From: Selaginella moellendorffii
Lineage: Eukaryota > Plantae > Lycopodiophyta
Direction of reading: 5' to 3'
Assembly: GCF_000143415.4 (NCBI RefSeq)
Contig: NW_003314282.1
Coordinates: 1,755,374-1,819,373, forward strand
DNA length: 64,000 nucleotides
Shown here: in pieces, positions 1-64,000 of the stretch
Position numbering within the stretch: the stretch's first letter is position 1
Layout of the letters: every line of letters begins with the position of its first letter
Program-made: the position numbers and the translations under genes
Notes under the pieces: generated by a model
The model's input: only the letters and a program-made list of their open reading frames with translations
What the model was told of the DNA's origin: nothing
The model's database searches: none

Positions 1-43
1 TTATTTTGAGTGAATTTGTAAGTTATTTATCATGTTATGTCTT

Positions 44-2802
44 TCACAGCGGAGGGGCTTCAAGACGCAAATAGTCGTACATAACCCCGTTAAATACACT
101 GGCGTATTTTCTCTGTGTGAGGTAGATGATATTCTCTCCCTCCTTGAGGAGCTTCGACTCGACGTCGATGCTCCACATCGCGTACAAGCCGTGGATTCCA
201 TGGCGAGCTATGGCATTGTCCTTGCCAAACTGGAGTGTATCAAAATGTGGAGTGTAAAGCGTTGGATCGTTCACCCGGACCTGCGACACCTCCACTGTGT
301 TTAATAAAAAAGAAGTCAATATACTCGTGAAGAACCTGAAGAGCAGCGTTGGTTGCGGCTGCTATTGCTAGTTGTAGCGTGTAGGTTCCCACTAGAGAGA
401 CCTTGTCAAGTTGGAACTTGATCTTCCAAGTTGATGCTTTCAAGTTTCCATCTTTCGACTTCCTGGATGGAAACACAAAAAGAAAAACCTTTGGTGCGAA
501 AGAACATGTCCATAGAAACGAAAATTTACCAGCATCCCTGTAAGAAAAACCAGTCGGTTTGCCATTTGCTCTCGCCAACAGTGTATACAACCTCGGTCTC
601 CGGGTAAAGCTCGAAGTATCTTTCCCACAATCCATACTGTCTAAACCTGTGTGTAGAGCAAAACAACAAATGATCAAAAAAAAGAATTGCGTAGAGACGC
701 ATGCCTGTCAGCTGTGATGTTCACAAAAGCTCTGTTGACGAAGCCCGGATCAGGATCCGGTATGTAAAACTCAGCAGCCGATCTATCAGGAACTCCAATC
801 TCCCAAATTGTAGGACCGTTCCTTGGAGGATTGAAGACAAGTTCTCCAAGCTCCAAGGAAGAACCTGCGAGATTCATTATTCCTGCCTGTTACAAGAAAC
901 AACACAATATCTTTTTACCTTCCTGCACTGTAATGTCGGCTTCCATTTTGTAATCGCCCAGAACACCAGGAACGTAGCCAAAGAGGTTGTAAGTCCCGGG
1001 AATAACATTATGGATCATAAAACTGCCACTGGCATCTGCTTCGGCCCAGAATTGATACCCCTGTGCATTCCAACGAACATTAAAGTTTTAGAGAGCAAAT
1101 CTACTGTTAAATACCTTGCTTTCGGTTTGCCATGATCCAGCAATCCCCGGTTTAGCGAGACCAATCCACGCAAACGACGCTGGAACTTGAGGGTCTGCGT
1201 ACCTGCAGTGTAAGTAAAGAGAGCCTGTTAAGAAAGACACACCATGTATAAAAGGCAATACTTGTCATAAACTAGCAGTCGTCCAGAAACAGAGCCACGC
1301 TCATCATCCTTCACGTAATCTGGTGAGGCAGGCCAGCTATATGGCCAGGAATGAACCTCCACAAGCATCTGAAACAAAAGAGAATGAATAAAACTTCAGA
1401 AAAAATTCTTACGTTTGATACCTGCTGCTTTGCATCGTCCCACAGATAACGAGGGTCCAAGTTCGCTTGAGCTGAATTCAAGTAGATGAAAACCGGTCCA
1501 AATACTTTCAGCCAAGGCTCTCCATCTCGAAAAGAAGGACACAATGCTTCCCCTGCGTAGTGAGCGCTGTGAAACATCTAGCAGGCAAACACTCGTCGTG
1601 AGAAGCAAAAACTTTCTGATAGGATCGAGAAAGAGCTCACTTACAGAAAGAGCAGTGGGTCCTGCATGCGAGCGCAAGTTTTGCTTCAGCGGGCCACCAT
1701 TTCGAAACTCGTCACTGGCTGTGATGATCCAAAAACCAACGAGTGGATTCGTAGAAACCCAGCCATGCACCACATTGTCCTTGTTTTCAGCAGAGTACTG
1801 ATACTTGTCATCCACCTGCGAAGGTAAGCAAATCAGTCTTAGCTTCTGAAAAGCAGAGCACCATAGTTACAAACCTCTCCCTTGAGCGCCGAATTATGCG
1901 GGTCTTCCAGGATCACAGCTTCAGGATAGGCGAGTGCTTTGCTACGTTCAGGTGATCGGTCACTAGATGTTGGCATTTGTCGGAACACAGTGTCGGAAAC
2001 AGCCATATATTCGAATCTGCAAAACCGCGAGAGGAAGGAAAAAAACTGTGAGGCTTCTTAAAAGTTGCTCTTGTGAACCTGTCACTCCGTGGCTTAAACG
2101 TGATACGGCATTGGTTCATGTCGAAATCGGGCCAGCCTTCGGGCCTCTCAAAAATGGCATAGCTATAAAATCCTGTGTTACCCCGAAGAAGCACGAACCT
2201 GCACAGATTAAACGAGTTCATGTCCACCTTTTGAAGTATGGAAGTATGTATAAACTTTCATACCTCTTGTCGATTTGAAGAGGAACCATACTTCGGTCGG
2301 GGACATATGGACGAAGAAAAGAGACCTCGACTTTGTTGCCATCGCTAGAAATAACACGAAAGCTCGTAGCGTGGTGCCTGTCTTTTAAGCGTTAGATGTC
2401 AAAAAGTTCCAGCGAGGTAGCCGATGTTCTTACACATCAAAGGTGTCCTTTCCTCCGGGGACGTTCCAATTCAGATCCCAGTAACTACAGAACAAACACT
2501 GGCATCAATGGGAGAGATCTTAGCTTTTAAGTTGGCAGCCTCACCCTCGATTTGTTTCAGCATTGGCAACTTCTAGCAGATTGTCGATGCCTCCGTAAGA
2601 AATAGACGTGATCAACCCGCCGGGACTCGTCAGTGTGATGCGAACAATTCCATTGTCCAGGACAATCTGCAACAAAAGACGATGGAGTAGTAAGATAGCC
2701 TTGGCACGAAACACTTTCTCGAGCTCTCACGTATTTGCCTTTGTCGACGAGACGAACATCGGAGCCTCGCGATCCTCCTCCTTGTACACGACTGGAGAAC
2801 AT
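44..2802 (-). CDS. Rhamnogalacturonan lyase (PL4 family), multi-exon
   Basis: Exon peptides match plant PL4: VDDKYQYSAENKDNVVHGW, SDEFRNGGPLKQNLRSHAGPT, FHSAHYAG, PPRNGPTIWEIGVPDRSAAEFYIPDP, DNAIARHGIHG, GVMYDYLRLEAP. Many short GT-AG introns. ATG at 2802 is inferred; stop at 44-46. Confidence 0.92.
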
Positions 2803-3638
2803 TTTCCTGGAACCGAATCCTCTGGGAAGAAAGAAAGAAAGATGGTCAAAACGAGCATCTAAAAAGCATAGCGAGAAAATCCATCTCGGGAAACCAAAAC
2901 CACCAACGAGCTCTGGAAGAAATACGCTTGGCGCGCTTTTACTCAAAGCGAAAGCTCTCTCTTCTTCTTCCTCAGTCACTGTTTGGGCTTTTATAAGAGC
3001 CTGGAAACGCAAAGCTTGTCTTGGAAGAGAAGCCAAGATCGCTCGCTATAAGCTCCATCGCTCGCTGGCCGCAAAGAAACCTACCGATGATCGCGATAGC
3101 GCAGCAAAGATCACATTCACCCCGTCCTTCCATGGATGTGCCCGCATTGCCGTTTCTTGGCGCATCGCGATAACAACCTACCTCTAATCTAAAAATTCCC
3201 AATACAAAAACCCCACAAAACTTTCCACGTGAAAGCTCTTTCGCTCACAAAATAAGATCCAAGAAAGAAACAAAGAATTAAAACCGCTGCTGGAACTCTT
3301 GGAAAGTTTGGATAGCGAACGGATCAAACAGCCAAGAACTAACGCTTTCTATCGAGAAAGCTTAACTCTTACCCATTGGACGAGACGATGAAAAAGTAGA
3401 GAATGGCGAGGTTCCATTTGTTCATGCTGCCAAGCCTCTAGCAACACCATTCCATGATCCACGGATCGCTTTAGCGGCTCCATGGCCTCTCGCTTAAATA
3501 TTTCTAAACAATCCCTCCAAGTTCTCCACTAATTGTGCGTGAGCTCTCATTTTATAGCAAGTCACAGATATTCTACTTTTTTGAACTTTAGGGCTTTTTA
3601 TGGATCGCTAACTGATTTTAGGGTTTTTTTGAAAATGC

Positions 3639-5117
3639 ATGGAGCGCGGCAAATGGCTGGAGCTCGTGGAATCGTGCGCGGATCTGGCCGAGGCGAGGAG
3701 AATCCACGCGCGCATCCAACCGGTGGTGGCGCCCGACGATCTCTACGCGCGCAACCGGGTGATCGAGATGTTTGGGCGCTCCAGTGGCCCGATTGACGCG
3801 CAGGTGGTCTTCGAATCGATGCCTGCTAAGAACCTCTTCTCGTGGGTTCTCATGATCACGGCGTATGCGAGGAATGGTTGGCTCGAGAGCTCCAGGTCCA
3901 TCTTCGATGCGATGCCCCAGCGGAATCTCGTGGCATGGAATGCTATCGTGGCGGCGTATGCCTCGAATGGGCATCTGGATGGTTCTCAGAGGCTTTTCGA
4001 TGAGATGCCCGAGCGGAACTTGGTTTCCTGGACATCGATTCTTGTCACGTACTCGCAAAAAGGGTGTTACGACGCGGCAAAGCGAGTGTTTGATGAGATG
4101 CCGCAGAGGAATTTGATCTCTTGGACCTCTATGCTTGCAGCAAATGCCAGGAATGGGTATCTGGCAGAAGCCGAAAGAATATTTAGTGCCATGCCCCAGT
4201 GGGATGTGATAGCTTGGAATTGTCTTCTCGCTGTGTATTGCCAAAATCATGATGTTGAGAACGCAAAGAGATTTGTTAGGAATATGGTGGAGTGGGACAT
4301 TACTTCGTGTAATATAATGCTTTTGCTATATGCCCAAGAAGGGCATTTTTGTAAGTGCAACAGATTTTTTTTTAACATGCCGCAGACGGACATAGTGTCT
4401 TGGAACACTTATCTCGCCGTTTGCATGAACTTTCGGAAACTGGAGGAGGCTAAGTTTGTGTTTGATAATATGCCGCAGAGAGATGCATCTTCTTGGTCTT
4501 CCATGATCACAGCATATGCCCAAGAAGGGTATCTTGCAGAGGCGAGGGCGGTTTTTGATTCACTGCCTTTCCAAAGTCCAGTGGGAAGGACGTCAATCAT
4601 GGTTGGCTATGCTCAAGCCGGAAACCTAGATGCCGCTTACAAGATCTTCCAAGAGACACCGCAGCCAGACCTGTTTGCGTGGAATGCAATGCTCGCAATG
4701 TTTGCCCAAGACAGCGAGAAGCAAACCAAAACCAGAGGGATGCTTGACGAGCTCAAACTCACCGACAATCCAGACGAGTTCTGCTTCACGGCAGCGCTGG
4801 TTTCGTGCAGCCACGGCGGGAAGGTTTCTCGAGCAAGGAGCTACTTGGCGTCGATGAGCTGTGACTATGGATTGCCTCCAACCAAGCTCCACTACAGCTG
4901 CATGGTGGATCTCCTGGGACGGGCTGGATATCTCCAAGACGCGCGCGAGCTCATGGAATCCATGCCTTTCACCGCCGAGGCATCGGATTGCATCGGCTTT
5001 GCGGGAGCTTGCAGCAGCCATAGCTCCCGCTTCCACGGATCGAAGCTCGCGCTTGGGTTGGATCCAAGCAACGCAACGGGGCACATCCTCGTCTCGAACA
5101 TCCTGTGCATGGGCTGA
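3639..5117 (+). CDS. PLS-class pentatricopeptide repeat protein with degenerate E domain, no DYW
   Basis: Intronless 492-aa ORF of 31-aa repeats (FDEMPERNLVSW...). Ends with HYSCMVDLLGRAGYL..A..L..SMPF and a degenerate E motif. Confidence 0.92.
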   Translation: MERGKWLELVESCADLAEARRIHARIQPVVAPDDLYARNRVIEMFGRSSGPIDAQVVFESMPAKNLFSWVLMITAYARNGWLESSRSIFDAMPQRNLVAWNAIVAAYASNGHLDGSQRLFDEMPERNLVSWTSILVTYSQKGCYDAAKRVFDEMPQRNLISWTSMLAANARNGYLAEAERIFSAMPQWDVIAWNCLLAVYCQNHDVENAKRFVRNMVEWDITSCNIMLLLYAQEGHFCKCNRFFFNMPQTDIVSWNTYLAVCMNFRKLEEAKFVFDNMPQRDASSWSSMITAYAQEGYLAEARAVFDSLPFQSPVGRTSIMVGYAQAGNLDAAYKIFQETPQPDLFAWNAMLAMFAQDSEKQTKTRGMLDELKLTDNPDEFCFTAALVSCSHGGKVSRARSYLASMSCDYGLPPTKLHYSCMVDLLGRAGYLQDARELMESMPFTAEASDCIGFAGACSSHSSRFHGSKLALGLDPSNATGHILVSNILCMG

Positions 5118-5164
5118 TTGACCTCTTTGACTTGTTTTGACTGGTTTCAGAGGTTCTTCCACGG

Positions 5165-8128
5165 CTAGTCTTCAAGATGAGCTATCAAGTCCATGTAAGT
5201 TTCATTGTCCCTGTTCTTGGACCCCGTGTCAAACCCAAACTTTATAAGCAACCTCACCATCTTTCTGTTTTTCAGGCCCAAGGCAATATCCATGCTTGAG
5301 TATCCGGCTTTCATTCTCGTGTTTGGATTAGCACCGGCCAACAAAATGATCTCAGCAGTCTCAAAGTGGCTCCCGGAAACAGCTCTCATTAGCGGTGTTA
5401 CTGTGACCCATCCTTGGGTGTAGTCCGGGCCATCTACCAGAACACCTTTCTCCAGCAAATGTAATACCACTTCCGAGCTCCCAGCATAAGCAAATCTTTT
5501 CAAGAGCTCTGGTGCCAAAGTTTTCCAGATCCCTGCTTTCTTGGTGATATCTTCAACCTTTTGGATCATCCCTATGCCTGGTTCCCATGATTCTTCCACA
5601 AAACTCCTACCATCTAAGCAAAGCTTTGGGAGCTTTCTCTTGAGTAAACCAATATCAGCCTGTACTACGGCCTTGCAAACGTCGTCGAGAAGACAAGCTT
5701 GTCGGTCTCTCTTAGGTATGACTTCACCATCTGAATCGTCATCGAGATCAGGAAGCTCCTCATTGATCTTTGGCTCTTCCGTGCTTGACGACAGTTCTGA
5801 ATCATCCAATTCTTCATCTTCTTTCCAATCACCTTCGTCTTTTACTCGGTCATTTTCCTCGCCATCTCTTGACTTTTCTGCTGCTCTGAGAAAGTCCACG
5901 ACCTCCAAATTTCCTTGGTCTATAGCAGCCTCTAAAATCTGCTCATGGCCGCTTTGGCTGATCTTCTCCATTGCATATGCAGCCATTTCCTTACTCCCAT
6001 GACCCCCTAAGAGCCTCCACAAGTTGTTCTCGAAGACACTACGATCGTCGTTGCAAAACGAAACCATCATTCGAAATACCTCCTGGCTGTGTGCATTCCC
6101 TTCCTTAGAGCAAGCAAACCTCAGAGGCTCCATTCCACGAAGCCCAGACTCCACCAAGTGACCTCTCAAAAGTGTCAGCACGTATTCATGGTCCCGGAAC
6201 TCGTTCCCAAAGTAATCAAGGCAGCCAAATTCGTGATTCTCAAATCGTTCCAGGACTTTGGGAGAGATCTGTTTCATACTTCCGCCATTGCCTGTCTTGA
6301 GGAAGTAGCTTATCTCGAGAAGGCTCGTTGCAACGCTCAAGCTCCCCTCATGCACAGCACAGTAGAAAAGCTGCTCGAGATAATCTGTGGTGTCCAGGTC
6401 GCGTGGCGTCGTCACAACACCCCCATGCTCGATGAGGAAGAACACTGCTTCGACTTTATGTCCTTGGAGGGCATAGTTGAGTGCTAGAGGTGATTTCCTG
6501 TGTACTGTAGCATTCACGTAGTCATTGATCATGCTTGCCTTGTCTAGCAAAAGCTTCATCATCTCCATCTTTCCGTGGAATGCCAACTTGTGAAACGGCT
6601 TAAGCTGTCCGCTCCTCGGCCAGGTATCGAACTCCATGTTAATATCCTCGAGAAGAACTCGCAAGACTTCCAAGCTATCACCCTCGCATGCGTCGTGCAT
6701 CAGCCATTCTTCCTGCGCAACTATAGCTTGCCACCTTTCGCCCAGAAATTTCAGCACGCCATGGCTCCCTGCTTTGACGCAGATGCGGCATAGTTGAGGC
6801 ACTGCCTTCTTCGGATCAAAGTCCCAGGCTGCCTTGTCAATGATGAACTCTACACCCAGCTTGAAATCCAGCTGGCAAAAGATATCCACCAGCAAAGTTC
6901 CGTGAATGTCCACCATCATGTTCTTGGCTGGTTGCCGAGCTATGGCGTCTGGAACTTCGGGAAACCGCGCTTGAAGAACAGCTAGCATGTCTGTATAATC
7001 CTTGGAACTCGTAAATTCCTCATCCCAGCTGGAAGAACTGACTTTGCCACTGCTGCAAAGGTTGCTATAAGCTGCTCGGATGTGTACTAGGCATTCCTTT
7101 AGAGAAATCCTGTCGTCACGCTCCGCAGAGCAGCAACCATCGACCACGGCAAAGATCTCATCAAAAACACTCTCTTTTAGATCCTCCATGCCTTCTGGAA
7201 CTTGGAGCTCTATAGGAGACCCTCCCATATACTTGTTCATCACCAAGACCGAGTCCATGTACTCGGGTATCTCACCATCTATAATCATTTCCACCAGAAC
7301 CATCCCCAGCGAGTAGACATCCGAAGGGAATGGATTCGCAAGAACTTCCGGAGGGATCTCGTCTACCGCCTCGTCCAGCTCTGGGGAGATCCAAAACGGT
7401 GATCCTCCTAGTGACCTCAGGTAGTCGACATCTTTCTTCCGGAAACTAAACCCAAAATCTATCAGCTTGGGAACCATGAACTCGTCGACCAGCACGTTCT
7501 TGCCTTTCAAATCCCCGTGATAAATACCCCGCTGGTGACAAACCGAGAGCCCAATCACGAGCTCCATGAAGATCTCCAGCTTTCTCTTCCACCAAGACCA
7601 AGAACACGACGATGGCTTCCCGGATCTCAGGAAAGAATTCAAGTCGGGACCTTGGACGAGCTCCATGACAATGCAAACGCTTTGCATTTCCCGGTTGTGT
7701 GTCACACCATAAACGCTTGCAACGTTCCTGGTTCCTTGCAGGATCCGCAGGCTGCTCGCTTCCCTGGTGAGATCTATCACCTCATCGTCGCTGCTGTGAA
7801 TCGTCTTGACAGCCACGCTCACTGTTTCGTTGTCTCCCTCGCTGGGATTTGATCCGCTGCTGGAGGAGTTGTAGTAGTTATACGAGTCGAAAGGGTCGCC
7901 TTCGATGCGTTTGGAGTCCCACACGCCTCTGTAGAGCTTGTGCTGGACGCCATAGCTGCGAGTGATGGTACCTTTGAAGATGCTGCCACAGCCGCCAGCG
8001 CCAATCTCTGTGAGCTTGCTAAACTCGAGCGTTTCCAGTCGATAAGTTTGGGAACTAGTATATAGATTACCAGCTATAGCGTTGTCTCTCTTCCAGGCCA
8101 GCTGGGCGTCCTCGTATCCAGTGCTCAT
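5165..8128 (-). CDS. Intronless protein kinase (non-RD, HGDLKGKN) with C-terminal ankyrin repeats, copy 1
   Basis: 987-aa ORF. Kinase motifs GAGGCG, VAVK, HGDLKGKN, DFG, WISPE, DVYSLG. Ankyrin-like motifs follow (PFHKLAFHG, TPLMRAVSGSHFETAEIILLAGANPN, SSMDIALG..MVRLLIKFG), with an acidic linker. Confidence 0.9.
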   Translation of the reverse strand: MSTGYEDAQLAWKRDNAIAGNLYTSSQTYRLETLEFSKLTEIGAGGCGSIFKGTITRSYGVQHKLYRGVWDSKRIEGDPFDSYNYYNSSSSGSNPSEGDNETVSVAVKTIHSSDDEVIDLTREASSLRILQGTRNVASVYGVTHNREMQSVCIVMELVQGPDLNSFLRSGKPSSCSWSWWKRKLEIFMELVIGLSVCHQRGIYHGDLKGKNVLVDEFMVPKLIDFGFSFRKKDVDYLRSLGGSPFWISPELDEAVDEIPPEVLANPFPSDVYSLGMVLVEMIIDGEIPEYMDSVLVMNKYMGGSPIELQVPEGMEDLKESVFDEIFAVVDGCCSAERDDRISLKECLVHIRAAYSNLCSSGKVSSSSWDEEFTSSKDYTDMLAVLQARFPEVPDAIARQPAKNMMVDIHGTLLVDIFCQLDFKLGVEFIIDKAAWDFDPKKAVPQLCRICVKAGSHGVLKFLGERWQAIVAQEEWLMHDACEGDSLEVLRVLLEDINMEFDTWPRSGQLKPFHKLAFHGKMEMMKLLLDKASMINDYVNATVHRKSPLALNYALQGHKVEAVFFLIEHGGVVTTPRDLDTTDYLEQLFYCAVHEGSLSVATSLLEISYFLKTGNGGSMKQISPKVLERFENHEFGCLDYFGNEFRDHEYVLTLLRGHLVESGLRGMEPLRFACSKEGNAHSQEVFRMMVSFCNDDRSVFENNLWRLLGGHGSKEMAAYAMEKISQSGHEQILEAAIDQGNLEVVDFLRAAEKSRDGEENDRVKDEGDWKEDEELDDSELSSSTEEPKINEELPDLDDDSDGEVIPKRDRQACLLDDVCKAVVQADIGLLKRKLPKLCLDGRSFVEESWEPGIGMIQKVEDITKKAGIWKTLAPELLKRFAYAGSSEVVLHLLEKGVLVDGPDYTQGWVTVTPLMRAVSGSHFETAEIILLAGANPNTRMKAGYSSMDIALGLKNRKMVRLLIKFGFDTGSKNRDNETYMDLIAHLED

Positions 8129-8305
8129 CCTCTAGGAATGAAGTAGGGTTCCTACTCGCCGATGAGATCTAGGAGGAAGAATTCTAACTTTGACATTGCT
8201 TCTTTGACTAGAACTTTGACTAAAGCTTTTGACTAATGTTTGACTGGTTGCAAAGAATGTTGTAGATTCTTCCAGTTCTTCACTAGGGCTCGAAGTAGTT
8301 TCAGG

Positions 8306-10305
8306 ATGGAATCGTCGATGAGAAAGCTCCTGCCAAGCCCGCATCGCCGGACTGGGCTTCTCAAGGATCAGCTCCAACTTGTGCCGAGAAAGGGCGATGG
8401 CGGGCGCGAGGATCGCTATGAGATTGCGCCAATCTCCGACCCCCTCTCCTTCGACAAGGGCTTCTTTCTCTTCATCCGGGCGTGTCAGCTCCTCACGCGC
8501 AAGATGGAAGGAGTGACAATTGTGGTGGGAGTTGCCGGCCCCTCGGGCGCTGGTAAGACCGTCTTCACGGACAAGGTCGCGAGCTTCTTGCCCGGGATTG
8601 CGATCATTTGCATGGACAACTACAACGATTCAAGCCTTGTCATCGACGGGAACTACGATGGTAAGAATCCAAACAAGGTGTGTGTTGTTCTTTGTTCTTT
8701 CGTTTCTATTCGATAGTTTTGGTTGTTTTGCTTTGGTGCTGATAGATCCCAGGATCGTGGACTACGAAATTCTGCTTGACAACATCAAGAGCTTGAGAGC
8801 TGGGAACTCTGCCGACATTCCGATATATGATTTCAAGCTCAGTCGTCGAGTTGGCTATAGGTGAGTTGTCTTTCCTTCCTTTTTGCTAGCATTGGGATCA
8901 AGGACCAAGTATGTTCTTGCGTTGTTTCCAGGCGTCTGGAGCATCCATCGACGAGAATTGTGATCGTGGAAGGGATATATGCTTTGTGTGAGAAGCTACG
9001 TCCATTCCTGGATCTGCGAGTCTCTATAACCGGAGGAGTCCATTTTGATCTCGTCAAGCGGGTTCTCCGTGATATCAATCGCTCCGGCCAAGCTCCGGAA
9101 GACATCATCCACCAGATATCAGAAACGGTGATTTTGTATGTTCTTGTGAACAGCAGTGGTTTCATAATTCTCTCTTTTTCATCTCTTTGTTGTTTTTCGC
9201 ACTTAACTTTGTGTCGTTGCCAGGTTTATCCCATGTACAAGGTGTTCATAGAGCCGGATCTAGCAACAGCACACATCAAAGTAGTCAACAAGTTTAATCC
9301 TTTCTTGGGATTTCAGAGTCCAACTTACATCCTAACGGTTCTGGAGATTCCTTCGTTCTTTCTTTTCTTTTTCTGATTCAAAGTTTTCGATGCTCCAGTC
9401 TTCTCGTCATGTCACGGAAGAAGAGATCAAAGCTGCCATTGGCTCCAAGTTCACTGAAGCAACAGAAGATACTTACGATATCTATCTCTTGCCTCCAGGC
9501 GAAGACCTGGAAACCTGCCAGTCTTATCTTCGCATGAGAAATCGCGATGGAAGATACAGTTTGATCTTCGAGGTCTTTTAGAAAAAATGCTCCATCCAAG
9601 ATCTATCTTTGTCACTTACCATGACCATGTTTCTCATTTTTCTCTAGGAACTTGTGACCGATGAGGATTTTATCATCTCGCCAAGGATCACTTTTGACGT
9701 GAGCGTGAGGCTCTTGGGAGGCCTCATGGCTCTTGGATACGAGATGGCCACCATTATGAAGCGGTCGAGCCGGGTGTTTTGTGACGAGACTGAGAAGATC
9801 GTCGTCAAGATTGACAAGCTCGAGCAAGTCCAGCGAAAGTATGTCCAGGTAGATCCTTTCTTAGCTTTTTTGTTCTTGAGGTTTTTGTATCTCACCAAGT
9901 TTTGACAGATACAAGGCAAAGATCGATCGCTCGTCGCGGATATCGGGAAGAAGCTGGGGCTCGAAGGCTCGTACATTCCACGCTCTTATATAGAACAAAT
10001 ACAACTGGAGAAACTCACTGCCGAAGTAGTGGTATGGAAAAGAATCGACGTGTTCTTCTCATCTCGATCGTCCAAACAGGCATTGCCGGAGGACCTCAAG
10101 AACAAATTAAGCTTGCAAACTACCACTGTTCCGGAAAGTCCAGTTTCATCCAAAACTTATAGCAGAAGGTATGAAGAAATTCTCGTTTTTCCAAGCTCAA
10201 AAACTTCCTTTTTTTCTACAGCTTGAGCTGGAATACCTCGAGGTTTGTCATTTTGTTTTTCTTCCGATCTCCAAAACACTCGATTCACAGAGTTAAGTGT
10301 TTGAT
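8306..10305 (+). pseudogene. 3'-truncated duplicate of TTM (uridine kinase-like + CYTH) gene
   Basis: Same exons as the 14926-17517 gene up to the duplication junction. The last exons (coiled coil and TM anchor) and the intron acceptor AG are missing. Confidence 0.85.
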
Positions 10306-10306
10306 T

Positions 10307-11703
10307 CGGTGGTGTCGCCCGACGGTCTCTACGCGCGCAACCGGGTGATCGAGATGTTTGGGCGCTCCGGTGGCCCGATTGACGCGCAGGTGGTCTTCGA
10401 ATCGATGACTGCTAAGAACCTCTTCTCGTGGGTTCTCATGATCACGACGTATGCAAGGAATGGTTGGCTCGAGAGCTCCAGGTCCATCTTCAATGCGATG
10501 CCCCAGCGGAATCTCGTGGCATGGAATGTTATCGTGGCGTCGTATGCCTCGAATGGGCATCTGGATGGTTCTTAGAGGCTTTTTAATGAGATGCCCGAGC
10601 GGAACTTGGTTTCCTGGACATCGATTCTTGTCACGTACTCGCAAAGCGGGTGTTACAACACGGCTAGGCGAGTGTTTGATGAGATGCCGCAGAGGAATTT
10701 GATCTCCTGGACCTCTATGCTTGCAGCAAATGCCAGGAGTGGGTATCTGGAAGAAGCCGAAAGAATATTTAGTACCATGCCCCAGTTGGATGTGATAGCT
10801 TGGAATTGTCTCCTCGCTGTGTATTGCCAAAATCATGATGTTGAGAACGCAAAGACATTTGTTAGGACTATGGTGGAGTGGGACATTACTTCGTGTAATA
10901 TAATGCTTTTGCTATATGCCCAAGAAGGGCATTTTTGTAAGTGCAACAGATTTTTTTCCGACATGCCGCAGACGGACATGGTGTCTTGGAACACTTATCT
11001 CGCCATTTGCATGAACTTTCGGAAATTGGAGGAGGGTAAGTTCGTGTGTGATAATATGCCGCAGAGAGATGCATCTTCTTGGTCTTTCATGATCACAGCA
11101 TATGCCCAAGAAGGGTATCTTGCAGAAGCGAGGGTGGTTTTTGATTCACTGCCTTTCCAAAATCCAGTAGGAAGGACGTCAATCATGGTTGGTTATGCTC
11201 AAACTGGAAACCTAGATGCCGCTTACAAGATCTTCCAAGAGACACCACAGCGAGACCTGTTTGCATGGAATGCAATGCTCGCAATGTTTGCCCAAGACAG
11301 CGAGAAGCAAACCAAAACCAGAGGGATGCTTGACGAGCTCAAACTCACCGACAATCCAGACGAGTTCTGCTTCACGGCAGCGCTGGTTTCGTGCAGCCAT
11401 GGCGGGAAGGTTTCTCGAGCAAGGAGCTACTTGGCGTTGATGAGCTGTGACTATGGATTGCCTCCAGCCAAGCTCCACTACAGCTGCATGGTGGATCTCC
11501 TGGGACGGGCTGGATATCTCCAAGACGCGCGCGAGCTCATGGAATCCATGCCTTTCACCACCGAGGCATCGGATTGGATCGGCTTTGCGGGAGCTTGCAG
11601 CAGCCATAGCTCCCGCTTCCACGGATCGAAGCTCGCGCTTGGGTTGGATCCAAGCAACGCAACGGGGCACATCCTCGTCTCGAACATCCTGTGCATGGGC
11701 TGA
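10307..11703 (+). pseudogene. 5'-truncated PPR duplicate with premature stop
   Basis: Lacks the first about 27 codons and the promoter of the 3639 copy. CAG->TAG at 10573-10575. The residual ORF 10591-11703 is still open. Confidence 0.85.
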
Positions 11704-11750
11704 TTGACCTCTTTGACTTGTTTTGACTGGTTTCAGAGGTTCTTCCACGG

Positions 11751-14723
11751 CTAGTCTTCAAGATGAGCTATCAAGTCCATGTAAGTTTCATTGTCCCTGT
11801 TCTTGGACCCCGTGTCAAAGCCAAACCTGATAAGCAACCTCACCATCTTTCTGTTGTTCATGCCCAAGGCAATATCCATGCTTGAGTATCCTGCTTTCAT
11901 TCTCGTGTTTGGATTAGCACCGGCCAACAAAATGATCTCAGCAGTCTCAAAGTGGCTCCCGGTAACAGCTCTCATTAGCGGTGTTTCTGTGATCCATCCT
12001 TGTGTGTAGTCCGGGCCATCTACCGGAACACCTTTCTCCAGCAAATGTAATACCATTTCCGAGCTCCCAGCATAAGCAAATCTTTTCAAGAGCTCTGGTG
12101 CCAAAGTTTTCCAGATCCCTGCTTTCTTGGTGATATCTTCAACCTTTTGGATCATCCCTATGCCTGGTTCCCATGATTCTTCCACAAAACTCATACCATC
12201 TAAGCAAAGCTTTGGGAGCTTTCTCTTGAGTAAACCAATATCAGCCTGTACTACAGCCTTGCAAACGTCGTAGAGAAGACAAGCTTGCCGGTCTTTCTTA
12301 GGTATGACTTCACCATCTGAATCGTCATCGAGATCAGGAAGCTCCTCATTGATCTTTGGCTCTTCCGAGCTTGATGACAGTTCTGAATCATCCAATTCTT
12401 CATCTTCTTTCCCATCACCTTCGTCTTTTTCTTGGTCACTTTCCTCGCCATCTCTTGACTTTTCTGCTGCTCTGAGAAAGTCCACAACCTCCAAATTTCC
12501 TTGGTCTATAGCAGCCTCTAAAATCTGCTCATGGCCGCTTTGGCTGATCTTCTCCATTGCATACGCAGCCATTTCCTTACTCCCATGACCCCCTAAGAGC
12601 TTCCACAATTTGTCCTCTAAAACACTACTATCGTCGTTGCAAAACGAAACCATCATTTGAAATACCTCCTGGCAGTGTGCATTCCCTTCCTTAGAGCAAG
12701 CAAACCTCAGAGGCTCCATTCCACGAAGCCCAGACTCCACCAAGTGACCTCTCAAAAGTGCCAGCACGTATTCATGGTCCCGGAACTCGTGCCCAAAGTA
12801 ATCAAGGCAGCCAAATTCGTGATTCTCAAATCGTTCCAAGACTTTGGGAGAGATCTGTTTCATACTTCCGCCATTGCCTGTCTTGAGGAAGTAACTTATC
12901 TCGAGAAGGCTCGTTGCAACGCTCAAGCTCCCCTCATGGACAGCACAGTAGAAAAGCTGCTCGAGATAATCTGTGGTGTCCAGGTTGCGTGGCGTCGTCA
13001 CAACACCCCCATGCTCGATGAGGAAGAACACCGCTTCAACTTTATCTCCTTGGATGGCATAGTTGAGGGGTCTCCTAGCCAGAGGTGGTTTCCTGTGTAC
13101 TGTAGCATTCACATAGTCACCGATCATGCTTGCCTTGTCTAGCAAAAGCTTCATCATCTCCATCTTTCCGTGGAATGCCAACTTGTGAAACGGCTTAAGC
13201 TGTCCGCTCCTTGGCCAGGTATCGAACTCCATGTTGATATCCTCGAGAAGAACTCGCAAGACTTCCAAGCTATCACCCTCGCATGCGTCGTGCATCAGCC
13301 ATTCTTCCTGCGCAACTATAGCTTGCCACCTTTCGCCCAGAAATTTCAGCACGCCATGGCTCCCTGCTTTGACGCAGATGCGGCATAGTTGAGGCACTGC
13401 CTTCTTCGGATCAAAGTCCCAGGCTGCCTTGTCAATGACGAACTCTACGCCCAGCTTGAAATCTAGCTGGCAAAAGAGATCCACCAGCAAAGTTCCCTGA
13501 ATGTCCACCATCATGTTCTTGGCTGGTTGCCGAGCTATGGCGTCTGGAACTTCGGGAAACCGCGCTTGAAGAACAGCTAGCATGTCTGTATAATCCTTGG
13601 AACTCGTAAATTCCTCCTCCCAGCTGGAAGAACTGACTTTGCAACTGCTGCAAAGGTTGCTATAAGCTGCTCGGATGTGTACTAGGCATTCCTTTAGAGA
13701 AATCCTGTCGTCACGCTCCGCAGAGCAACATCCATCGACCACGGCAAAGATCTCATAAAAAACACTCTCTTTTAGATCCTCCATGCCTTCTGGAACTTGG
13801 AGCTCTATAGGAGACCCTCCCATATACTTGTTCATCACCAAGACCGAGTCCATGTACTCGGGTATCTCACCATCTATAATCATTTCCACCAGAACCATCC
13901 CCAGCGAGTAGACATCCGAAGGGAATGGATTCGCAAGAACTTCCGGAGGGATCTCGTCTACCGCCTCGTCCAGCTCTGGGGAGATCCAAAACGGTGATCC
14001 TCCTAGTGACCTCAAGTAGTCGACATCTTTCTTCCGGAAACTAAACCCAAAATCTATCAGCTTGGGAACCATGAACTCGTCGACCAGCACGTTCTTGCCT
14101 TTCAAATCCCCGTGATAAATACCCCGCTGGTGACAAACCGAGAGCCCAATCACGAGCTCCATGAAGATCTCCAGCTTTGTCTTCCACCAAGACCAAGAAC
14201 ACGACGATGGCTTCCCGGATCTCAGGAAAGAATTCAAGTCGGGACCTTGGACGAGCTCCATGACAATGCAAACGCTTTGCATTTCCCGGTTGTGTGTCAC
14301 ACCATAAACGCTTGCAACGTTCCTGGTTCCTTGCAGGATCCGCAGGCTGCTCGCTTCCCTGGTGAGATCTATCACCTCATCGTCGCTGCTGTGAATCGTC
14401 TTGACAGCCACGCTCACCGTTTCGTTGTCTCCCTCGCTGGGATTTGATCCGCTGCTGGAGGAGTTGTAGTAGTTATACGAGTCGAAAGGGCCGCCTTTGA
14501 TGCGTTTGGAGTCCCACACGCCTCTGTAGAGCTTGTGCTGGACGCCATAGCTGCGAGTGATGGTACCTTTGAAGATGGTGCCACAGCCGCCAGCGCCAAT
14601 CTCTGTGAGCTTGCTAAACTCGAGCGTTTCCAGTCGATAAGTTTGGGAACTAGTGTATAGATTACCAGCAATAGCGTTGTCTTCGTTCCAGGCTACCTGG
14701 GCTTCCTCGTATCCAGTGCTCAT
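11751..14723 (-). CDS. Intronless kinase + ankyrin-repeat protein, copy 2
   Basis: 990-aa intact ORF, paralogous to 5165-8128, with the same catalytic motifs. Confidence 0.9.
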   Translation of the reverse strand: MSTGYEEAQVAWNEDNAIAGNLYTSSQTYRLETLEFSKLTEIGAGGCGTIFKGTITRSYGVQHKLYRGVWDSKRIKGGPFDSYNYYNSSSSGSNPSEGDNETVSVAVKTIHSSDDEVIDLTREASSLRILQGTRNVASVYGVTHNREMQSVCIVMELVQGPDLNSFLRSGKPSSCSWSWWKTKLEIFMELVIGLSVCHQRGIYHGDLKGKNVLVDEFMVPKLIDFGFSFRKKDVDYLRSLGGSPFWISPELDEAVDEIPPEVLANPFPSDVYSLGMVLVEMIIDGEIPEYMDSVLVMNKYMGGSPIELQVPEGMEDLKESVFYEIFAVVDGCCSAERDDRISLKECLVHIRAAYSNLCSSCKVSSSSWEEEFTSSKDYTDMLAVLQARFPEVPDAIARQPAKNMMVDIQGTLLVDLFCQLDFKLGVEFVIDKAAWDFDPKKAVPQLCRICVKAGSHGVLKFLGERWQAIVAQEEWLMHDACEGDSLEVLRVLLEDINMEFDTWPRSGQLKPFHKLAFHGKMEMMKLLLDKASMIGDYVNATVHRKPPLARRPLNYAIQGDKVEAVFFLIEHGGVVTTPRNLDTTDYLEQLFYCAVHEGSLSVATSLLEISYFLKTGNGGSMKQISPKVLERFENHEFGCLDYFGHEFRDHEYVLALLRGHLVESGLRGMEPLRFACSKEGNAHCQEVFQMMVSFCNDDSSVLEDKLWKLLGGHGSKEMAAYAMEKISQSGHEQILEAAIDQGNLEVVDFLRAAEKSRDGEESDQEKDEGDGKEDEELDDSELSSSSEEPKINEELPDLDDDSDGEVIPKKDRQACLLYDVCKAVVQADIGLLKRKLPKLCLDGMSFVEESWEPGIGMIQKVEDITKKAGIWKTLAPELLKRFAYAGSSEMVLHLLEKGVPVDGPDYTQGWITETPLMRAVTGSHFETAEIILLAGANPNTRMKAGYSSMDIALGMNNRKMVRLLIRFGFDTGSKNRDNETYMDLIAHLED

Positions 14724-14925
14724 TCCAATCCTCTCGGAATGAAGTAGCCCTAGTTGGTTCCTCCTCGCCGATGAGATCTAGGAAAGTCGCCGCGTGGAAG
14801 AATTCCAACTTTGACATTGCTTCTTTGACTAGAACTTTGACTAAAGCTTTGACTAATGTTTGACTGGTTGCAGAGAATGTTGTAGATTCTTCCAGTTCTT
14901 CACTAGGGCTCGAAGTAGTTTCAGG

Positions 14926-17517
14926 ATGGAATCGTCGATGAGAAAGCTCCTGCCAAGCCCGCATCGCCGGACTGGGCTTCTCAAGGATCAGCTCCAACTT
15001 GTGCCGAGAAAGGGCGATGGCGGCCGCGAGGATCGCTACGAGATTGCGCCAATCTCCGACCCCCTCTCCTTCGACAAGGGCTTCTTTCTCTTCATCCGGG
15101 CGTGTCAGCTCCTCACGCGCAAGATGGAAGGGGTGACAATTGTGGTGGGAGTTGCCGGCCCCTCGGGCGCTGGTAAGACCGTCTTCACGGACAAGGTCGC
15201 GAGCTTCTTGCCCGGGATTGCGATCATTTGCATGGACAACTACAACGATTCCAGCCTTGTCATCGACGGGAACTACGATGGTAAGAATCCAAACAAGGTG
15301 TGTGTTGTTCTTTGTTCTTTCGTTTCTATTCGATAGTTTTGGTTGTTTTGCTTTCGTGCTGATAGATCCCAGGATCGTGGACTACGAAATTCTTCTAGAC
15401 AACATCAAGAGCTTGAGAGCTGGGAACTCTGCCGACATTCCGATATATGACTTCAAGCTCAGTCGTCGAGTTGGCTATAGGTGAGTTGTCTTTCCTTCCT
15501 TTTTGCTCGCATTGGGATCAAGGACCAAGTATGTTCTTGCGTTGTTTCCAGGCGTCTGGAGCATCCATCGACGAGAATTGTGATCGTGGAAGGGATATAT
15601 GCTTTGTGTGAGAAGCTACGTCCATTCCTGGATCTGCGAGTCTCTATAACCGGAGGAGTCCATTTTGATCTCGTCAAGCGGGTTCTCCGTGATATCAATC
15701 GCTCCGGCCAAGCTCCGGAAGACATCATCCACCAGATATCAGAAACGGTGATTTTGTATGTTCTTGTGAACAGCAGTGGTTTCATGTATGTTCTTGTGAA
15801 CAGCAGTGGTTTCATAATTCTCTCTTTTTCATCTCTTTGTTGTTTTTCGCACTTAACTTTGTGTCGTTGCCAGGTTTATCCCATGTACAAGGTGTTCATA
15901 GAGCCGGATCTAGCAACAGCACACATCAAAGTAGTCAACAAGTTTAATCCTTTCTCGGGATTTCAGAGTCCAACTTACATCCTAAAGGTTCTGGAGATTT
16001 CCTTCGTTCTTTCTTTTCCTTTTCTGATTCAAAGTTTTCGATGCTCCAGTCTTCTCGTCATGTCACGGAAGAAGAGATTAAAGCTGCCATTGGCTCCAAG
16101 TTCACTGAAGCAACAGAAGATACTTACGATATCTATCTCTTGCCTCCAGGCGAAGACCCGGAAACTTGCCAGTCTTATCTTCGCATGAGAAATCGCGATG
16201 GAAGATACAGTTTGATCTTCGAGGTCTTTTAGAAAAAATGCTCCTTCCAAGATCTATCTTTGTCACTTACCATGACCATGTTTCTCATTTTTCTCTAGGA
16301 ACTTGTGACCGATGAGGATTTTATCATCTCGCCAAGGATCACTTTTGACGTGAGCGTGAGGCTCTTGGGAGGCCTCATGGCTCTTGGATACGAGATGGCC
16401 ACCATTATGAAGCGGTCGAGCCGGGTGTTTTGTGACGAGACTGAGAAGATCGTCGTCAAGATTGACAAGCTCGAGCAAGTCCAGCGAAAGTATGTCCAGG
16501 TAGATCCTTTCTTAGCTTTTTTGTTCTTGAGGTTTTTGTATCTCACCAAGTTTTGACAGATACAAGGCAAAGATCGATCGCTCGTCGCGGATATCGGGAA
16601 GAAGCTGGGGCTCGAAGGCTCGTACATTCCACGCTCTTATATAGAACAAATACAACTGGAGAAACTCACTGCCGAAGTAGTGGTATGGAAAAGAATCGAC
16701 GTGTTCTTCTCATCTCGATCGTCCAAACAGGCATTGCCGGAGGACCTCAAGAACAAATTAAGCTTGAAAACTACCACTGTTCCGGGAAGTCCAGTTTCAT
16801 CCAAAACTTATAGCAGAAGGTATGAAGAAATTCTCGTTTTTCCAAGCTCAAAAACTTTCTTTTTTTCTACAGCTTGAGCTGGAATACCTCGAGGTTTGTC
16901 ATTTTGTTTTTCTTCAAAACACTCGATTCACAGAGTTAAGTGTTTGATAGCTTGAGAAAGCAGCCGGAAAGAAAGCCTCCACCGCTGAAGATCGAAAACC
17001 TCCAGAGAATTCAAGACGATCGAGGATCGGAGTCTCCGTTGACAGATCAAGTGAGTGATAAAGTTTCCAAAGATCCAACTTTTCTTTTCTTCGCAGGTGT
17101 ATCCTCGTGTTGTCGAGCAACTTGCGAATGTCAATGAAAAACTCGACGAGCTCGTCTCAAGGCTCGCAGAGCTGGAGAAGAAACTAATCACGCCTTCTTC
17201 AGCAGTCCCTATAATCACTCCTCCTCGACGAGTTCCTAGCGGGTCCAACGACGACCAAGTGCTGAGCAACGAGGTAAAGTTCTCTGCGAATAATTTTCAC
17301 CCAAAGTTTCACAAACTTCCAGGTGAGATCTCTTGCTCGAGGCCAGCATGACATGAACACGCAGCTAGATCTCCTCACAAACTTCATCCGCCAGAGGCAA
17401 CTCCTCCCGATCGAGCAAGGTGGTCTAAGCTTGTACCCAAATCCAAAGTTTTTCCTCGTTGGTAGCCTCGCTTTCATTGCCTGTTCATGGTTTCTCGTGA
17501 ACGCGAGAAAGGCTTGA
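14926..17517 (+). CDS. TTM: Triphosphate tunnel metalloenzyme TTM1/TTM2-like (uridine kinase-like P-loop + CYTH domain, C-terminal TM anchor)
   Basis: LSFDKGFFLFIRACQLL, VGVAGPSGAGKTVFT, DLRVSITGGVHFDLVKRVLRD, CQSYLRMRNRDGRY, FIISPRITFDVSVRLLGGLMALGY. C-terminal hydrophobic tail FFLVGSLAFIACSWFLV. Confidence 0.9.
15755..15814 (+). repeat. Exact 30-bp tandem duplication in a TTM intron (copy 2 only)
   Basis: tgtatgttcttgtgaacagcagtggtttca occurs twice; it occurs once at the equivalent position (about 9135) in copy 1. Confidence 0.93.
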
Positions 17518-17596
17518 TCGAGAGAAAGCTTCCAATGTACAAAATAAAGTTCATATTGATGTAAGAACTTCTCACAGCTTCTTCCTTCCTCGCTCT

Positions 17597-18915
17597 CTAA
17601 GTTCTCAGCCTCTTCTTGGGCTTGGCAACAAAATCTTTGTCTTCTTCGTCCTCGGATTCCTCTCCGCGCTTCGACTTGGCCTTTGTCTTCGCCATTCTTG
17701 AAGCAATAGGAGCGTTGTCTTCATCATCGTCTTCCGACTCTTCTTCCTCTTCGCTCTTCTTCGTAGCCTTGGTTTTCGCAGCTCTCGAAGCAATCGGAGC
17801 GTTGTCTTCATCGTCTTCCTCTGATTCTTCTTCGCTCGTCTTTGCCTTGGACTTGGTTCTAGACATTCTCGAAGCAATAGGAGCATCGTCGTCGTCGGAC
17901 TCTTCTTCCTTCTTGGCCTTGGCTTTGGCTTTCGCACCTCTCGAAGCAACAGGAGCGTTGTCTTCATCGTCTTCCTCAGACTCCTCCTCTTCGCTCTTCT
18001 TTGCCTTGGCCTTCGCTTTCGACTTTGGAGGAGGCTCCTTGTCCTTGGGCTTAGATTTCGACGCAGCAGCCGCGGGCTTCTTGGAGGAGCTTCCATTCGT
18101 TTTAGCAGCAGCACCTTTCACTGGAGTTGACGTCGAGGCACCTTTCACAGGAGTCGATGGCTGCTTGGACTTCTTTTGTTGATTTCGCTTGTCAAAAGCG
18201 GCCTTTGCTTCGTCCTCGGGGAGTAGCCCGTGCTCCATCAACCTGGAACATCATGCTCTAGTTCACAATGAAGAGAGAAAAAATAAAACGTACCAGATCT
18301 CAGCCATCTCACTGGTAGGAATTTGCTCACGAGTGCTCTCGTAAAAAATTCTCAAGGGATCTCTCTGCGAAGGACAACGAGTGACTTATCAGCCAGACGA
18401 TACGAACCCACGCTCACCTCCTCTGGAATCTCATACTTTTGTCCCGGAAGATCGAAAACCTTTTTCTCCCTCACCACTGTTTTCTTCGTCACGATTCTTT
18501 TCTTCACAACTTTCCCAGTCCCCGGCTGTGGAAATCAATGAAAGCATTCTCACTGGATGGCGAAAGCCAAGCGATGGATGACGGAGCTTACCTCTATCAC
18601 CTCCTTGTCCTGGTTCTCGACTTGTTCTTGCACCACCAGCGTCTTTTCCACTCCATTCTCGTGCTCTTGCTTGGCGCTAACTCTCCCCACCATTTCGCTC
18701 ACCTCTTTCTCATTTGGAGCAGCCTTCTTTGTCACAGTCTTGGACACCACCACGGCCTCCACAGCAGGCTCCGCCGGCGCCGCTTCTTCATCCAAATCCT
18801 CCTTCTTCTTCACCGCCTTGGATTCCTTCTTCACCGCCGCCTTGGTCGCTGCCGATCCCTTCTTCGCAGCCGTGGCATCGCTCTTCTTCGCGCCGGCCTC
18901 CTTCTTCGCCTTCAT
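17597..18915 (-). CDS. Lys/Glu-rich protein of unknown function with a conserved plant domain and acidic C-terminal repeats
   Basis: Spliced ORF containing REKKVFDLPGQKYEIPEE-RDPLRIFYES..QIP.SEMAEIW.MEHGLL, flanked by low-complexity K/A/E segments and four EEESEEDDEDNAPIASR repeats. Confidence 0.8.
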
Positions 18916-18982
18916 CGAGGAGCTATCTCCAAGAACCCTAAATTTCGGCCAAGAGCCCTAATTTTTACTTCCTCTCCCCTTT

Positions 18983-20945
18983 ATGGTGCCATGGCTCGTG
19001 GCTCTCTGCGCGCTCCGCTTCGATGTGGAGCAAGGGCAGGTGATGGACTACTGCTTCCCTCCCGATCGCCTCACCGAGCTCGAGCGATCCCACATCGCGC
19101 TGTGCGCCTTCCCGGATTCGCAGCAGCAGCGCCAGCGGCAGCATTCGTCGCAGCGCACGGCAATCCACGATTCGGTCTTCTTCTTCCGGATCCCGCGTAG
19201 CAGCGGCGCCAAGAATCACAAGCATCTCTTTGGCTACGTCTTCAATCGCCAGCGCCAGGACGAGCGGTTGATCCGGGGCGGCGACCAGAAATCCGTGGTC
19301 ATCCTCTCCTATTTTCCCTACTGGAGCTCCATCTTCAAGCCACTCGTCCAGATCGCCGGCCCTCTCTTCTTCGACAGCGGCAGCGCGGCGCTGGAGAGGA
19401 TCTCCTCGATAATTTCCTCCACCTGGCCGCCGCCACCGCCCAATCCCAAGATCCAGGCCGGATTGGAGCTCCCGGTGGTGAACAACATGGTGATCCGGGT
19501 CGCGAATCTGGCTCCTCTCCCCGATCAAGGTATCGTGTTCCACGATGTGGATCTCTTCGCGGTGCTCAAGGGTGTTTTGATGCAGCTTTGGCTGCTCTGG
19601 GAGCTCGCGCTCGTCGGCGAGCCGCTGCTCGTCGTGGCTCCCTCTCCATCCGTCTCTTGCGAGGCAGTGGCAGCGATCTCCAGCCTGCTAGCTCCGATTC
19701 CATGCAGCTCGGATCTCCGCCCCTACTTCACGATCCACGACCCCGACTTCCACACGGATTTGGCAGCGTCGTCGTCCATCCTTCTCGGCGTCACCAATCT
19801 CTTCTTTCTCCCGGCATTCTCGTCCTCCAAGAGACTCCCCAGCGTCGTCTCCCTCCTCGATCCTCACCACCACCACCACCAGTTCCAGCAGCTCAAGAAG
19901 TTCGTCGACAAGAAGCCGTGGAGTTCTTTGCCTTGGACGCAGCGCCGCCATAGCCAGGCTGTGTGGAGCACCCACGCCCCGGCCACCAAGCCGGACACCT
20001 CGGTTCTCAACAGGCTAGTCGACGCGATTCCATCCTCGCCAAGGATGGACGAATCCATGTCTCTCGTCAACAGTGACATCCTCCGCCGCCACTTCGAGGA
20101 GCTCACCACCAACTTTCTCGCTCCCATCGCGCCATACTTCGCAGTGCCATCTTCTGGATCAAACAATCCTTTCGTTGATCCGCCACCTCTGCCAGCTTTC
20201 GACGAGCAACAGTTCCTGGGCGCGCTGGCGAGCAGGGGTCCCGGGAAGTTTCTGGCCAAGAGGCTTCGTTCCAACTGGATCGACTTGTACAGGTACTTGG
20301 TTCTACAATCTTTCGAAGTTTTTCTCACTCTTGGGTTTGTTCCAACTTTGCCACCAGACGATTCCTCCGTGGCCCAAACTTCATGCCGTGGTTTCGATCC
20401 AGACGTGCAAATGCCGAGAGAGAGCAGCGGCGGATCTGGAGGCAAGCGCGTGCCCGGGCCGACGTGCGGACCATCGTGTCCAAGATGCCCGAGCTGGAGC
20501 TCGTCGAGACTTTCAACGCTATTCTACGCCATCTAGTCGCCGAGCTCGACCTCCAGGTATACACCAGAAGGCTCGAACACCATTTCTAAAAGTTCTCTCT
20601 TCTCTCCAGATGACGCAAACCCCGAGTTTTCCGGAGAAACTCCGGGCCGATTTGCGAGTCGTCTTCGACATGCTACCGAAAGACACCCAGCAATTGCTGC
20701 TGCTGAATCCACAGCACGCATCGCTGCTCGATCCCAAGACGAGCAACAGCAGCGGAATCAGCAGGAGTAGCAGCGGCAGTAGCAGCACCAAGTTGCCCGG
20801 GAGACCGTCAATCCACATATCGTGGTCTTCTCAAGCCACACCCGCGGCACCATTGTCACTTTCGAGGAGGAACAGCCCTTTGGCATTGTCAGGAAGGCTG
20901 GCGCAGGAGCTAGCCAGCGATCCTTTGGACTTGGACAAAGTATAA
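18983..20945 (+). CDS. DENND6-like DENN-domain protein (putative Rab GEF)
   Basis: FDVEQGQ...AFPDS, FGYVFNRQRQDERLIRGGDQKSVVILS, LWELALVGEPLLV, DLRPYFTIHD, LGVTNLFF, LRRHFEELTTNFLAP, NWIDLYR. Two short introns near 20293 and 20557. Confidence 0.88.
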
Positions 20946-20949
20946 TCGT

Positions 20950-21390
20950 GGAAAGCTTTTCTCCTGTAGAACATTTCTCTGATAGAAAATCTTTGTCAGC
21001 TTTGCCGGGACCAAGTCTACTCCGATCCATGGAGGTAAGAACTTGGCGAGTTTTTCATCACAACTCGTGACCATCTCCACAGATCGACGATGTCATCGGC
21101 CAAGCTCAAGCTACCAAGTTGTTCCAGAGACCGACGTTTCCAGAGCAAGACGAAGCAGCTCAGTGTTAGAGTTCCGATCGTTCGAAAGCGTGGAGGAGCA
21201 ATGCTTCGCATCATCAATCAACCAGCTTGTCTTCGACAGAAACAAACTCCGCTGTCAACTTGGCCATTCAGCAACAAGAGTTCAAGCAAAAAAGCGATCA
21301 CAGCGGAGAGTATCAACGATCTTTAGCACCTACCTGCTATGTTGAAAGCGAGCGAGAGATTCGAGGAGTGAGTGGAAGCTTGTGTGTCTG
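20950..21390. pseudogene. Degraded intron-containing GOS1 fragment with an internal inversion
   Basis: About 20950-21188 matches the reverse complement of about 27472-27760 (e.g. caactcgtgaccatctccacagatcgacgatgtcatcggccaagctcaag). About 21190-21390 matches 27220-27460 in direct orientation. Confidence 0.82.
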
Positions 21391-21735
21391 AGAGTTGAAG
21401 GCTAATATCCTGGAACTTCCACATTCACAATCCTCCCATCTTTCTAGTCAGATATTTTGACGAGCTGCGAAAACTACATGTACTATCGGAAACTCAATCA
21501 GGAGGTCTGCCAAATTCCTGGTTTGACATTGAAATGCTCTTTACAGGGCTGAAAATTCGAGCAATGCCGCCAGGTGACATTTCACTGGGAGGCGTCGGAA
21601 TCATCTGGAGACCGGGAGATGTTCTCTTCACAAAGGAAGTCTTGGACAAAGGAAAGGTGGTGGGAGGATATTATCTTCCCAAAGTACCCTAAACAGTTCC
21701 TGTATTAGGATCTTTGCTCGTCCCCCACTGCGTCT

Positions 21736-22935
21736 ATGGATGACGAGTTGTTCTTCGACAGGGAGAGGGAGATGCAGGAGCTGCTGACGCTTTTGGAGGT
21801 GGGTGCCATGCCCAACATGATAGTACTCATCGGCCCCGCCAACTCAGGCAAGAGTGCCCTCCTGCATCGCCTCCAGAGTCTGTGGGAGGCTGATCAACGC
21901 CTCAAGGCCACGATGCCCGTGTTCTATCTCGACATGAGGCTTGCAGACGTGCACACTCCCGCGCTGGCCGCAGCGAAGATTGGCAATCAGCTGCGCACCT
22001 GGCTTTCGTGGTTTTGGAAGCTGGGGACAGCCGCGGCTACGAGCCTGAAGATCACGTTCAAGGGTGTCAGTTCGGATGCAATGAGCCTCGCCAGTGTCCT
22101 CAAGAAGGAGCCACAGTCGGATCTGGCCTCGGTCATGGCCGCCTTCACAGGTTTGGCGTATGCCGACTGTAATATCAGGCCCGTGTTCATCATTGACGAC
22201 GTGGACAAGCTCAAGAGATGGGACGATAAAGATCTGGACGTTCTGCTGCAGGGTTTTGTCGCCATGACCAAACAAGACCATCGAGCCGTGGTCATCATGT
22301 CTACTTCGGACGACTTCTTCCGGCAGTGGTTTCAGGGGCACGTCCATTCGTCACAGTGGACTCCGCTGGGCGTTGGCCACTTCAGCAAGGAGCATGCGAG
22401 GCAGCTCTACTGCAGGCTACTCAGGGAGCGCGAGGTCCAGCAACCAGATGTCACTGATGAGGAGTGGGAGAGGATCTATGCAGTTTGCGGTGGCAGCCCG
22501 CTTGATCTAGCGAACCTCGTCACGGGCGTCTTCAAGCGCAGGAAGCAGATGGAAGCGGTTCTAGACGGCATGGTAGACGCGGCAAAGACTAGCGTGGAGA
22601 CCGGGGCGCAGGCTATCAAGGGAGAACTCGGCTGGGATGGGGCGAAGTTTAAGTCTGTGGCGCGCCTCATCCTGCAGAACAACGGGGCGGTTGGTATTAG
22701 GACTGTCTATCGCAAGGCATTCGGTGGTGACGTGAATGAGGCCCGAGCACAGCTTCAAGCAATGATCAAGGCCAATGTGATCCATGTCAGGTATGCACCG
22801 GCCGACGTTTCCTACGATGACCTTCACAGGGGTAATGACAAGAGCAAGGACTTCGTCATGGCCATATCCCCTCCGCAGCTCGTCGCCATGAGGGTGTACC
22901 TGGAAGAGGAAGAGGAAGAAGAAGCATTGCCATGA
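21736..22935 (+). CDS. P-loop NTPase of ATPase_2/AAA_16 (archaeal-type, STAND-related) family
   Basis: FFDREREM N-terminal motif, Walker A GPANSGKS, Walker B FIIDDVD, sensor region VVIMSTS, GGSPLDL (GxP-like). A possible upstream exon joins in frame via a GT-AG intron at 21657-21708. Confidence 0.8.
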   Translation: MDDELFFDREREMQELLTLLEVGAMPNMIVLIGPANSGKSALLHRLQSLWEADQRLKATMPVFYLDMRLADVHTPALAAAKIGNQLRTWLSWFWKLGTAAATSLKITFKGVSSDAMSLASVLKKEPQSDLASVMAAFTGLAYADCNIRPVFIIDDVDKLKRWDDKDLDVLLQGFVAMTKQDHRAVVIMSTSDDFFRQWFQGHVHSSQWTPLGVGHFSKEHARQLYCRLLREREVQQPDVTDEEWERIYAVCGGSPLDLANLVTGVFKRRKQMEAVLDGMVDAAKTSVETGAQAIKGELGWDGAKFKSVARLILQNNGAVGIRTVYRKAFGGDVNEARAQLQAMIKANVIHVRYAPADVSYDDLHRGNDKSKDFVMAISPPQLVAMRVYLEEEEEEEALP

Positions 22936-23710
22936 AGGTGTCAATTCTCTAAAGGTTTCAATTCAGGTAAGCGTGTCATGAGGTGCACTCAAACAGGAGC
23001 TGGAGCTCTAAAACGCTTGGGAGAGATGCACTCGCTAGCTAGGACCCAATGTCTTCTAAACGTAGGTTATAAAGTGATTGCTTACTAGTTTACAGTTGAT
23101 TTGTCATATAGCATTAAATGAAAAAGGACTTGCAATTCCCTAGATCTCAGATAGATAGAATTGCAATCTCTTGCTTTCCAACCAGCATATTTGTATATTA
23201 TAAATCGTTTAACATGCATTTAATGAAAGCTTCTATGACAATGTTTATTTTAATAGATTAAGAGAGTAGAAAATCAAGCATAGGTAGAGAAGACAGCATA
23301 TGCTCAAGGGATCCACAAGTGAGTAGAAAATCAAGGGATAAAAAATTTAACTTGTTAGTCTATCAATTAACCATTTTGTCAAAAATGTCATGCAGCTGAC
23401 AGCTATAAATTGAGATTCAAATATAATATGTCAGCTCAATATCACTGGTTTGGTAAATTGTAAATGGCGTGTTATTAAATTTATTATTATGATTTATATC
23501 TATAATAAATGTTTTTTATATTAGTAGTTCATTATCTATTTCTAAATTCTATCATGTATCACTTGGAGTTTGATGTTTGTTGATTTACTGTGTTTTGCTA
23601 TATCTTCTAATATATTAAATCTATTCCTTCTAGATAATGTAGCATCTTTTTTCATTAACACTTCTAGTAAGAGGCAAAATCCAACTTAATGAACCAACAC
23701 CTCCACCCAA

Positions 23711-23894
23711 CTGGGGAAGGAGGACGAACAACAGGTATCGTTTTGATGGAGTGGATGTGTTGTGGGTGGTGATGGTTGATGAAGAGGACAATCTAGTGAG
23801 CTATAGTTTGAGTAGCAAGCACTGGAGAGTCCACTGCTCTAGTGGGCCTTTCAAAGTAGAGACGCATTCATGTGTTTTTGTAGATACTCAATAA
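23711..23894 (+). pseudogene. Orphan copy of the 3' end of the F-box gene
   Basis: Matches 25721-25918 (ttttgatggagtggatgtgttgtgggtggtgatgg...gggcctttcaaagtagagac) with indels. Confidence 0.88.
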
Positions 23895-24019
23895 AAATTA
23901 AAGACTCGGAGCTTTTAGAGGGAAATAGTACTGATAGACGATTTGGAAAAACAAACTTCGTTATCTAGTAATGTTCCTTTCTTCGTATAATAATTGTTCT
24001 TTGTTTCTAGTTTTAAGGC

Positions 24020-24325
24020 TCTGGAACTTTGCCAGAGGCTACCTTCAGGGCCAAACTTCATGTTTCGCTCAAAGACGTGCCAATGCCGAGAGAGAGCAGC
24101 GCCAGATCTGGAGGCGAGTGCGTGCCTGAGCCGGCCATGTTGTCTAGCTGGAGCTCTATGATTTTTACCCTGCATTATCCGCCTGGCTCTCACTAGGTGT
24201 AATTGCAGGGTTTTCTTCAGAACTTCAGAGCTTCTCCAGAACGGGAATCTTTTCTCCTTGCGTTTGTGTCAAGAGAAGACTTAGAAGTGTTCTAAGTTTC
24301 TGGTGTATACCTGGAGGTCGAGCTC
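24020..24325. pseudogene. Degraded DENND6 3' fragment, part direct and part inverted
   Basis: About 24050-24157 matches 20374-20502 directly (aatgccgagagagagcagc..gatctggaggc). About 24232-24325 matches the reverse complement of 20542-20640 (tggtgtatacctggaggtcgagctc). Confidence 0.82.
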
Positions 24326-24637
24326 AAAATTAGCTTATCCATACTATTATGAGATAGTTGCTGTTGATTGGCTCTATAGACAATTCCTAGTAAAGTTCAA
24401 CAATGATTGATTATATCGAAGTTGACCTGTTTCAGGGAGCTGCATTGTTGAATTCGGGCTTGGCAAGCTTACAAGGTAGTTCTTTGTGTGAGGCAGAACA
24501 GGGAAGAGGCGCAAAGTAATTTATAAGCTTGCGAAACTAATAGTTGTATATATGATAATTAAGAATTTATTAATCTGAAGAAATCCATAAAGGTCAGTGT
24601 GCGAGTATATAAGATACGAGGCTATTAGGGCTAGACG

Positions 24638-25918
24638 ATGGCGCGTAAGCCACTAAGTAGGACTAAACTCGTCTGGAAGCATCCACCAAAGAGAAAGACT
24701 CCCAAAGCTTCGGAGCCGCCAGCGATCAATGCCCCGGGTAGAAAATCTTTTCTCCCGCCGGACGCACCGCGAAAGAGGGTCCAAAGTTGTGGGCAGGACA
24801 GTTGTAGTTCTCCGCAGGAGCAGCAGCGATCTCGCGTAGCGATTCCATACGATGAGGAGGAGAATCGAGAGCTAGGGCTTCTAGATAGGGACCTCGAAAG
24901 GCTAGTTTTGGAACGCATCCCTCTCGCCTCGCGCATGACAGCCCGGGCAGTGTCGCGCGCCTGGAATTCCAAGCTCTCCACTCGTCCCCCAGCCACGCTG
25001 GTGGTGCTCAACGCCTGGAACTCCCGCCAGCTCATCGCCTTTGACACGTGCCACGGTTTCTGGGCAGCGCTGCCCGACGCTTGCTCCCTGCCAGTGGGAG
25101 CCTCGCGCCTGCTTGGGGCAGCCGGTGACGTGGCGCTTGCCAAGTCCGAGTGCCCGGGCAGGGTGTTGGTGGGCAGCCCGCTGGGAGGTGGCTGGGCTGA
25201 CGTGGTTTTACCGCCAATGTGGCTCTCCGACATGGCAGTAGCTCCCGTGCATTTCCTCACAAGGCGACCACACGATGCCTTCCAGGTCATCTCCATCCAC
25301 GGCCACACAAGCTACGTAAGTCTCTACGACTCGAGCCGGCCAGGTCATTGGTCCACACGTAAACCAGCCCCGTGCATCCCCCGGTTCCAGGCAGCCAAGA
25401 TTCCTTGCCATGACCGTGCCTACCACACCATTGCCGGTGACACCATCTATTACGAGGACCAAATAGATAGGGCCACCCTGTCCCAGTTCTTGTCCCGTAT
25501 AGTTCGCTACTCTTTGCTTGACCAGTCAACGGCATGGACTGTGTCAAGGTGGCCCGATAACTGCACGGGCTCCGGCGGTGGAAAGATGGTCTACTGTGGC
25601 GGTCATCTCTTTGTTATCGATGTTGGGACGAGAAGCGTTGAGTTGCAAGCTTTAGATACAATAGTGGTGTGGAGATTTGTATGGAAGAGTGGTGAATGGC
25701 TGGTGGAGTCCAACTGCCCGGTTGGGGCAAGGAGGACGTCGAGCAAGGGATATTGTTTTGATGGAGTGGATGTGTTGTGGGTGGTGATGGCTGATGAAGA
25801 GGGTAGTGTAGAGAATCTAGTGAGCTATAGTTTGAGTAGCAAGCAGTGGAGAGTTCACTGCTCGAGTGGGCCTTTCAAAGTAGAGACAAGTTCATGTGTT
25901 TTTGTGGATACACGATAG
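24638..25918 (+). CDS. Intronless F-box protein with divergent C-terminal beta-rich domain
   Basis: F-box-like LLDRDLERLVLERIPLASRMTARAVSRAWNSKL, followed by a kelch/FBA-like region; 426 aa. Confidence 0.75.
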   Translation: MARKPLSRTKLVWKHPPKRKTPKASEPPAINAPGRKSFLPPDAPRKRVQSCGQDSCSSPQEQQRSRVAIPYDEEENRELGLLDRDLERLVLERIPLASRMTARAVSRAWNSKLSTRPPATLVVLNAWNSRQLIAFDTCHGFWAALPDACSLPVGASRLLGAAGDVALAKSECPGRVLVGSPLGGGWADVVLPPMWLSDMAVAPVHFLTRRPHDAFQVISIHGHTSYVSLYDSSRPGHWSTRKPAPCIPRFQAAKIPCHDRAYHTIAGDTIYYEDQIDRATLSQFLSRIVRYSLLDQSTAWTVSRWPDNCTGSGGGKMVYCGGHLFVIDVGTRSVELQALDTIVVWRFVWKSGEWLVESNCPVGARRTSSKGYCFDGVDVLWVVMADEEGSVENLVSYSLSSKQWRVHCSSGPFKVETSSCVFVDTR

Positions 25919-26153
25919 GGTATCTACAAATCCCTGGAGAGAAATAGAAGCTTTAGTCTTTTACTTCTTTTCTGCTTCTCAAAACACGTTTTCAGCACTG
26001 GAGAAGTCAGAGGAAAAAAGACAAGCAAAAAAATGCAGTTTACCACAATAGAGTATTTACAAATCCCTGGAGAGAAGTACTTTTGATGGAAGATCTAGTC
26101 TTTTTCTTCTTTCCTGCTTCTCAGAATACCTTTTCAGCACTGGAGAAGTCAGA
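25919..26153 (+). repeat. Diverged direct repeat of about 95 bp downstream of the F-box gene
   Basis: tacaaatccctggagagaa...ctgcttctc...ttttcagcactggagaagtcaga occurs at about 25925 and about 26058. Confidence 0.85.
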
Positions 26154-26319
26154 TAAAACAGAGAAAAAGGAAAAAGAAAAACTACGCTCGATCCCTCACT
26201 AATCTGATCCGCAAAGAGCACATAGCTGAAATTTTTATCTGCTAAAATAAGATCAATGGTTGCAATCTTTGAAAAGAGATTGTGATTCTAGAGTTCCAAA
26301 CTTACTGTAGTAAGGATAT

Positions 26320-26415
26320 TGTGGAGGAACAATGTTTTCGCATCATCAGCCAAGCAGACAATATTATGGAAACAAAACTCCAGTAAATCAGCAAAAAGTG
26401 AAAGCAAAAAGTGCA
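26320..26415. pseudogene. Third degraded copy of the GOS1 3' end/3' UTR
   Basis: gtggaggaacaatgttttcgcatcatcagcc...ccagtaaatcagcaa matches 27221-27330. Confidence 0.65.
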
Positions 26416-27303
26416 TAAACATCTTAATGTTTATTAATATTATTAGTGTGATATAATATTAATAATAAACCAGCAAACCAATGAAGCTTAAGCAAGCTCA
26501 ATTATTTGATATGTTATATAGTGTTGTTTTATGCAACATAGTAAAACTAGCATTTTACTTTGTTATACAATATAATGCTATATGTTTTTTAATACCATAT
26601 AATGTTGGAATTGCAACATAATTTTTGTAACATAATAAACTTAAACATTCTTATTTTTGGTTTGCTTAAGATTGTAGCGAATATATCTAAAATATGCTTA
26701 AATATTCTAAGATATTCTTAGTGTAGATCCTTCTTCCATCCATAGATTCCTCATGGACATTGAGTCCAGTTTTTGTTTTGTTTTGTTTTTTTTTTTTGAA
26801 AGAAGAGAATAATTAGAATGCAAAAGTAATATTAATACTAATGGTAATAAGTTTTCATAATGCATTTTATTATGAGAACTTGGACAACTTGTTATGTTAT
26901 TCAAACCAACAAATTGGAATATTATTATTGTGTTGCTTAGTGTTCTCCCAATCATCATGATTTTGGGTTGCAAATTGCAACAAAAAAATTATGTTACAAT
27001 TGTGTTATAGTGATTACAACCATGGGAGAAAATCTTCAAGAAGATCCTCGCGCTACTAAATCCTCAGCAGGCACAAATCTTTCTCCTTTCCTCGTTCTTT
27101 CTCGAAATTTCGACCTTGTGCATGGAATAGGCTGCTTCATTGAGGAGTAACGAGTGAGCTGGTATTCTCTCCGGAGTGAAAAGGTCTGCCTATAATCGTG
27201 GAATTTTGAGCACGCAAATTGTAGAGGAACAATGCTTTCGCATTATCAGCCAGGAGCTTGCCTTGGAAACTTATATAGACAAAAGCATTGAAAAAAACTC
27301 CTG

Positions 27304-28300
27304 TCACTTGGCCATCCAGTAAATCAGCAAGAAGAGAAGGCAAAATGCGATCACGGCCGAGAGTATCAACGTATCTCTGGAACGCTTTCTCTTGATAGCA
27401 CCTGTGGTGAAAGAGAGCGATCGAGAGAGTCAAGGAGTGATCGAAAGCTTGTGTTTCGGGCTTACCAAGAAGGCTTCGAACGATCGGAAATCTATCACTG
27501 AGCTGCTTCATCTTGCCCTGGATCTCGAGAAACGTCGACCTCTGGAACGAGAGAGCGGCCTTGGTCGCTTGAGCTTGGCCGATGACATCGTCGATCTGTG
27601 GAGATGGTCACGAGTTGTCACGTTAAAGTCGGCAAGTTCTTACCTGGGAGATGCTTCCGTGGATAGCAGCACGCTCTCGGAGTAGACTTGGCCCCGGCGA
27701 AACATTCCCAGAGGCCTGCAATGATTTTTCCTATCACAAAAATGTTCTATCAAGCTTTTGATCGAAAGGAACCTTGAATTCACTGATCTCGCTCCGGACC
27801 GATGACAAGAGATCGGCATGCTCTCGCATGGAGTTGATATTCCCTCTTGTTCTTCGGAATTCCTGAAAGCTTTCCTAGTCTGATCGAGGACAAAGAACAA
27901 AATCCAAAGAACCTGGGTGAGCTCGTGGAGAATATCGCGATGCCGCGCGAGCTTCTGGCTGATCGAAGCCGTCGACGTCGCCGACGCGACGCAGCGGCTC
28001 ATTGCATCGTTGAGATCCAGGAGCTTCTCCAGCAGCGACTCGATTTCCATCTCCATGGAATTGTAGGCCACATCGCCGGCCCCGGCGCCATGCCCGTCTG
28101 TGGTGGAGGGAGAATCCACATACCCTACCAAGCTACACTGAGTCTGGCAAGAGATCCTAGATCGCAAGAGGGAAATTCTTACCTCCGTGCGCCAGCATTC
28201 CTCCCAGCTTGGCGTAGGACGAGAGCTTGACATCGAGGTCGCCTTCGATCTTGCGAGCTTCGCGCCTCAGCTCCTCCCATCTCACATCGCCTTCTTCCAT
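27304..28300 (-). CDS. GOS1: Golgi SNARE GOS1 (GOS11/12-like)
   Basis: WEELRREARKIEGDLDVKLSSYAKL, MEMEIESLLEKLLDLNDAM, KLARHRDILHE, KKRSRDTLILSAVIAFCLLFLLIYWMAK (TM tail). Multi-exon. Confidence 0.92.
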
Positions 28301-28405
28301 CGCGAGAGATGGGAAAATTTCTAACCTAGAGGGATCGAACCCACATTCTTTGTGGGTATATTCGCGAGATGCTATTTTCTTTATTGTGGGTTTAGGGTTT
28401 AGGGC

Positions 28406-30203
28406 ATGGGCAAGCGGCGGGCGGAGAGAAAGCCCGGCAAGAGCAGGGCCCCCAGCGGCGATGGTACCAGCGCCAGGAAGAAGAAGAAGCCGCAGCGATC
28501 GGTCGCGGAGGATGATTTCTTCGACGGCGCTAGCAGCGAGGAAGAGAATGCCGCGCGGGAGGAGGAGGTAGCCGACGATGGCGAGGATCTGGAGGAGACT
28601 GTGCACGAGAAGAAGGTACGCCTTGCCAAGGCCTATCTTGAGAAGCTCAAGGCCAAGGCGGCCGAGGAGGAGGAGGATCAAGGCGATGAGGAGGTTGGGG
28701 AGGATGAAAGACAGGGGAGGAGGGACTCGGTTGTTGCGGATTTGCTGCGCCAGGAGCAGCTAGAGGAGAGTGGGAAAATCCAGAGGAAGATCGCTTCCAG
28801 GTAAAGAGAACAAGCTTTCTTCTCTCGTCCCAGGAACGACTTATAACTGTGGTCTTAGATTGTTGCTGCCAGAGGTTCCAAGCGAAGGAAACTTGTTGAT
28901 CCGGAAGCACAGGCTCTCAGTCACGGCTCTAGCTCTTACCGAAGACGAAAAGTGGGGATTTTCTGGCTCCAAAGATGGACTTCTGCTGCAATGGGACGTC
29001 GAGACTGGCAAGTGTTTTCGCTACGAGCGACCAAAACCTGAGAAATCAGCGGAAGCTGGCAAGAAGCCCAGCAGCAGCCGAATCCTTGCGCTCGCGGTAG
29101 ATTCCAGCGGAAGATATCTCGCCAGCGGAGGACCCGATAGATCAGTGCACTTGTGGGACGTGAGAACTCAAGCACACATACAGGTGGGTGATTCTTTTGA
29201 CGCTTGATTTTAAAATCCTGATTGGTACTATAGGCGTTTCCAGGACACAGGGGTGCTATCACTTCCTTAGCATTTAGACAAGGAACGACACAACTCTTCT
29301 CCGGCTCCTCTGATCGGACTTTAAAGCTCTGGAGTGCCGAGGACAGATCGTACATGGACACTCTTTTTGGTCACCAATCCGAGCTTGTGTCCGTCGACTG
29401 CTTAAGGCAAGAACGTGTTCTTTCGGCTGGACGGGACCGGACTCTCAGGCTTTGGAAGGTATGTCGCTGGCTGCTTTGAGTTTTCGTACTTAATTTTTCT
29501 TACAGTTCATTTCGTGGCACAGGTTCCTGAAGAAACGCAGCTCGTCTTTAGAGGCTATACGGCATCGATCGAGTCGTGCTGCTGTATAACAAACGGAGAG
29601 TTTTTGTCTGGTGCTGACGATGGCTCCGTCGCGCTCTGGAGTGCATTGAGGAAGAAGCCCGTGTATATAGCCAAAAGTGCGCATGGGCCAAAGGTGGAAG
29701 AACACAGGAACGGTGATACTCCTTGGATCTCTCTTTTCACTGTGAAAGTTCTAACTTTCGACTGTTCCAGGTGAGACATCGCTACCAGCGTCGTGTGGAG
29801 CAATTGAGGCATGGGTCGGGGCAGTGGCTACTTGCCGAGGTAGCGATCTAGTAGCAAGTGGAGCTGGAGACGGCAAAATCCAACTTTGGTCAGTAGAAGA
29901 TGGGAATAAAAGTCTCAAGCCTCTTCATACTCTACCAGCCGTAAGTTTCTTAATCCTTTTCGCCTCTCACGACGATCGATCAACCCTCTTTCAACCTTCG
30001 CAGAAAGGATTTGTTAACGCGCTAGCGTTTGCTCGTAGCGGGCGCTTCCTACTAGCAGGAGTTGGCCAAGTAAGTCTCTATTCATCCATTGATTTACTCA
30101 AACACAAAGTACTGTACAGGAACCTCGCCTGGGAAGATGGGCTCGAAACTCTCAGGCCAAGAACGGCGTTCTAGTTCACAAGCTAGAGCTAGCATCATTG
30201 TAG
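28406..30203 (+). CDS. RRP9: U3 snoRNP-associated WD40 protein RRP9/U3-55K (YAO-like)
   Basis: EETVHEKKVRLAKAYLE acidic N-terminus; WD repeats (YLASGGPDRSVHLWD, DTLFGHQS, VPEETQLVFRG); GVGQEPRLGRW. Confidence 0.92.
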
Positions 30204-30312
30204 AGGTACTGTACTCGACTCGGCTCAAAATACACTGAAGTTTTGGACAAGTGAGGTGGTGGCATTAACACAGAGTGAAGAAGAGAAGTGAAAGGAAGAA
30301 CAGAGCTTACTT

Positions 30313-31617
30313 TCATAGAGGTGTCGACAAAATGTCCGCTGCTGCCTCCTCCGGCGCTGGCTCCGCCGCCGCCGGGAGATCTTCCTCCACTCCGAGGATA
30401 TCGGCGCTCAAGCCAAATCTCCCGGCTCCTTGTTGGAACTGCAAGTCCTCGGCCCGAGCAGCAGCCTCGGCCTGCGCGACCCTTTGCCGGAACGTCATCG
30501 CCATCTCGTCCGCCTTCTCGTACACCAGCGATGGATTCCGCAACATATCTCCAGGGGTCGGCTCCAGCTTCTTGGTGGACAAGCTTATGCGCCCCCGATC
30601 CTTGTCATGGCTCAAAACCATGACTTTGAGCTTGTCACCCGGCGAGAGGACGTTCTCCACGGTGGTGATCCGGTCGTGGCTGATCTGGCTTACGTGCAAG
30701 AGCCCAGTGAGTCCTCCCAGATCGATGAACGCGCCGTATGGTTTGATCGTCTGGACGGTTCCCACCACCACCGAGCCGATGCCCAGCGTGGCTTGATTCT
30801 CTGCTAGAGCTTTCCTGTGGCTCACCACCAGCCTCTTTTGTTCTTCGTCCACCTCGAGAACTTTCACTGGGAGCTCCCTTCCTGTGAGATTCTCCTGGTT
30901 GAGGCCTCCGGCGAGCTGCGAGAATGGAAGGAATGCCTTGAGGCACTCGATCTGGAGCGAGAGGCCACCGCGGTTGCTGCTCACCACCACGCCCTTGCAA
31001 ATCGCGTCCTCGGCCTGGATTTGCTTGAGCCTCTCCCACGAGAGCTTGATGTGCATCTCGCGGAGGCTGACGATGAAGCGGCTGTTCTCCTCGTCCTCGC
31101 GGACCACCTCGAATTGCTCCTGGACGCCGGAGAAGAGACCCATGACACGCAGATCCTTGAGCTTGAACACCGACGCCAAATCCATGGGCAGGAAGGCCAT
31201 GGATTTGCCGCCAATGTCCACCAGCGCGCCCAGCTTGTCGGTGACGAACACCGTCCCCTTCACCACATCGCCCACGCTGTGGTCGAATTCGTACTTGGAC
31301 AGCGCCTCCTCGAACTCCTCCACCGTGAACGGCACGCCCTCGAGAGGATTCTCCTGGAGCGCCTCCCACCGCCGCTCAATCTCCTCCTTGATGTCCAGAT
31401 TCCGCGAGCGCGGGTCCGCGAAGGCTACCACGCAGTGGACACGCGCCGCATTCTTGCCGCCGCCTGGAAATCCTCCCGCGGCCTTGCGATTGCTGCCGAG
31501 AAACCCTCGCCTGCCCGCGAAGCTGCTGCTGCTGCTAGATCCTACCACTAGCGGCTTCCCGATGCCAATCCCGCCGCCTAGCTGCGTCGTCGTCGTCGCC
31601 ACCGCCGCTGCCCCCAT
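30313..31617 (-). CDS. PRPS1: Plastid 30S ribosomal protein S1, intronless
   Basis: Transit-peptide-like N-terminus; three S1 domains (GALVDIGGKSMAFLP, IKPYGAFIDLGGLTGLLHVSQISHD); RISLSTKKLEPTPGDMLRNP. Confidence 0.93.
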   Translation of the reverse strand: MGAAAVATTTTQLGGGIGIGKPLVVGSSSSSSFAGRRGFLGSNRKAAGGFPGGGKNAARVHCVVAFADPRSRNLDIKEEIERRWEALQENPLEGVPFTVEEFEEALSKYEFDHSVGDVVKGTVFVTDKLGALVDIGGKSMAFLPMDLASVFKLKDLRVMGLFSGVQEQFEVVREDEENSRFIVSLREMHIKLSWERLKQIQAEDAICKGVVVSSNRGGLSLQIECLKAFLPFSQLAGGLNQENLTGRELPVKVLEVDEEQKRLVVSHRKALAENQATLGIGSVVVGTVQTIKPYGAFIDLGGLTGLLHVSQISHDRITTVENVLSPGDKLKVMVLSHDKDRGRISLSTKKLEPTPGDMLRNPSLVYEKADEMAMTFRQRVAQAEAAARAEDLQFQQGAGRFGLSADILGVEEDLPAAAEPAPEEAAADILSTPL

Positions 31618-31864
31618 CGATCGATGATTCGATCGCTACCCTAGCTATCCATCCATTTTCTTGGGGTTAAACCCTAAACCCCCAATCTTCCAACTAGAAC
31701 CACAAGTATATCCACAAAGCCAAATAAATATTTGGAGGGAGATGATGCTATGATCTCGCGATCACAAGACAAAGAAAAATCATAACCCAATCCGCGATTC
31801 CTTAATGGAAAGCAACGCAGTCATTGACTCCGCGATTTGATCTTAAAGTTTTTTAATTGGCCAG

Positions 31865-32036
31865 GCGTGCCGCACGGCTCGAGTGAAGTGACGCCCGCGG
31901 CACGGTGCCGCGCGGCGTGTACGATAGGCTACGGTGCCGCTGGTAATTGTACGGTGGAGGAGATTTGAAAACATTTGTACCGCGCGCTCCTTACAGCCCG
32001 TGCCGCGCGGTACAAGAAGTGACGCCGGCGGTACGG
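31865..32036. promoter_or_regulatory. Cluster of GTAC (SPL/CuRE-core) and GTGCCGC motifs in the PRPS1-remorin divergent spacer
   Basis: GTAC at 31919, 31949, 31977, 32010 and 32031 (two as GTACGG); GTGCCGC four times; GAAGTGACGCC twice. Confidence 0.4.
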
Positions 32037-32728
32037 AGTTTAATTTGCTCCCTAGAATAATTTTGGAGCCAGCAAGGAGGCTCTGTCCTGAGATTTGTTT
32101 TGTCTGCCAGAGGAGAGTCAGAGACGAGGCAGTCAGTCGAGGGTCTATGTGTGAGAGTGTGTAATCTTGTGAGAAAGAATTCCACTCCACCACTCCATTT
32201 CTATCTATCTAAAGAGGTGGGAGGGAGCTCTTCTCTTCCCATCCAAAATCCCATTTTTCTCGCGCAAAATCCCGTTTTTCCGTGCCACTCCTCTCCCGCG
32301 CGATCGATCTCGCCACTGGGCGCTCGCCTCCCAATCGCCCTCTTCCTCCATTTTCCTCTCTCGTTCTTTCTTCTTCCTCTCTTCTTCTCGGTAGGTTTGT
32401 GGGTGTTTCGAGTTCGTTCGCCATCGTTTTCCAGGTGAAGAGCAACAGAGCGTGAGGAGGAAAACTAGCAGCCAGGAGAGAAATCAATGCTGCTTCCATC
32501 TCCATCGCTGGAAAGCTCTTCGTCTTCTTCTTCTTTCTCTCGCTCTTAAGTCTCTCTTCTGCTGGCGCCCGTGACTACGTACTATTCCATTGCCCAATCG
32601 AGGGAATTGGAGACGCGAGCTTGGAATTCGAGCGAGGGGCCAATGTAGGCTCTCTGGGAGCCAAGGTATGGACCGATTCCATTTTCTCTTTCTCTTACCA
32701 GCGATAGATCCGTGTCTAGGAACGAGCA

Positions 32729-35378
32729 ATGTCCGTGGAGGTGATTGATTCCTCCTCGCAGCAGCAGCAATCGTCGAGCAAAATGGTGGAGGGATCGACC
32801 AAGCAAGTCGCCATGAGTCCCAAGCATCACGCACTACTCCTCGAAGGTGGGAGAAAACGCGAAAGAGAATCCAATGCTCACGTACCTTCGCCCAAAATCG
32901 TGTTTTGGGTGGTGATTGATTGGCAGGAGGAAGAACACGAGAGGAGCTGATTGGAATCCATAGCCGCCACGCATCAGAATCTCTCCTCCTCAAAGGTATA
33001 GAAAACTCTACTCTCTCTCTTTTCTTCTCGATCTACGGGTGTGAGAGATCTTCCAAATTTTTCTCTAGGCACCTCTCCAGTAGCGCTCGAGAGCAATGGC
33101 TATGGATGGTCGACGCCAAAGCCCGACGCAGCTCTGCTCAAGGTGATGAAGCTCCAGGCCAGCGGCGGTGGGGGCAAGAAGAATGGCGGAAGAACAGCGG
33201 CGCAGCCGGGGTCGCAGGAGAACCGGATCACCACCGACGAGGAATCCGCGGACTACGACAGCAGCCTGGAGAACACATCCAGCGTCTCCAGCTTTGATTT
33301 TAACAGCCGAGGAGATCCACAGCAGCGCTCCGGCGGTGGCGGCGCCACCACTACCGCGCGATCGATGTTGAAGCCAGCTCCCTCGAAGTGGGACGACGCC
33401 GAGAAGTGGCTCGTCTCGTCAGATGGAGCGGCGATCAAGAGCAGGATGATGGCAGCGCCCAAGATGCAGCAACTGCTGTCCTCGATCCCCAATCACGTCA
33501 TTATCAATGCGAGCAAGAAGGCCGCGCTGCTCGGGCAGCCACCGCGCGGTACCGCCGGTGCCGCCGGCGGTATGATGCCACCGCCGGACGATAAGAAGAT
33601 CGATGGCCCCGCGGCGTACAAGTTCTCTTTCATGCCCAGCCCCGGCGGAGGAGGAGGAGGACCTGTGAAGACGCGATCGATGAGCTCGCTCGATCGCTAC
33701 CCGCTGGAGGAGCTCCACGAGCTGGCTTGCGACGATGCCAAGCTCAAGCTGGTGACCAACTTGGCCCAGGACGCGATCGACGACGCCGTGGACGATGATC
33801 TCTCGAAGCCGGCCCTCCGGACCGAGAAGCCCACCTCGGACTTCTCAGGTAAGATCACTCTCTTCTTTCCTTCGAAACTTTCATAGTTCTCCAGCTTTCC
33901 AACTTAGTTTTCCAGCTCTAGCTCTTTAGAACTCTTCGAGTGCTTCTTTTCCAGCTTAGTTTCTTAGTTTTTCCAGCTCTAGCTCTCCTTTCCAACTTAG
34001 TTTTCTAGTTTTCCAGCTTTGAAAGAACTTAGAACTCTTCGAGCACTTCTTCCTTGGTCCTTTCCAACTTAGTTTCTTAGTTTTCCAGCTCTAGACTTAG
34101 TTTCTTCTTAGTTTTTCCAGCTTTGAACGAACTGAGAACTCCCATCCAGCTTTAGAACTCTTCTTACTTGGCATTTCTAACGTGGAGATCTTTGAAACTT
34201 TAGATCATCCGGGCGCCAAGGGCGAGCACCAGAGCCCCGGGGGTAACGGAGGCGGCGGCGGCGGCGTAGCAAACCCCGCTACGTCGTACGTAGCGCCGCC
34301 GGGGCTGAGGTCGGTGTCGATGCGCGACATGGGGACTGAGATGACGCCCATTGCGAGCCAGGAGCCGTCGAGAACGGGCACCCCGATAAGAGCCACCACC
34401 CCGACCATTCGGAGCCCGGTATCCTCTCGGCCCTCCACGCCCGGGCGGATCACAGCCACCATTGACGACGATGGTGGTGGTGGTGGCGGCGGCGAAGGTG
34501 GCGGTGGAGTAGCGGCGGCGGGGATTAGCAGCGGCAGCCAGACGCCCGGGATGAGCGAGCACCTGGTGCTGTCGGAGAAGCACAAGACGAGGCAGGAGAT
34601 TCGAGCGCTGGGAGCGCAGCTGGGCAAGGCAAACATCGCTGCCTGGGCGTCGCGCGAGGAGGAGGAGGAGGATGCTTCCAAGTGCCTCAAGAACATCGAT
34701 CTGGAGGAGGTGAAGAGGAATGTGCTCGAGACGAGGGCGGCGGCGTGGGAGGAAGCGGAGAAGGCCAAGTACGAGGCAAGGTAGACAACCATCGCTAACT
34801 TTGATTTTCATTGTCCGCCACCTTTCTTTGTTTTTGGTTTCTTGCAGGTATAAGAGGGAGGAGTCCAAGATCGTGGCGTGGGAGAACCACGAGAAGGCCA
34901 AAGCCGAGGCCGAGATGCGTCGAATCGAGGTAAGATCTTCTTCCTTCCTCTGAGAAAATGCTTGCTTGTTTCAAGGCGACGAGAGCTACGGTTTCTTTTC
35001 TTTCTTTTTTTTTCTCCTCTTGACTGGTCGTACGTAGCTAGCAAGTGCTCAAGTTTCTAGGAGTTGTTCTTCGTCTCTCTCTTTCATCGTCGAATCTTTT
35101 CTGCCTGAGTAGCGCAGAGTGGTTTAATTGATCTGATTCTTTCTCTCCAGGTGAAAGTGGAGCGAATGCGATCGCACTCTCACGAGCAGCTCATGAACAA
35201 GCTGGCGATTGCGCGGCGGAGGGCCGAGGATCTGCGAGCCGCGGCCGAGTCCCGGCGAGTAGAACAGGCCGCCAAGACGGCTCAAAGAGCCGACTACATC
35301 CGGCAAACCGGGAACATGCCGGAGGCGACTTCTTCGCCTCTCTCGGCGTTTCTTCGCATCGGGCGATGGTGTTGCTGA
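32729..35378 (+). CDS. Remorin (long, group 6-like)
   Basis: PSKWDDAEKWL, SVSMRDMGTEMTPIASQEPSRTGTPIRATTP, ALGAQLGKANIAAWAS, RAAAWEEAEKAKY..RYKREESKIVAWENHEKAKAEAEMRRIE. Ends in WCC. Confidence 0.92.
33880..34165 (+). repeat. Degenerate minisatellite filling a remorin intron
   Basis: Reiterated ttttccagct, aacttagttt and ttagaactcttc modules. Confidence 0.8.
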
Positions 35379-35384
35379 TACAAA

Positions 35385-35410
35385 AGAGAGAGAGAGAGAG
35401 AGAGAGAGAG
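35385..35410 (+). repeat. (AG)n microsatellite in remorin 3' UTR
   Basis: Direct read. Confidence 0.9.
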
Positions 35411-37082
35411 TGAGAACCAAATGATCATGAAACAAAGAGGCAAGATCAGTCAATCCATCCAATCGAGACGCGTGAGACTCGAAAGAGAGAGGGAGGACAA
35501 GAAAACAAATTGAAAAGCTCGAGAGTTTAAACCGAGGTGTGATTGATGTAACTGGAGTCAGTCAGCTCTCATCGTATACCTTAATCGCAGCCGTGTTTCA
35601 AGTGAATCTAGCAGGGACAGCACATGGAATTGCGGAGCTGGGCGTTCAAACTCACGAGAAAACTAGTGTTTCCTCCGCTCCCGTGAAAGTTACAGCAGCA
35701 CCGCAGCTGGGTAGTAGTGTTCCTCCACATGACGGTATATGTATTTTAAAGCTGCTGGAGGAGATTAAATAAAAAAACACCACTAGTCAGCTCCAGATTT
35801 TCATTCATGAACTCGCATACCTGGCTCTCCGAGTTATAGCACTTTTGGAGGATTGGAGCTTGGAACTTCACATATTTCAAAGTCTTCTCCTGGGGACTTG
35901 TTCCTCCACAGCGTCAGATCAGAGCCATGGGAAGTAAGGAAGTTATCTTATCTGTGCGGACTGGTCTCCCTGAGTACTAACTTCCAAGTGTGCTACGTCA
36001 CAAGGACCAGCTAGCGCTGGGGACTGATTCGTTTTGGTGCTCGAGAGAACAGCAGCAGCAGCGGCAGCAGCGCCACGACAGGGGTCGTCGTCTCGTCTCT
36101 CACAGGCCGATGACGAACGAAGTATAGGGGTGCTCCTTCCGCCAATGGAGTGTAGACCGTACTTTAAAACAACTTCGAAGTCGAGCCCCGGAGCGAAATT
36201 TGCCGCTCTTTTGACCGCGTCTAGAAGCTGTTGTTGTCGTTGTTGAAAGCAAGCTGTAAGAGGGATGTTAAGACGTCGAAAGAAGGAAGGAAATGAAATG
36301 GACTGGTAGCTACGTTACCGCATAGCATTCAAGCTGGAGTGACCATTCACGTTCAGGATAAGACACCTGAAGAACAAAAGAGACACAGTGGTGTGTAGCA
36401 TGAGGAAAGAAGAAGAAAAATCAAGCTCAAGTGTTACCATAAATAAGAGACCACTTTGTTAAGAAAGAATCTGCCAAACTCTCCACTGTTTAAACGAACA
36501 AGCTTTTACGTTACCTCTGGCAATTGGACCGTCTGCCGGGATATAAACTTTAGAATAATGAAACCTGCTTGCTTGCTGCATGCATGCCAGTAACTGAAAT
36601 CACAGTGATCAGTCCTCACAAACTCTAACAGCCAATCTTTTTCTTTGATAATCCTTGCCAGTTCGAACGAACGAGGACGAAGCTTTACACTGCACCCTGT
36701 AGTTGAGATATCGGACTTGAATCTAGCAATTGCACGCGAGTCTCTTTTATCAAGAAAAGAAAATTTTCCTTTGCATTCTCATACCTTGCTCGAGCTCTTA
36801 TAGAGGGACCTGGAACTACGAAGTTCACATATCTCAAAGCCTGCTGGCTGCAACAGTGTCTTGTCCACCAGCGTTGTCAGGTACATGTCTTTGGGCAGGG
36901 AACTAGCCTTGTGTGGACTGCTCCTTCCTGTCTACTAGCTGCCAAACGTACGTCCACGGGCCAGCTGTGACTGCTTCGTTTGGTGGTGAAAAAGCTGTGG
37001 TGAAAGCAGCAGCGGTAGCAAGCTCCACAGCAGTGACGACGAAGAAAGAACGACGAGGAATAAGAGTCCGTCCTTTGCCTTT

Positions 37083-38773
37083 CTAGGAAGCAAAGATTGC
37101 CTTCAGAGCGTCCCCAATGTAGCGGTACTTAAACTTGAAACCGAGCTCTTGAGCTCTCTTTGGTACCACTCTTTGACCGTCGAGAACCTGTTGTTGTCAT
37201 TGAAAAGGTGAATCTTTAGGGAGAGATAGATTCTACTTACCGCACTCGCACCCTCTCCAAGTACTGCTTTGAGAGCAATCTCAGGAACAGGGAGCCATGA
37301 CGGACGTCCCAAGACTCTTCCCAGAGTGTCACAAATCTCGGCCATTCGGACTGGATTCGGGGCTGTCCCATTGATTACACCTGACCAAACCACACCAAAC
37401 GGCGTTACATTCCGCAAGAACTTCCAAGTTACGGCTGTAAGAACTTTGCCGAGCAATCTACTGTACGAAGGTACACCACAAAGCAGCCGAATAGAAAACG
37501 ATGAAACTGGTTATTTACCTTTGTAGGTTGGATTCGTTAGCGCTTCAATTATCAGTGACACCAAATCCTCGCGATGCACCCACGAGAACCTGGCAGCGAT
37601 TTCTCCACATTTAGAAGAACAAATTCAGGAGAGAAATCTCACCATTGTTTTCCAGAGCCTATAGGACCGCCAGCAAAAACTTTGAATAATGGGACCATGC
37701 TTGCTGCGTGCCAATAACAGAATCAGGCAACAATAACTAAGGAACAGCCATTTTCAAATATTATACGTGCCTAGAGCGCCACCCTCCTTGTCGAGTACAA
37801 TGCCAATGCGAAGGAGGACAAGCTTTACACTGCCATCAACATTGCTTGCGGCAGCTTCCCATTCCCGGCAAACCTGACAAACACACGGCAGCAGAGAAAA
37901 TAAGTATGAAACAATGATTAAATTACGTATACGTACTTCGGCGAGATAATCATTTCCCGAAGGACTCGTTTCGTCATACGTAGATGTCTCGCTTGCTCCG
38001 TAGAATCCCACGGCGGAAGCACTCACTAAAACCTTGGGACGTAGTTCTTTTGGAGTAGTGTTGATGGTTTCAACAAGCTGAAAGAAAGCGTGTCTTGTTT
38101 GAAGAAGAAAACGAGGAAGTACCTTTGTGGTGAGACTTATCCTGCTTCGTTTGATCTCGTCTTTCACCTGTAACCTTTTGAGCAAATGTGGATACAGAAA
38201 GGCTAGAGAGAAACGAACCTCCGATGTCCAGCGAGTGCTGATAGGTGTCCCAGTAAGATTGACAACTCCAGTCGATCCTGGAATGCATTTCTCCAGATCA
38301 CGCTCTAAGGATACCTCAACGGTCGGATAGTCCCTTGCCGGGAAAAGATCAGCTGCCTTCGAAATGGAACGCGTAAGAACTCGGACTTTGTGTCCATCTG
38401 GAAAAACCAAGGAAAACATTATCTTCAAGGACATGTCTTCATAAAATACAACAGACCCGAAGCTAGCCTGTGTACCAATCTTCTTCCAATAAATCCCGTG
38501 GCACCTGTTATGGAGACAACCATCGTCTAGTATAGACAAACGAAGAAAATGTTTACACGCTTTACGACTAGACAAGTAGAAGTACCTCAGGTGACTCTGA
38601 CCGGCACGAAATGCAGAGCTTAACTCCATGCCTCTGATGAATCGAAAGTTAGAAGCAATGCAGAAAGGATAAAGAGAGTTGCTTACCTTGAGGACAATCC
38701 CCCGTGGGCTGGGAATTGTCCAGCTCGAGCGAACAAAACTGGAAGGGAAACGAACCAAACTGGCACCCTCCAT
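37083..38773 (-). CDS. GC1: Chloroplast NAD-dependent epimerase SDR39U1/SulA homologue (GIANT CHLOROPLAST 1-like)
   Basis: [98 protein letters not shown]. Confidence 0.9.
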
Positions 38774-39278
38774 CGGTTCTCCTCCACTTCCACCCACAAA
38801 ATCTTAGTCCGAGAGCCCTATGGTGGAGATATAGCCAAGTGTGCGTTGACCGTTGGATCAAATCATCTTCCGCGTGAGAATGAGCGAGCAGCAGCGGCAA
38901 GGAATGGCAGCCCTCCGGCGTTCCAACGCCGCTCTCAGGCTGCTCCTGCGCTTGCAATCGGCAGCCCTGCCAGGCATTCTTCTCGACGACCCAAATCATT
39001 CCATCTCTTTCTTGGATCTGATCGATTTTCACGTTGCTTGCAGCGGAGGCGAGCAACCACCATCGTCCGAGGCGAGAGGCACCACCAGCTCGGGTAGTTT
39101 CCAGTTTCTTGCTTCTTCTAGACTAGCTTCGCTTCGCTTGATTCTTGCAGAGCCACGATTCTGCAGCCACTGCTGAGGGGGATCCACGACGAACTTTGGT
39201 GGCGGATTGCTGCCGCATGCTGCTGTTCCTGGTGACAGTCGCGGCGATCGGCTTCATTCTCCTGAGAACTTCTTCGTG

Positions 39279-40613
39279 CTATTTGGGATGAGTTTTTGTA
39301 CTCTCCTTCCCAGAAACAAATGCTGCGCTGCATGTAATCAAAACTGCTCCAATTGCACCCTGCAACGATGGTCTCTCTCCAAGGAAAACCACCCCGAGAA
39401 CGTAGCTACACACAACCTGCGTGGAATCAGAAAGAATTATACGCAGCTCAGGCTGATTGGATGTTGTGATTTACCTTGACGTATTGCATTGATGTTGCTT
39501 TGGCTGCTTTCTCTAGCTGCAAGCCTCTGGTTAAGAATATCTGGCAAACCATACTCGTAAGAACGCAAAAATAGAGCAGCGTATCTTACTTGAGCCGCAT
39601 AAGCCGAGAGGCCAACCCCACAAAGCTCCAGAGTCTCTATGACGCCGGGAAGTTTCCATCCCTGCACGATTTCGTCAATTGCTTGCTAAAAGTATGACAT
39701 GTTTCTTACCTGGAAGAGCATGGCAAACAAAGCCATTGGAGCTGAAAAGGCAGCAAACGCAAAAACGCAAACACTGCAGCTAAAAGTTTAGCACTTGCCT
39801 TGCACGGGAAAAACCATCACCTACGCTGGAGGCTCGCCGTGTTTTCCAACCATGCGAATGATAATATATGACAGCGCACCCATCGAGGCTCCAACCATTG
39901 CCATAGCTACTCCCAAGCATGCATCTGTAAAAACAATTCTGTGACTTCATTAAACATTTCAAGACTCGATTCACCGACCTGTGACGAGATTTTGTGGCTG
40001 TATGACGAGCAGGACACCTAAAAAGCTGAAAAGCGTCCCTGCGTTGCCGGTCAAGTTGAAAGAAAAACAACGAGAGAAAAAGGCGTGCACTTTAGTACCT
40101 GTGATATCGTAGATTCCCCAGCTTTCATGCAGCAAAAATGTTGCTAGAATCGCCGTGAATACAGGCATGGTGAAGTTGAGAATGGTAGCGTCTCGCAGTG
40201 GAAGCACCTGTATGCTTTAGAATTTTTTTCACGCTATTTTTTCTTCCAAAAGGTCTTTCTTACCTGTAGAAATATGTAGAAAGCGCAACAAAGCCAACGA
40301 TGGCACGACTGATCACCAGCTGCCTCGCTGCGGCCGATCCCAGCAGCGGATATTTCATGCGGCGGAGCTCCAGACCCGATAGCAGCGCCACGATTCCACA
40401 GCGAGCGGCCACAATTTGCGAGGATGGGAAGGATTTTACTGCGAAATCTCGAAATATCAGGACGATCATCGATCGCTTCACTCACTCACCGGCAAGGATC
40501 TTGACAAGCAGTCCCATGACGCTGTAGGCGGCCGAAGAAATCATCATCGAGGAGACGCCGGATCGATGGCTCCAGCGTCCGCCTTGCCCCATTTCGATGT
40601 CTTCCTCCTCCAT
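39279..40613 (-). CDS. EamA/DMT-family (SLC35G-like) transporter
   Basis: AYSVMGLLVKIL, LPLRDATILNFTMPVFTAILA.FLLHESW, ARES..NINA, VLGVVFLGERPSLQGAIGAVLI. Multiple TM segments. Confidence 0.85.
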
Positions 40614-40723
40614 AGCTAGCGCTAGGGCTCTAGCGAATATTCTTTTACCGTTTGTAAACAGCTCTAATGATACTTTTTTAAATAGAGAATATTCTCGTGG
40701 TTTAGGGTTAGGGTGAACATTCC

Positions 40724-43512
40724 ATGGCGGGCCAGATGCGATGTTGGGAGCTTCCCGATCAGTTCGTCTTCCAGCCCCATTCCGGGCTCCTCCAGATCCT
40801 CTCGATCGATCGCGCCACTGGCAATGCGTCGCTGATTCGTAAGATTCGAGTGATTCTTCTCGAAATTTCTCGCGTTTTGTTTTCTTCCAGAGGAGCTGCC
40901 GGCTGCTGCTAGCGGGGGACAGATCCATTCCTCCACTGTCTACGGTGTTCTTGGAGCTGTGAAATTGCTCACTGGTAAATCTTTCTCTAGTGTTGTCAGT
41001 CTCTCGTTTGTTTATGTTTACTTCTTCCAGGAACTTATGTCCTGGTGGTCACCGAAAGGGAATGCGCTGGATCTTATTCCAATTCTCCTTTGTTTAAAGT
41101 CAAGTCGATGCGATTTTTACAATGCGAGCACACTCGACACTTAAGTCCAAGCAAGGTAAAGTGAAAAACTAAAGTTTGTAAAAATGTTACTCCCTTTTCC
41201 TTGTTCATTCAGATAATCGAGGAGGCATATTTGCGTGGGCTTCTCAAACACATCGAACAGACGCCTGGGCTCTACTTCTCGTATGAGACCGATCTCACAA
41301 ACAAGTATGCGAGTTTTTCCTTTTTGTGTTTTTCCTATTCTCTTATACCTCCCAAAAGTGCACAGCGAACACACTTGCTAACAAACGATCATGAAAATCA
41401 ACCACTTTGGAAACAGGTTTCTTTCTCGGTTGATATTCTCAGGGCTCTCTAAAGCATTATAACTTTGCAGGCTGACCCACAGTTCGTATGGAATGATCAC
41501 TTGAAGGATTACTTGCTGGAATCAAAGGTACTTTGTTTCTTACTCGCAACTTTTGTGTACTACTGACTAGATATAAGCAGGCAGAGGGGTTTATTTTGCC
41601 GGTTATTCAAGGAAATATCCACCACTGTTGTGCAAGCTTTGCTACTTTTCTTCTTTCCTTAACTTGCTAATACGCTTTCAAAGCGTCCAGGTTTTACTGG
41701 CAGAACAGTTGTTGCAAATAACGTTGATTTCGAGGAGATCCATTCGCCGATCTGGTACTTCACTTTGTGCATTTGTTGTCTCCAGGATTTCTAGCTCTTA
41801 TTTTACTTTGCTAGGGACACGAATGTGGCGCAGGGGAGCGGATCCCGAAGGTTCGGTTGCAAACTTTGTGGAAACGGAACAAATCTTGGAAGCTGGAGGA
41901 TACTTTGCTTCTTATGTTCAGGTAATTTCTATAGTTGCTTCTGTATGATAAGCCTGTCAAGTGTTACGACATTGTAGGTTCGAGGATCAATCCCTGTGTT
42001 TTGGGAGCAGATAGTGGATCTAAGATATAAACCCCAAATCAGATCTATAAACCACGAAGATACGGTACGATCAATCGTTGTTCATTTTATCTCCTTGTCT
42101 CTAAAGTTTCCTCTTTTTTATTGTCCTGCCAGTCTGCAGTGGTAGAACGACACTTCAGCGATCTCTCCGATCGATATGGATCCGTTTTAGCTGTCGATCT
42201 CATTAATCAGGTTCTTATTCTCCACCGACTTTACAACCGTGTGACTTTTCCCTTCTGGGATCTGCAGCAAGGCAGCGAGGGAGTTCTAAGCATAGCTTAT
42301 CGAAACGCGATGCAACACTTGAAAAATAATAACGTGACGTACGTCGGTATGTATAGTTTGGCACGACCGCTACTAAAAAACGATTCACAGCTACGTACCT
42401 TTCGATTTTCATCACATCTGTGGAAACATACGCTTTGACCGCTTGTCGGTCCTGCATGATCAAATTGCCGAGAATCTTATGCAGCAAAGGTAATCCTACC
42501 GCTTCCCATGTATTCTTATGTTAAATGCCATTCCAGGTTTTTCTTGGTGAATCCTATGAAAGAAAAGACCGAAGAACAGAAAGGGATCGTAAGAACCAAC
42601 TGCATTGATTGTCTCGATCGGACAAACGTTACTCAGGTGCCGTCAATTTGATTTTGTGCTTTGATCAGTAATAGGCTTGCCTTGCAGAGCTTGCTGGGAA
42701 GGAAAGCACTCGAGGAACAGCTCCGACGCTTGGGATTATTTCAAGCGTCGGAAACAATTGACAAGCACTACGTATTTGACTCGCAGTTCAATATATGTAC
42801 GTGATAATCATCGCCTCCGCAGATTTCTAACACCACCTTGTTCAGTGTGGGCCAACCATGGAGACGAGATAAGTTACCAATACGCTGGAACTCCAGCTCT
42901 CAAGGGCGACTTTGTAAGGTGCTACATACTAGTCACAACGCATAATAGTTTGATTTTTATTTTCTTTTTCTTGTAGATATGGAAAACGCACCATAGCTGG
43001 ATTGATACAGGATGGGATCAGTGCTATCAGTCGTTACTACTTAAACAACTTCCATGATGGCCGCCGTCAGGTAACCAGTGAATGAATTCGCACTCCATAT
43101 CCTCCAACTCTTTGTGACTCCAGGATGCAATGGATCTCGTAACAGGGCGCTACAAAGCCAGCGATAGCAGCTCGCCACATCGATCAGTGATTGCCGGGAT
43201 AGCTACAGTAAGTGTTGTAGCAACTCAATCTGATCTATCTGTTTGTCTTTGATTTTCAGTACATGCCGCTGATTGCAGCAGTGATAGTAGCCTCCATTTG
43301 TGCCACAGCCATGTCTTTGTGGAATGGTAAGGAAGATCTCCAGTTTTTCCATCTCGAGAGTGACTTACTATTTGCATTGAATAGTCTCTCGAGGCGATGG
43401 CCGTGTGATGTTCACGATGCTTTGGGCGAGTGTGACTGCAGTTCTGGGCATGGTAGTCCGAACCAATGGCCAGCAGTTGTGCTGCACACCACGTTTGAGA
43501 GGATTGAAATAG
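40724..43512 (+). CDS. SAC1-type phosphoinositide phosphatase (SAC6/7/8-like)
   Basis: YFSYETDLT, GTRMWRRGADPEGSVANFVETEQI, QVRGSIPVFWEQ, catalytic RTNCIDCLDRTNVTQ, QYAGTPALKGDF, two C-terminal TM segments. Confidence 0.93.
41615..41673 (+). other. U12-type AT-AC intron
   Basis: Begins ATATCC, has branch site TTCCTTAAC (41655-41663) and ends AC. Removal restores PVIQG-S-FQ in frame. Confidence 0.85.
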
Positions 43513-44418
43513 TCTTTTAATTACATTTTCTGTAATGTAAACTTTTGAAATGGTAAAGTAGCTGGTAGGTTTAGTTAGTTTTAATCTTATTTTCTTAGTA
43601 AAATTTAAAAACAAACGCTGTTTTGATTGTCATACTTTTGTTACACTAAAAATTAATTTGGAATAGTATCAAAACAATAAATATTATATTCCACTTTAAA
43701 AGAAGAATTGAGGAAGTAACTATAAATATGTGTTTCTTAAAAAGAAATTATAAAATACCAAGTGACACAACAAATGTTCATTGCAAAAGGTTAACTGTCA
43801 ATACCAGTTAGAACATTGCATATGACATCACAACACCCTTTTATCTCCCACTTCAGGTAATTGGCAACCTCCCGTTCCCATGTGTTAAGAACAAACATCA
43901 ACATGATTATTCTCTAAAATGTGGTAACCTTTTGGTAGTTGCCTCTATCAGATGGTTGTCATTGGCTGGATTTGACAACCCAAAAAATTTGGCAACTCCT
44001 TTTTTATTATTATAAATTGACTTTGGTTTAAACATATTTTAAGCTTCTCCTCTTCTGTGGCTTTGAGGGCAGGCTTAGTGTGGCCTATGGGCAGTGCCTT
44101 AAGCATTAGTGCTGGCCATGGCTAAGCTAAGGGTAAGCTGGGTGCACCTCCTGACCATGGCTGCTAAGGGCTAGGCTGGCAGGTATTTGTCATAGCCATG
44201 CTACAAGAGGAATCTTGTGCCTAGGAGCATGGTTTAAATTCCAGTGTTGGTGGATAATTTAAAAAGTTTGCCACATGAATATAGTGAGAATGTTTTCTGT
44301 TTTAATTTTCTTACATTCCAAGGCCATGGCAACGCCATACCCATTATCAAAGTTCATCTCCACTTCTTTAGTGTTGTAAATACCAAAACTCCCATACCAA
44401 AGGAACTCTATGGTTACA

Positions 44419-44429
44419 ATATATATATG

Positions 44430-44511
<82 letters not shown>
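44419..44511. repeat. (TA)n microsatellite, about 90 bp
   Basis: Direct read. Confidence 0.97.
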
Positions 44512-44514
<3 letters not shown>

Positions 44515-44799
44515 AAAACGATAGCAAACCAATCATGTTGTGCTAATGTGGAGCTCAAAATTTTCCTATGTTTTATTATGACTAAGAGAAACAAAACAAA
44601 TCATGCTTAAATGTATTTTACCTGATGAGACTTTAAAATAAATGCCAATGAATTTGTTGTAATTAAGTATATTTATATGAATATTATGTTGAAAAATAAA
44701 TTAAAAACAAAAAAAAAATTATAAACTGGTTTTAATCTAATTTCTTTATCACAAATTATTATTTAAGAAATAAGGAAGCTAATTTCTTTAGAAATATTA

Positions 44800-45663
44800 A
44801 TGAATATTTTATTTTTTATTTTTATACTTTTTAGTAATAATAATAATAATACATGTTCTGGAGTAAATTATTTATATCAAAGACAACAAAACGCACTATT
44901 ACTTCATCAAAGGATTGAAGTGATGGGTTTAACTCTTGGGTTAATAAGAACTTTAGGATTTCATACAATATATAATTCAGGTACAACAATTACTGGAGCA
45001 AGTATAATAAGTGGAGGAAGAAGAATCACTGTAAGGCTATGGTTTGCAAGAGCAAGAACTTGTGAGCTTAATCCTACAGGACTTCAAATTGAAGGACATG
45101 TATTACAAAACTTTTTAATGATTATATTCAATGTGATTGTTGATAATGTAAGGATTAATGGGTATGGAAGTTTGTTTGCAACATATGGAAATTTTGGTAT
45201 TGATTATTTCATGAATGCATTTGGTTCTTCATCATTTATATTAGTAGAAATAAATAAAATTCTATATATTAATGATTGTGACTTTAGAGTGAATAACCTT
45301 ATTAGTGGACCAATAGGTCCAGAGTCAATTTTATTACCTTATAAATCAATTTATTCTTCTAATAATAAATTTCTATTTACATTTTCAAGTAAGTGTCAAT
45401 TGCAACTTAAAGATGAATACTATAATATTATCTGGACAAGCATTAGTTATTGCCTTAATGAAGATGGATATTTTCTTTCTTTACAAGTTGATGGGAATTT
45501 ACTAATACAACACATCTTTCATAAATCAATTTTATGGGCATTAAATCTTTATTGTCAACCACAACCAAATTGTGTTCTTTCATCTGCTCTAGTTGTAAGA
45601 AACGATGGGAAACTTGTTCTCTATAGAACAGATACACAAGAAATTGTATGGATAAAACCATAA
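44800..45663 (+). CDS. Putative secreted protein: unknown N-terminal domain + bulb-type (B) lectin domain
   Basis: Hydrophobic N-terminus. C-terminal SIYSSNNKFLFTF..CQLQL..IIWTS, LSLQVDGNLLI, LVVRNDGKLVLY..IVW are typical of B-lectin. Intronless and very AT-rich. Confidence 0.7.
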   Translation: MNILFFIFILFSNNNNNTCSGVNYLYQRQQNALLLHQRIEVMGLTLGLIRTLGFHTIYNSGTTITGASIISGGRRITVRLWFARARTCELNPTGLQIEGHVLQNFLMIIFNVIVDNVRINGYGSLFATYGNFGIDYFMNAFGSSSFILVEINKILYINDCDFRVNNLISGPIGPESILLPYKSIYSSNNKFLFTFSSKCQLQLKDEYYNIIWTSISYCLNEDGYFLSLQVDGNLLIQHIFHKSILWALNLYCQPQPNCVLSSALVVRNDGKLVLYRTDTQEIVWIKP

Positions 45664-46199
45664 TACGGTTCTAAATTCTTTGATTTATGAAATTCAGCAA
45701 TTTATCAGTGGCAATTGAGGTAAAACATATAGACCGATCAATTCAAAATATAAATTGCTTTGTAATATTATAAAAACACCTTCAAACACATGTATTATTA
45801 TTATATCAACAATGAGTAAATACCAATTGAGTTAGCATTTAAATTGCTTCTCCTCCAACAGTAGCAATGTGAAGTAGCATCTGAGCACTCAGTTAATAGT
45901 TTGGAAGGCCACTACCAAAGGTGCATTGCAGCAGTAGTAAGTAGTAGCGTTTTGTTGTTGTTGGAAAAAAAGTGCAAATTACAAACTTGATCTTTTGATA
46001 ACCACCAAAGAACTGGTATAACTTGGTCAGGAGGTCTTGCACCCTAATTGTTGTGACCAAGTATATTCCAAGGTTCCTGATCAATGTTTCCAGTTCAAAA
46101 GAGCCCGAAACTTTTCTAACTCATGGATCCATCTTTCCATGCCGTCGGGAAATTGTTTTAAACACAAAGAAAGCTATGGTGTGCATCGTCTTCCTCTTC

Positions 46200-46801
46200 T
46201 CAAGTTCGGATAAAAGCTCCAAAACTCTTGAGGTTCCCAAATGCAATCTAAAGGCAGAAAAACAAGAAAAAACATGGCTATCATCGCAAGCTTGGAACCA
46301 AAATCACCTTTTGGAATCTCTGGCTGTCGTCCCGCTCCCATGGAGCCTTGCTAGCACCCACATTCTTGTGTGCCTGTAGAAAAAATGCCGAGATAAGAAG
46401 AAGAAGAAGAAGAGGGAAGCCATAGCCGAGAAGATCACCTGGGCGGGAGCATTGTGGGCGGTCCCAAATGGCGCAGTTTTTGTGGATCCAGCCACCTTGG
46501 CAGCGGCAGATCTTTGCGAGACCACCGGTGGCGCCGCTGGCTTGCCCGACGAATTCGCCCCCTGATTCGCGATCCTCCTGCCACTGCTCGGCTGCTCGAC
46601 TTGATGATCCTTCGCTGGGCGGCTCACCGATTTGCTGGCGGGGGCGGCGGCGTTGCCACTCCCGGAAGATCTCGAGGAGAGTGGAGCTCTGCTGCTGCCG
46701 CCGCTGGGATCTCTGTCCCAGGGCGCTGGATCCGCGTGCTTGCGATTCCTGGGCGGCGGCTGGTTGTGCATCGTTCCAAATGGGGCCTTTGCGGAGGCCA
46801 T
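46200..46801 (-). CDS. Small disordered protein with repeated KAPFGT / APW(D/E)RD motifs
   Basis: MASAKAPFGTMHN..PAPWDRD ... KTAPFGTAHN|..KAPWERD, with in-frame GT-AG introns (about 46376-46438, about 46248-46307). The 3' end is uncertain. Confidence 0.6.
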
Positions 46802-47562
46802 GACACTCCAATCCAAACGATCCTCTTTTCACGCTCGATGCGATGCGATCGCGATCGCGATCGATCGCTTCCTCTTATCTTCTTCCTCTCTCGCAGTGTA
46901 GGTAAGAAGGAACAGAGACACACACAAATGGACAAGGGAGGTATAAAATTCTTTGATGGATGTTTTGGAATGGATCGGGCATGGCTATCGACGGCTGTGG
47001 TCACATGCCGCCGCGCATTCTCCTGCGCTTTAATTTGAAACCTCTCCCGTGGGCTTCTCCTTTTCAGCCGGTGCTCCATTTGAGTTTCCCCCCACGCCAC
47101 TCTTTCCGACCCCACATTATACATACGAACGTGGGCCGATCATCTCCACCACCTTTACACGATGTCTAATCGTTGACTTTAGTACTTAAACTTTAGTTTA
47201 CCTATTTATCTAATGAATGAATATGGAGTAACCGTGATCTCATTATCAAATGTCATGACATCATCGCCTTGCAAGAGTGGCAACTTTGGAGAAGCCATGG
47301 AGGGCAGGAGGATGGAAAATTGATATAATAGTCTGTAAAGCAATGGTTACTCCTTAAGCTACAGTGTTTCATTCTTTGGGAAAAACAGACCGTGTGTGTA
47401 GTTCTCCATGGAGTTTGCTTTCAATCGCTAGTTTGAGACAATTCCGGGAACAACAGGCTGCGTTGTACTTCTCAATGAATTTTGCTTTATATTGCTACTA
47501 ACAAAATATTCTTATTGGTTTTATTCATCTATACATGATAGAGAGTATCTGTCTCCTCTAAT

Positions 47563-47883
47563 CTAGGGATTGAACTTGACCTTCTCTTTGTCTTTTGAAT
47601 CTTCACAATCCATGGACTTCTTCCTGCAAATGTTGATATTGATGTTGATGTTGTTATTGTTGTTATTGTTGTTCCTCCTGTGCTTGCCTTGGCCATGAAC
47701 TCCATCTATATAATTGTCCATCTCTGGAGAATCCATTAGAGAACTGGACACTGGTTCTTTTGCTGATGAATTCTGAACCCCAACACCATTGTCCTTAGAC
47801 AAGAGCTCCCTTCTACTCTGAGAAGACAATGCAATTTGGAAAGTGGCAAATACAAACACTAGAAACACCAAAGCAGTCTTCAT
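47563..47883 (-). CDS. Small secreted Asn/(Ile-Asn)-rich protein, member 1
   Basis: Signal peptide MKTALVFLVFVFATFQIALS; motif GKHRR-N7-INININIC; K/E-rich tail; TATA-like element about 60 nt upstream; paralogues nearby. Confidence 0.75.
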   Translation of the reverse strand: MKTALVFLVFVFATFQIALSSQSRRELLSKDNGVGVQNSSAKEPVSSSLMDSPEMDNYIDGVHGQGKHRRNNNNNNNNINININICRKKSMDCEDSKDKEKVKFNP

Positions 47884-48495
47884 AGCTGTAGCAGTGGCTG
47901 ATCAACGCTTGCAATCAGCACTTGTTGGAGCAAGGAGGCCTTATATTATAGGCCAGCATGCATTTTGGAAAGTTGCCAAGTGCCTCAAAAAACTCCATGC
48001 AATCACGTTGCTTGATATTTTGTATACTCGTCAATGAAATCTGTCCAGAAATGTCAGGATGACCGAATGGTCTAAGGAACGTACTCAAGTTCGAATGCGT
48101 GGGTTCAAATGCCACTTCCAGCATTGAGTTTTTCCAACGAAACTATTACTATCGTTTATTTGCGAAAACCATTACCATGTGCAAGATGATCACTATTCTC
48201 GTCAGTTCCCGGCAGAGGTTAGCGGGCGTTCCTGGATCCAGATGTGAGTACAGCAAGAAGGCCCCCTCAGTGGCAAAACAAAAGGTTCAAGACTTTGGAT
48301 TCCCATCTCCACCTGTTCTGCTCAGAAGGCTCAGGACATAATGCTAGAGCCGAGCAGATCAATCCACATCGAGATGACGCACTGCGAAAGCTCTCGACAC
48401 AGATAGAAAGGAGTGCTAGAGAAGTTTGTTCTGGAGTGCAAAAATGGTGTGAAACATACTATTTTATTGCAAGAAACTCTACAAATAACAAGTTT

Positions 48496-48831
48496 CTAAG
48501 GATAAGTCTTCTTTTCCTTCTCCTTCTCCTCCTCACGTTTGTGATCCATAGACTCGTTCTTGCAGAAGTTGATGTTGATGTTGATGTTGTTGTTGTTATT
48601 ATTCTTGCCCTTCCTGTGCTTGCCTAGACCGTCACCCCGTTTCTGGTTCTCATAATCATCATCCTTCTGTGGGAAATCCTCAAAGACTTCGACATCAACA
48701 TCATCAGCATCCAAATCCTCAAAGATATCTACATCAACATCATCTGCATCCAAACCCCTTCCACTCGAAGTAGACAGTACAATGTGGAATGTGGCGAACA
48801 CAAAGATGAGAAACACCAAAGAAGCCTTCAT
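48496..48831 (-). CDS. Small secreted Asn/(Ile-Asn)-rich protein, member 2
   Basis: MKASLVFLIFVFATFHIVLS signal; duplicated DADDVDV(D/E)(I/V)FED; GKHRKGK-N6-ININININFC; K/E tail ending YP. Confidence 0.75.
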   Translation of the reverse strand: MKASLVFLIFVFATFHIVLSTSSGRGLDADDVDVDIFEDLDADDVDVEVFEDFPQKDDDYENQKRGDGLGKHRKGKNNNNNNINININFCKNESMDHKREEEKEKEKKTYP

Positions 48832-49265
48832 GATGTGTAATAGCAATATGCCCAAATGTGATTGATAATTGGATCTTGGAGAGGCTTTATATTAACATCT
48901 AGAATGCATGCCTATCAGCCAAGTGTTAATTCCATGCAAAAGCATCAGTAGTATTGTAATTTAAAAGGTAAATTGAATTAGTATCTAAATATAGTCTCCT
49001 CTCGTCAGGACATTAAAATCTAAACTAAAGTGGAAGAAATTCATCTGAAAGGAGCTAAAAGTAATTGATATGGATATGTTGAGAGAGAGAGAAAGCTACT
49101 AAAGTTTTCTAATGTTTTCTGGGACTCTCAATCAATCACTCAAAGTCCGCCATCTTCTTCTCTCCAAAAGTATGCAACGGCTGGAGAAGTTAACGTGATA
49201 AATATATCTAGCACCTGATGAAAAAAGTAGAAAGTAAATTATTTTTTATGAAACTACCTTGCTTA

Positions 49266-51546
49266 TTAGATATATCTAGTCTCCAAAAGCTCTGATACAC
49301 GTCTGGAAGGAAGTCTCGATCCATCCCAAGATGAAACAGCAAGAAACTCTCCCTGAATCTGTACGCTAGAAAAAGCACAAGTTTGAGGAGAAACCACAGC
49401 CTCCAAAACTTCCTCGAGAGTTTTGGCGACATGCGACATGGACGGCCTCTCCTTCCCACTGACTTTGGTACACTCCAGCGCCAACTTCACTGCACGATAG
49501 AGTGGCTCCGGCTCCAAAGGCACTGCAAGTCTAGCATCCAACACCGAGCTCCACTCGTCACGTTCCACCAGATCGAGCACCCAAGCAACCAGACTCTGGA
49601 TCTCTCTTGACAGATCGATTGGCTTTTGACCAGACATGAGCTCGAGAAGAACCACTCCAAAGCTGTAGACGTCGCTTGTGGTTGTGAGTTGGGAGGAGTT
49701 CCCATACTCAGGATCCAAGTAACCGGGAGTTCCAACGATCGTCAAATTGCTCAGGTGTGTTGCATTGTCTTGAGGACCGCACACCGATAGCCCAAAGTTT
49801 GATACTTTCGCGTTCCAGTCGCAATCCAGGAGGATGTTTGACGATTTCACGTCCCTGTGGGTGACGCTGGGCGATACATACCTGTGGAGGTACTCGAGGC
49901 CTCGGGCAGCTTGTGCCGAGATTTTGATCCTTGTTGTCCATTCCAGTGAATTGGAAGAATACAAGTTGTCGTGTAGGGTGCCTCTAGACATGAATTCGAA
50001 GACCAGGAGCTTCTCTTGCTCGCAGTATCCGATTAAGTTTAGGACGCAAGAGTGGTGTGTTCTGGCAAGAAGTTTTAGCTCCTTTCTAAACATTTCACCA
50101 GACCTGTTTTTTTATATTTAAAGAAAAGGAAGTAAATACTAAAATACTGAAGATAAATAAATACCTTGTACAGGCCTTTGCTTGTTTGATAGCAACTTGA
50201 CAACCATTGTGAAGAACTCCTTTATACACTGTTGCAAATGAACCTTTTCCCAATATTGAGTCATCACAATAATTGTTCGTGGCTGCTTGTAGCTCAGACG
50301 CCGAAAAACATATAACTCCATGCCCAGAAATCTTTCCAAACTTTGCAGCTCCACATTTCAAATACACCAAAATTCCCACAGCCGCAGCTCCAAAACAAGT
50401 TACATACAACACAAACATAATCCTCCTCCAGCTCTTTGATATCTCATCTCCACTAGTAATATCCAATTTGCCACATTTTCTGTCGAAGCTATCTCCACAA
50501 GGAGAGATCTCTACGTTGTCGCCAACACAAATGGAGCAGTCCAAACACACTTTGTCAGAGAGTGAGGGGCAAGATGTACTTCCATGCAGCTCGTATTGGT
50601 TTTTCCCACACCTGCTTGTGCAAACTCCCTGGCTCGCATTGAAGTCTTCGTTCTTCAATACACCAGAGTTTCCCCAACACACGATCTTCATAGCCCTGTC
50701 CAGCCTCACACCACAAGTGTAGAAATCACCAGCTGAAATGGCTGAAAAGGTGGCGTTCTCCGGAACTCGAAGTTGCGCAAACCTGTTATCTCCCCAGCAT
50801 ACGGCTTGGTGATTGTCTGCACGCACTCCACAAGTATGGCGGAATCCTCCAGTTATGTAAGAAAACTTGAGACCAGGAGGAGGAATTGCAGGACTGGGAT
50901 TGCTCTTTTCACCTCCCCAGCAGAGAGTTTCTCCTGCTTGAGCTGTTATTCCACAAACTACATATGCTCCAGCAAACAAAGCCATGAACTTCTTATCATT
51001 TGCTGGTTTTGGGATTGCACCTGGCACTTCTCCCCAGCATGCTGTTGCTCCATCTAGTGTCAGGCCACAGGAGAAACCACTTCCAGATGAGATCGACACG
51101 AAGGCTTGGTTTGGAACAGTAGAAGAGTTTATACTCCCCCAGCAGTCGGCTCTATTGTCGTAGCTTCGTATTGCACACGCATGGCTTGCACCACTGCTTA
51201 TGGCTGTATAGCTAACATTTAGAAAACTTTGTGGAGCTTCGAGACTGCCCCAGCATATTGGAAAATGATTGCCATACTCCAGCCCACATACAAATTTCCC
51301 TCCAGAGGATATGGTGACTAGTTGCTTGACTTGGGGTTGTTCGTGTGTGCGAATGGATCCAAAACAAACGGGTGCCATGGTTTCAGCTTGTAAAATACAT
51401 ACCAAGTAAGAACCTGTATTTTTTGGAGTGAAATAGCTGAGAGTCCACAGTGAACCTAGCGTGGTCATGTAGCCAAAGCTTGCTGCAAGATGCAAGTAAT
51501 TAAGCTCTACAATCGATAATAGCAACACTGTGATATGGAGAGACAT
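49266..51546 (-). CDS. CRINKLY4-related receptor-like kinase (crinkly/RCC1-like repeats, TNFR-like Cys region, TM, kinase)
   Basis: Repeats ISSGGKFVCGL, AISSGASHACAI, SISSGSGFSCGL, ITGGFRHTCGV, AISAGDFYTCGV; Cys-rich region; TM; GKGSFATV, VAIK, HRDVKSSN, NFG, GTPGYLDPEY. Intron 50104-50164 restores the frame. The start ATG (51546 or 51621) is uncertain. Confidence 0.88.
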
Positions 51547-52464
51547 TCTTGTGGAAGCATGATAATAGAGATCTTTTGAAGGAAAAGCGTTCAACAAACA
51601 AAATACTCTTCTACGGATCATAGTCCTCCTGTGAGTTCGAGAAGTTTTTACTTTGTCTTTTCTTATACAGAACAAAGTTTGAAAATGGCCAAGTTTGGAA
51701 TTATGGATACATCCATTGACTCCTTCGGGAGGCACACCTGCCGCTGTGATACCAATCTCCCGATCGTTTACTTGTAGTGGTGACGGATTAACGGCTGAAT
51801 ACTTGTTAGAGGCAGGAGGCCTTATATTATAAAAAGGTCTATCCAGCATGCATTTTAAAAGTTTTAAAAACTCCATGTAATCACGAATAAAGGATTTTCT
51901 AAACTTCAATAATAAATGTCAGGGTGGCCGACCGGTCTTAGGAGCGGACTCAAGTTCTGCTCCTCTTTAGAATGAATGGGTTCAAATGCCACTTCCGACA
52001 TCAAGTTTTTCCAAGCCAAGTACTCTAAATTATGAAAAGCATCACCATGCACCACACCGAGAAAACTTACGTGCAGATTAGGTCCCGGCAGAGGCTTTTG
52101 GTTAGAAGCGGGCATTCCTGGACCAAGTCGAGGAGGAACACCCTCCAGCTGTGTGAGCACAACAAGACGGCCCTCTCAGTAGGCCGATAAAACAAGAGGT
52201 AGGCTGCAGCAGAAGTCTCTGGACATTTATGCTAGAGCCCAGCAGATCGGGTTCCACATTGAGGTTTCCATTGCGCCAAAACACGCAGGATACTGTACAC
52301 CGAAGTCGAGACTGTTCAAGGCAGCTCGCGGTGAGCCAATAGACTTAAATCAGAGGATGCACGGCAAAAGCTTTTACAAGCCAGAAGGGAATACTAACGA
52401 AGCTTTCTGGAATGCCTGAGATGCGGAATTGGTGTGGCAAGGAGCTCGTACAAATGCCAAAGTC

Positions 52465-52755
52465 TTAAGGATAATTCTTCTTTTCCTTCTCCTTCTCCTC
52501 CTTGTGTTTGTATCCATAAACTTGTTCTTGCAGATGTTGATGTTGATATTGATGTTGTTGTTGTTCTTGCCCTTCCTGTGATTTCACTCCATTGATCGTT
52601 CTCATGACCATCATCCATCTGTGGAGAATCCTCAAAGACTTCAACATCAACATCATCCCTAGAAAATCCTGAAAGATATCTATATCAACCCCAAACCCCT
52701 TCCACTTCTGGAAAGTGGCAAACACAAAGACGAGAAGCACCAAAGAAGACTTCAT
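52465..52755 (-). pseudogene. Frameshifted third member of the small secreted protein family
   Basis: DNA closely follows member 2. Indels shift the frame repeatedly (the N/IN tract reads QQQHQYQHQH), yet the same ATG and stop are used. Confidence 0.7.
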
Positions 52756-52932
52756 GATGTGTAGTAGGAATGGCTTGAATTGTGCCCAAAAATGTAATTG
52801 ATAAAATTGGAGCTTGGAGAAGCCTTACATTAACATCCAGGATGCATGCCTGCTCGGCTAATTCCATGCAAAAGCATCAGTGGTAGAAAAAATATTAACT
52901 CTATTTTGATATTTATGTTTTAACAATTTTAA

Positions 52933-54642
52933 TCAGCTAGTGTTGATTAATCCTCCAATGACTGTACACCTTTCAAGAGAATTTGGAGCAAAAGGCATAT
53001 TAGCAAGTAAATCTCGTGCATCATCTAAATGTCCAGCACGGCTCAAGATATCTAGCATGCAACTATAGTGCTGTTTATTAGGTGTCAAACCATAATCAAT
53101 ACTAATCGAAGCAAACCTCTGTTTCCCAACTCCAACTTTCCCTGAGTGGCTACAAGCCAGGAAAAACATCACAAAGCAAGCAAGATCAAGCTCATGAACC
53201 ATTGCTGCAGTGTGAAAAACAAAAAATGCCTCTTCATAGTGCCCGTTTTGTGCATATGCCGCTAACAACGCTCCCCAAGTCACAAGATTGTGCTCTGGGA
53301 CTGCATCAAAAAAATTTTGAGCTAATTTGGGGCGTTTGTGAAGAGAATAGACCGAGAGCATTGTGTTCCAAGACACAGAATTATGCTCGGGCATTGTCTC
53401 AAAGACATCCTTTGCTTCTTCCAGATGCCAGTTTTGGGAATATGCCGACAACATGGCATTCCAGGTGTAGGTGTCATGCTCTGGCATCCAATCAAACAAG
53501 TGCTTAGATTCCTCAAGATGCCCCTTAAAGGCATATGCTCGGAGCATAGCAGTCCAGCACACCACATCCCTCACGTAAGAAGTATCAAAGAGGAATCTAG
53601 CCGCATTTATGTCCCCGTGACGGGAGTATGCCACCATCATAGCGCTTACTAACACCAAATCCCACTCGGGCATATCCTGGAGAATATCTTTTGCCTGCTG
53701 GAGATGCCCTTCCTGGGCATATGCATTTAGCATGGCCGTACAGGATACGAGGTTGTGGAAGGGCATTTCGCTGGTAAAGATGCGCTTGGCATCTCTCAGA
53801 TTCCCGCGCTGGCCGTACACGAACAGCATTGCGCCGTACGAGACGAGGTCACGCTGGGGCATCTGGGCGAAGATGTGCTCGGCATCTTGGATATTCTGGG
53901 AGCACGAGGAGAGCATGATGTTCCAGGACAATAGATCCCTCTCGGGCATCTTCTCAAACGTGTTGGCCACATTGGAATCTTCCCCGGCTTTGGCATATGC
54001 GTCAAGCATGGAGTTCCAAGATGCCAGATTCCTCCATGGGGTGGCCTGGAATATATGTACGGCCTCTCTCAGTGAGCCGTTGCTGGCGAACGCAACCAGT
54101 ACGGTCGTTAGGGTGATAGAGTCTCGCTCGGGCATATTCTCAAATAGGTATTGTACGGAATGAACATGCCCGGCTTGGGCATATGCTTGGATCATGGTGT
54201 TCCAAGAGACGAGGCTGTGGAGTGGCATAGCCGCGAAGATGGCGGCAGCGCTGGAGATACGCGGGATCTGTGCGTATGCGTGGAGCATCGCATTGGAGGA
54301 GAGGAGATTCCTCTCGGGCAATCGCGAGTAGAAGGCTTCCGCGCTGTGGATTTGCCCACTTTGGGCGTATGCCGCGAGCATCGCGTTGAGCGCCACTTGA
54401 TCCCATCCGGGCATGGCGTGGAAGAGATCTTCGGCATCGCGCAGCCGCCCGCCCCGCCCCAGCCCCGCCAGCATCGAGGTATACGAGACGAGATCTCGAT
54501 CTCTGCGCGGCATGGAATCGAAGACTCTCTTCGCGTCGCGCAATCGCCCATCGCGGAGATGGGCGGCGAGAATGGAGTCCAATTCGCGGGATGGATCGAT
54601 CGAGCATCCCTGCGAGCTCATGCGATCATGGATCAATCGCAA
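52933..54642 (-). CDS. PLS-class PPR protein, E domain truncated
   Basis: Long intronless ORF of 31-aa repeats ending HYSCMLDILSRAGHLDDARDLLANMPF. First ATG at 54621. Confidence 0.88.
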   Translation of the reverse strand: MRLIHDRMSSQGCSIDPSRELDSILAAHLRDGRLRDAKRVFDSMPRRDRDLVSYTSMLAGLGRGGRLRDAEDLFHAMPGWDQVALNAMLAAYAQSGQIHSAEAFYSRLPERNLLSSNAMLHAYAQIPRISSAAAIFAAMPLHSLVSWNTMIQAYAQAGHVHSVQYLFENMPERDSITLTTVLVAFASNGSLREAVHIFQATPWRNLASWNSMLDAYAKAGEDSNVANTFEKMPERDLLSWNIMLSSCSQNIQDAEHIFAQMPQRDLVSYGAMLFVYGQRGNLRDAKRIFTSEMPFHNLVSCTAMLNAYAQEGHLQQAKDILQDMPEWDLVLVSAMMVAYSRHGDINAARFLFDTSYVRDVVCWTAMLRAYAFKGHLEESKHLFDWMPEHDTYTWNAMLSAYSQNWHLEEAKDVFETMPEHNSVSWNTMLSVYSLHKRPKLAQNFFDAVPEHNLVTWGALLAAYAQNGHYEEAFFVFHTAAMVHELDLACFVMFFLACSHSGKVGVGKQRFASISIDYGLTPNKQHYSCMLDILSRAGHLDDARDLLANMPFAPNSLERCTVIGGLINTS

Positions 54643-55915
54643 TTAATCGATGAATCGATCGGTACCAAACTTCCAACCACCGAGACTAGGCTGGAAATCG
54701 ATGGGGTGGGCCACGAGAATGAATGGAATTGGTTGGAGAGATCTATCCCTCTCGCGGCCGGGGGGAGAGGAAGAAAAAGAGAAATTGGGGAAGAACACAC
54801 ATTAAAGGCTTATTGGTTTGGTTCTTGACTCCCATAGCCAGCCAGCCAGCACGACTGTTGGATCCAGGCCAGCAGCAGCAGCAGCGATGGATGCGAGCAG
54901 TGATTGCGAGGAAATCGGATGAGCCATCAGCGTCAGTTAGTTCGATGATCACAAACACCCACGTACAAACACACCATCGCCATTGATTGATTGCTTTTCT
55001 TCCCTGGGCCAGTTCTTAATTTCCATCCTAGAGATCACCATCACTCGGCAGCTGGTAAGTTGTCGATCGATCGGATCGGATCGGACCAGAAAAACATCAG
55101 CGATCGAGTGACTAGAGAGCTCTGCTCTCCCCTTTCCAATCAGCTGGAACTAAATCTCATTAGACGATCAACCAGCGAAAGTTTGAAAGGAATCGATTGA
55201 TTGGCGATGCAACCACCGTGGTGGCAGTGGAATTTGGGCGGTTGATCCGATCCCACACCGACCGAGCATTCAAAGAGTTTACGCGAGCGCGTTTTGGATT
55301 TGGAAAACTTTGCCGCGCTATTACTTAGTGACTGACACGCTCCGAGCCCCGTGCAGCATTGCAGTAGCCGGCAGCATTAAAAAGAAGAAGAGCTCGGCTC
55401 TTCTCGGACTGTCCGAGCTCTCGGACCTCGGAGTCCACCTCGGACTCTCTTCTTAGTTATAAAAAGAGTGCTCTTTTAAACAATCAAGGAAAGTTACGAG
55501 GTTGCCCCCCGGATTGCCCGTGTGGCCAGCCAACCAGATTGTCTGGCAGTAACCAAAAAAAAAAAAAAGAAAAAAGAAAGAAAAACTACTAAACTACCAC
55601 CACTTACCACCTTTGCAAGCTTTTCACTATTATTACTAGACCAGGGCTTTGAGTGATGATCTTGCACAGGAGAATTTCCAGAGAGGAAAGAAAAGAAAAA
55701 CCAATGTTTTGATGTTTGTGTAGGATGAGTTGATTGATCATTCATAGGAGCTCCTCATTCTATTGTTTCTTGTTCCTGGGGATTCACCATAAGAGCTGGG
55801 GGAGCTGAGGGTGAAAAGCTGATCATAGGGAAATGCAAATAGAAGAAAATTCTCTTGAAATTTTCAATGTGATGAATTCTAGAGTTGGAGGGATTGGTTG
55901 CATTTTGTTTGATGA

Positions 55916-56116
55916 GTTAGGTTGGTTGGGTAGCTCGCTCCATAAATGAGTGAGAGTTGTGAAGGAGGAGGAGGAGGATCTTCCTTGATGACTTCTGGTT
56001 GCACAAGCGAAGTTCAGAGAGGGCAGCAAGCCAGGCAGCCAGGCAAGCCAGCCAGCCAGCCAGCAGCAAAATTTAACTACCAAATAAAGGAAGAAAAAAG
56101 AGGAAAACCACCAACC
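55916..56116. promoter_or_regulatory. MYB AC-like elements upstream of the BAHD gene
   Basis: GTTAGGT (AC-III, reverse complement) at 55916, GGTTGGT (AC-II, reverse complement) at 55920, ACCAACC at 56110. Confidence 0.35.
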
Positions 56117-56606
56117 AGAGCAAAATTTCTTCCTCCTCCACTGCTGCTGGTGCTGCTGGTGTTGAAATTCTGTGTGTTTTGTTGGAGGATGGCAAGAGGT
56201 TTTTTTTAAGTGATCTTGGTTGGCTTTACCTAGTTTCTTCTCCTTGTTCCTCTGCTCAAAGTCTCTCATTGTGTGAGGCGAGAAGAAGCGAAGTTTCTTC
56301 TTCTTCTTCTTCGTCTTGTTGGTGGAGACGGTGCTTTGATTTGTTAAAGACAAGAGTTGAGAGGAACCGCAACAAATAAAAAGAGAGAGCTTTGGCATTG
56401 GCTTGGCCACATGGGCCATTAACAGCTCACAAGGAATTAGGAAAGCTTTCCCGCTTTGCTTTATATCTCCCCAGGCGCAAAGCTTTCTTCCCGAGCAGGG
56501 CAGAGGAACAACCTTTGAGAGGGCGAGGGCGCTTCTTCCCACGAACAAAAATCGCTTTTTTTTCCTCTCCTTCTCGTCGATCTCTTCCTGTCAATCTTTC
56601 TTCGCA

Positions 56607-58127
56607 ATGGGGGCCGAAGCCACTCTCACAATGCCGGTGGATTTCAAGGTGGAGCTCGTCAAGGAGCCGGAGCTCGTCATGCCGGAGCAGCCAGTGGAGG
56701 AGCAGCACTACTTCCTGTCAAACTTGGATCAGAACATCGCGGTGGTGATGAAAACAATCTACCTGTTTGAGTCGAGCAGCGCCAGAGCCGCGGACAATCC
56801 CGCCGACGTGATCCGCCAAGGCCTGTCCAAGGCGCTGGATCACTACTACCCGCTCGCCGGCAGGCTGGGAATCAGCAGCGAAGGAAAGCTCGAGGTGGTG
56901 ATGAAGAAGAGCGGCGATGGAGCCGAGCAGCAAGGAGTCGTGTTTGCCGAGGCCGAGGCCGATGCTCGAATTTGCGACCTGGGAGATATCATCAGGCCCG
57001 GTTCCACACCTCTGCTCCAGCTTGTCTACGCAATTCCGGGCGCCAAGAACGTCCTTGAAGTTCCTCCCATGACTGTCCAGGTAACGGTCGCTAGAAGAAG
57101 AAAAAAGACCGGTTTTTGATCGCTCCACCGAAAATCCTGGTTTTTCTTTCCTTCTCCTGTCGTTCTCGGTATGATCCTCTCCTTGCCTGTCCAGGTGACG
57201 AAATTCAAGTGCGGCGGCTTCGTCCTCGGGCTTTGCATCAACCACTGTATGTTCGATGGGATTGGAGCGATGGAGTTTGTTCACGCCTGGGCCGAGCTAA
57301 GCCGAGGCTTTCCACTGTCACTCACCCCCGAGCTCGACCGGAGCGTCCTCAAGGCCCGGAGTCCACCGCTGGTCGAGTTCCCCCACCTCGAGTACGCTCA
57401 AGTCGACGACGTCTCTGGCGGCTCGCAGCAGAACTTACACCTTAACGACGACGACCAACTTGTGTATAGAGTGTTTCGTATCCGGGGCCAGCAGCTGGAG
57501 CAGCTCAAGTCGCAGATCGATAACGAAATGGTGGCGGCACAGGAAGATAACGTCGACGCCCCCGGGTGGCGAAAGTGTAGCACCTTCGAGGCGCTCTCGG
57601 CTCTGGTGTGGAAGTGCCGGACCAAAGCTCTGGCCATGGATGACAGGCAGCCGAGCAAGCTTCTGTTCGCGGTGGACTACCGGTCGAGAATCCAGCCACC
57701 GCTTCCCAAAGGTTTCATGGGAAACGGCATCATGCTGACTTACGCCATGACCACGGCGTCGGAGCTCGAAAGCAAGCACCTGTCCGAGGTGGTGTCGCTC
57801 GTAAGAGAGGCCATAGCTCGGATTCACGACTCTTATATCCGGTCCTCCATCGACTGCTTCGAGCTGCAGCGTTTCTGTCCCAGTCTCTTCTCGACTTTGC
57901 TCGTCAGCACCTGGTCTCGGCTGTCTTTCCACACGACGGACTTTGGATGGGGGGAGCCGCTGCATTCAGGCCCCGTCGGTTTCTCTGAGCCGGAGGTCTG
58001 TCTCTTCCTCTCGCACGGGAGAGAGACGAAAGACATGAATCTCATCCTCGGCTTCCGGTCTGACGCCATGACACGGTTTCATGACGAGCTGGAACAGGTA
58101 CTTGGCCAGGTGCTGTGCTCCACCTAA
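56607..58127 (+). CDS. BAHD acyltransferase, omega-hydroxyacid feruloyl transferase (HHT/ASFT)-like
   Basis: YFLSNLDQNIAV, YYPLAGRL, HCMFDG (HXXXD), TWSRLSFHTTDFGWGEP. Single intron 57081-57194. Confidence 0.9.
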
Positions 58128-58592
58128 ACACTCGTTTCCCCGAACAGACTGCTTATTTTTTATATTCGATTCTCTACCTCGTCCCTGCCCCTCCCTGCTT
58201 TGAAAGAAAGAGAAACACAACAGTAGGAAAAAGTAGCATGCAGAATAGTTTGATTTTACCTCTACCGCTTCTGCTGCTGCTGCTGCTGCTCCAGCTTTGA
58301 TCATCGAGTGCAGGAAGGAAAAGGAAAATGCAAGCTGCTTTTCTTGTTCCTGTTGTAAAGTCTCGCTCGATCGCAGCTGTGGTGTATAAAGAAGTTGGCA
58401 GTGCCACAAAGATGAGCCTTTAAAGTCCTCCGTCCGTCCGTTATGCCTTACATTTAGAGATGGATAGTCCTGTGCCACCTACTGAAGCATAAACAGAAAT
58501 AAAAAGCAAGAGTAAGTTATAAGAACGATCGGTAATGCTTTAGATCGAGTTTGTTATAATCCTATCCAGGAAATCATGTACCGCCAACAGTC

Positions 58593-60462
58593 TCATTTCA
58601 AAAAGTTGCACGACCCTTTGACACCTTTCCACAGGCTCTCCTTCTGAGGCGTACTCGCGGCAGCAGCGCTGCTTTCCTCCAGGAGCAAATTTTCAACCTC
58701 TTTAGAATCATGCTTCCTCCGAAACTGCACAGGACAAACAAACGGATCATCTCATTTTTGTGAAGAAGAGGTGGCATTGCCAGCCAGCTACCACAAAGAG
58801 GAGCCACAGTTTGTAGCTGCAAGAATGTTCGCCTGTGTCCGCTTCTTTTGCAAGATCAAGCTCGTTTAAAATGAACAAGACGTGCTTTCCGTGAACCTCC
58901 TTATCCCGAGAGCGTTCAACTTTGAATTCGTCGAAAAGCTCGTTATAAGTCAGCAGCCCGTGAGCCAGAAACCGTCTGTGAATCCATAGAGCCTAAAAAA
59001 ACAAGTTCATGAGAGACATTTACAGCGCAACATTCCAACCTCATTCCCGAAGGACATGTCCTTAATTGAATCAGCGTTCCCCTTGAGCTCCTCCTGTTCA
59101 AAGTCAGGGAATGAATACTTTCAGTCATCATTCTGGCTTCAAATAAGCACGACCTTCCACATCGAGGCCAATTCCTTCCAGCTCAGGTCAAATTCGTGTT
59201 GTCTCCAAATTAGATGTTGCAGCATGGACTGCAAAATAACCAAATGGAGTTATTCCATTTCAGTGCGTAGTAACGAAGTACCCTGCGATAGTGGAAAAAA
59301 CAGTTATCTGTACACCGGTACGAATCCCGGGATTTCAACTCCAGCTCTATCTGTAAGGCATCAACTCACAGTATCAGTCTTTCTCTTCTCTATGCGTCTT
59401 TAAAAATGGAAGCAAACAAGGTGCGTACTCGAGGGAACTTCATGAAGGAGATAAGCCAGAAACGGTGTCTCCAAGCACGGTAGTTCATCAGAGATCTCTG
59501 CCACATTGGAATGAATAAGCGGGCAGTGAGAGTGATCTCTGCAAAGATGACATATAAGAGAAGAGATGGCACTCGACTCATATATACGTAAACGACGGCT
59601 AACCTCGACAATCGCATCAACATGTTTGGATTCAGAGTCAATGATGGCATCGCTTTGGCTGGAAGTGGAGGAGAATATTTTGTTTAATGCCCACCTCCTG
59701 CAAAAAAAAACTTTTTCAAGTGCCAGAAGAGAGAAACAAAGAAAGAAAAGAAAGAGAGAAGAAACACGTACCGATGAGCCCACGCTTCCTCACTTTTTGG
59801 AGCATACGTCAAGACAAGACTGGATAGTCGTAGCTCGCTGATCATTCCTGACTGAGAAAAGCTCGACTTGCCAAGAACACGTTTCCTAGATCACGAGAAA
59901 CTTTAGATCGCCTGGAGATGAAAAACAAACGACCAAAAGGAGGAAAAGAGATCATACCTGGTGTTCCAAGCGGTCGAGTAATCCGAGTTGACAATCAGGA
60001 GTGCTCTTGTGACCTTGAGCAAACTTTCTTCCTTCGAGAAGCCATTTTCTTGCCTTTCGCACTGTTTTTCTTCCGCTCGCAATGCCGAGAACACCGCCTG
60101 TGCTTCAGTGTAGAGCGGCCTCAAAGCGTTCACTGCGATCCCTAGCTTGTGATCTCGCAGCCAAAACCAAGAAGCCTCACAGTACTCCCCAGCGCCAGCG
60201 CCCACGCAGGGGCTCTTGGATCCCTCTCCAGCGCTCGGATCAGTGTCAGCGGCGGCAAACGAGATCTCGACTGTATCAGCTGGAAGATCGTGGAGCTGCG
60301 CCAATTGCGACGGCAGGAGGAATCCCAGCTCGTCGCTGCGCGATGGATCAGAAATCACGGATGCATGGATCGAATCGATCGATCGGGATCGGGCACTTAC
60401 ATTTCGGGATCGCTGTCGAGAAGGCGCCCCAGATCCGCCAAGAGCCTCGTCCCACACTCCAT
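58593..60462 (-). CDS. Protein prenyltransferase alpha-subunit repeat protein (PTAR1-like)
   Basis: LDSDPEI|DELGF, DHKLGI, TRALLIVNSDYSTAWNTR, ERSLMNYRAWRHRFWL, DNCFFHYR, ALWIHRR. Multi-exon; some junctions uncertain. Confidence 0.78.
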
Positions 60463-60589
60463 TATTTTAGGTAGGGAAGTTATTAGGGTTCTTACTTCTC
60501 GCTTAGATCCAGCAAGGGAAGAGGAGCGCCATCGTCGTCCCAGGCGCTTCCAGGCTCAGGTACTGAGCTAGCTCTCACGATCTGGAATC

Positions 60590-62540
60590 ATGGATCCCAG
60601 CCAGGAGTTTGAATCTAGCTCCTGTTCTTGTCGGCTCACTGTGGATGAAAATGCAGGGCCTAGCGATGGTGCTCGAGGATTAGAGCTTGGATCCTCATGT
60701 CAAAGAACTGGTATGGAGTCCGTTCGAGCGATTTCTTCCATCAGTAATGACATCTCGATTCGCTTCTCCTTGTTGCTTCTCATATAGGATGCTAAGAGGG
60801 CGCAATTTTCCTGGCAAAGTTCTACTGTCGCGGAAGGCCGACTCTAGCTCTAATGTGAGAGGGAACTCTTCGGAGAGTAGGAGTTCTGATGAAGATGGCC
60901 ACTCGTTCTCGAGTGGAGCAGGAAGAAACCGGGTATGGTTTTCTAGTTTTCTTTTTATCTTTTTGTGTGTGTTCTGGATTTCTTGAGGATGGAATCGACG
61001 TGGCTTGTAGGATTTGCAAGACATCAATGGCAACGAGCTTGGAAGCTCATCGTCTGCTGGATCACCGGGAGAATCGTCAAGCAGGGAAGCCTCGGCGGAC
61101 GCTCCAAGGCCAGGCTCCGGTGGGCGAGCTACAGACACTGCTCGTGTTGCAAGATTTAAGAAAGAGTTGGCTGCCTCGACTGTAAATCTAGGTACTTTCG
61201 ACGAGACTTACTCAGCTCTCTCAAACTCTTGTTCTCTTTTTTCGCAGATGCTTTGAGAGAGCTCTCGTGGAGTGGTGTTCCCGCTGACATGAGGCCCATG
61301 ATTTGGAGACTGTTGCTGGTATGACTTTGTTTCGAGCTGAGAAAAGATTGACAATTGAAGCACGTTTATATACTTCAGAGCTTTGCGTGCAGGGTTATTC
61401 GCCTTCCAATACGGATAGAAGGGAGATGGTGCTTTCCATGAAGAGACAAGAGTACGTCGAAGACATTGCGCAGTTTTTCGACATACCCGATGAGGATCGC
61501 ACTGAGGACGAGATAAGAACCGTTCGTCAGGTGAGTAATACGGAATTTTTCCATTAGCTCGGTATGTGCTGCCTTTTACATTGTCCCTAGATTGCCGTCG
61601 ACATTCCACGGACGGTGCCGGATGTTACTTTCTTCCATCAGCCTACTATACAAACCTCACTGGAGCGAATCTTAAATATATGGTAAACCTGGAATAAATA
61701 GCTCGCGAGTATCATCTTTATGAGGTTTGCATTTTCGAGCAGGGCAGTGAGACATCCTGCGAGCGGTTACGTCCAGGGAATCAATGACTTGGCGACGCCT
61801 TTCCTCGTGGTGTTTCTCTCGGAGCATTTTGAAGGAGAGATGGAAACCTGGGACTTGTCGAAGCTTCCGCCTGAGAAGCTTACGCAAGTTGAAGCAGACA
61901 GCTACTGGTGTCTCTCCAAGCTGCTCGACAGAATCCAGGATCATTACACTTTCGCACAACCTGGAATTCAGCGCCTTGTCTTTAAGCTGAAGGAGCTGGT
62001 TCGACGAATTGATGGTAAGATCTTTCCAGTTTTCACTTTTAAAACTAGCACTCGTGCTTTGTTTAGAACCGGTAGCCAGGCATGTCGAAGAGCAGGGGCT
62101 GGACTTTTTGCAGTTTGCGTTTCGGTGGTTTAATTGCCTCTTGATAAGAGAGGTAAGACATTCTTTTGTAAATCACTTCACCTTCAATTGTTTTGTCTTC
62201 CATCACGCAGGTTCCTTTCTCATTGGTTTCTAGACTGTGGGATACTTATCTAGCCGAGGGCGACGCTTTTCCAGAGTACCTTGTATATGCCTGTGCCAGC
62301 TTCTTATTGACGGTACGCAAATCACATCATCGCAGAGGCCTGCCTGACTCTAAACTGTTCCTTTCTTTTTTATAGTGGACCGACCAGCTCCAGCAGCTAG
62401 ATTTCCAGGAGATGGTGCTTTTCTTGCAGCACTTACCAACGAAGAGATGGACTCACCAAGAGCTGGAGATGGTGCTGTCGCGAGCTTTCATGTGGAGAGT
62501 TATGTTCGACCGCTCCCCAAGTCACTTAAACTCGGGCTAA
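60590..62540 (+). CDS. TBC-domain Rab GAP, GYP1/TBC1D22-like
   Basis: LRELSWSGVP..RP.IWRLLLGY, QIAVDIPRT (Arg finger), HPASGYVQGINDL (Gln finger), LQFAFRWFNCLLIRE, RLWDTYLAEGD. Confidence 0.93.
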
Positions 62541-62731
62541 GTCGATCTATCGATTCAAAGCGCTGGCTGCTATCTAAGAAGAGAGCAAATGAAATAGAAA
62601 GAACCAGGTAGTTCTAGAAAAGTTTGCAATTTATTCGATTCCAATGTACAGTCGCCATCACTCCCTCTATAGGTATTCTACACACAAGTTCTTCCACTGT
62701 TTTTTTTTTTTTTAAGTTCTCACTCACTTCT

Positions 62732-64000
62732 TCACGCTGCTGCTGCAAAGTGTACTTCCAGATTGCTACTCGTCGAGATTCTCTTCTCGCTCACGATCTT
62801 CTTCTCGTCACCCTCGAGCTTGCAAACCCCCGGCATCCTCTCCTTGACGAGCTTCCACACCGACTCATACTCGTCGTCGGCATTGCGCAGCGATCGAAAC
62901 ATGCTCTCGAGGACGTGTGACGACGGCGAAGCCGGATCCTGGAACGGCTTCTGGACGATTCTCAAGTACTGGTACATCTCGTGAGCGGGCATTCCCTGGA
63001 GCAAGTATGGAAGCAAGCGTCCATGCGCGGCTTCCATGATGATCACGCAGCTCTCTATCGCTGCGTCCTGCTGCTTGCTCCCGAATCCGACAGTCTCGAG
63101 CAGAGGAAGAATGTCGCGCTCTTCCTCGTCGAAGTGATCTCGCGTGCTCTCCTGGATCGATATATCGAAACGTAAGCACAAAAGAGAGATTTTTCTACCA
63201 CCAAGAAGTACCTGGAACACTTTTAGCCGAGTTGCTAGCGCGACCAGAGCTTCATTATGGACGCAGCTGCCCTGTTGTAACGCCAGGACCGACTTCAGAT
63301 CCTCGCGAATCCCATTCATGATTGGTAAATCTCTGGCGTGATCAGCGTGCACAAGCTCGGTCAGTCCTGGCAAGGAAAAGAAAGAACAACCAAAACTTTG
63401 TGATCACCACGCGAAGAATTCTATGGAAAACCGAAAGAACTTACCTTTGTCCGCATTCTCCAGCACTGGAAACATGGTTCTCTCCTCCATCTGTGCGTGC
63501 TCTTGCATCAGCTCCACCAGCCGTGAGTACTCGGACGAGAGCTTCTTGATCTTCATCGCCAGCCCCGCCTTGACGGGCGAGATGGTGCTGGAATTCACCT
63601 TGGTCGCGGCCAGCTCCTCGGAGATCTTCACCACCCTCTCGATGTGGAAGAGGATGCTCCGGTGCTGGAGCAAGCACAAGCTCGCCACCGCCGGGCAAGT
63701 TCTCTCGTCGATCGCCTTGGAGACCGACATCTCCAGCAAGTCTGGATCCATCCTCACGGGAGCGTAGCTCGGGAAGAACGGCATTCGCTTGTAGTAGCCC
63801 AGGAGATTGGAGTGGACAGCTCGAATCTCGACCCCTCGAAAGAGGCCCAGCGGCCGGACGAGCTCCAGGAAAGGGATGAGGTAGACGTCCACCATGCTAA
63901 ACTCTTGGCCAAAGAAGTAAGGCCCATCTTTGCCGTGCTCCCACAGCCCCCTGTCCAATCTCGCGAACGCCGTGTCGATCTTGGCGCTGCCCTCTTGTTG
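62732..64000 (-). CDS. Hemerythrin-class glutathione S-transferase (GST C-domain + HHE domain); 5' part outside the window
   Basis: GPYFFGQEFSMVDVYLIPFL (GST C-domain), QHRSILFH, EHAQMEERTMFPVLE, HADHARDLPIMNGIREDLK, HFDEEERDILPLL. Confidence 0.85.

Follow-up and report, generated by a model that had tools for sequence, protein, structure and literature searches.

Our analysis supports, at a probability of roughly 75%, a reading in which the window (the whole 64,000-nucleotide stretch of Selaginella moellendorffii DNA analysed here) carries two real tandem paralogues, each of which would encode a competent non-RD kinase followed by an ankyrin solenoid, and in which both belong to an old family of non-seed plants that arose by vertical descent. 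Copy A (5165..8128, minus strand), defined by its open reading frame and translation, Pfam kinase and ankyrin matches and RNA contigs, is a single-exon coding sequence of 987 amino acids. Copy B (11751..14723, minus strand), defined by its open reading frame, translation, Pfam matches and blastn, is an intact coding sequence of 990 amino acids and is 95% identical to copy A. An earlier note on this DNA had covered positions 5165-14723 without mentioning two genes; the kinase-ankyrin reading frame that it described is real, but the range covers two tandem paralogues. The chance origin of a 987-codon open frame with such Pfam scores is far out of range.

Copy A is transcribed. RNA contigs from four runs, each from a different study, tile it from 5165 to 8138 with zero joints and 0-2 mismatches per long piece, while GT..AG joints are present in the neighbouring gene in the same runs. 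Since that neighbour is spliced in these runs, the contigs derive from RNA and copy A is intronless, as the earlier note had claimed.

Direct repeats at a spacing of 6586-6651 nt reveal a 6.6 kb tandem duplication. Together with blastn, they delimit unit 1 (3721..10306, no strand assigned), which contains a PPR gene, copy A and a PRK/CYTH gene, and unit 2 (10307..16851, likewise), which contains a shorter PPR gene, copy B and a PRK/CYTH gene. The units are 96.8-99.1% identical by blastn. The PPR gene of unit 1 (3639..5117, plus strand; 492 amino acids, Pfam PPR E = 6e-60) faces copy A in convergent orientation with 47 nt between the two stop codons, and RNA contigs cross both 3′ ends. Divergent from copy A is a spliced gene for a P-loop PRK/uridine-kinase-like plus CYTH protein (8286..10200, plus strand). 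RNA contigs place its GT..AG joints at 8659/8745, 8858/8930 and 9126/9223, its reading frame carries the P-loop motif, and a homologue in another locus (L013) is annotated PRK+CYTH. Separately, we observed that the second PPR copy, in unit 2, is shortened and that a scaffold of the v1 assembly has a frame break near codon 309 in the copy at the A position.

The Selaginella duplication is recent, with dS = 0.047 and dN/dS = 0.42 between copies A and B. One could read the copies as functionless, decaying duplicates, the birth-and-death products of local tandem duplication, and the low dS, the shortened PPR copy and the v1 frame break would all fit that fate. However, both copies in the window are intact over ~990 codons, dN/dS is 0.42 and not 1, copy A is transcribed, and the catalytic residues are conserved over the ~450 million years of plant divergence that the family spans. 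Decay is thus an extremely improbable account of these genes.

The kinase domain of copy A comprises approximately residues 36-350 (7079..8023, minus strand) and, as judged from Pfam, alignments A1 and A2 and an alignment with TNIK, contains GxGxxG, VAVK, HGDLKGKN, DFG and SPE. Pfam places Pkinase at residues 97-349 in both copies (E = 3e-27). Of the three glycines in the Gly loop (G43-x-G45-x-x-G48), alignments A1 and A2 of the family show only G45 and G48 to be invariant. Elsewhere, K108, E123, D206, K208, N211, D224-F-G, E250, D270 and R340 are invariant in all nine family members aligned, and the eukaryotic-kinase feature set (Gly loop, K108, E123, D206, N211, D224 and E250) is complete. 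The translation and family alignment place the catalytic loop HGDLKGKN at residues 204-211 (7496..7519, minus strand), with H204, G205, D206, L207, K208, G209 and N211 invariant. The earlier note had called this an N-terminal kinase with HGDLKGKN and of the non-RD type; both descriptions hold, as Pfam finds the kinase, the motif is where it should be, and HGD replaces HRD with G205 invariant in 9/9 members. Beta2 and beta3 are separated by a disordered insert of 48 residues (54-101; 7826..7969, minus strand), which varies in length across the family in alignment A1 and has AlphaFold pLDDT <50 at residues 57-101. With VAVK at 105-108, the net insert is ~40 amino acids, in agreement with the insertion of about that size noted earlier between the Gly loop and VAVK. 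The kinase is probably catalytically competent and of the Ser/Thr type, and the whole protein is probably cytosolic.

We could not place the kinase in a group. The best PDB matches were the STE20-type kinases TNIK and MAP4K4 (E = 1e-17 with the single sequence, 3e-24 with the family profile), with bit scores of 88.7 for TNIK, over residues 105-282 only, 82.9 for B-Raf over the whole domain and 74.6 for AMPK. Pfam PK_Tyr_Ser-Thr scored 89.8 vs 96.1 for Pkinase. The STE20 signature GTPxWMAPE is partly retained as GSPFWISPE, and TNIK leads B-Raf by only ~6 bits. Because TNIK, B-Raf, MAP4K4 and AMPK score nearly equally, these scores give no group signal. Assignment to TKL or STE was dropped on these near-equal PDB sequence and profile scores. 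The statement in the earlier note that HGDLKG is common in fungal TKL-type kinases found no support, as the best structure matches were to TNIK/MAP4K4, with B-Raf and AMPK near. In a protein-language-model search, the neighbours were Chlorophyta kinase+ANK, RIPK4 and ANKK1 clusters or generic kinases, which are leads only and reflect likeness in domain composition.

These scores also bear on the idea that the family is a rearranged plant ankyrin-kinase (ILK / Raf-like C1, TKL) whose ankyrin block has shifted to the C-terminus. In plant ILKs, the ankyrin repeats lie N-terminal to the kinase. The 83-bit alignment to B-Raf, which extends through the entire kinase domain and comes near the top match, would suit such an origin, as would the PK_Tyr_Ser-Thr score near that of Pkinase. 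However, TNIK scores higher and AMPK near, E = 4e-12 was the limit that no plant kinase bettered in the kinase-only search, kinase and ankyrins stand in the reverse order, and we did not find a counterpart of the family's middle region or its beta2-beta3 insert. We regard a rearranged ILK as unlikely.

The C-terminal part consists of two repeat blocks. Block 1 (residues 413-755; 5864..6892, minus strand), identified by Pfam Ank_2/Ank_4, AlphaFold and Foldseek, contains ~10 helix pairs, of which those at 477-570 are canonical ankyrin repeats. An acidic, Ser-rich linker (residues 756-808; 5705..5863, minus strand), recognized in the translation and predicted to be disordered by pLDDT <50 at 755-808, separates it from block 2 (residues 809-987; 5168..5704, minus strand). 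Block 2, the C-terminal ankyrin repeats, is identified by Pfam Ank_5, Ank and Ank_KRIT1 at 862-981 and by the conserved columns of alignment A1, in which it is the best-conserved tail of the family. Pfam ankyrin families match at 477-570 and 862-981 in both copies; with Ank_2 at E = 6e-18, and Ank_4, Ank and Ank_5 likewise exceeding their cut-offs, we classify these as ankyrin repeats. The AlphaFold model, which is of moderate confidence (mean pLDDT 65), predicts kinase and helical-repeat folds only, with helix-pair repeats at 413-755 and 809-987 and pLDDT mostly 70-90 in block 1. The best Foldseek match was a 24-repeat ankyrin-B structure, followed by kinase domains. The sensor role that the earlier note had proposed is hypothetical. 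Pfam coordinates confirm the order first proposed, kinase then ankyrin.

The liverwort Riccia sorocarpa and the moss Ceratodon purpureus have full-length relatives that share this layout, as do moss-type metagenome contigs, another lycophyte, Diphasiastrum complanatum, and the fern Pteridium aquilinum, the last from a transcriptome in which contamination is possible. The relatives from Ceratodon, Riccia, Diphasiastrum and Pteridium, and S. moellendorffii LOC9635275, are 30-47% identical over 89-100% of the length. An exhaustive profile search of 1.84 billion representatives gave ~13 family clusters among the matches listed; the named clusters are all from non-seed land plants, and the remainder are Logan/JGI sequences, for several of which the tree and their AT-rich, gene-poor flanks suggest a plant origin. 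No family members from seed plants, algae, fungi or animals were among the full-length profile matches listed. Since giant ankyrin proteins cut this list off at 309 bits, it may miss seed-plant or algal proteins that are distantly related through the kinase only. Nothing new came from word searches in which the query was either the kinase or the C-terminal 637 amino acids. A first metagenome scan, with alignment A1, confirmed no family locus; a second, with the bryophyte-weighted alignment A3, yielded five.

The tree shows old subclades within the family: Riccia and Diphasiastrum fall together, and the moss-type clade is separate. A single exon holds the coding sequence in LOC9635275, Diphasiastrum and Ceratodon, and Riccia comes close to this state. 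Judged by these sequences, the family is small, nearly intronless and old in land plants, with members in liverworts, mosses, both lycophyte lines and ferns, and it appears to have been lost, or never retained, in seed plants. Its members are annotated solely as "uncharacterized" or "hypothetical", and we found no description of the family in the literature searched.

This range bears directly on the proposal in the earlier note that the gene is lineage-specific or horizontally acquired. A Selaginella-specific gene, or one taken up from, for example, fungi or bacteria, would agree with the intronless structure, with the lack of algal or seed-plant relatives among the matches listed, and with the finding that, outside the family, the best word-search matches of the kinase were bacterial Ser/Thr kinases (E = 1e-10 to 4e-12). 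However, the bacterial matches span 12-28% of the query when it is full-length (≤50% when it is the kinase only) and are 28-38% identical to it, a similarity of the kind shared by kinases in general, and the same architecture is found in a liverwort, a moss, two lycophyte lines and a fern, at 30-47% identity and in deep subclades. Moreover, no non-plant protein, and hence no donor-like relative, was among the full-length profile matches listed, and the genes on either side, PPR and PRK/CYTH, are of ordinary plant types. For a very old transfer, into the land-plant ancestor, there would be no donor. We rejected recent transfer on the land-plant-wide range and the lack of a non-plant full-length relative among the matches, and we consider a foreign or Selaginella-specific origin very unlikely. 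Instead, the history is one of vertical descent, then recent duplication in Selaginella, with horizontal transfer undetectable. The note had also asked if orthologues are widespread in land plants and belong to a known kinase family: non-seed land plants do carry them widely, but our searches gave no known plant kinase family into which they fit.

We also examined the genes near family members. In Riccia (locus L012), family member P0007 is followed, 5.4 kb downstream, by a gene encoding MLKL_N and a pseudokinase; in this MLKL-like pseudokinase, HRK replaces HRD and the DFG Asp is missing. Metagenome locus L018 contains a full MLKL-like gene 8.6 kb from the family gene (tblastn E = 5e-92; MLKL_N 28.2 bits, cut-off 27), metagenome locus L016/L017 an MLKL_N reading frame at 3.9 kb, and L004/L005 a degenerate MLKL-like kinase lobe 0.7-3.1 kb from P0224. 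Thus, Riccia and three moss-type loci have an MLKL_N gene or an MLKL-like remnant at a distance of 0.7-9 kb from the family gene, and the linked loci fall on both sides of the midpoint root. Using tblastn with the Riccia MLKL-like protein, we detected no MLKL-like gene, and hence no two-gene module, in the 64 kb window, and none lies within 10 kb of LOC9635275 or of the Diphasiastrum and Ceratodon genes. The Ceratodon family gene adjoins a TIR-NB-ARC-LRR gene.

Non-RD kinases are expected to be active without charge neutralisation of the activation loop, and the family kinase would be active in this way. The ankyrin blocks may dock a substrate or regulator, in which case activity would be set by the bound partner rather than by a ligand-binding ectodomain. 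From the bryophyte gene neighbourhood, we tentatively suggest that the likeliest partners would be MLKL-like pseudokinases or else other proteins of immunity or cell death.

A possible extension of our main reading is that the family kinase would phosphorylate an ankyrin-bound MLKL-like pseudokinase, freeing its four-helix-bundle head to damage membranes or to signal in immunity. In Selaginella, the targets would be unlinked MLKL-like genes, on which the two copies would act in trans. The linked genes at 3.9-8.6 kb in Riccia, L018 and L016/L017, the remnant in L004/L005 and the position of the linked loci on both sides of the root favor this possibility, as does the report that plant MLKL activity depends partly on activation-loop phosphorylation (bioRxiv 10.1101/681015). 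Against it, by raw count, six of the ~10 distinct family loci examined have no MLKL-like neighbour, including those in the window, LOC9635275, Diphasiastrum and Ceratodon. Moreover, L015-L019, all moss-type, could be paralogues within a single genome and would then not be independent. As RIPK1-4 are missing from the best 60 of 812 PDB matches, likeness to RIPKs is an analogy. A RIPK/MLKL-like role is possible, and we view the phosphorylation scheme as doubtful. More speculative still is a fuller history in which the family would supply the kinase that activates MLKL-like executioners in land plants that diverged early. The two genes would form an ancient, necroptosis-like immune switch in which ankyrin repeats dock the kinase onto an MLKL_N-pseudokinase. 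The earliest land plants would already have had this switch; liverworts and mosses would still keep it linked, Selaginella would have unlinked and duplicated it, and seed plants would have lost it.

Kinase-plus-ankyrin proteins are already known, but this non-seed-land-plant family is itself uncharacterised. It represents an orphan branch of the plant kinome, retained in all major non-seed land-plant lines sampled and apparently missing from seed plants; work on model angiosperms would not reveal it. To our knowledge, no upstream kinase of plant MLKLs has been identified, and the recurrent bryophyte placement near MLKL-like genes makes the family a testable candidate switch for plant MLKL-like proteins. 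If that link fails, the family would still provide a clean case of ancient gene-family loss together with recent tandem duplication.

Of known systems, animal RIPK4 and ANKK1 share the layout of an N-terminal kinase and a C-terminal ankyrin block, and their clusters were among the nearest neighbours by protein-language-model features. In contrast, the non-seed-plant family has HGD rather than HRD, the beta2-beta3 insert and two repeat blocks (~15 helix pairs). No RIPK chain was among the best 60 of 843 PDB matches with the single sequence or the best 60 of 812 with the profile, and the full-length profile matches listed contained no animal protein, so these searches do not group the family with RIP kinases. 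We read the resemblance as a convergence in architecture.

Plant ankyrin-kinases are the integrin-linked kinases (ILK / Raf-like C1; review, PMC5376563). Like these, the family joins a probably cytosolic plant kinase to ankyrin repeats and has B-Raf-type domains among its good matches. However, the domain order is reversed, ILKs occur in seed plants whereas the matches listed for this family contained no seed-plant relative, the kinase resembles B-Raf no more closely than it does STE20 kinases, and the kinase-only search showed no close sequence relation to plant ILKs. The GCK-IV kinases (TNIK, MAP4K4 and MINK1) resemble the family in motifs, with HRDIKGQN aligning with HGDLKGKN and GTPYWMAPE with GSPFWISPE, but the CNH domain and the ankyrin repeats have no counterparts between the two.

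The plant MLKL family was described for seed plants (bioRxiv 10.1101/681015), where the kinase-ankyrin family was not found, and the Selaginella copies are without an MLKL-like neighbour. As for the animal RIPK3-MLKL pair, RIPK3 uses a RHIM, whereas the Selaginella kinase has ankyrin repeats. The likeness lies in the bryophyte loci, where the gene for an active-looking kinase is near one that encodes an MLKL_N four-helix bundle and a pseudokinase.

The minus strand carries two long open frames, copy A (5165-8128, 987 aa) and copy B (11751-14723, 990 aa), whose encoded proteins are 95.3% identical, with the 47 differing alignment columns comprising 44 substitutions and a 3-residue indel. Each frame lies in a three-gene block of about 6.6 kb that is duplicated head to tail (unit 1, 3721-10306; unit 2, 10307-16851), with 96.8-99.1% nucleotide identity between units. 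In either unit, the kinase-ankyrin gene is flanked by a convergent PPR gene (with 47 nt between the stop codons at copy A) and by a divergent, spliced gene encoding a P-loop PRK/uridine-kinase-like protein with a CYTH domain. This last gene occupies 8286-10200 on the plus strand and is repeated at about 14900-16850; its CYTH domain was assigned by homology to the annotation of S. moellendorffii v1 scaffold GL377729.1. The PPR copy of unit 2 (10591-11703, 370 aa) is shorter than that of unit 1 (3639-5117, 492 aa). Just past the end of unit 2, at 17643-18021, a direct repeat of about 136 nt occurs in three degenerate copies (65-72% identity).

The same array is present on scaffold GL377729.1, where an intact kinase-ankyrin copy at 10069-13032 is 96% identical to copy B. 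In the scaffold copy at the A position (16059-19017), whose annotation is that of a 339-aa kinase, the frame is broken near codon 309. Despite the continuous frame at 10069-13032, a predicted intron in the NCBI model LOC112343566 (10001-13035 of the scaffold) gives the protein a different N-terminus, without the Gly loop.

The earlier note had called the gene intronless, and public RNA data bear this out for copy A. Contigs from four runs, representing four studies, tile copy A from the stop codon to 8138, 10 nt upstream of the ATG, without joints and with 0-2 mismatches per long piece (for example, 6660-8138 with 2). Since the same runs yielded GT..AG joints in the neighbouring gene (8659/8745, 8858/8930, and 9126/9223), the contigs derive from RNA. 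These joints correspond to introns at 8660-8744, 8859-8929, and 9127-9222; there is also an alternative 5′ splice site at 8675/8676. Contig word depth was greater over this 8286-10200 gene than over the kinase gene. Copy A is transcribed and unspliced. LOC9635275, Diphasiastrum, and Ceratodon likewise have a single-exon coding sequence, while that of Riccia is broken only by an annotated in-frame gap of 180 nt. Comparison of copies A and B gave dN/dS = 0.42 at dS = 0.047, indicating somewhat relaxed purifying selection. We rejected pseudogene status for the Selaginella copies, which are a real, tandemly duplicated gene.

Other open frames were seen in the window. A 399-aa STAND-type ATPase frame (21736-22935, plus strand; ATPase_2, E 4e-20; NACHT, 2e-8; NB-ARC, weak) and copy B are about 7 kb apart. 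The GC-richest part (0.57) holds a 517-aa frame (18983-20536, plus strand), for which no Pfam family was found at E 0.001 and matches were at chance level (E about 0.01-0.04). A very AT-rich stretch (44001-46000, GC 0.29) contains a 287-aa frame (44800-45663) that matches bulb lectin weakly, under the Pfam cut-off (E 4e-4).

The kinase-then-ankyrin architecture that the earlier note described is real: in Pfam, residues 97-349 match a protein kinase domain (E 3e-27), and ankyrin families match at 477-570 and 862-981. The full set of catalytic residues is present: a Gly loop (G43-x-G45-x-x-G48), K108 within VAVK, E123 in the alphaC region, H204-G-D206-L-K208-G-K-N211, D224-F-G, E250 of SPE, D270, and R340. 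Apart from G43, these residues are invariant in nine aligned family members, and an alignment of seven kinase domains agrees. Since the glycine found in place of the HRD arginine does not vary either, this is a true non-RD family, as had been proposed. An AlphaFold model (mean pLDDT 65 from an input of only nine sequences) contains a kinase fold, about ten well-predicted helix pairs (residues 413-755), a disordered, acidic, Ser-rich linker (755-808), and about five additional helix pairs (809-987). Residues 54-101 form a low-confidence loop from beta2 to beta3 that varies in length across the family and matches the insert of about 40 aa noticed earlier. The top Foldseek match to this model was a 24-repeat ankyrin-B structure, and kinase domains came after it. 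No folds other than kinase and helical repeats were predicted, and the protein is presumed to be cytosolic. Both copies encode a non-RD kinase that looks active, with two ankyrin blocks behind it.

The nearest database proteins are S. moellendorffii LOC112343566 and LOC9635275. A word-index search recovered full-length relatives (30-41% BLASTP identity, 89-100% query coverage): LOC9635275, one Pteridium aquilinum transcript, Ceratodon purpureus KC19_5G026100, and Riccia sorocarpa R1sor_023912. Two more sequences matched, one at just 52% query coverage; beyond the family, E-values drop to 1e-10, with bacterial kinases matching over 12-28% of the length. When the profile was run exhaustively against 1.84 billion representatives, with matches listed down to 309 bits, about 13 family clusters emerged, adding Diphasiastrum complanatum and two further Pteridium transcripts; the rest of the best 150 matches were giant ankyrin proteins aligned by their repeats only. 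No family member from seed plants, algae, fungi, or animals was among the matches listed (at least 309 bits). Members outside the profile reached 650-865 bits, and a fragment with the kinase only reached 466 bits; a seed-plant orthologue would therefore be expected to appear, while remote kinase-only kin could lie below 309 bits. Separate searches with the kinase and the C-terminal part found nothing new. As far as these data go, the family appears confined to non-seed land plants.

In midpoint-rooted trees built without an outgroup (17 rows in the careful version, 22 in the quick one), a Pteridium member (P0003) groups with the Selaginella genes and Diphasiastrum with Riccia, both with support of 100/100. 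Ceratodon, Logan sequences, and five JGI metagenome loci form a distinct moss-type clade. The lycophyte-liverwort grouping points to old paralogy and differential loss, and we read the pattern as that of an ancient vertical family, not a recent transfer. Of the earlier suggestion of a lineage-specific or horizontally acquired gene, we reject a Selaginella-specific origin and a recent transfer, given this grouping, the full-length relatives in Pteridium, Ceratodon, Riccia, and Diphasiastrum, and the lack of any non-plant full-length relative among the matches listed.

The kinase group is less distinct. Searched singly against solved structures, the sequence matched TNIK/MAP4K4/MINK1 best (E 1e-17), with HGDLKGKN opposite HRDIKGQN and GSPFWISPE opposite GTPYWMAPE. 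The family profile scored 88.7 bits with TNIK, 82.9 with B-Raf (whole domain), 78.5 with MAP4K4, and 74.6 with AMPK, and no clear group was found from these scores. RIP kinases were not among the 60 structure matches listed, and no support was found for the link of HGDLKG to fungal TKL kinases suggested in the earlier note. The family is an orphan, nearly intronless, non-RD kinase-plus-ankyrin line of non-seed land plants, and our literature search found no description of it.

Some relatives have an MLKL-like neighbour. In Riccia (CM100800.1), the family member has a same-strand gene 5.4 kb downstream (19326-20795) that encodes MLKL_N (35.6 bits against a cut-off of 27) along with a dead kinase, with HRK replacing HRD and no DFG Asp; a weak RPW8 match was also seen. 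Metagenome locus L018 carries a seemingly complete MLKL-like gene in two adjoining frames (21290-22662, minus strand; tblastn E 5e-92 to the Riccia protein; MLKL_N 28.2 bits, cut-off 27), 8.6 kb from its family gene. At L016 and L017, which represent the same gene, an MLKL_N frame lies 3.9 kb away (L016:12981-13334 and L017:7671-8165, both minus strand). These three metagenome contigs are AT-rich, eukaryotic, and of the moss-type clade. A degenerate MLKL-like kinase lobe also lies 0.7-3.1 kb downstream of family member P0224 (L004/L005). No such neighbour was found in the 64-kb window, within 10 kb on each side of LOC9635275, or at the Diphasiastrum, Ceratodon (CM026425.1), L015, or L019 loci. 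At the Ceratodon locus (L014), the family member is followed 1.3 kb downstream by a same-strand TIR-NB-ARC-LRR immune-receptor gene (L014:14856-19046). Since linkage occurs at 4 of about 10 distinct loci, on both sides of the midpoint root (a raw count in which moss-type loci are possibly paralogues from one genome), it is suggestive of an old functional pairing.

A model that accommodates these data is that the ankyrin solenoid would dock a partner on which the kinase would act, possibly an MLKL-like pseudokinase or some other immune protein. We put the MLKL reading at roughly 20-25%. We know of no upstream kinase for plant MLKLs. The published plant MLKL family was reported from seed plants, and its activity is reported to depend in part on phosphorylation of the activation loop (bioRxiv 10.1101/681015). 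The architecture is real and the family undescribed; the exciting part is a possible plant RIPK/MLKL-like switch, a tentative and rather unlikely proposal based on gene neighbourhood in other species only. No sequence kinship was found with animal RIPK4/ANKK1 or with plant ILKs; in domain layout, the Selaginella kinase-ankyrin genes are the same as the former and the reverse of the latter.

What the first reader, a model, noticed from the sequence alone, without database searches (positions are those of the whole stretch)
47563..52886. Candidate linked secreted-peptide/receptor module: a CRINKLY4-like kinase nested in a small secreted protein cluster and behind a copied peptide promoter
Seen: three paralogous small signal-peptide genes (47563, 48496, 52465) surround a CR4-like receptor kinase, all on the minus strand. 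The upstream region of peptide 1 (about 47915-48370, including TATAATATAA and CATGCA motifs) is duplicated at about 51797-52265, directly upstream of the kinase. The similarity stops about 25 nt downstream of the TATA element, near an expected transcription start. Known: linked ligand-receptor loci exist (Brassica SCR/SRK), CR4-family ligands are poorly defined, and CATGCA is the RY element bound by B3 factors. Inference: the kinase acquired the peptide's promoter, so the two may be co-expressed and possibly functionally coupled. Physical linkage alone does not show binding.
Basis: partly seen in the sequence, partly recalled or inferred. Interest (0 to 1): 0.78.

Follow-up and report, generated by a model that had tools for sequence, protein, structure and literature searches.

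The report
Receptor kinase behind copied peptide-gene front end
In the spikemoss Selaginella moellendorffii an old local DNA duplication placed the promoter and start of a small, species-restricted secreted-protein gene directly in front of a CRINKLY4-like receptor kinase. The copy is real, but comparison with the other copies of both gene families gives no sign that the peptide and the kinase are a ligand-receptor pair.

Summary

**The genome and the duplication**
- The genome is Selaginella moellendorffii.
- A block of about 1.1 kb occurs twice: 48953-47887 and 52885-51755.
- The block holds a type-A peptide gene, a spacer with a decayed tRNA-Leu(CAA), and the promoter, 5'UTR and first ~6 codons of a type-B peptide gene.
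- One copy precedes peptide gene P1. The other precedes a CR4-like kinase with seven crinkly repeats.

- P3 is a frameshifted relic, and part of it is deleted in the other haplotype.
- The homology does not stop 25 nt after the TATA. In the other haplotype it runs into a peptide-type ATG that is in frame with the kinase.
- The RY/TATA promoter module is family-wide: seven copies at four loci.

**Ligand-receptor coupling is not supported**
- Three other peptide loci have no CR4-like kinase within 10 kb.
- The kinase's nearest paralogs have no peptide gene and no promoter module.
- The kinase also has its own TATA-like element.
- The window allele has lost the captured ATG and carries NFG in place of DFG.

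**Not tested.** I found no expression evidence.

**Related scan notes.** The scan earlier noted other co-copied peptide/membrane-protein pairs in this genome and judged them block copies as well.

**Verdict:** a partial-duplication chimera. Use of the captured promoter is at about even odds.

The parts
52825..52870 (-). Family promoter module (RY-like TGCATGGA, CATGCAT, TAATGTAA) in front of P3
   Evidence: Regex and alignment
52465..52755 (-). P3: frameshifted relic of a type-A peptide gene. A 96-codon ORF persists, but the family motif is out of frame.
   Evidence: Six deletions relative to P2. Window 52656-52175 is absent in haplotype B.
51773..52464 (-). X2: copied spacer between P3 and the kinase, homologous to X1
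51917..52002 (+). Decayed tRNA-Leu(CAA) inside X2, antisense to the peptide and kinase genes
   Evidence: 67 of 86 positions identical to the intact tRNA-Leu(CAA) at L003 9750-9835. It fails ARAGORN at default settings and Rfam.
51822..51879 (-). Copy of the type-B peptide promoter module upstream of the kinase (TACATGGA, ATGCATGCTGG, TATAATATAAGGCCTC). The CACTTGG box is deleted.
   Evidence: The 58-nt module string is identical in both haplotypes.
51755..51772 (-). Remnant of the copied peptide-type start codon region. The ATG is destroyed by a complex indel in this haplotype and intact in haplotype B (L001 7074).
51547..51754 (-). Kinase-specific leader, stop-free in the kinase frame. It holds a TATA-like TGTATAAG (51667), the in-frame ATG 51621 and out-of-frame ATGs at 51716, 51712 and 51560.
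50165..51546 (-). Kinase exon 1: signal peptide, seven crinkly repeats, short cysteine-rich domain (8 Cys), transmembrane helix, start of the kinase domain
   Evidence: Pfam RCC1_2. PpCR4 7a0k E 5e-41 and ACR4 7a0j. Repeat coordinates.
50104..50164 (-). Kinase intron (GT..AG, 61 nt)
   Evidence: Read from the sequence. The frame is restored across the junction, and exon 2 aligns to paralogue P0004 from window 50105.
49266..50103 (-). Kinase exon 2: rest of the kinase domain and the C-terminal tail. The DFG aspartate is replaced by Asn (codon AAC, 49799-49797) in this haplotype.
   Evidence: Pfam Pkinase E 1e-33. NFG here against DFG in haplotype B.
48887..48938 (-). Family promoter module in front of P2
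48496..48831 (-). P2: intact type-A secreted-protein gene (111 aa)
   Evidence: Identical protein in both haplotypes, with 2 synonymous differences
47884..48495 (-). X1: spacer between P2 and P1, carrying the P1 promoter. Source-like copy of X2.
48053..48123 (+). Decayed tRNA-Leu(CAA) inside X1, with a 12-nt deletion in the variable arm
   Evidence: 57 of 86 positions identical to the intact L003 tRNA
47941..48001 (-). Type-B promoter module in front of P1
47563..47883 (-). P1: intact type-B secreted-protein gene (106 aa)
   Evidence: Intact in both haplotypes. Closest to P0133 at L003, 63% identity.

Best explanation
**The event.** An old local duplication copied a block of about 1.1 kb. The block runs from the promoter of a type-A member of a Selaginella-restricted secreted-protein family, through that gene and its downstream spacer. 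The spacer carries a decayed, antisense tRNA-Leu(CAA). The block ends about 16-19 nt inside the coding sequence of the next, type-B family member. The copy lies directly 5' of a Selaginella-specific CRINKLY4-like receptor kinase.

**What became of the copy.** The copied type-A gene has decayed into the P3 pseudogene. The copied type-B front end (RY-like motifs, TATA, 5'UTR, start codon) now faces the kinase in the same orientation. At the DNA level the kinase is therefore a partial-duplication chimera.

**The two haplotypes differ.** In haplotype B the captured ATG is the first ATG of an ORF that runs without a stop into the kinase. In the window haplotype that ATG is destroyed.

**Shown.** The duplication and its extent, the family-wide promoter module, and the in-frame ATG in haplotype B.

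**Inferred.** The kinase may be transcribed from the captured promoter (about even odds). The peptide-kinase adjacency is a by-product of the duplication and not a ligand-receptor unit.
For: - **Block homology.** [P2+X1] 48953-47887 matches [P3+X2] 52885-51773 at 75% and 68%, with z = 46 against shuffles.
- **Extension into the coding sequence.** In haplotype B the homology reaches a P-type ATG: L001 7074 ATGAAGACTACTTTGG against P1 ATGAAGACTGCTTTGG.
- **In-frame start.** That ATG is in frame with the kinase, with 74 stop-free codons before the kinase's own start. Only 147 of 20000 shuffles are stop-free.
- **Family-wide promoter.** A seven-way alignment across four loci shows a shared module. 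The kinase copy keeps 28 of the 34 columns that are invariant in the five intact genes.
- **Ancestral arrangement.** At L003 an intact tRNA-Leu(CAA) lies 165 nt upstream of, and divergent from, family member P0133. So tRNA plus promoter plus peptide gene is the ancestral layout, and the kinase junction is derived.
- **P3 is decayed**.
- **Linkage is not recurrent.** There is no CR4-like kinase at L003, L004/L006 or L005. There is no peptide gene, spacer DNA or module at the kinase's nearest paralogue pair, L002.
- **The kinase is a real gene.** omega is 0.22-0.25 between haplotypes, and it has the CR4 architecture.
Against: - No transcript or start-site data could be reached. No proteins from transcript assemblies appear for K, P1 or P2.
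- The kinase-specific 226-nt leader has its own TATA-like TGTATAAG. It lies 46 nt before the in-frame ATG 51621 and 121 nt before ATG 51546.
- Paralogue N-termini match the downstream ATG 51546.
- The copied module has lost the CACTTGG box and the G of the first RY-like motif. It is no better preserved than the module of pseudogene P3.
- The window haplotype lost the captured ATG, yet its kinase ORF stays open.
- Most of the haplotype differences in the leader change the predicted residue (read by eye; no ratio computed).
- Only 10 kb on each side of the other loci was inspected. Linkage at a greater distance is not excluded.
Confidence: 0.6

Rival explanations
1. Inert relic. The copied promoter and start region is decaying junk, like P3. 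The kinase is transcribed only from its own core promoter in the 226-nt leader and is translated from ATG 51621 or 51546.
For: - The leader has its own TATA-like element at a suitable distance from the start codons.
- Paralogue N-termini align with ATG 51546.
- The copied module lacks the CACTTGG box and has TACATGGA. It keeps the same 28 of 34 conserved columns as pseudogene P3.
- The captured ATG is lost in the window haplotype.
- A transcript from the copied TATA in this haplotype would carry out-of-frame ATGs at 51716 and 51712 before the kinase start.
Against: - In haplotype B the captured ATG is in frame, with 74 stop-free codons. This arises by chance about 0.7% of the time, times one third for the frame.
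- The second RY motif and the TATA block are identical in X1 and X2, although X as a whole is 68% identical.
Confidence: 0.45
2. True linked ligand-receptor module. P1 and/or P2 are processed to a secreted ligand that binds the kinase's beta-propeller ectodomain. Shared promoter elements keep the two co-expressed, and the linkage is selected, as for Brassica SCR/SRK.
For: - The adjacency and the shared promoter module are kept in both haplotypes.
- CR4-family ligands are unknown, and ACR4 does not bind CLE40 directly (Okuda et al., bioRxiv 10.1101/2020.08.10.245050).
- The ectodomain diverges faster than the kinase domain between paralogues, 51% against 74% identity.
Against: - Three other peptide loci lack any CR4-like kinase within 10 kb.
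- The nearest kinase paralogues lack peptide genes.
- The adjacency is fully explained by one block duplication.
- The longer family members carry repeated KSMD and charged (Lys/Glu/Asp-rich) tail units. To me this looks more like a disordered hydrophilic protein than a processed hormone (my inference).
- P1 shows 7 amino-acid changes between haplotypes, including loss of its second Cys.
Confidence: 0.07
3. Different order of events. The peptide genes first formed a tandem array of 1.1-kb units. The 2.8-kb kinase segment then arrived between two units, either by insertion or by a larger tandem duplication followed by a deletion. On this reading the block was not copied to a resident kinase.
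For: - The kinase segment 51754-48954 lies exactly between two block copies.
- Tandem duplication is mechanistically commoner than a displaced insertion (general knowledge).
Against: - The kinase flanks hold no remnant of a peptide gene or of a second kinase copy.
- The PPR gene ends only about 30-48 nt before the left end of the block, which fits insertion of the block into a very short PPR-kinase spacer.
- This model needs two events.
Confidence: 0.2

Closest known systems
CRINKLY4 receptor kinases (Arabidopsis ACR4, Physcomitrium PpCR4; PDB 7a0j, 7a0k)
   Same: - Signal peptide, seven C-x(8-11)-C[WF]G crinkly repeats, a cysteine-rich domain, one transmembrane helix and a Ser/Thr kinase domain.
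- The ectodomain aligns to PpCR4 residues 16-353 at E 5e-41.
   Different: - The cysteine-rich domain is shorter: I count 8 Cys against the six disulfide bridges (12 Cys) reported for CRINKLY4.
- Ectodomain identity to flowering-plant CCR3 proteins is only about 30%. The closest relatives are Selaginella-only paralogues.
- The window allele has NFG instead of DFG.
- The 5' end is captured from an unrelated gene.
- Placement in the CR4 or the CCR clade was not tested.
Brassica S-locus SCR/SRK (linked secreted ligand and receptor kinase)
   Same: A small secreted-protein gene and a receptor kinase gene lie within a few kb and are inherited together in both haplotypes.
   Different: - No evidence here of binding, matched polymorphism or recurrent linkage.
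- Other members of both families are unlinked.
- The linkage is explained by a block copy.
Chimeric genes and promoter capture by partial gene duplication (general class, from textbook knowledge)
   Same: The promoter, 5'UTR and first codons of a duplicated gene are fused upstream of, and in frame with, a different resident gene (haplotype B).
   Different: Use of the captured promoter and start codon is unproven. One haplotype has already lost the captured ATG.
RY/Sph-element promoters bound by B3 factors (ABI3/FUS3/LEC2/VAL), from established knowledge
   Same: CATGCA/TGCATG motifs are conserved in all seven family promoters just upstream of the TATA.
   Different: Binding and regulation were not tested. 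The first motif is mutated to TACATG in the kinase copy.

Membership tests
CRINKLY4/CCR receptor kinase family | Seven crinkly repeats with paired cysteines forming a seven-bladed propeller | tested here: met
   Seven C..C[WF]G repeats, located. They align to the PpCR4 and ACR4 crystal-structure sequences. Pfam RCC1_2 E 2e-13.
CRINKLY4/CCR receptor kinase family | TNFR-like cysteine-rich domain with six disulfides | tested here: inconclusive
   Only 8 Cys in 50 residues. Pfam TNFR_c6 scores E 0.0016, 19.3 bits, below the 29.4-bit cut-off. The domain aligns to the first part of the PpCR4 cysteine-rich domain.
CRINKLY4/CCR receptor kinase family | Single transmembrane helix followed by a protein kinase domain | tested here: met
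   A hydrophobic stretch at residues 376-396 of exon 1 (by inspection). Pkinase E 1e-33 on exon 2.
CRINKLY4/CCR receptor kinase family | Catalytically competent kinase (VAIK Lys, HRD, DFG) | tested here: not met
   The window allele reads NFG (codon AAC, 49799-49797). Haplotype B reads DFG. Paralogue P0124 also has N at this position. ACR4 function does not need kinase activity.
Linked ligand-receptor locus (S-locus type) | Linkage of the two gene families recurs or is conserved beyond one duplication event | tested here: not met
   The linkage is kept in both haplotypes. It is absent at three other peptide loci and at the kinase's paralogue locus.
Linked ligand-receptor locus (S-locus type) | Direct binding of the secreted product to the receptor ectodomain | not testable with these tools
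   No complex prediction or assay was available.
Linked ligand-receptor locus (S-locus type) | Co-expression or matched expression of the two genes | not testable with these tools
   No expression data. No proteins from transcript assemblies were found.
Known plant signalling-peptide families (CLE, PSK, RGF and others) | Match to a described precursor family or motif | tested here: not met
   Pfam gave nothing above its cut-offs for P1, P2 or P3. A profile search of 1.84 billion proteins found only Selaginella moellendorffii relatives. The protein atlas gave no usable hit.
tRNA-Leu(CAA) gene | Cloverleaf recognised by a tRNA finder at default settings | tested here: not met
   The X1 and X2 copies fail ARAGORN at default settings and Rfam. 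The homologous element at L003 passes. X1 and X2 are therefore relics, with 57 and 67 of 86 positions identical to it.

The most novel reading that the evidence does not exclude
The haplotype-B allele is a working chimera. The CR4-like kinase is transcribed and translated from a captured peptide-family promoter and start codon. It is therefore co-regulated through the RY-like elements with P1 and P2, and their secreted products are its ligands. That would give the first candidate ligands for a CRINKLY4-family receptor.
Probability: 0.06. Interest if true: 0.85.

Novelty: new member of a known kind. Interest (0 to 1): 0.34.

Why it matters
No ligand has been found for CRINKLY4-family receptors, and ACR4 does not bind CLE40 directly. 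A physically linked, co-regulated secreted protein would therefore be a valuable lead. My comparisons show that this adjacency arises from a single block duplication and is not repeated elsewhere in either gene family, so it is a weak lead.

What remains useful:
- A clear natural case of a receptor kinase that has captured a promoter and start codon. The two haplotypes differ at the captured ATG and at the DFG motif, which allows an allele-specific expression test.
- A sharply defined promoter module shared by a Selaginella-restricted secreted-protein family.

Tried and rejected
- **High-copy SINE or transposon.** The window, L001 and L002 hold no other copies of X1/X2. The only outside match is the tRNA part at L003. 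A genome-wide test was not possible.
- **tRNA call in the window.** ARAGORN at default settings and Rfam found nothing. The relaxed ARAGORN setting that calls X2 also "tRNAs" in 64 kb, so it carries no weight on its own. The relic reading rests on homology to the intact L003 tRNA.
- **Peptide-gene remnants in the kinase flanks.** None found; z is 1.4 or lower.
- **Loci of the kinase paralogues.** Four look-ups failed. One, through P0130, worked.
- **Literature.** A search for the gene IDs gave nothing. The CR4 phylogeny paper's supplements do not list this locus.
- **Other blanks.** The protein atlas search of a family member and the earlier scan notes searched by sequence or words returned nothing.
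- **Selection on the copied module.** The count of conserved promoter columns is the same as for pseudogene P3, so the test is inconclusive.
- **Joined kinase protein.** It was never built or searched.

Full report
**Identity of the DNA.** A word search with peptide P2 returned one protein, SELMODRAFT_431674 of Selaginella moellendorffii, at 99% identity. Its contig, GL377729.1 (locus L001), is colinear with the window at about 93-98% identity over 21 kb. L001 is therefore the second haplotype of the same locus, here called haplotype B. The window's own allele of the kinase is RefSeq XP_024533896.1 on GL377586.1.

**Anatomy, all on the minus strand.**
- A PPR gene ends at 52933.
- P3 follows at 52755-52465, then spacer X2 at 52464-51773.
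- The kinase K comes next. It has in-frame ATGs at 51621 and 51546. Exon 1 ends at 50165, a 61-nt GT..AG intron spans 50164-50104, and exon 2 runs from 50103 to 49266.
- P2 lies at 48831-48496, then spacer X1 at 48495-47884, then P1 at 47883-47563.

**The kinase.**
- Exon 1 matches Pfam RCC1_2 (E 2e-13) and, weakly, TNFR_c6. Exon 2 matches Pkinase (E 1e-33).
- Exon 1 aligns to the crystal-structure sequences of PpCR4 (7a0k, E 5e-41, chain residues 16-353) and ACR4 (7a0j).
- It has seven C..C[WF]G repeats, a 50-residue cysteine-rich stretch with 8 Cys, and one hydrophobic helix.
- Its closest relatives are Selaginella paralogues, at 42-51% identity in the ectodomain and 74% in the kinase domain. 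Flowering-plant CCR3 proteins are near 30%. Full-length ACR4-type proteins lay outside the length range of that search, so placement in the CR4 or the CCR clade is untested.
- Between haplotypes, omega is 0.22 for exon 1 and 0.25 for exon 2, so the gene is under purifying selection.
- The window allele reads NFG where haplotype B and three of the four paralogues compared read DFG.
They were searched apart by reference.

**The duplication.**
- BLAST of the region against the window pairs 48953-48469 with 52885-52437 (75%, 501 aligned positions, E 3e-100). It also pairs 48373-48323 with 52263-52210, and 48137-47887 with 52014-51773 (68%). A score test against shuffles gives z = 46.
- The repeated unit is therefore a block of about 1.1 kb, [peptide gene + spacer], and not a promoter alone. 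No other copy lies in the window.
- The kinase flanks contain no remnant of a peptide gene.

**P3 is a relic.** Relative to P2 it carries deletions of 17, 10, 1, 10, 6 and 1 nt. An ORF persists, but the family's conserved Asn-run/(Ile-Asn)3/Cys motif falls in another frame. In haplotype B, window 52656-52175 is missing altogether.

**The peptide family is wider than this locus.**
- A profile of P1 and P2 searched against 1.84 billion proteins found four more proteins (P0133-P0136). A word search with P1 found one more (P0137). All are from S. moellendorffii.
- They share a signal peptide, a basic site, N5-8(IN)3 followed by I/F-Cys, KSMD, and a Lys/Glu/Asp-rich tail ending in an aromatic residue plus Pro. 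The longer members repeat the KSMD unit.
- Pfam and the protein atlas gave nothing.
- The loci I could fetch are L003 (GL377606), L004 with its haplotype partner L006, and L005. None has a CR4-like kinase within 10 kb, either by annotation or by tblastn with either kinase exon.
- Conversely, the tandem paralogue pair of the kinase on the same scaffold (L002) has no peptide gene, no X-like DNA and no promoter module.

**A family-wide promoter and a tRNA partner.**
- Aligning the upstream regions of P0133, P1, P0135, P0134, P2 and P3 with the kinase's upstream copy shows one shared module: TGCATGGA, then CACTTGGCA, then CATGCAT, then TAATATAAGGCCTC, about 60 nt before the ATG.
- The kinase copy has TACATGGA and lacks the CACTTGG box. 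It keeps 28 of the 34 columns that are invariant in the five intact genes. Pseudogene P3 also keeps 28 of 34, and intact genes left out in turn break 1-7 columns. Preservation alone therefore does not show function.
- At L003 an intact tRNA-Leu(CAA) lies 165 nt upstream of, and divergent from, P0133 (ARAGORN at default settings, 9750-9835). X2 and X1 hold decayed copies of it, with 67 and 57 of 86 positions identical. These copies fail ARAGORN at default settings and Rfam.
- The arrangement tRNA-Leu, then promoter, then peptide gene is therefore ancestral. The promoter-kinase junction is derived.

**Where the copy ends.**
- In the window the similarity seems to end 3 nt before the position of P1's ATG.
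- Haplotype B shows more. L001 7074 reads ATGAAGACTACTTTGG, against P1's ATGAAGACTGCTTTGG. The block therefore ended about 16-19 nt inside a type-B signal-peptide coding sequence.
- That ATG is the first ATG of an ORF that continues, in frame, through 74 stop-free codons to the kinase's ATG at 51546 and on through exon 1. Only 147 of 20000 composition-matched shuffles are stop-free, before counting the one-in-three chance of being in frame.
- In the window haplotype a complex indel has destroyed this ATG. A transcript from the copied TATA would then meet out-of-frame ATGs at 51716 and 51712 first.
- Polarising the amino-acid differences with four paralogues assigns most of the resolved changes to the window allele: 8 against 1 in exon 1 and 7 against 2 in exon 2. 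Five of the seven exon-2 calls lie in the poorly aligned C-terminal tail. Setting those five aside leaves about 10 against 3, including D to N in DFG. This is a weak hint of relaxed constraint on that allele.

**Against promoter capture.**
- The 226-nt kinase-specific leader has its own TATA-like TGTATAAG at 51667.
- Paralogue N-termini match ATG 51546.
- Most of the haplotype differences in the leader change the predicted residue. I read this by eye and did not compute a ratio.
- No proteins from transcript assemblies appeared for K, P1 or P2 in three word searches. This is only weak evidence of low or restricted expression.
- The public gene models here are unreliable. One fuses P2 to P1, one fuses the kinase C-terminus to P2, and one mixes P3, X2 and the kinase.

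**Context from papers.**
- CR4 family members are defined by seven crinkly repeats, a TNFR-like domain, a transmembrane helix and a kinase domain. Selaginella has several CR4-like genes, many of them mis-modelled (PMC4617170). This locus is not in that paper's tables.
- ACR4 does not bind CLE40 directly, its ligand is unknown, and its kinase activity is dispensable (bioRxiv 10.1101/2020.08.10.245050).
- That the RY motif CATGCA is bound by B3 factors is established knowledge. It was not tested here.

**Verdict.**
- The kinase did acquire a peptide-family front end through a block duplication. Whether it uses that front end is open, at about even odds.
- The ligand-receptor idea has no comparative support (about 6-7%).
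- Earlier notes of this scan describe other peptide/membrane-protein pairs in this genome, on other DNA, that were also judged to be block copies. I did not re-test those.

Noticed in passing
window 49797-49799 (minus strand); L001 9044: The kinase's DFG aspartate is Asn (AAC) in the window haplotype and Asp (GAC) in the other haplotype. Paralogue P0124 also has Asn at this position. This may be a kinase-dead allele segregating within one individual's genome.
   Followed up: partly
L003 9750-9835 (minus strand) and 10001-10342: An intact tRNA-Leu(CAA) gene lies 165 nt upstream of, and divergent from, peptide-family member P0133. The tRNA and the peptide gene appear to have been copied together, since relics sit in X1 and X2.
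   Followed up: partly
window 52175-52656, against the L001 6669-6672 junction: A deletion of about 480 bp in haplotype B removes the 3' two thirds of P3 and the distal part of X2. It leaves the tRNA relic, the promoter module and the kinase intact.
   Followed up: yes
window 47563-52870; proteins P0001, P0008, P0002, P0132: All public gene models here are wrong in some way. SELMODRAFT_431674 fuses P2 to P1. XP_024533896.1 fuses the kinase tail to P2, and both it and XP_024523018.1 skip 40 kinase-domain residues. SELMODRAFT_431673 mixes P3, X2 and kinase pieces.
   Followed up: partly
L002 10001-15227 (GL377586.1, same scaffold as the window): A tandem pair of CR4-like paralogues (XP_024533878.1 and XP_024533877.1) is merged into one 1033-aa model in the older annotation. 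The ectodomains diverge much faster than the kinase domains within this Selaginella expansion.
   Followed up: partly
proteins P0134, P0135, P0136 (L005, L004): The longer members of the peptide family carry two to four repeats of a KSMD-x-x-HK-acidic unit in a highly charged tail. This looks more like a secreted disordered hydrophilic protein than a hormone precursor.
   Followed up: no
window 44000-46000: A very AT-rich stretch (GC 0.29) lies just downstream of the cluster. Haplotype identity drops to 93% from 47210 down to 44098, and nothing aligns between 44098 and 43582.
   Followed up: no
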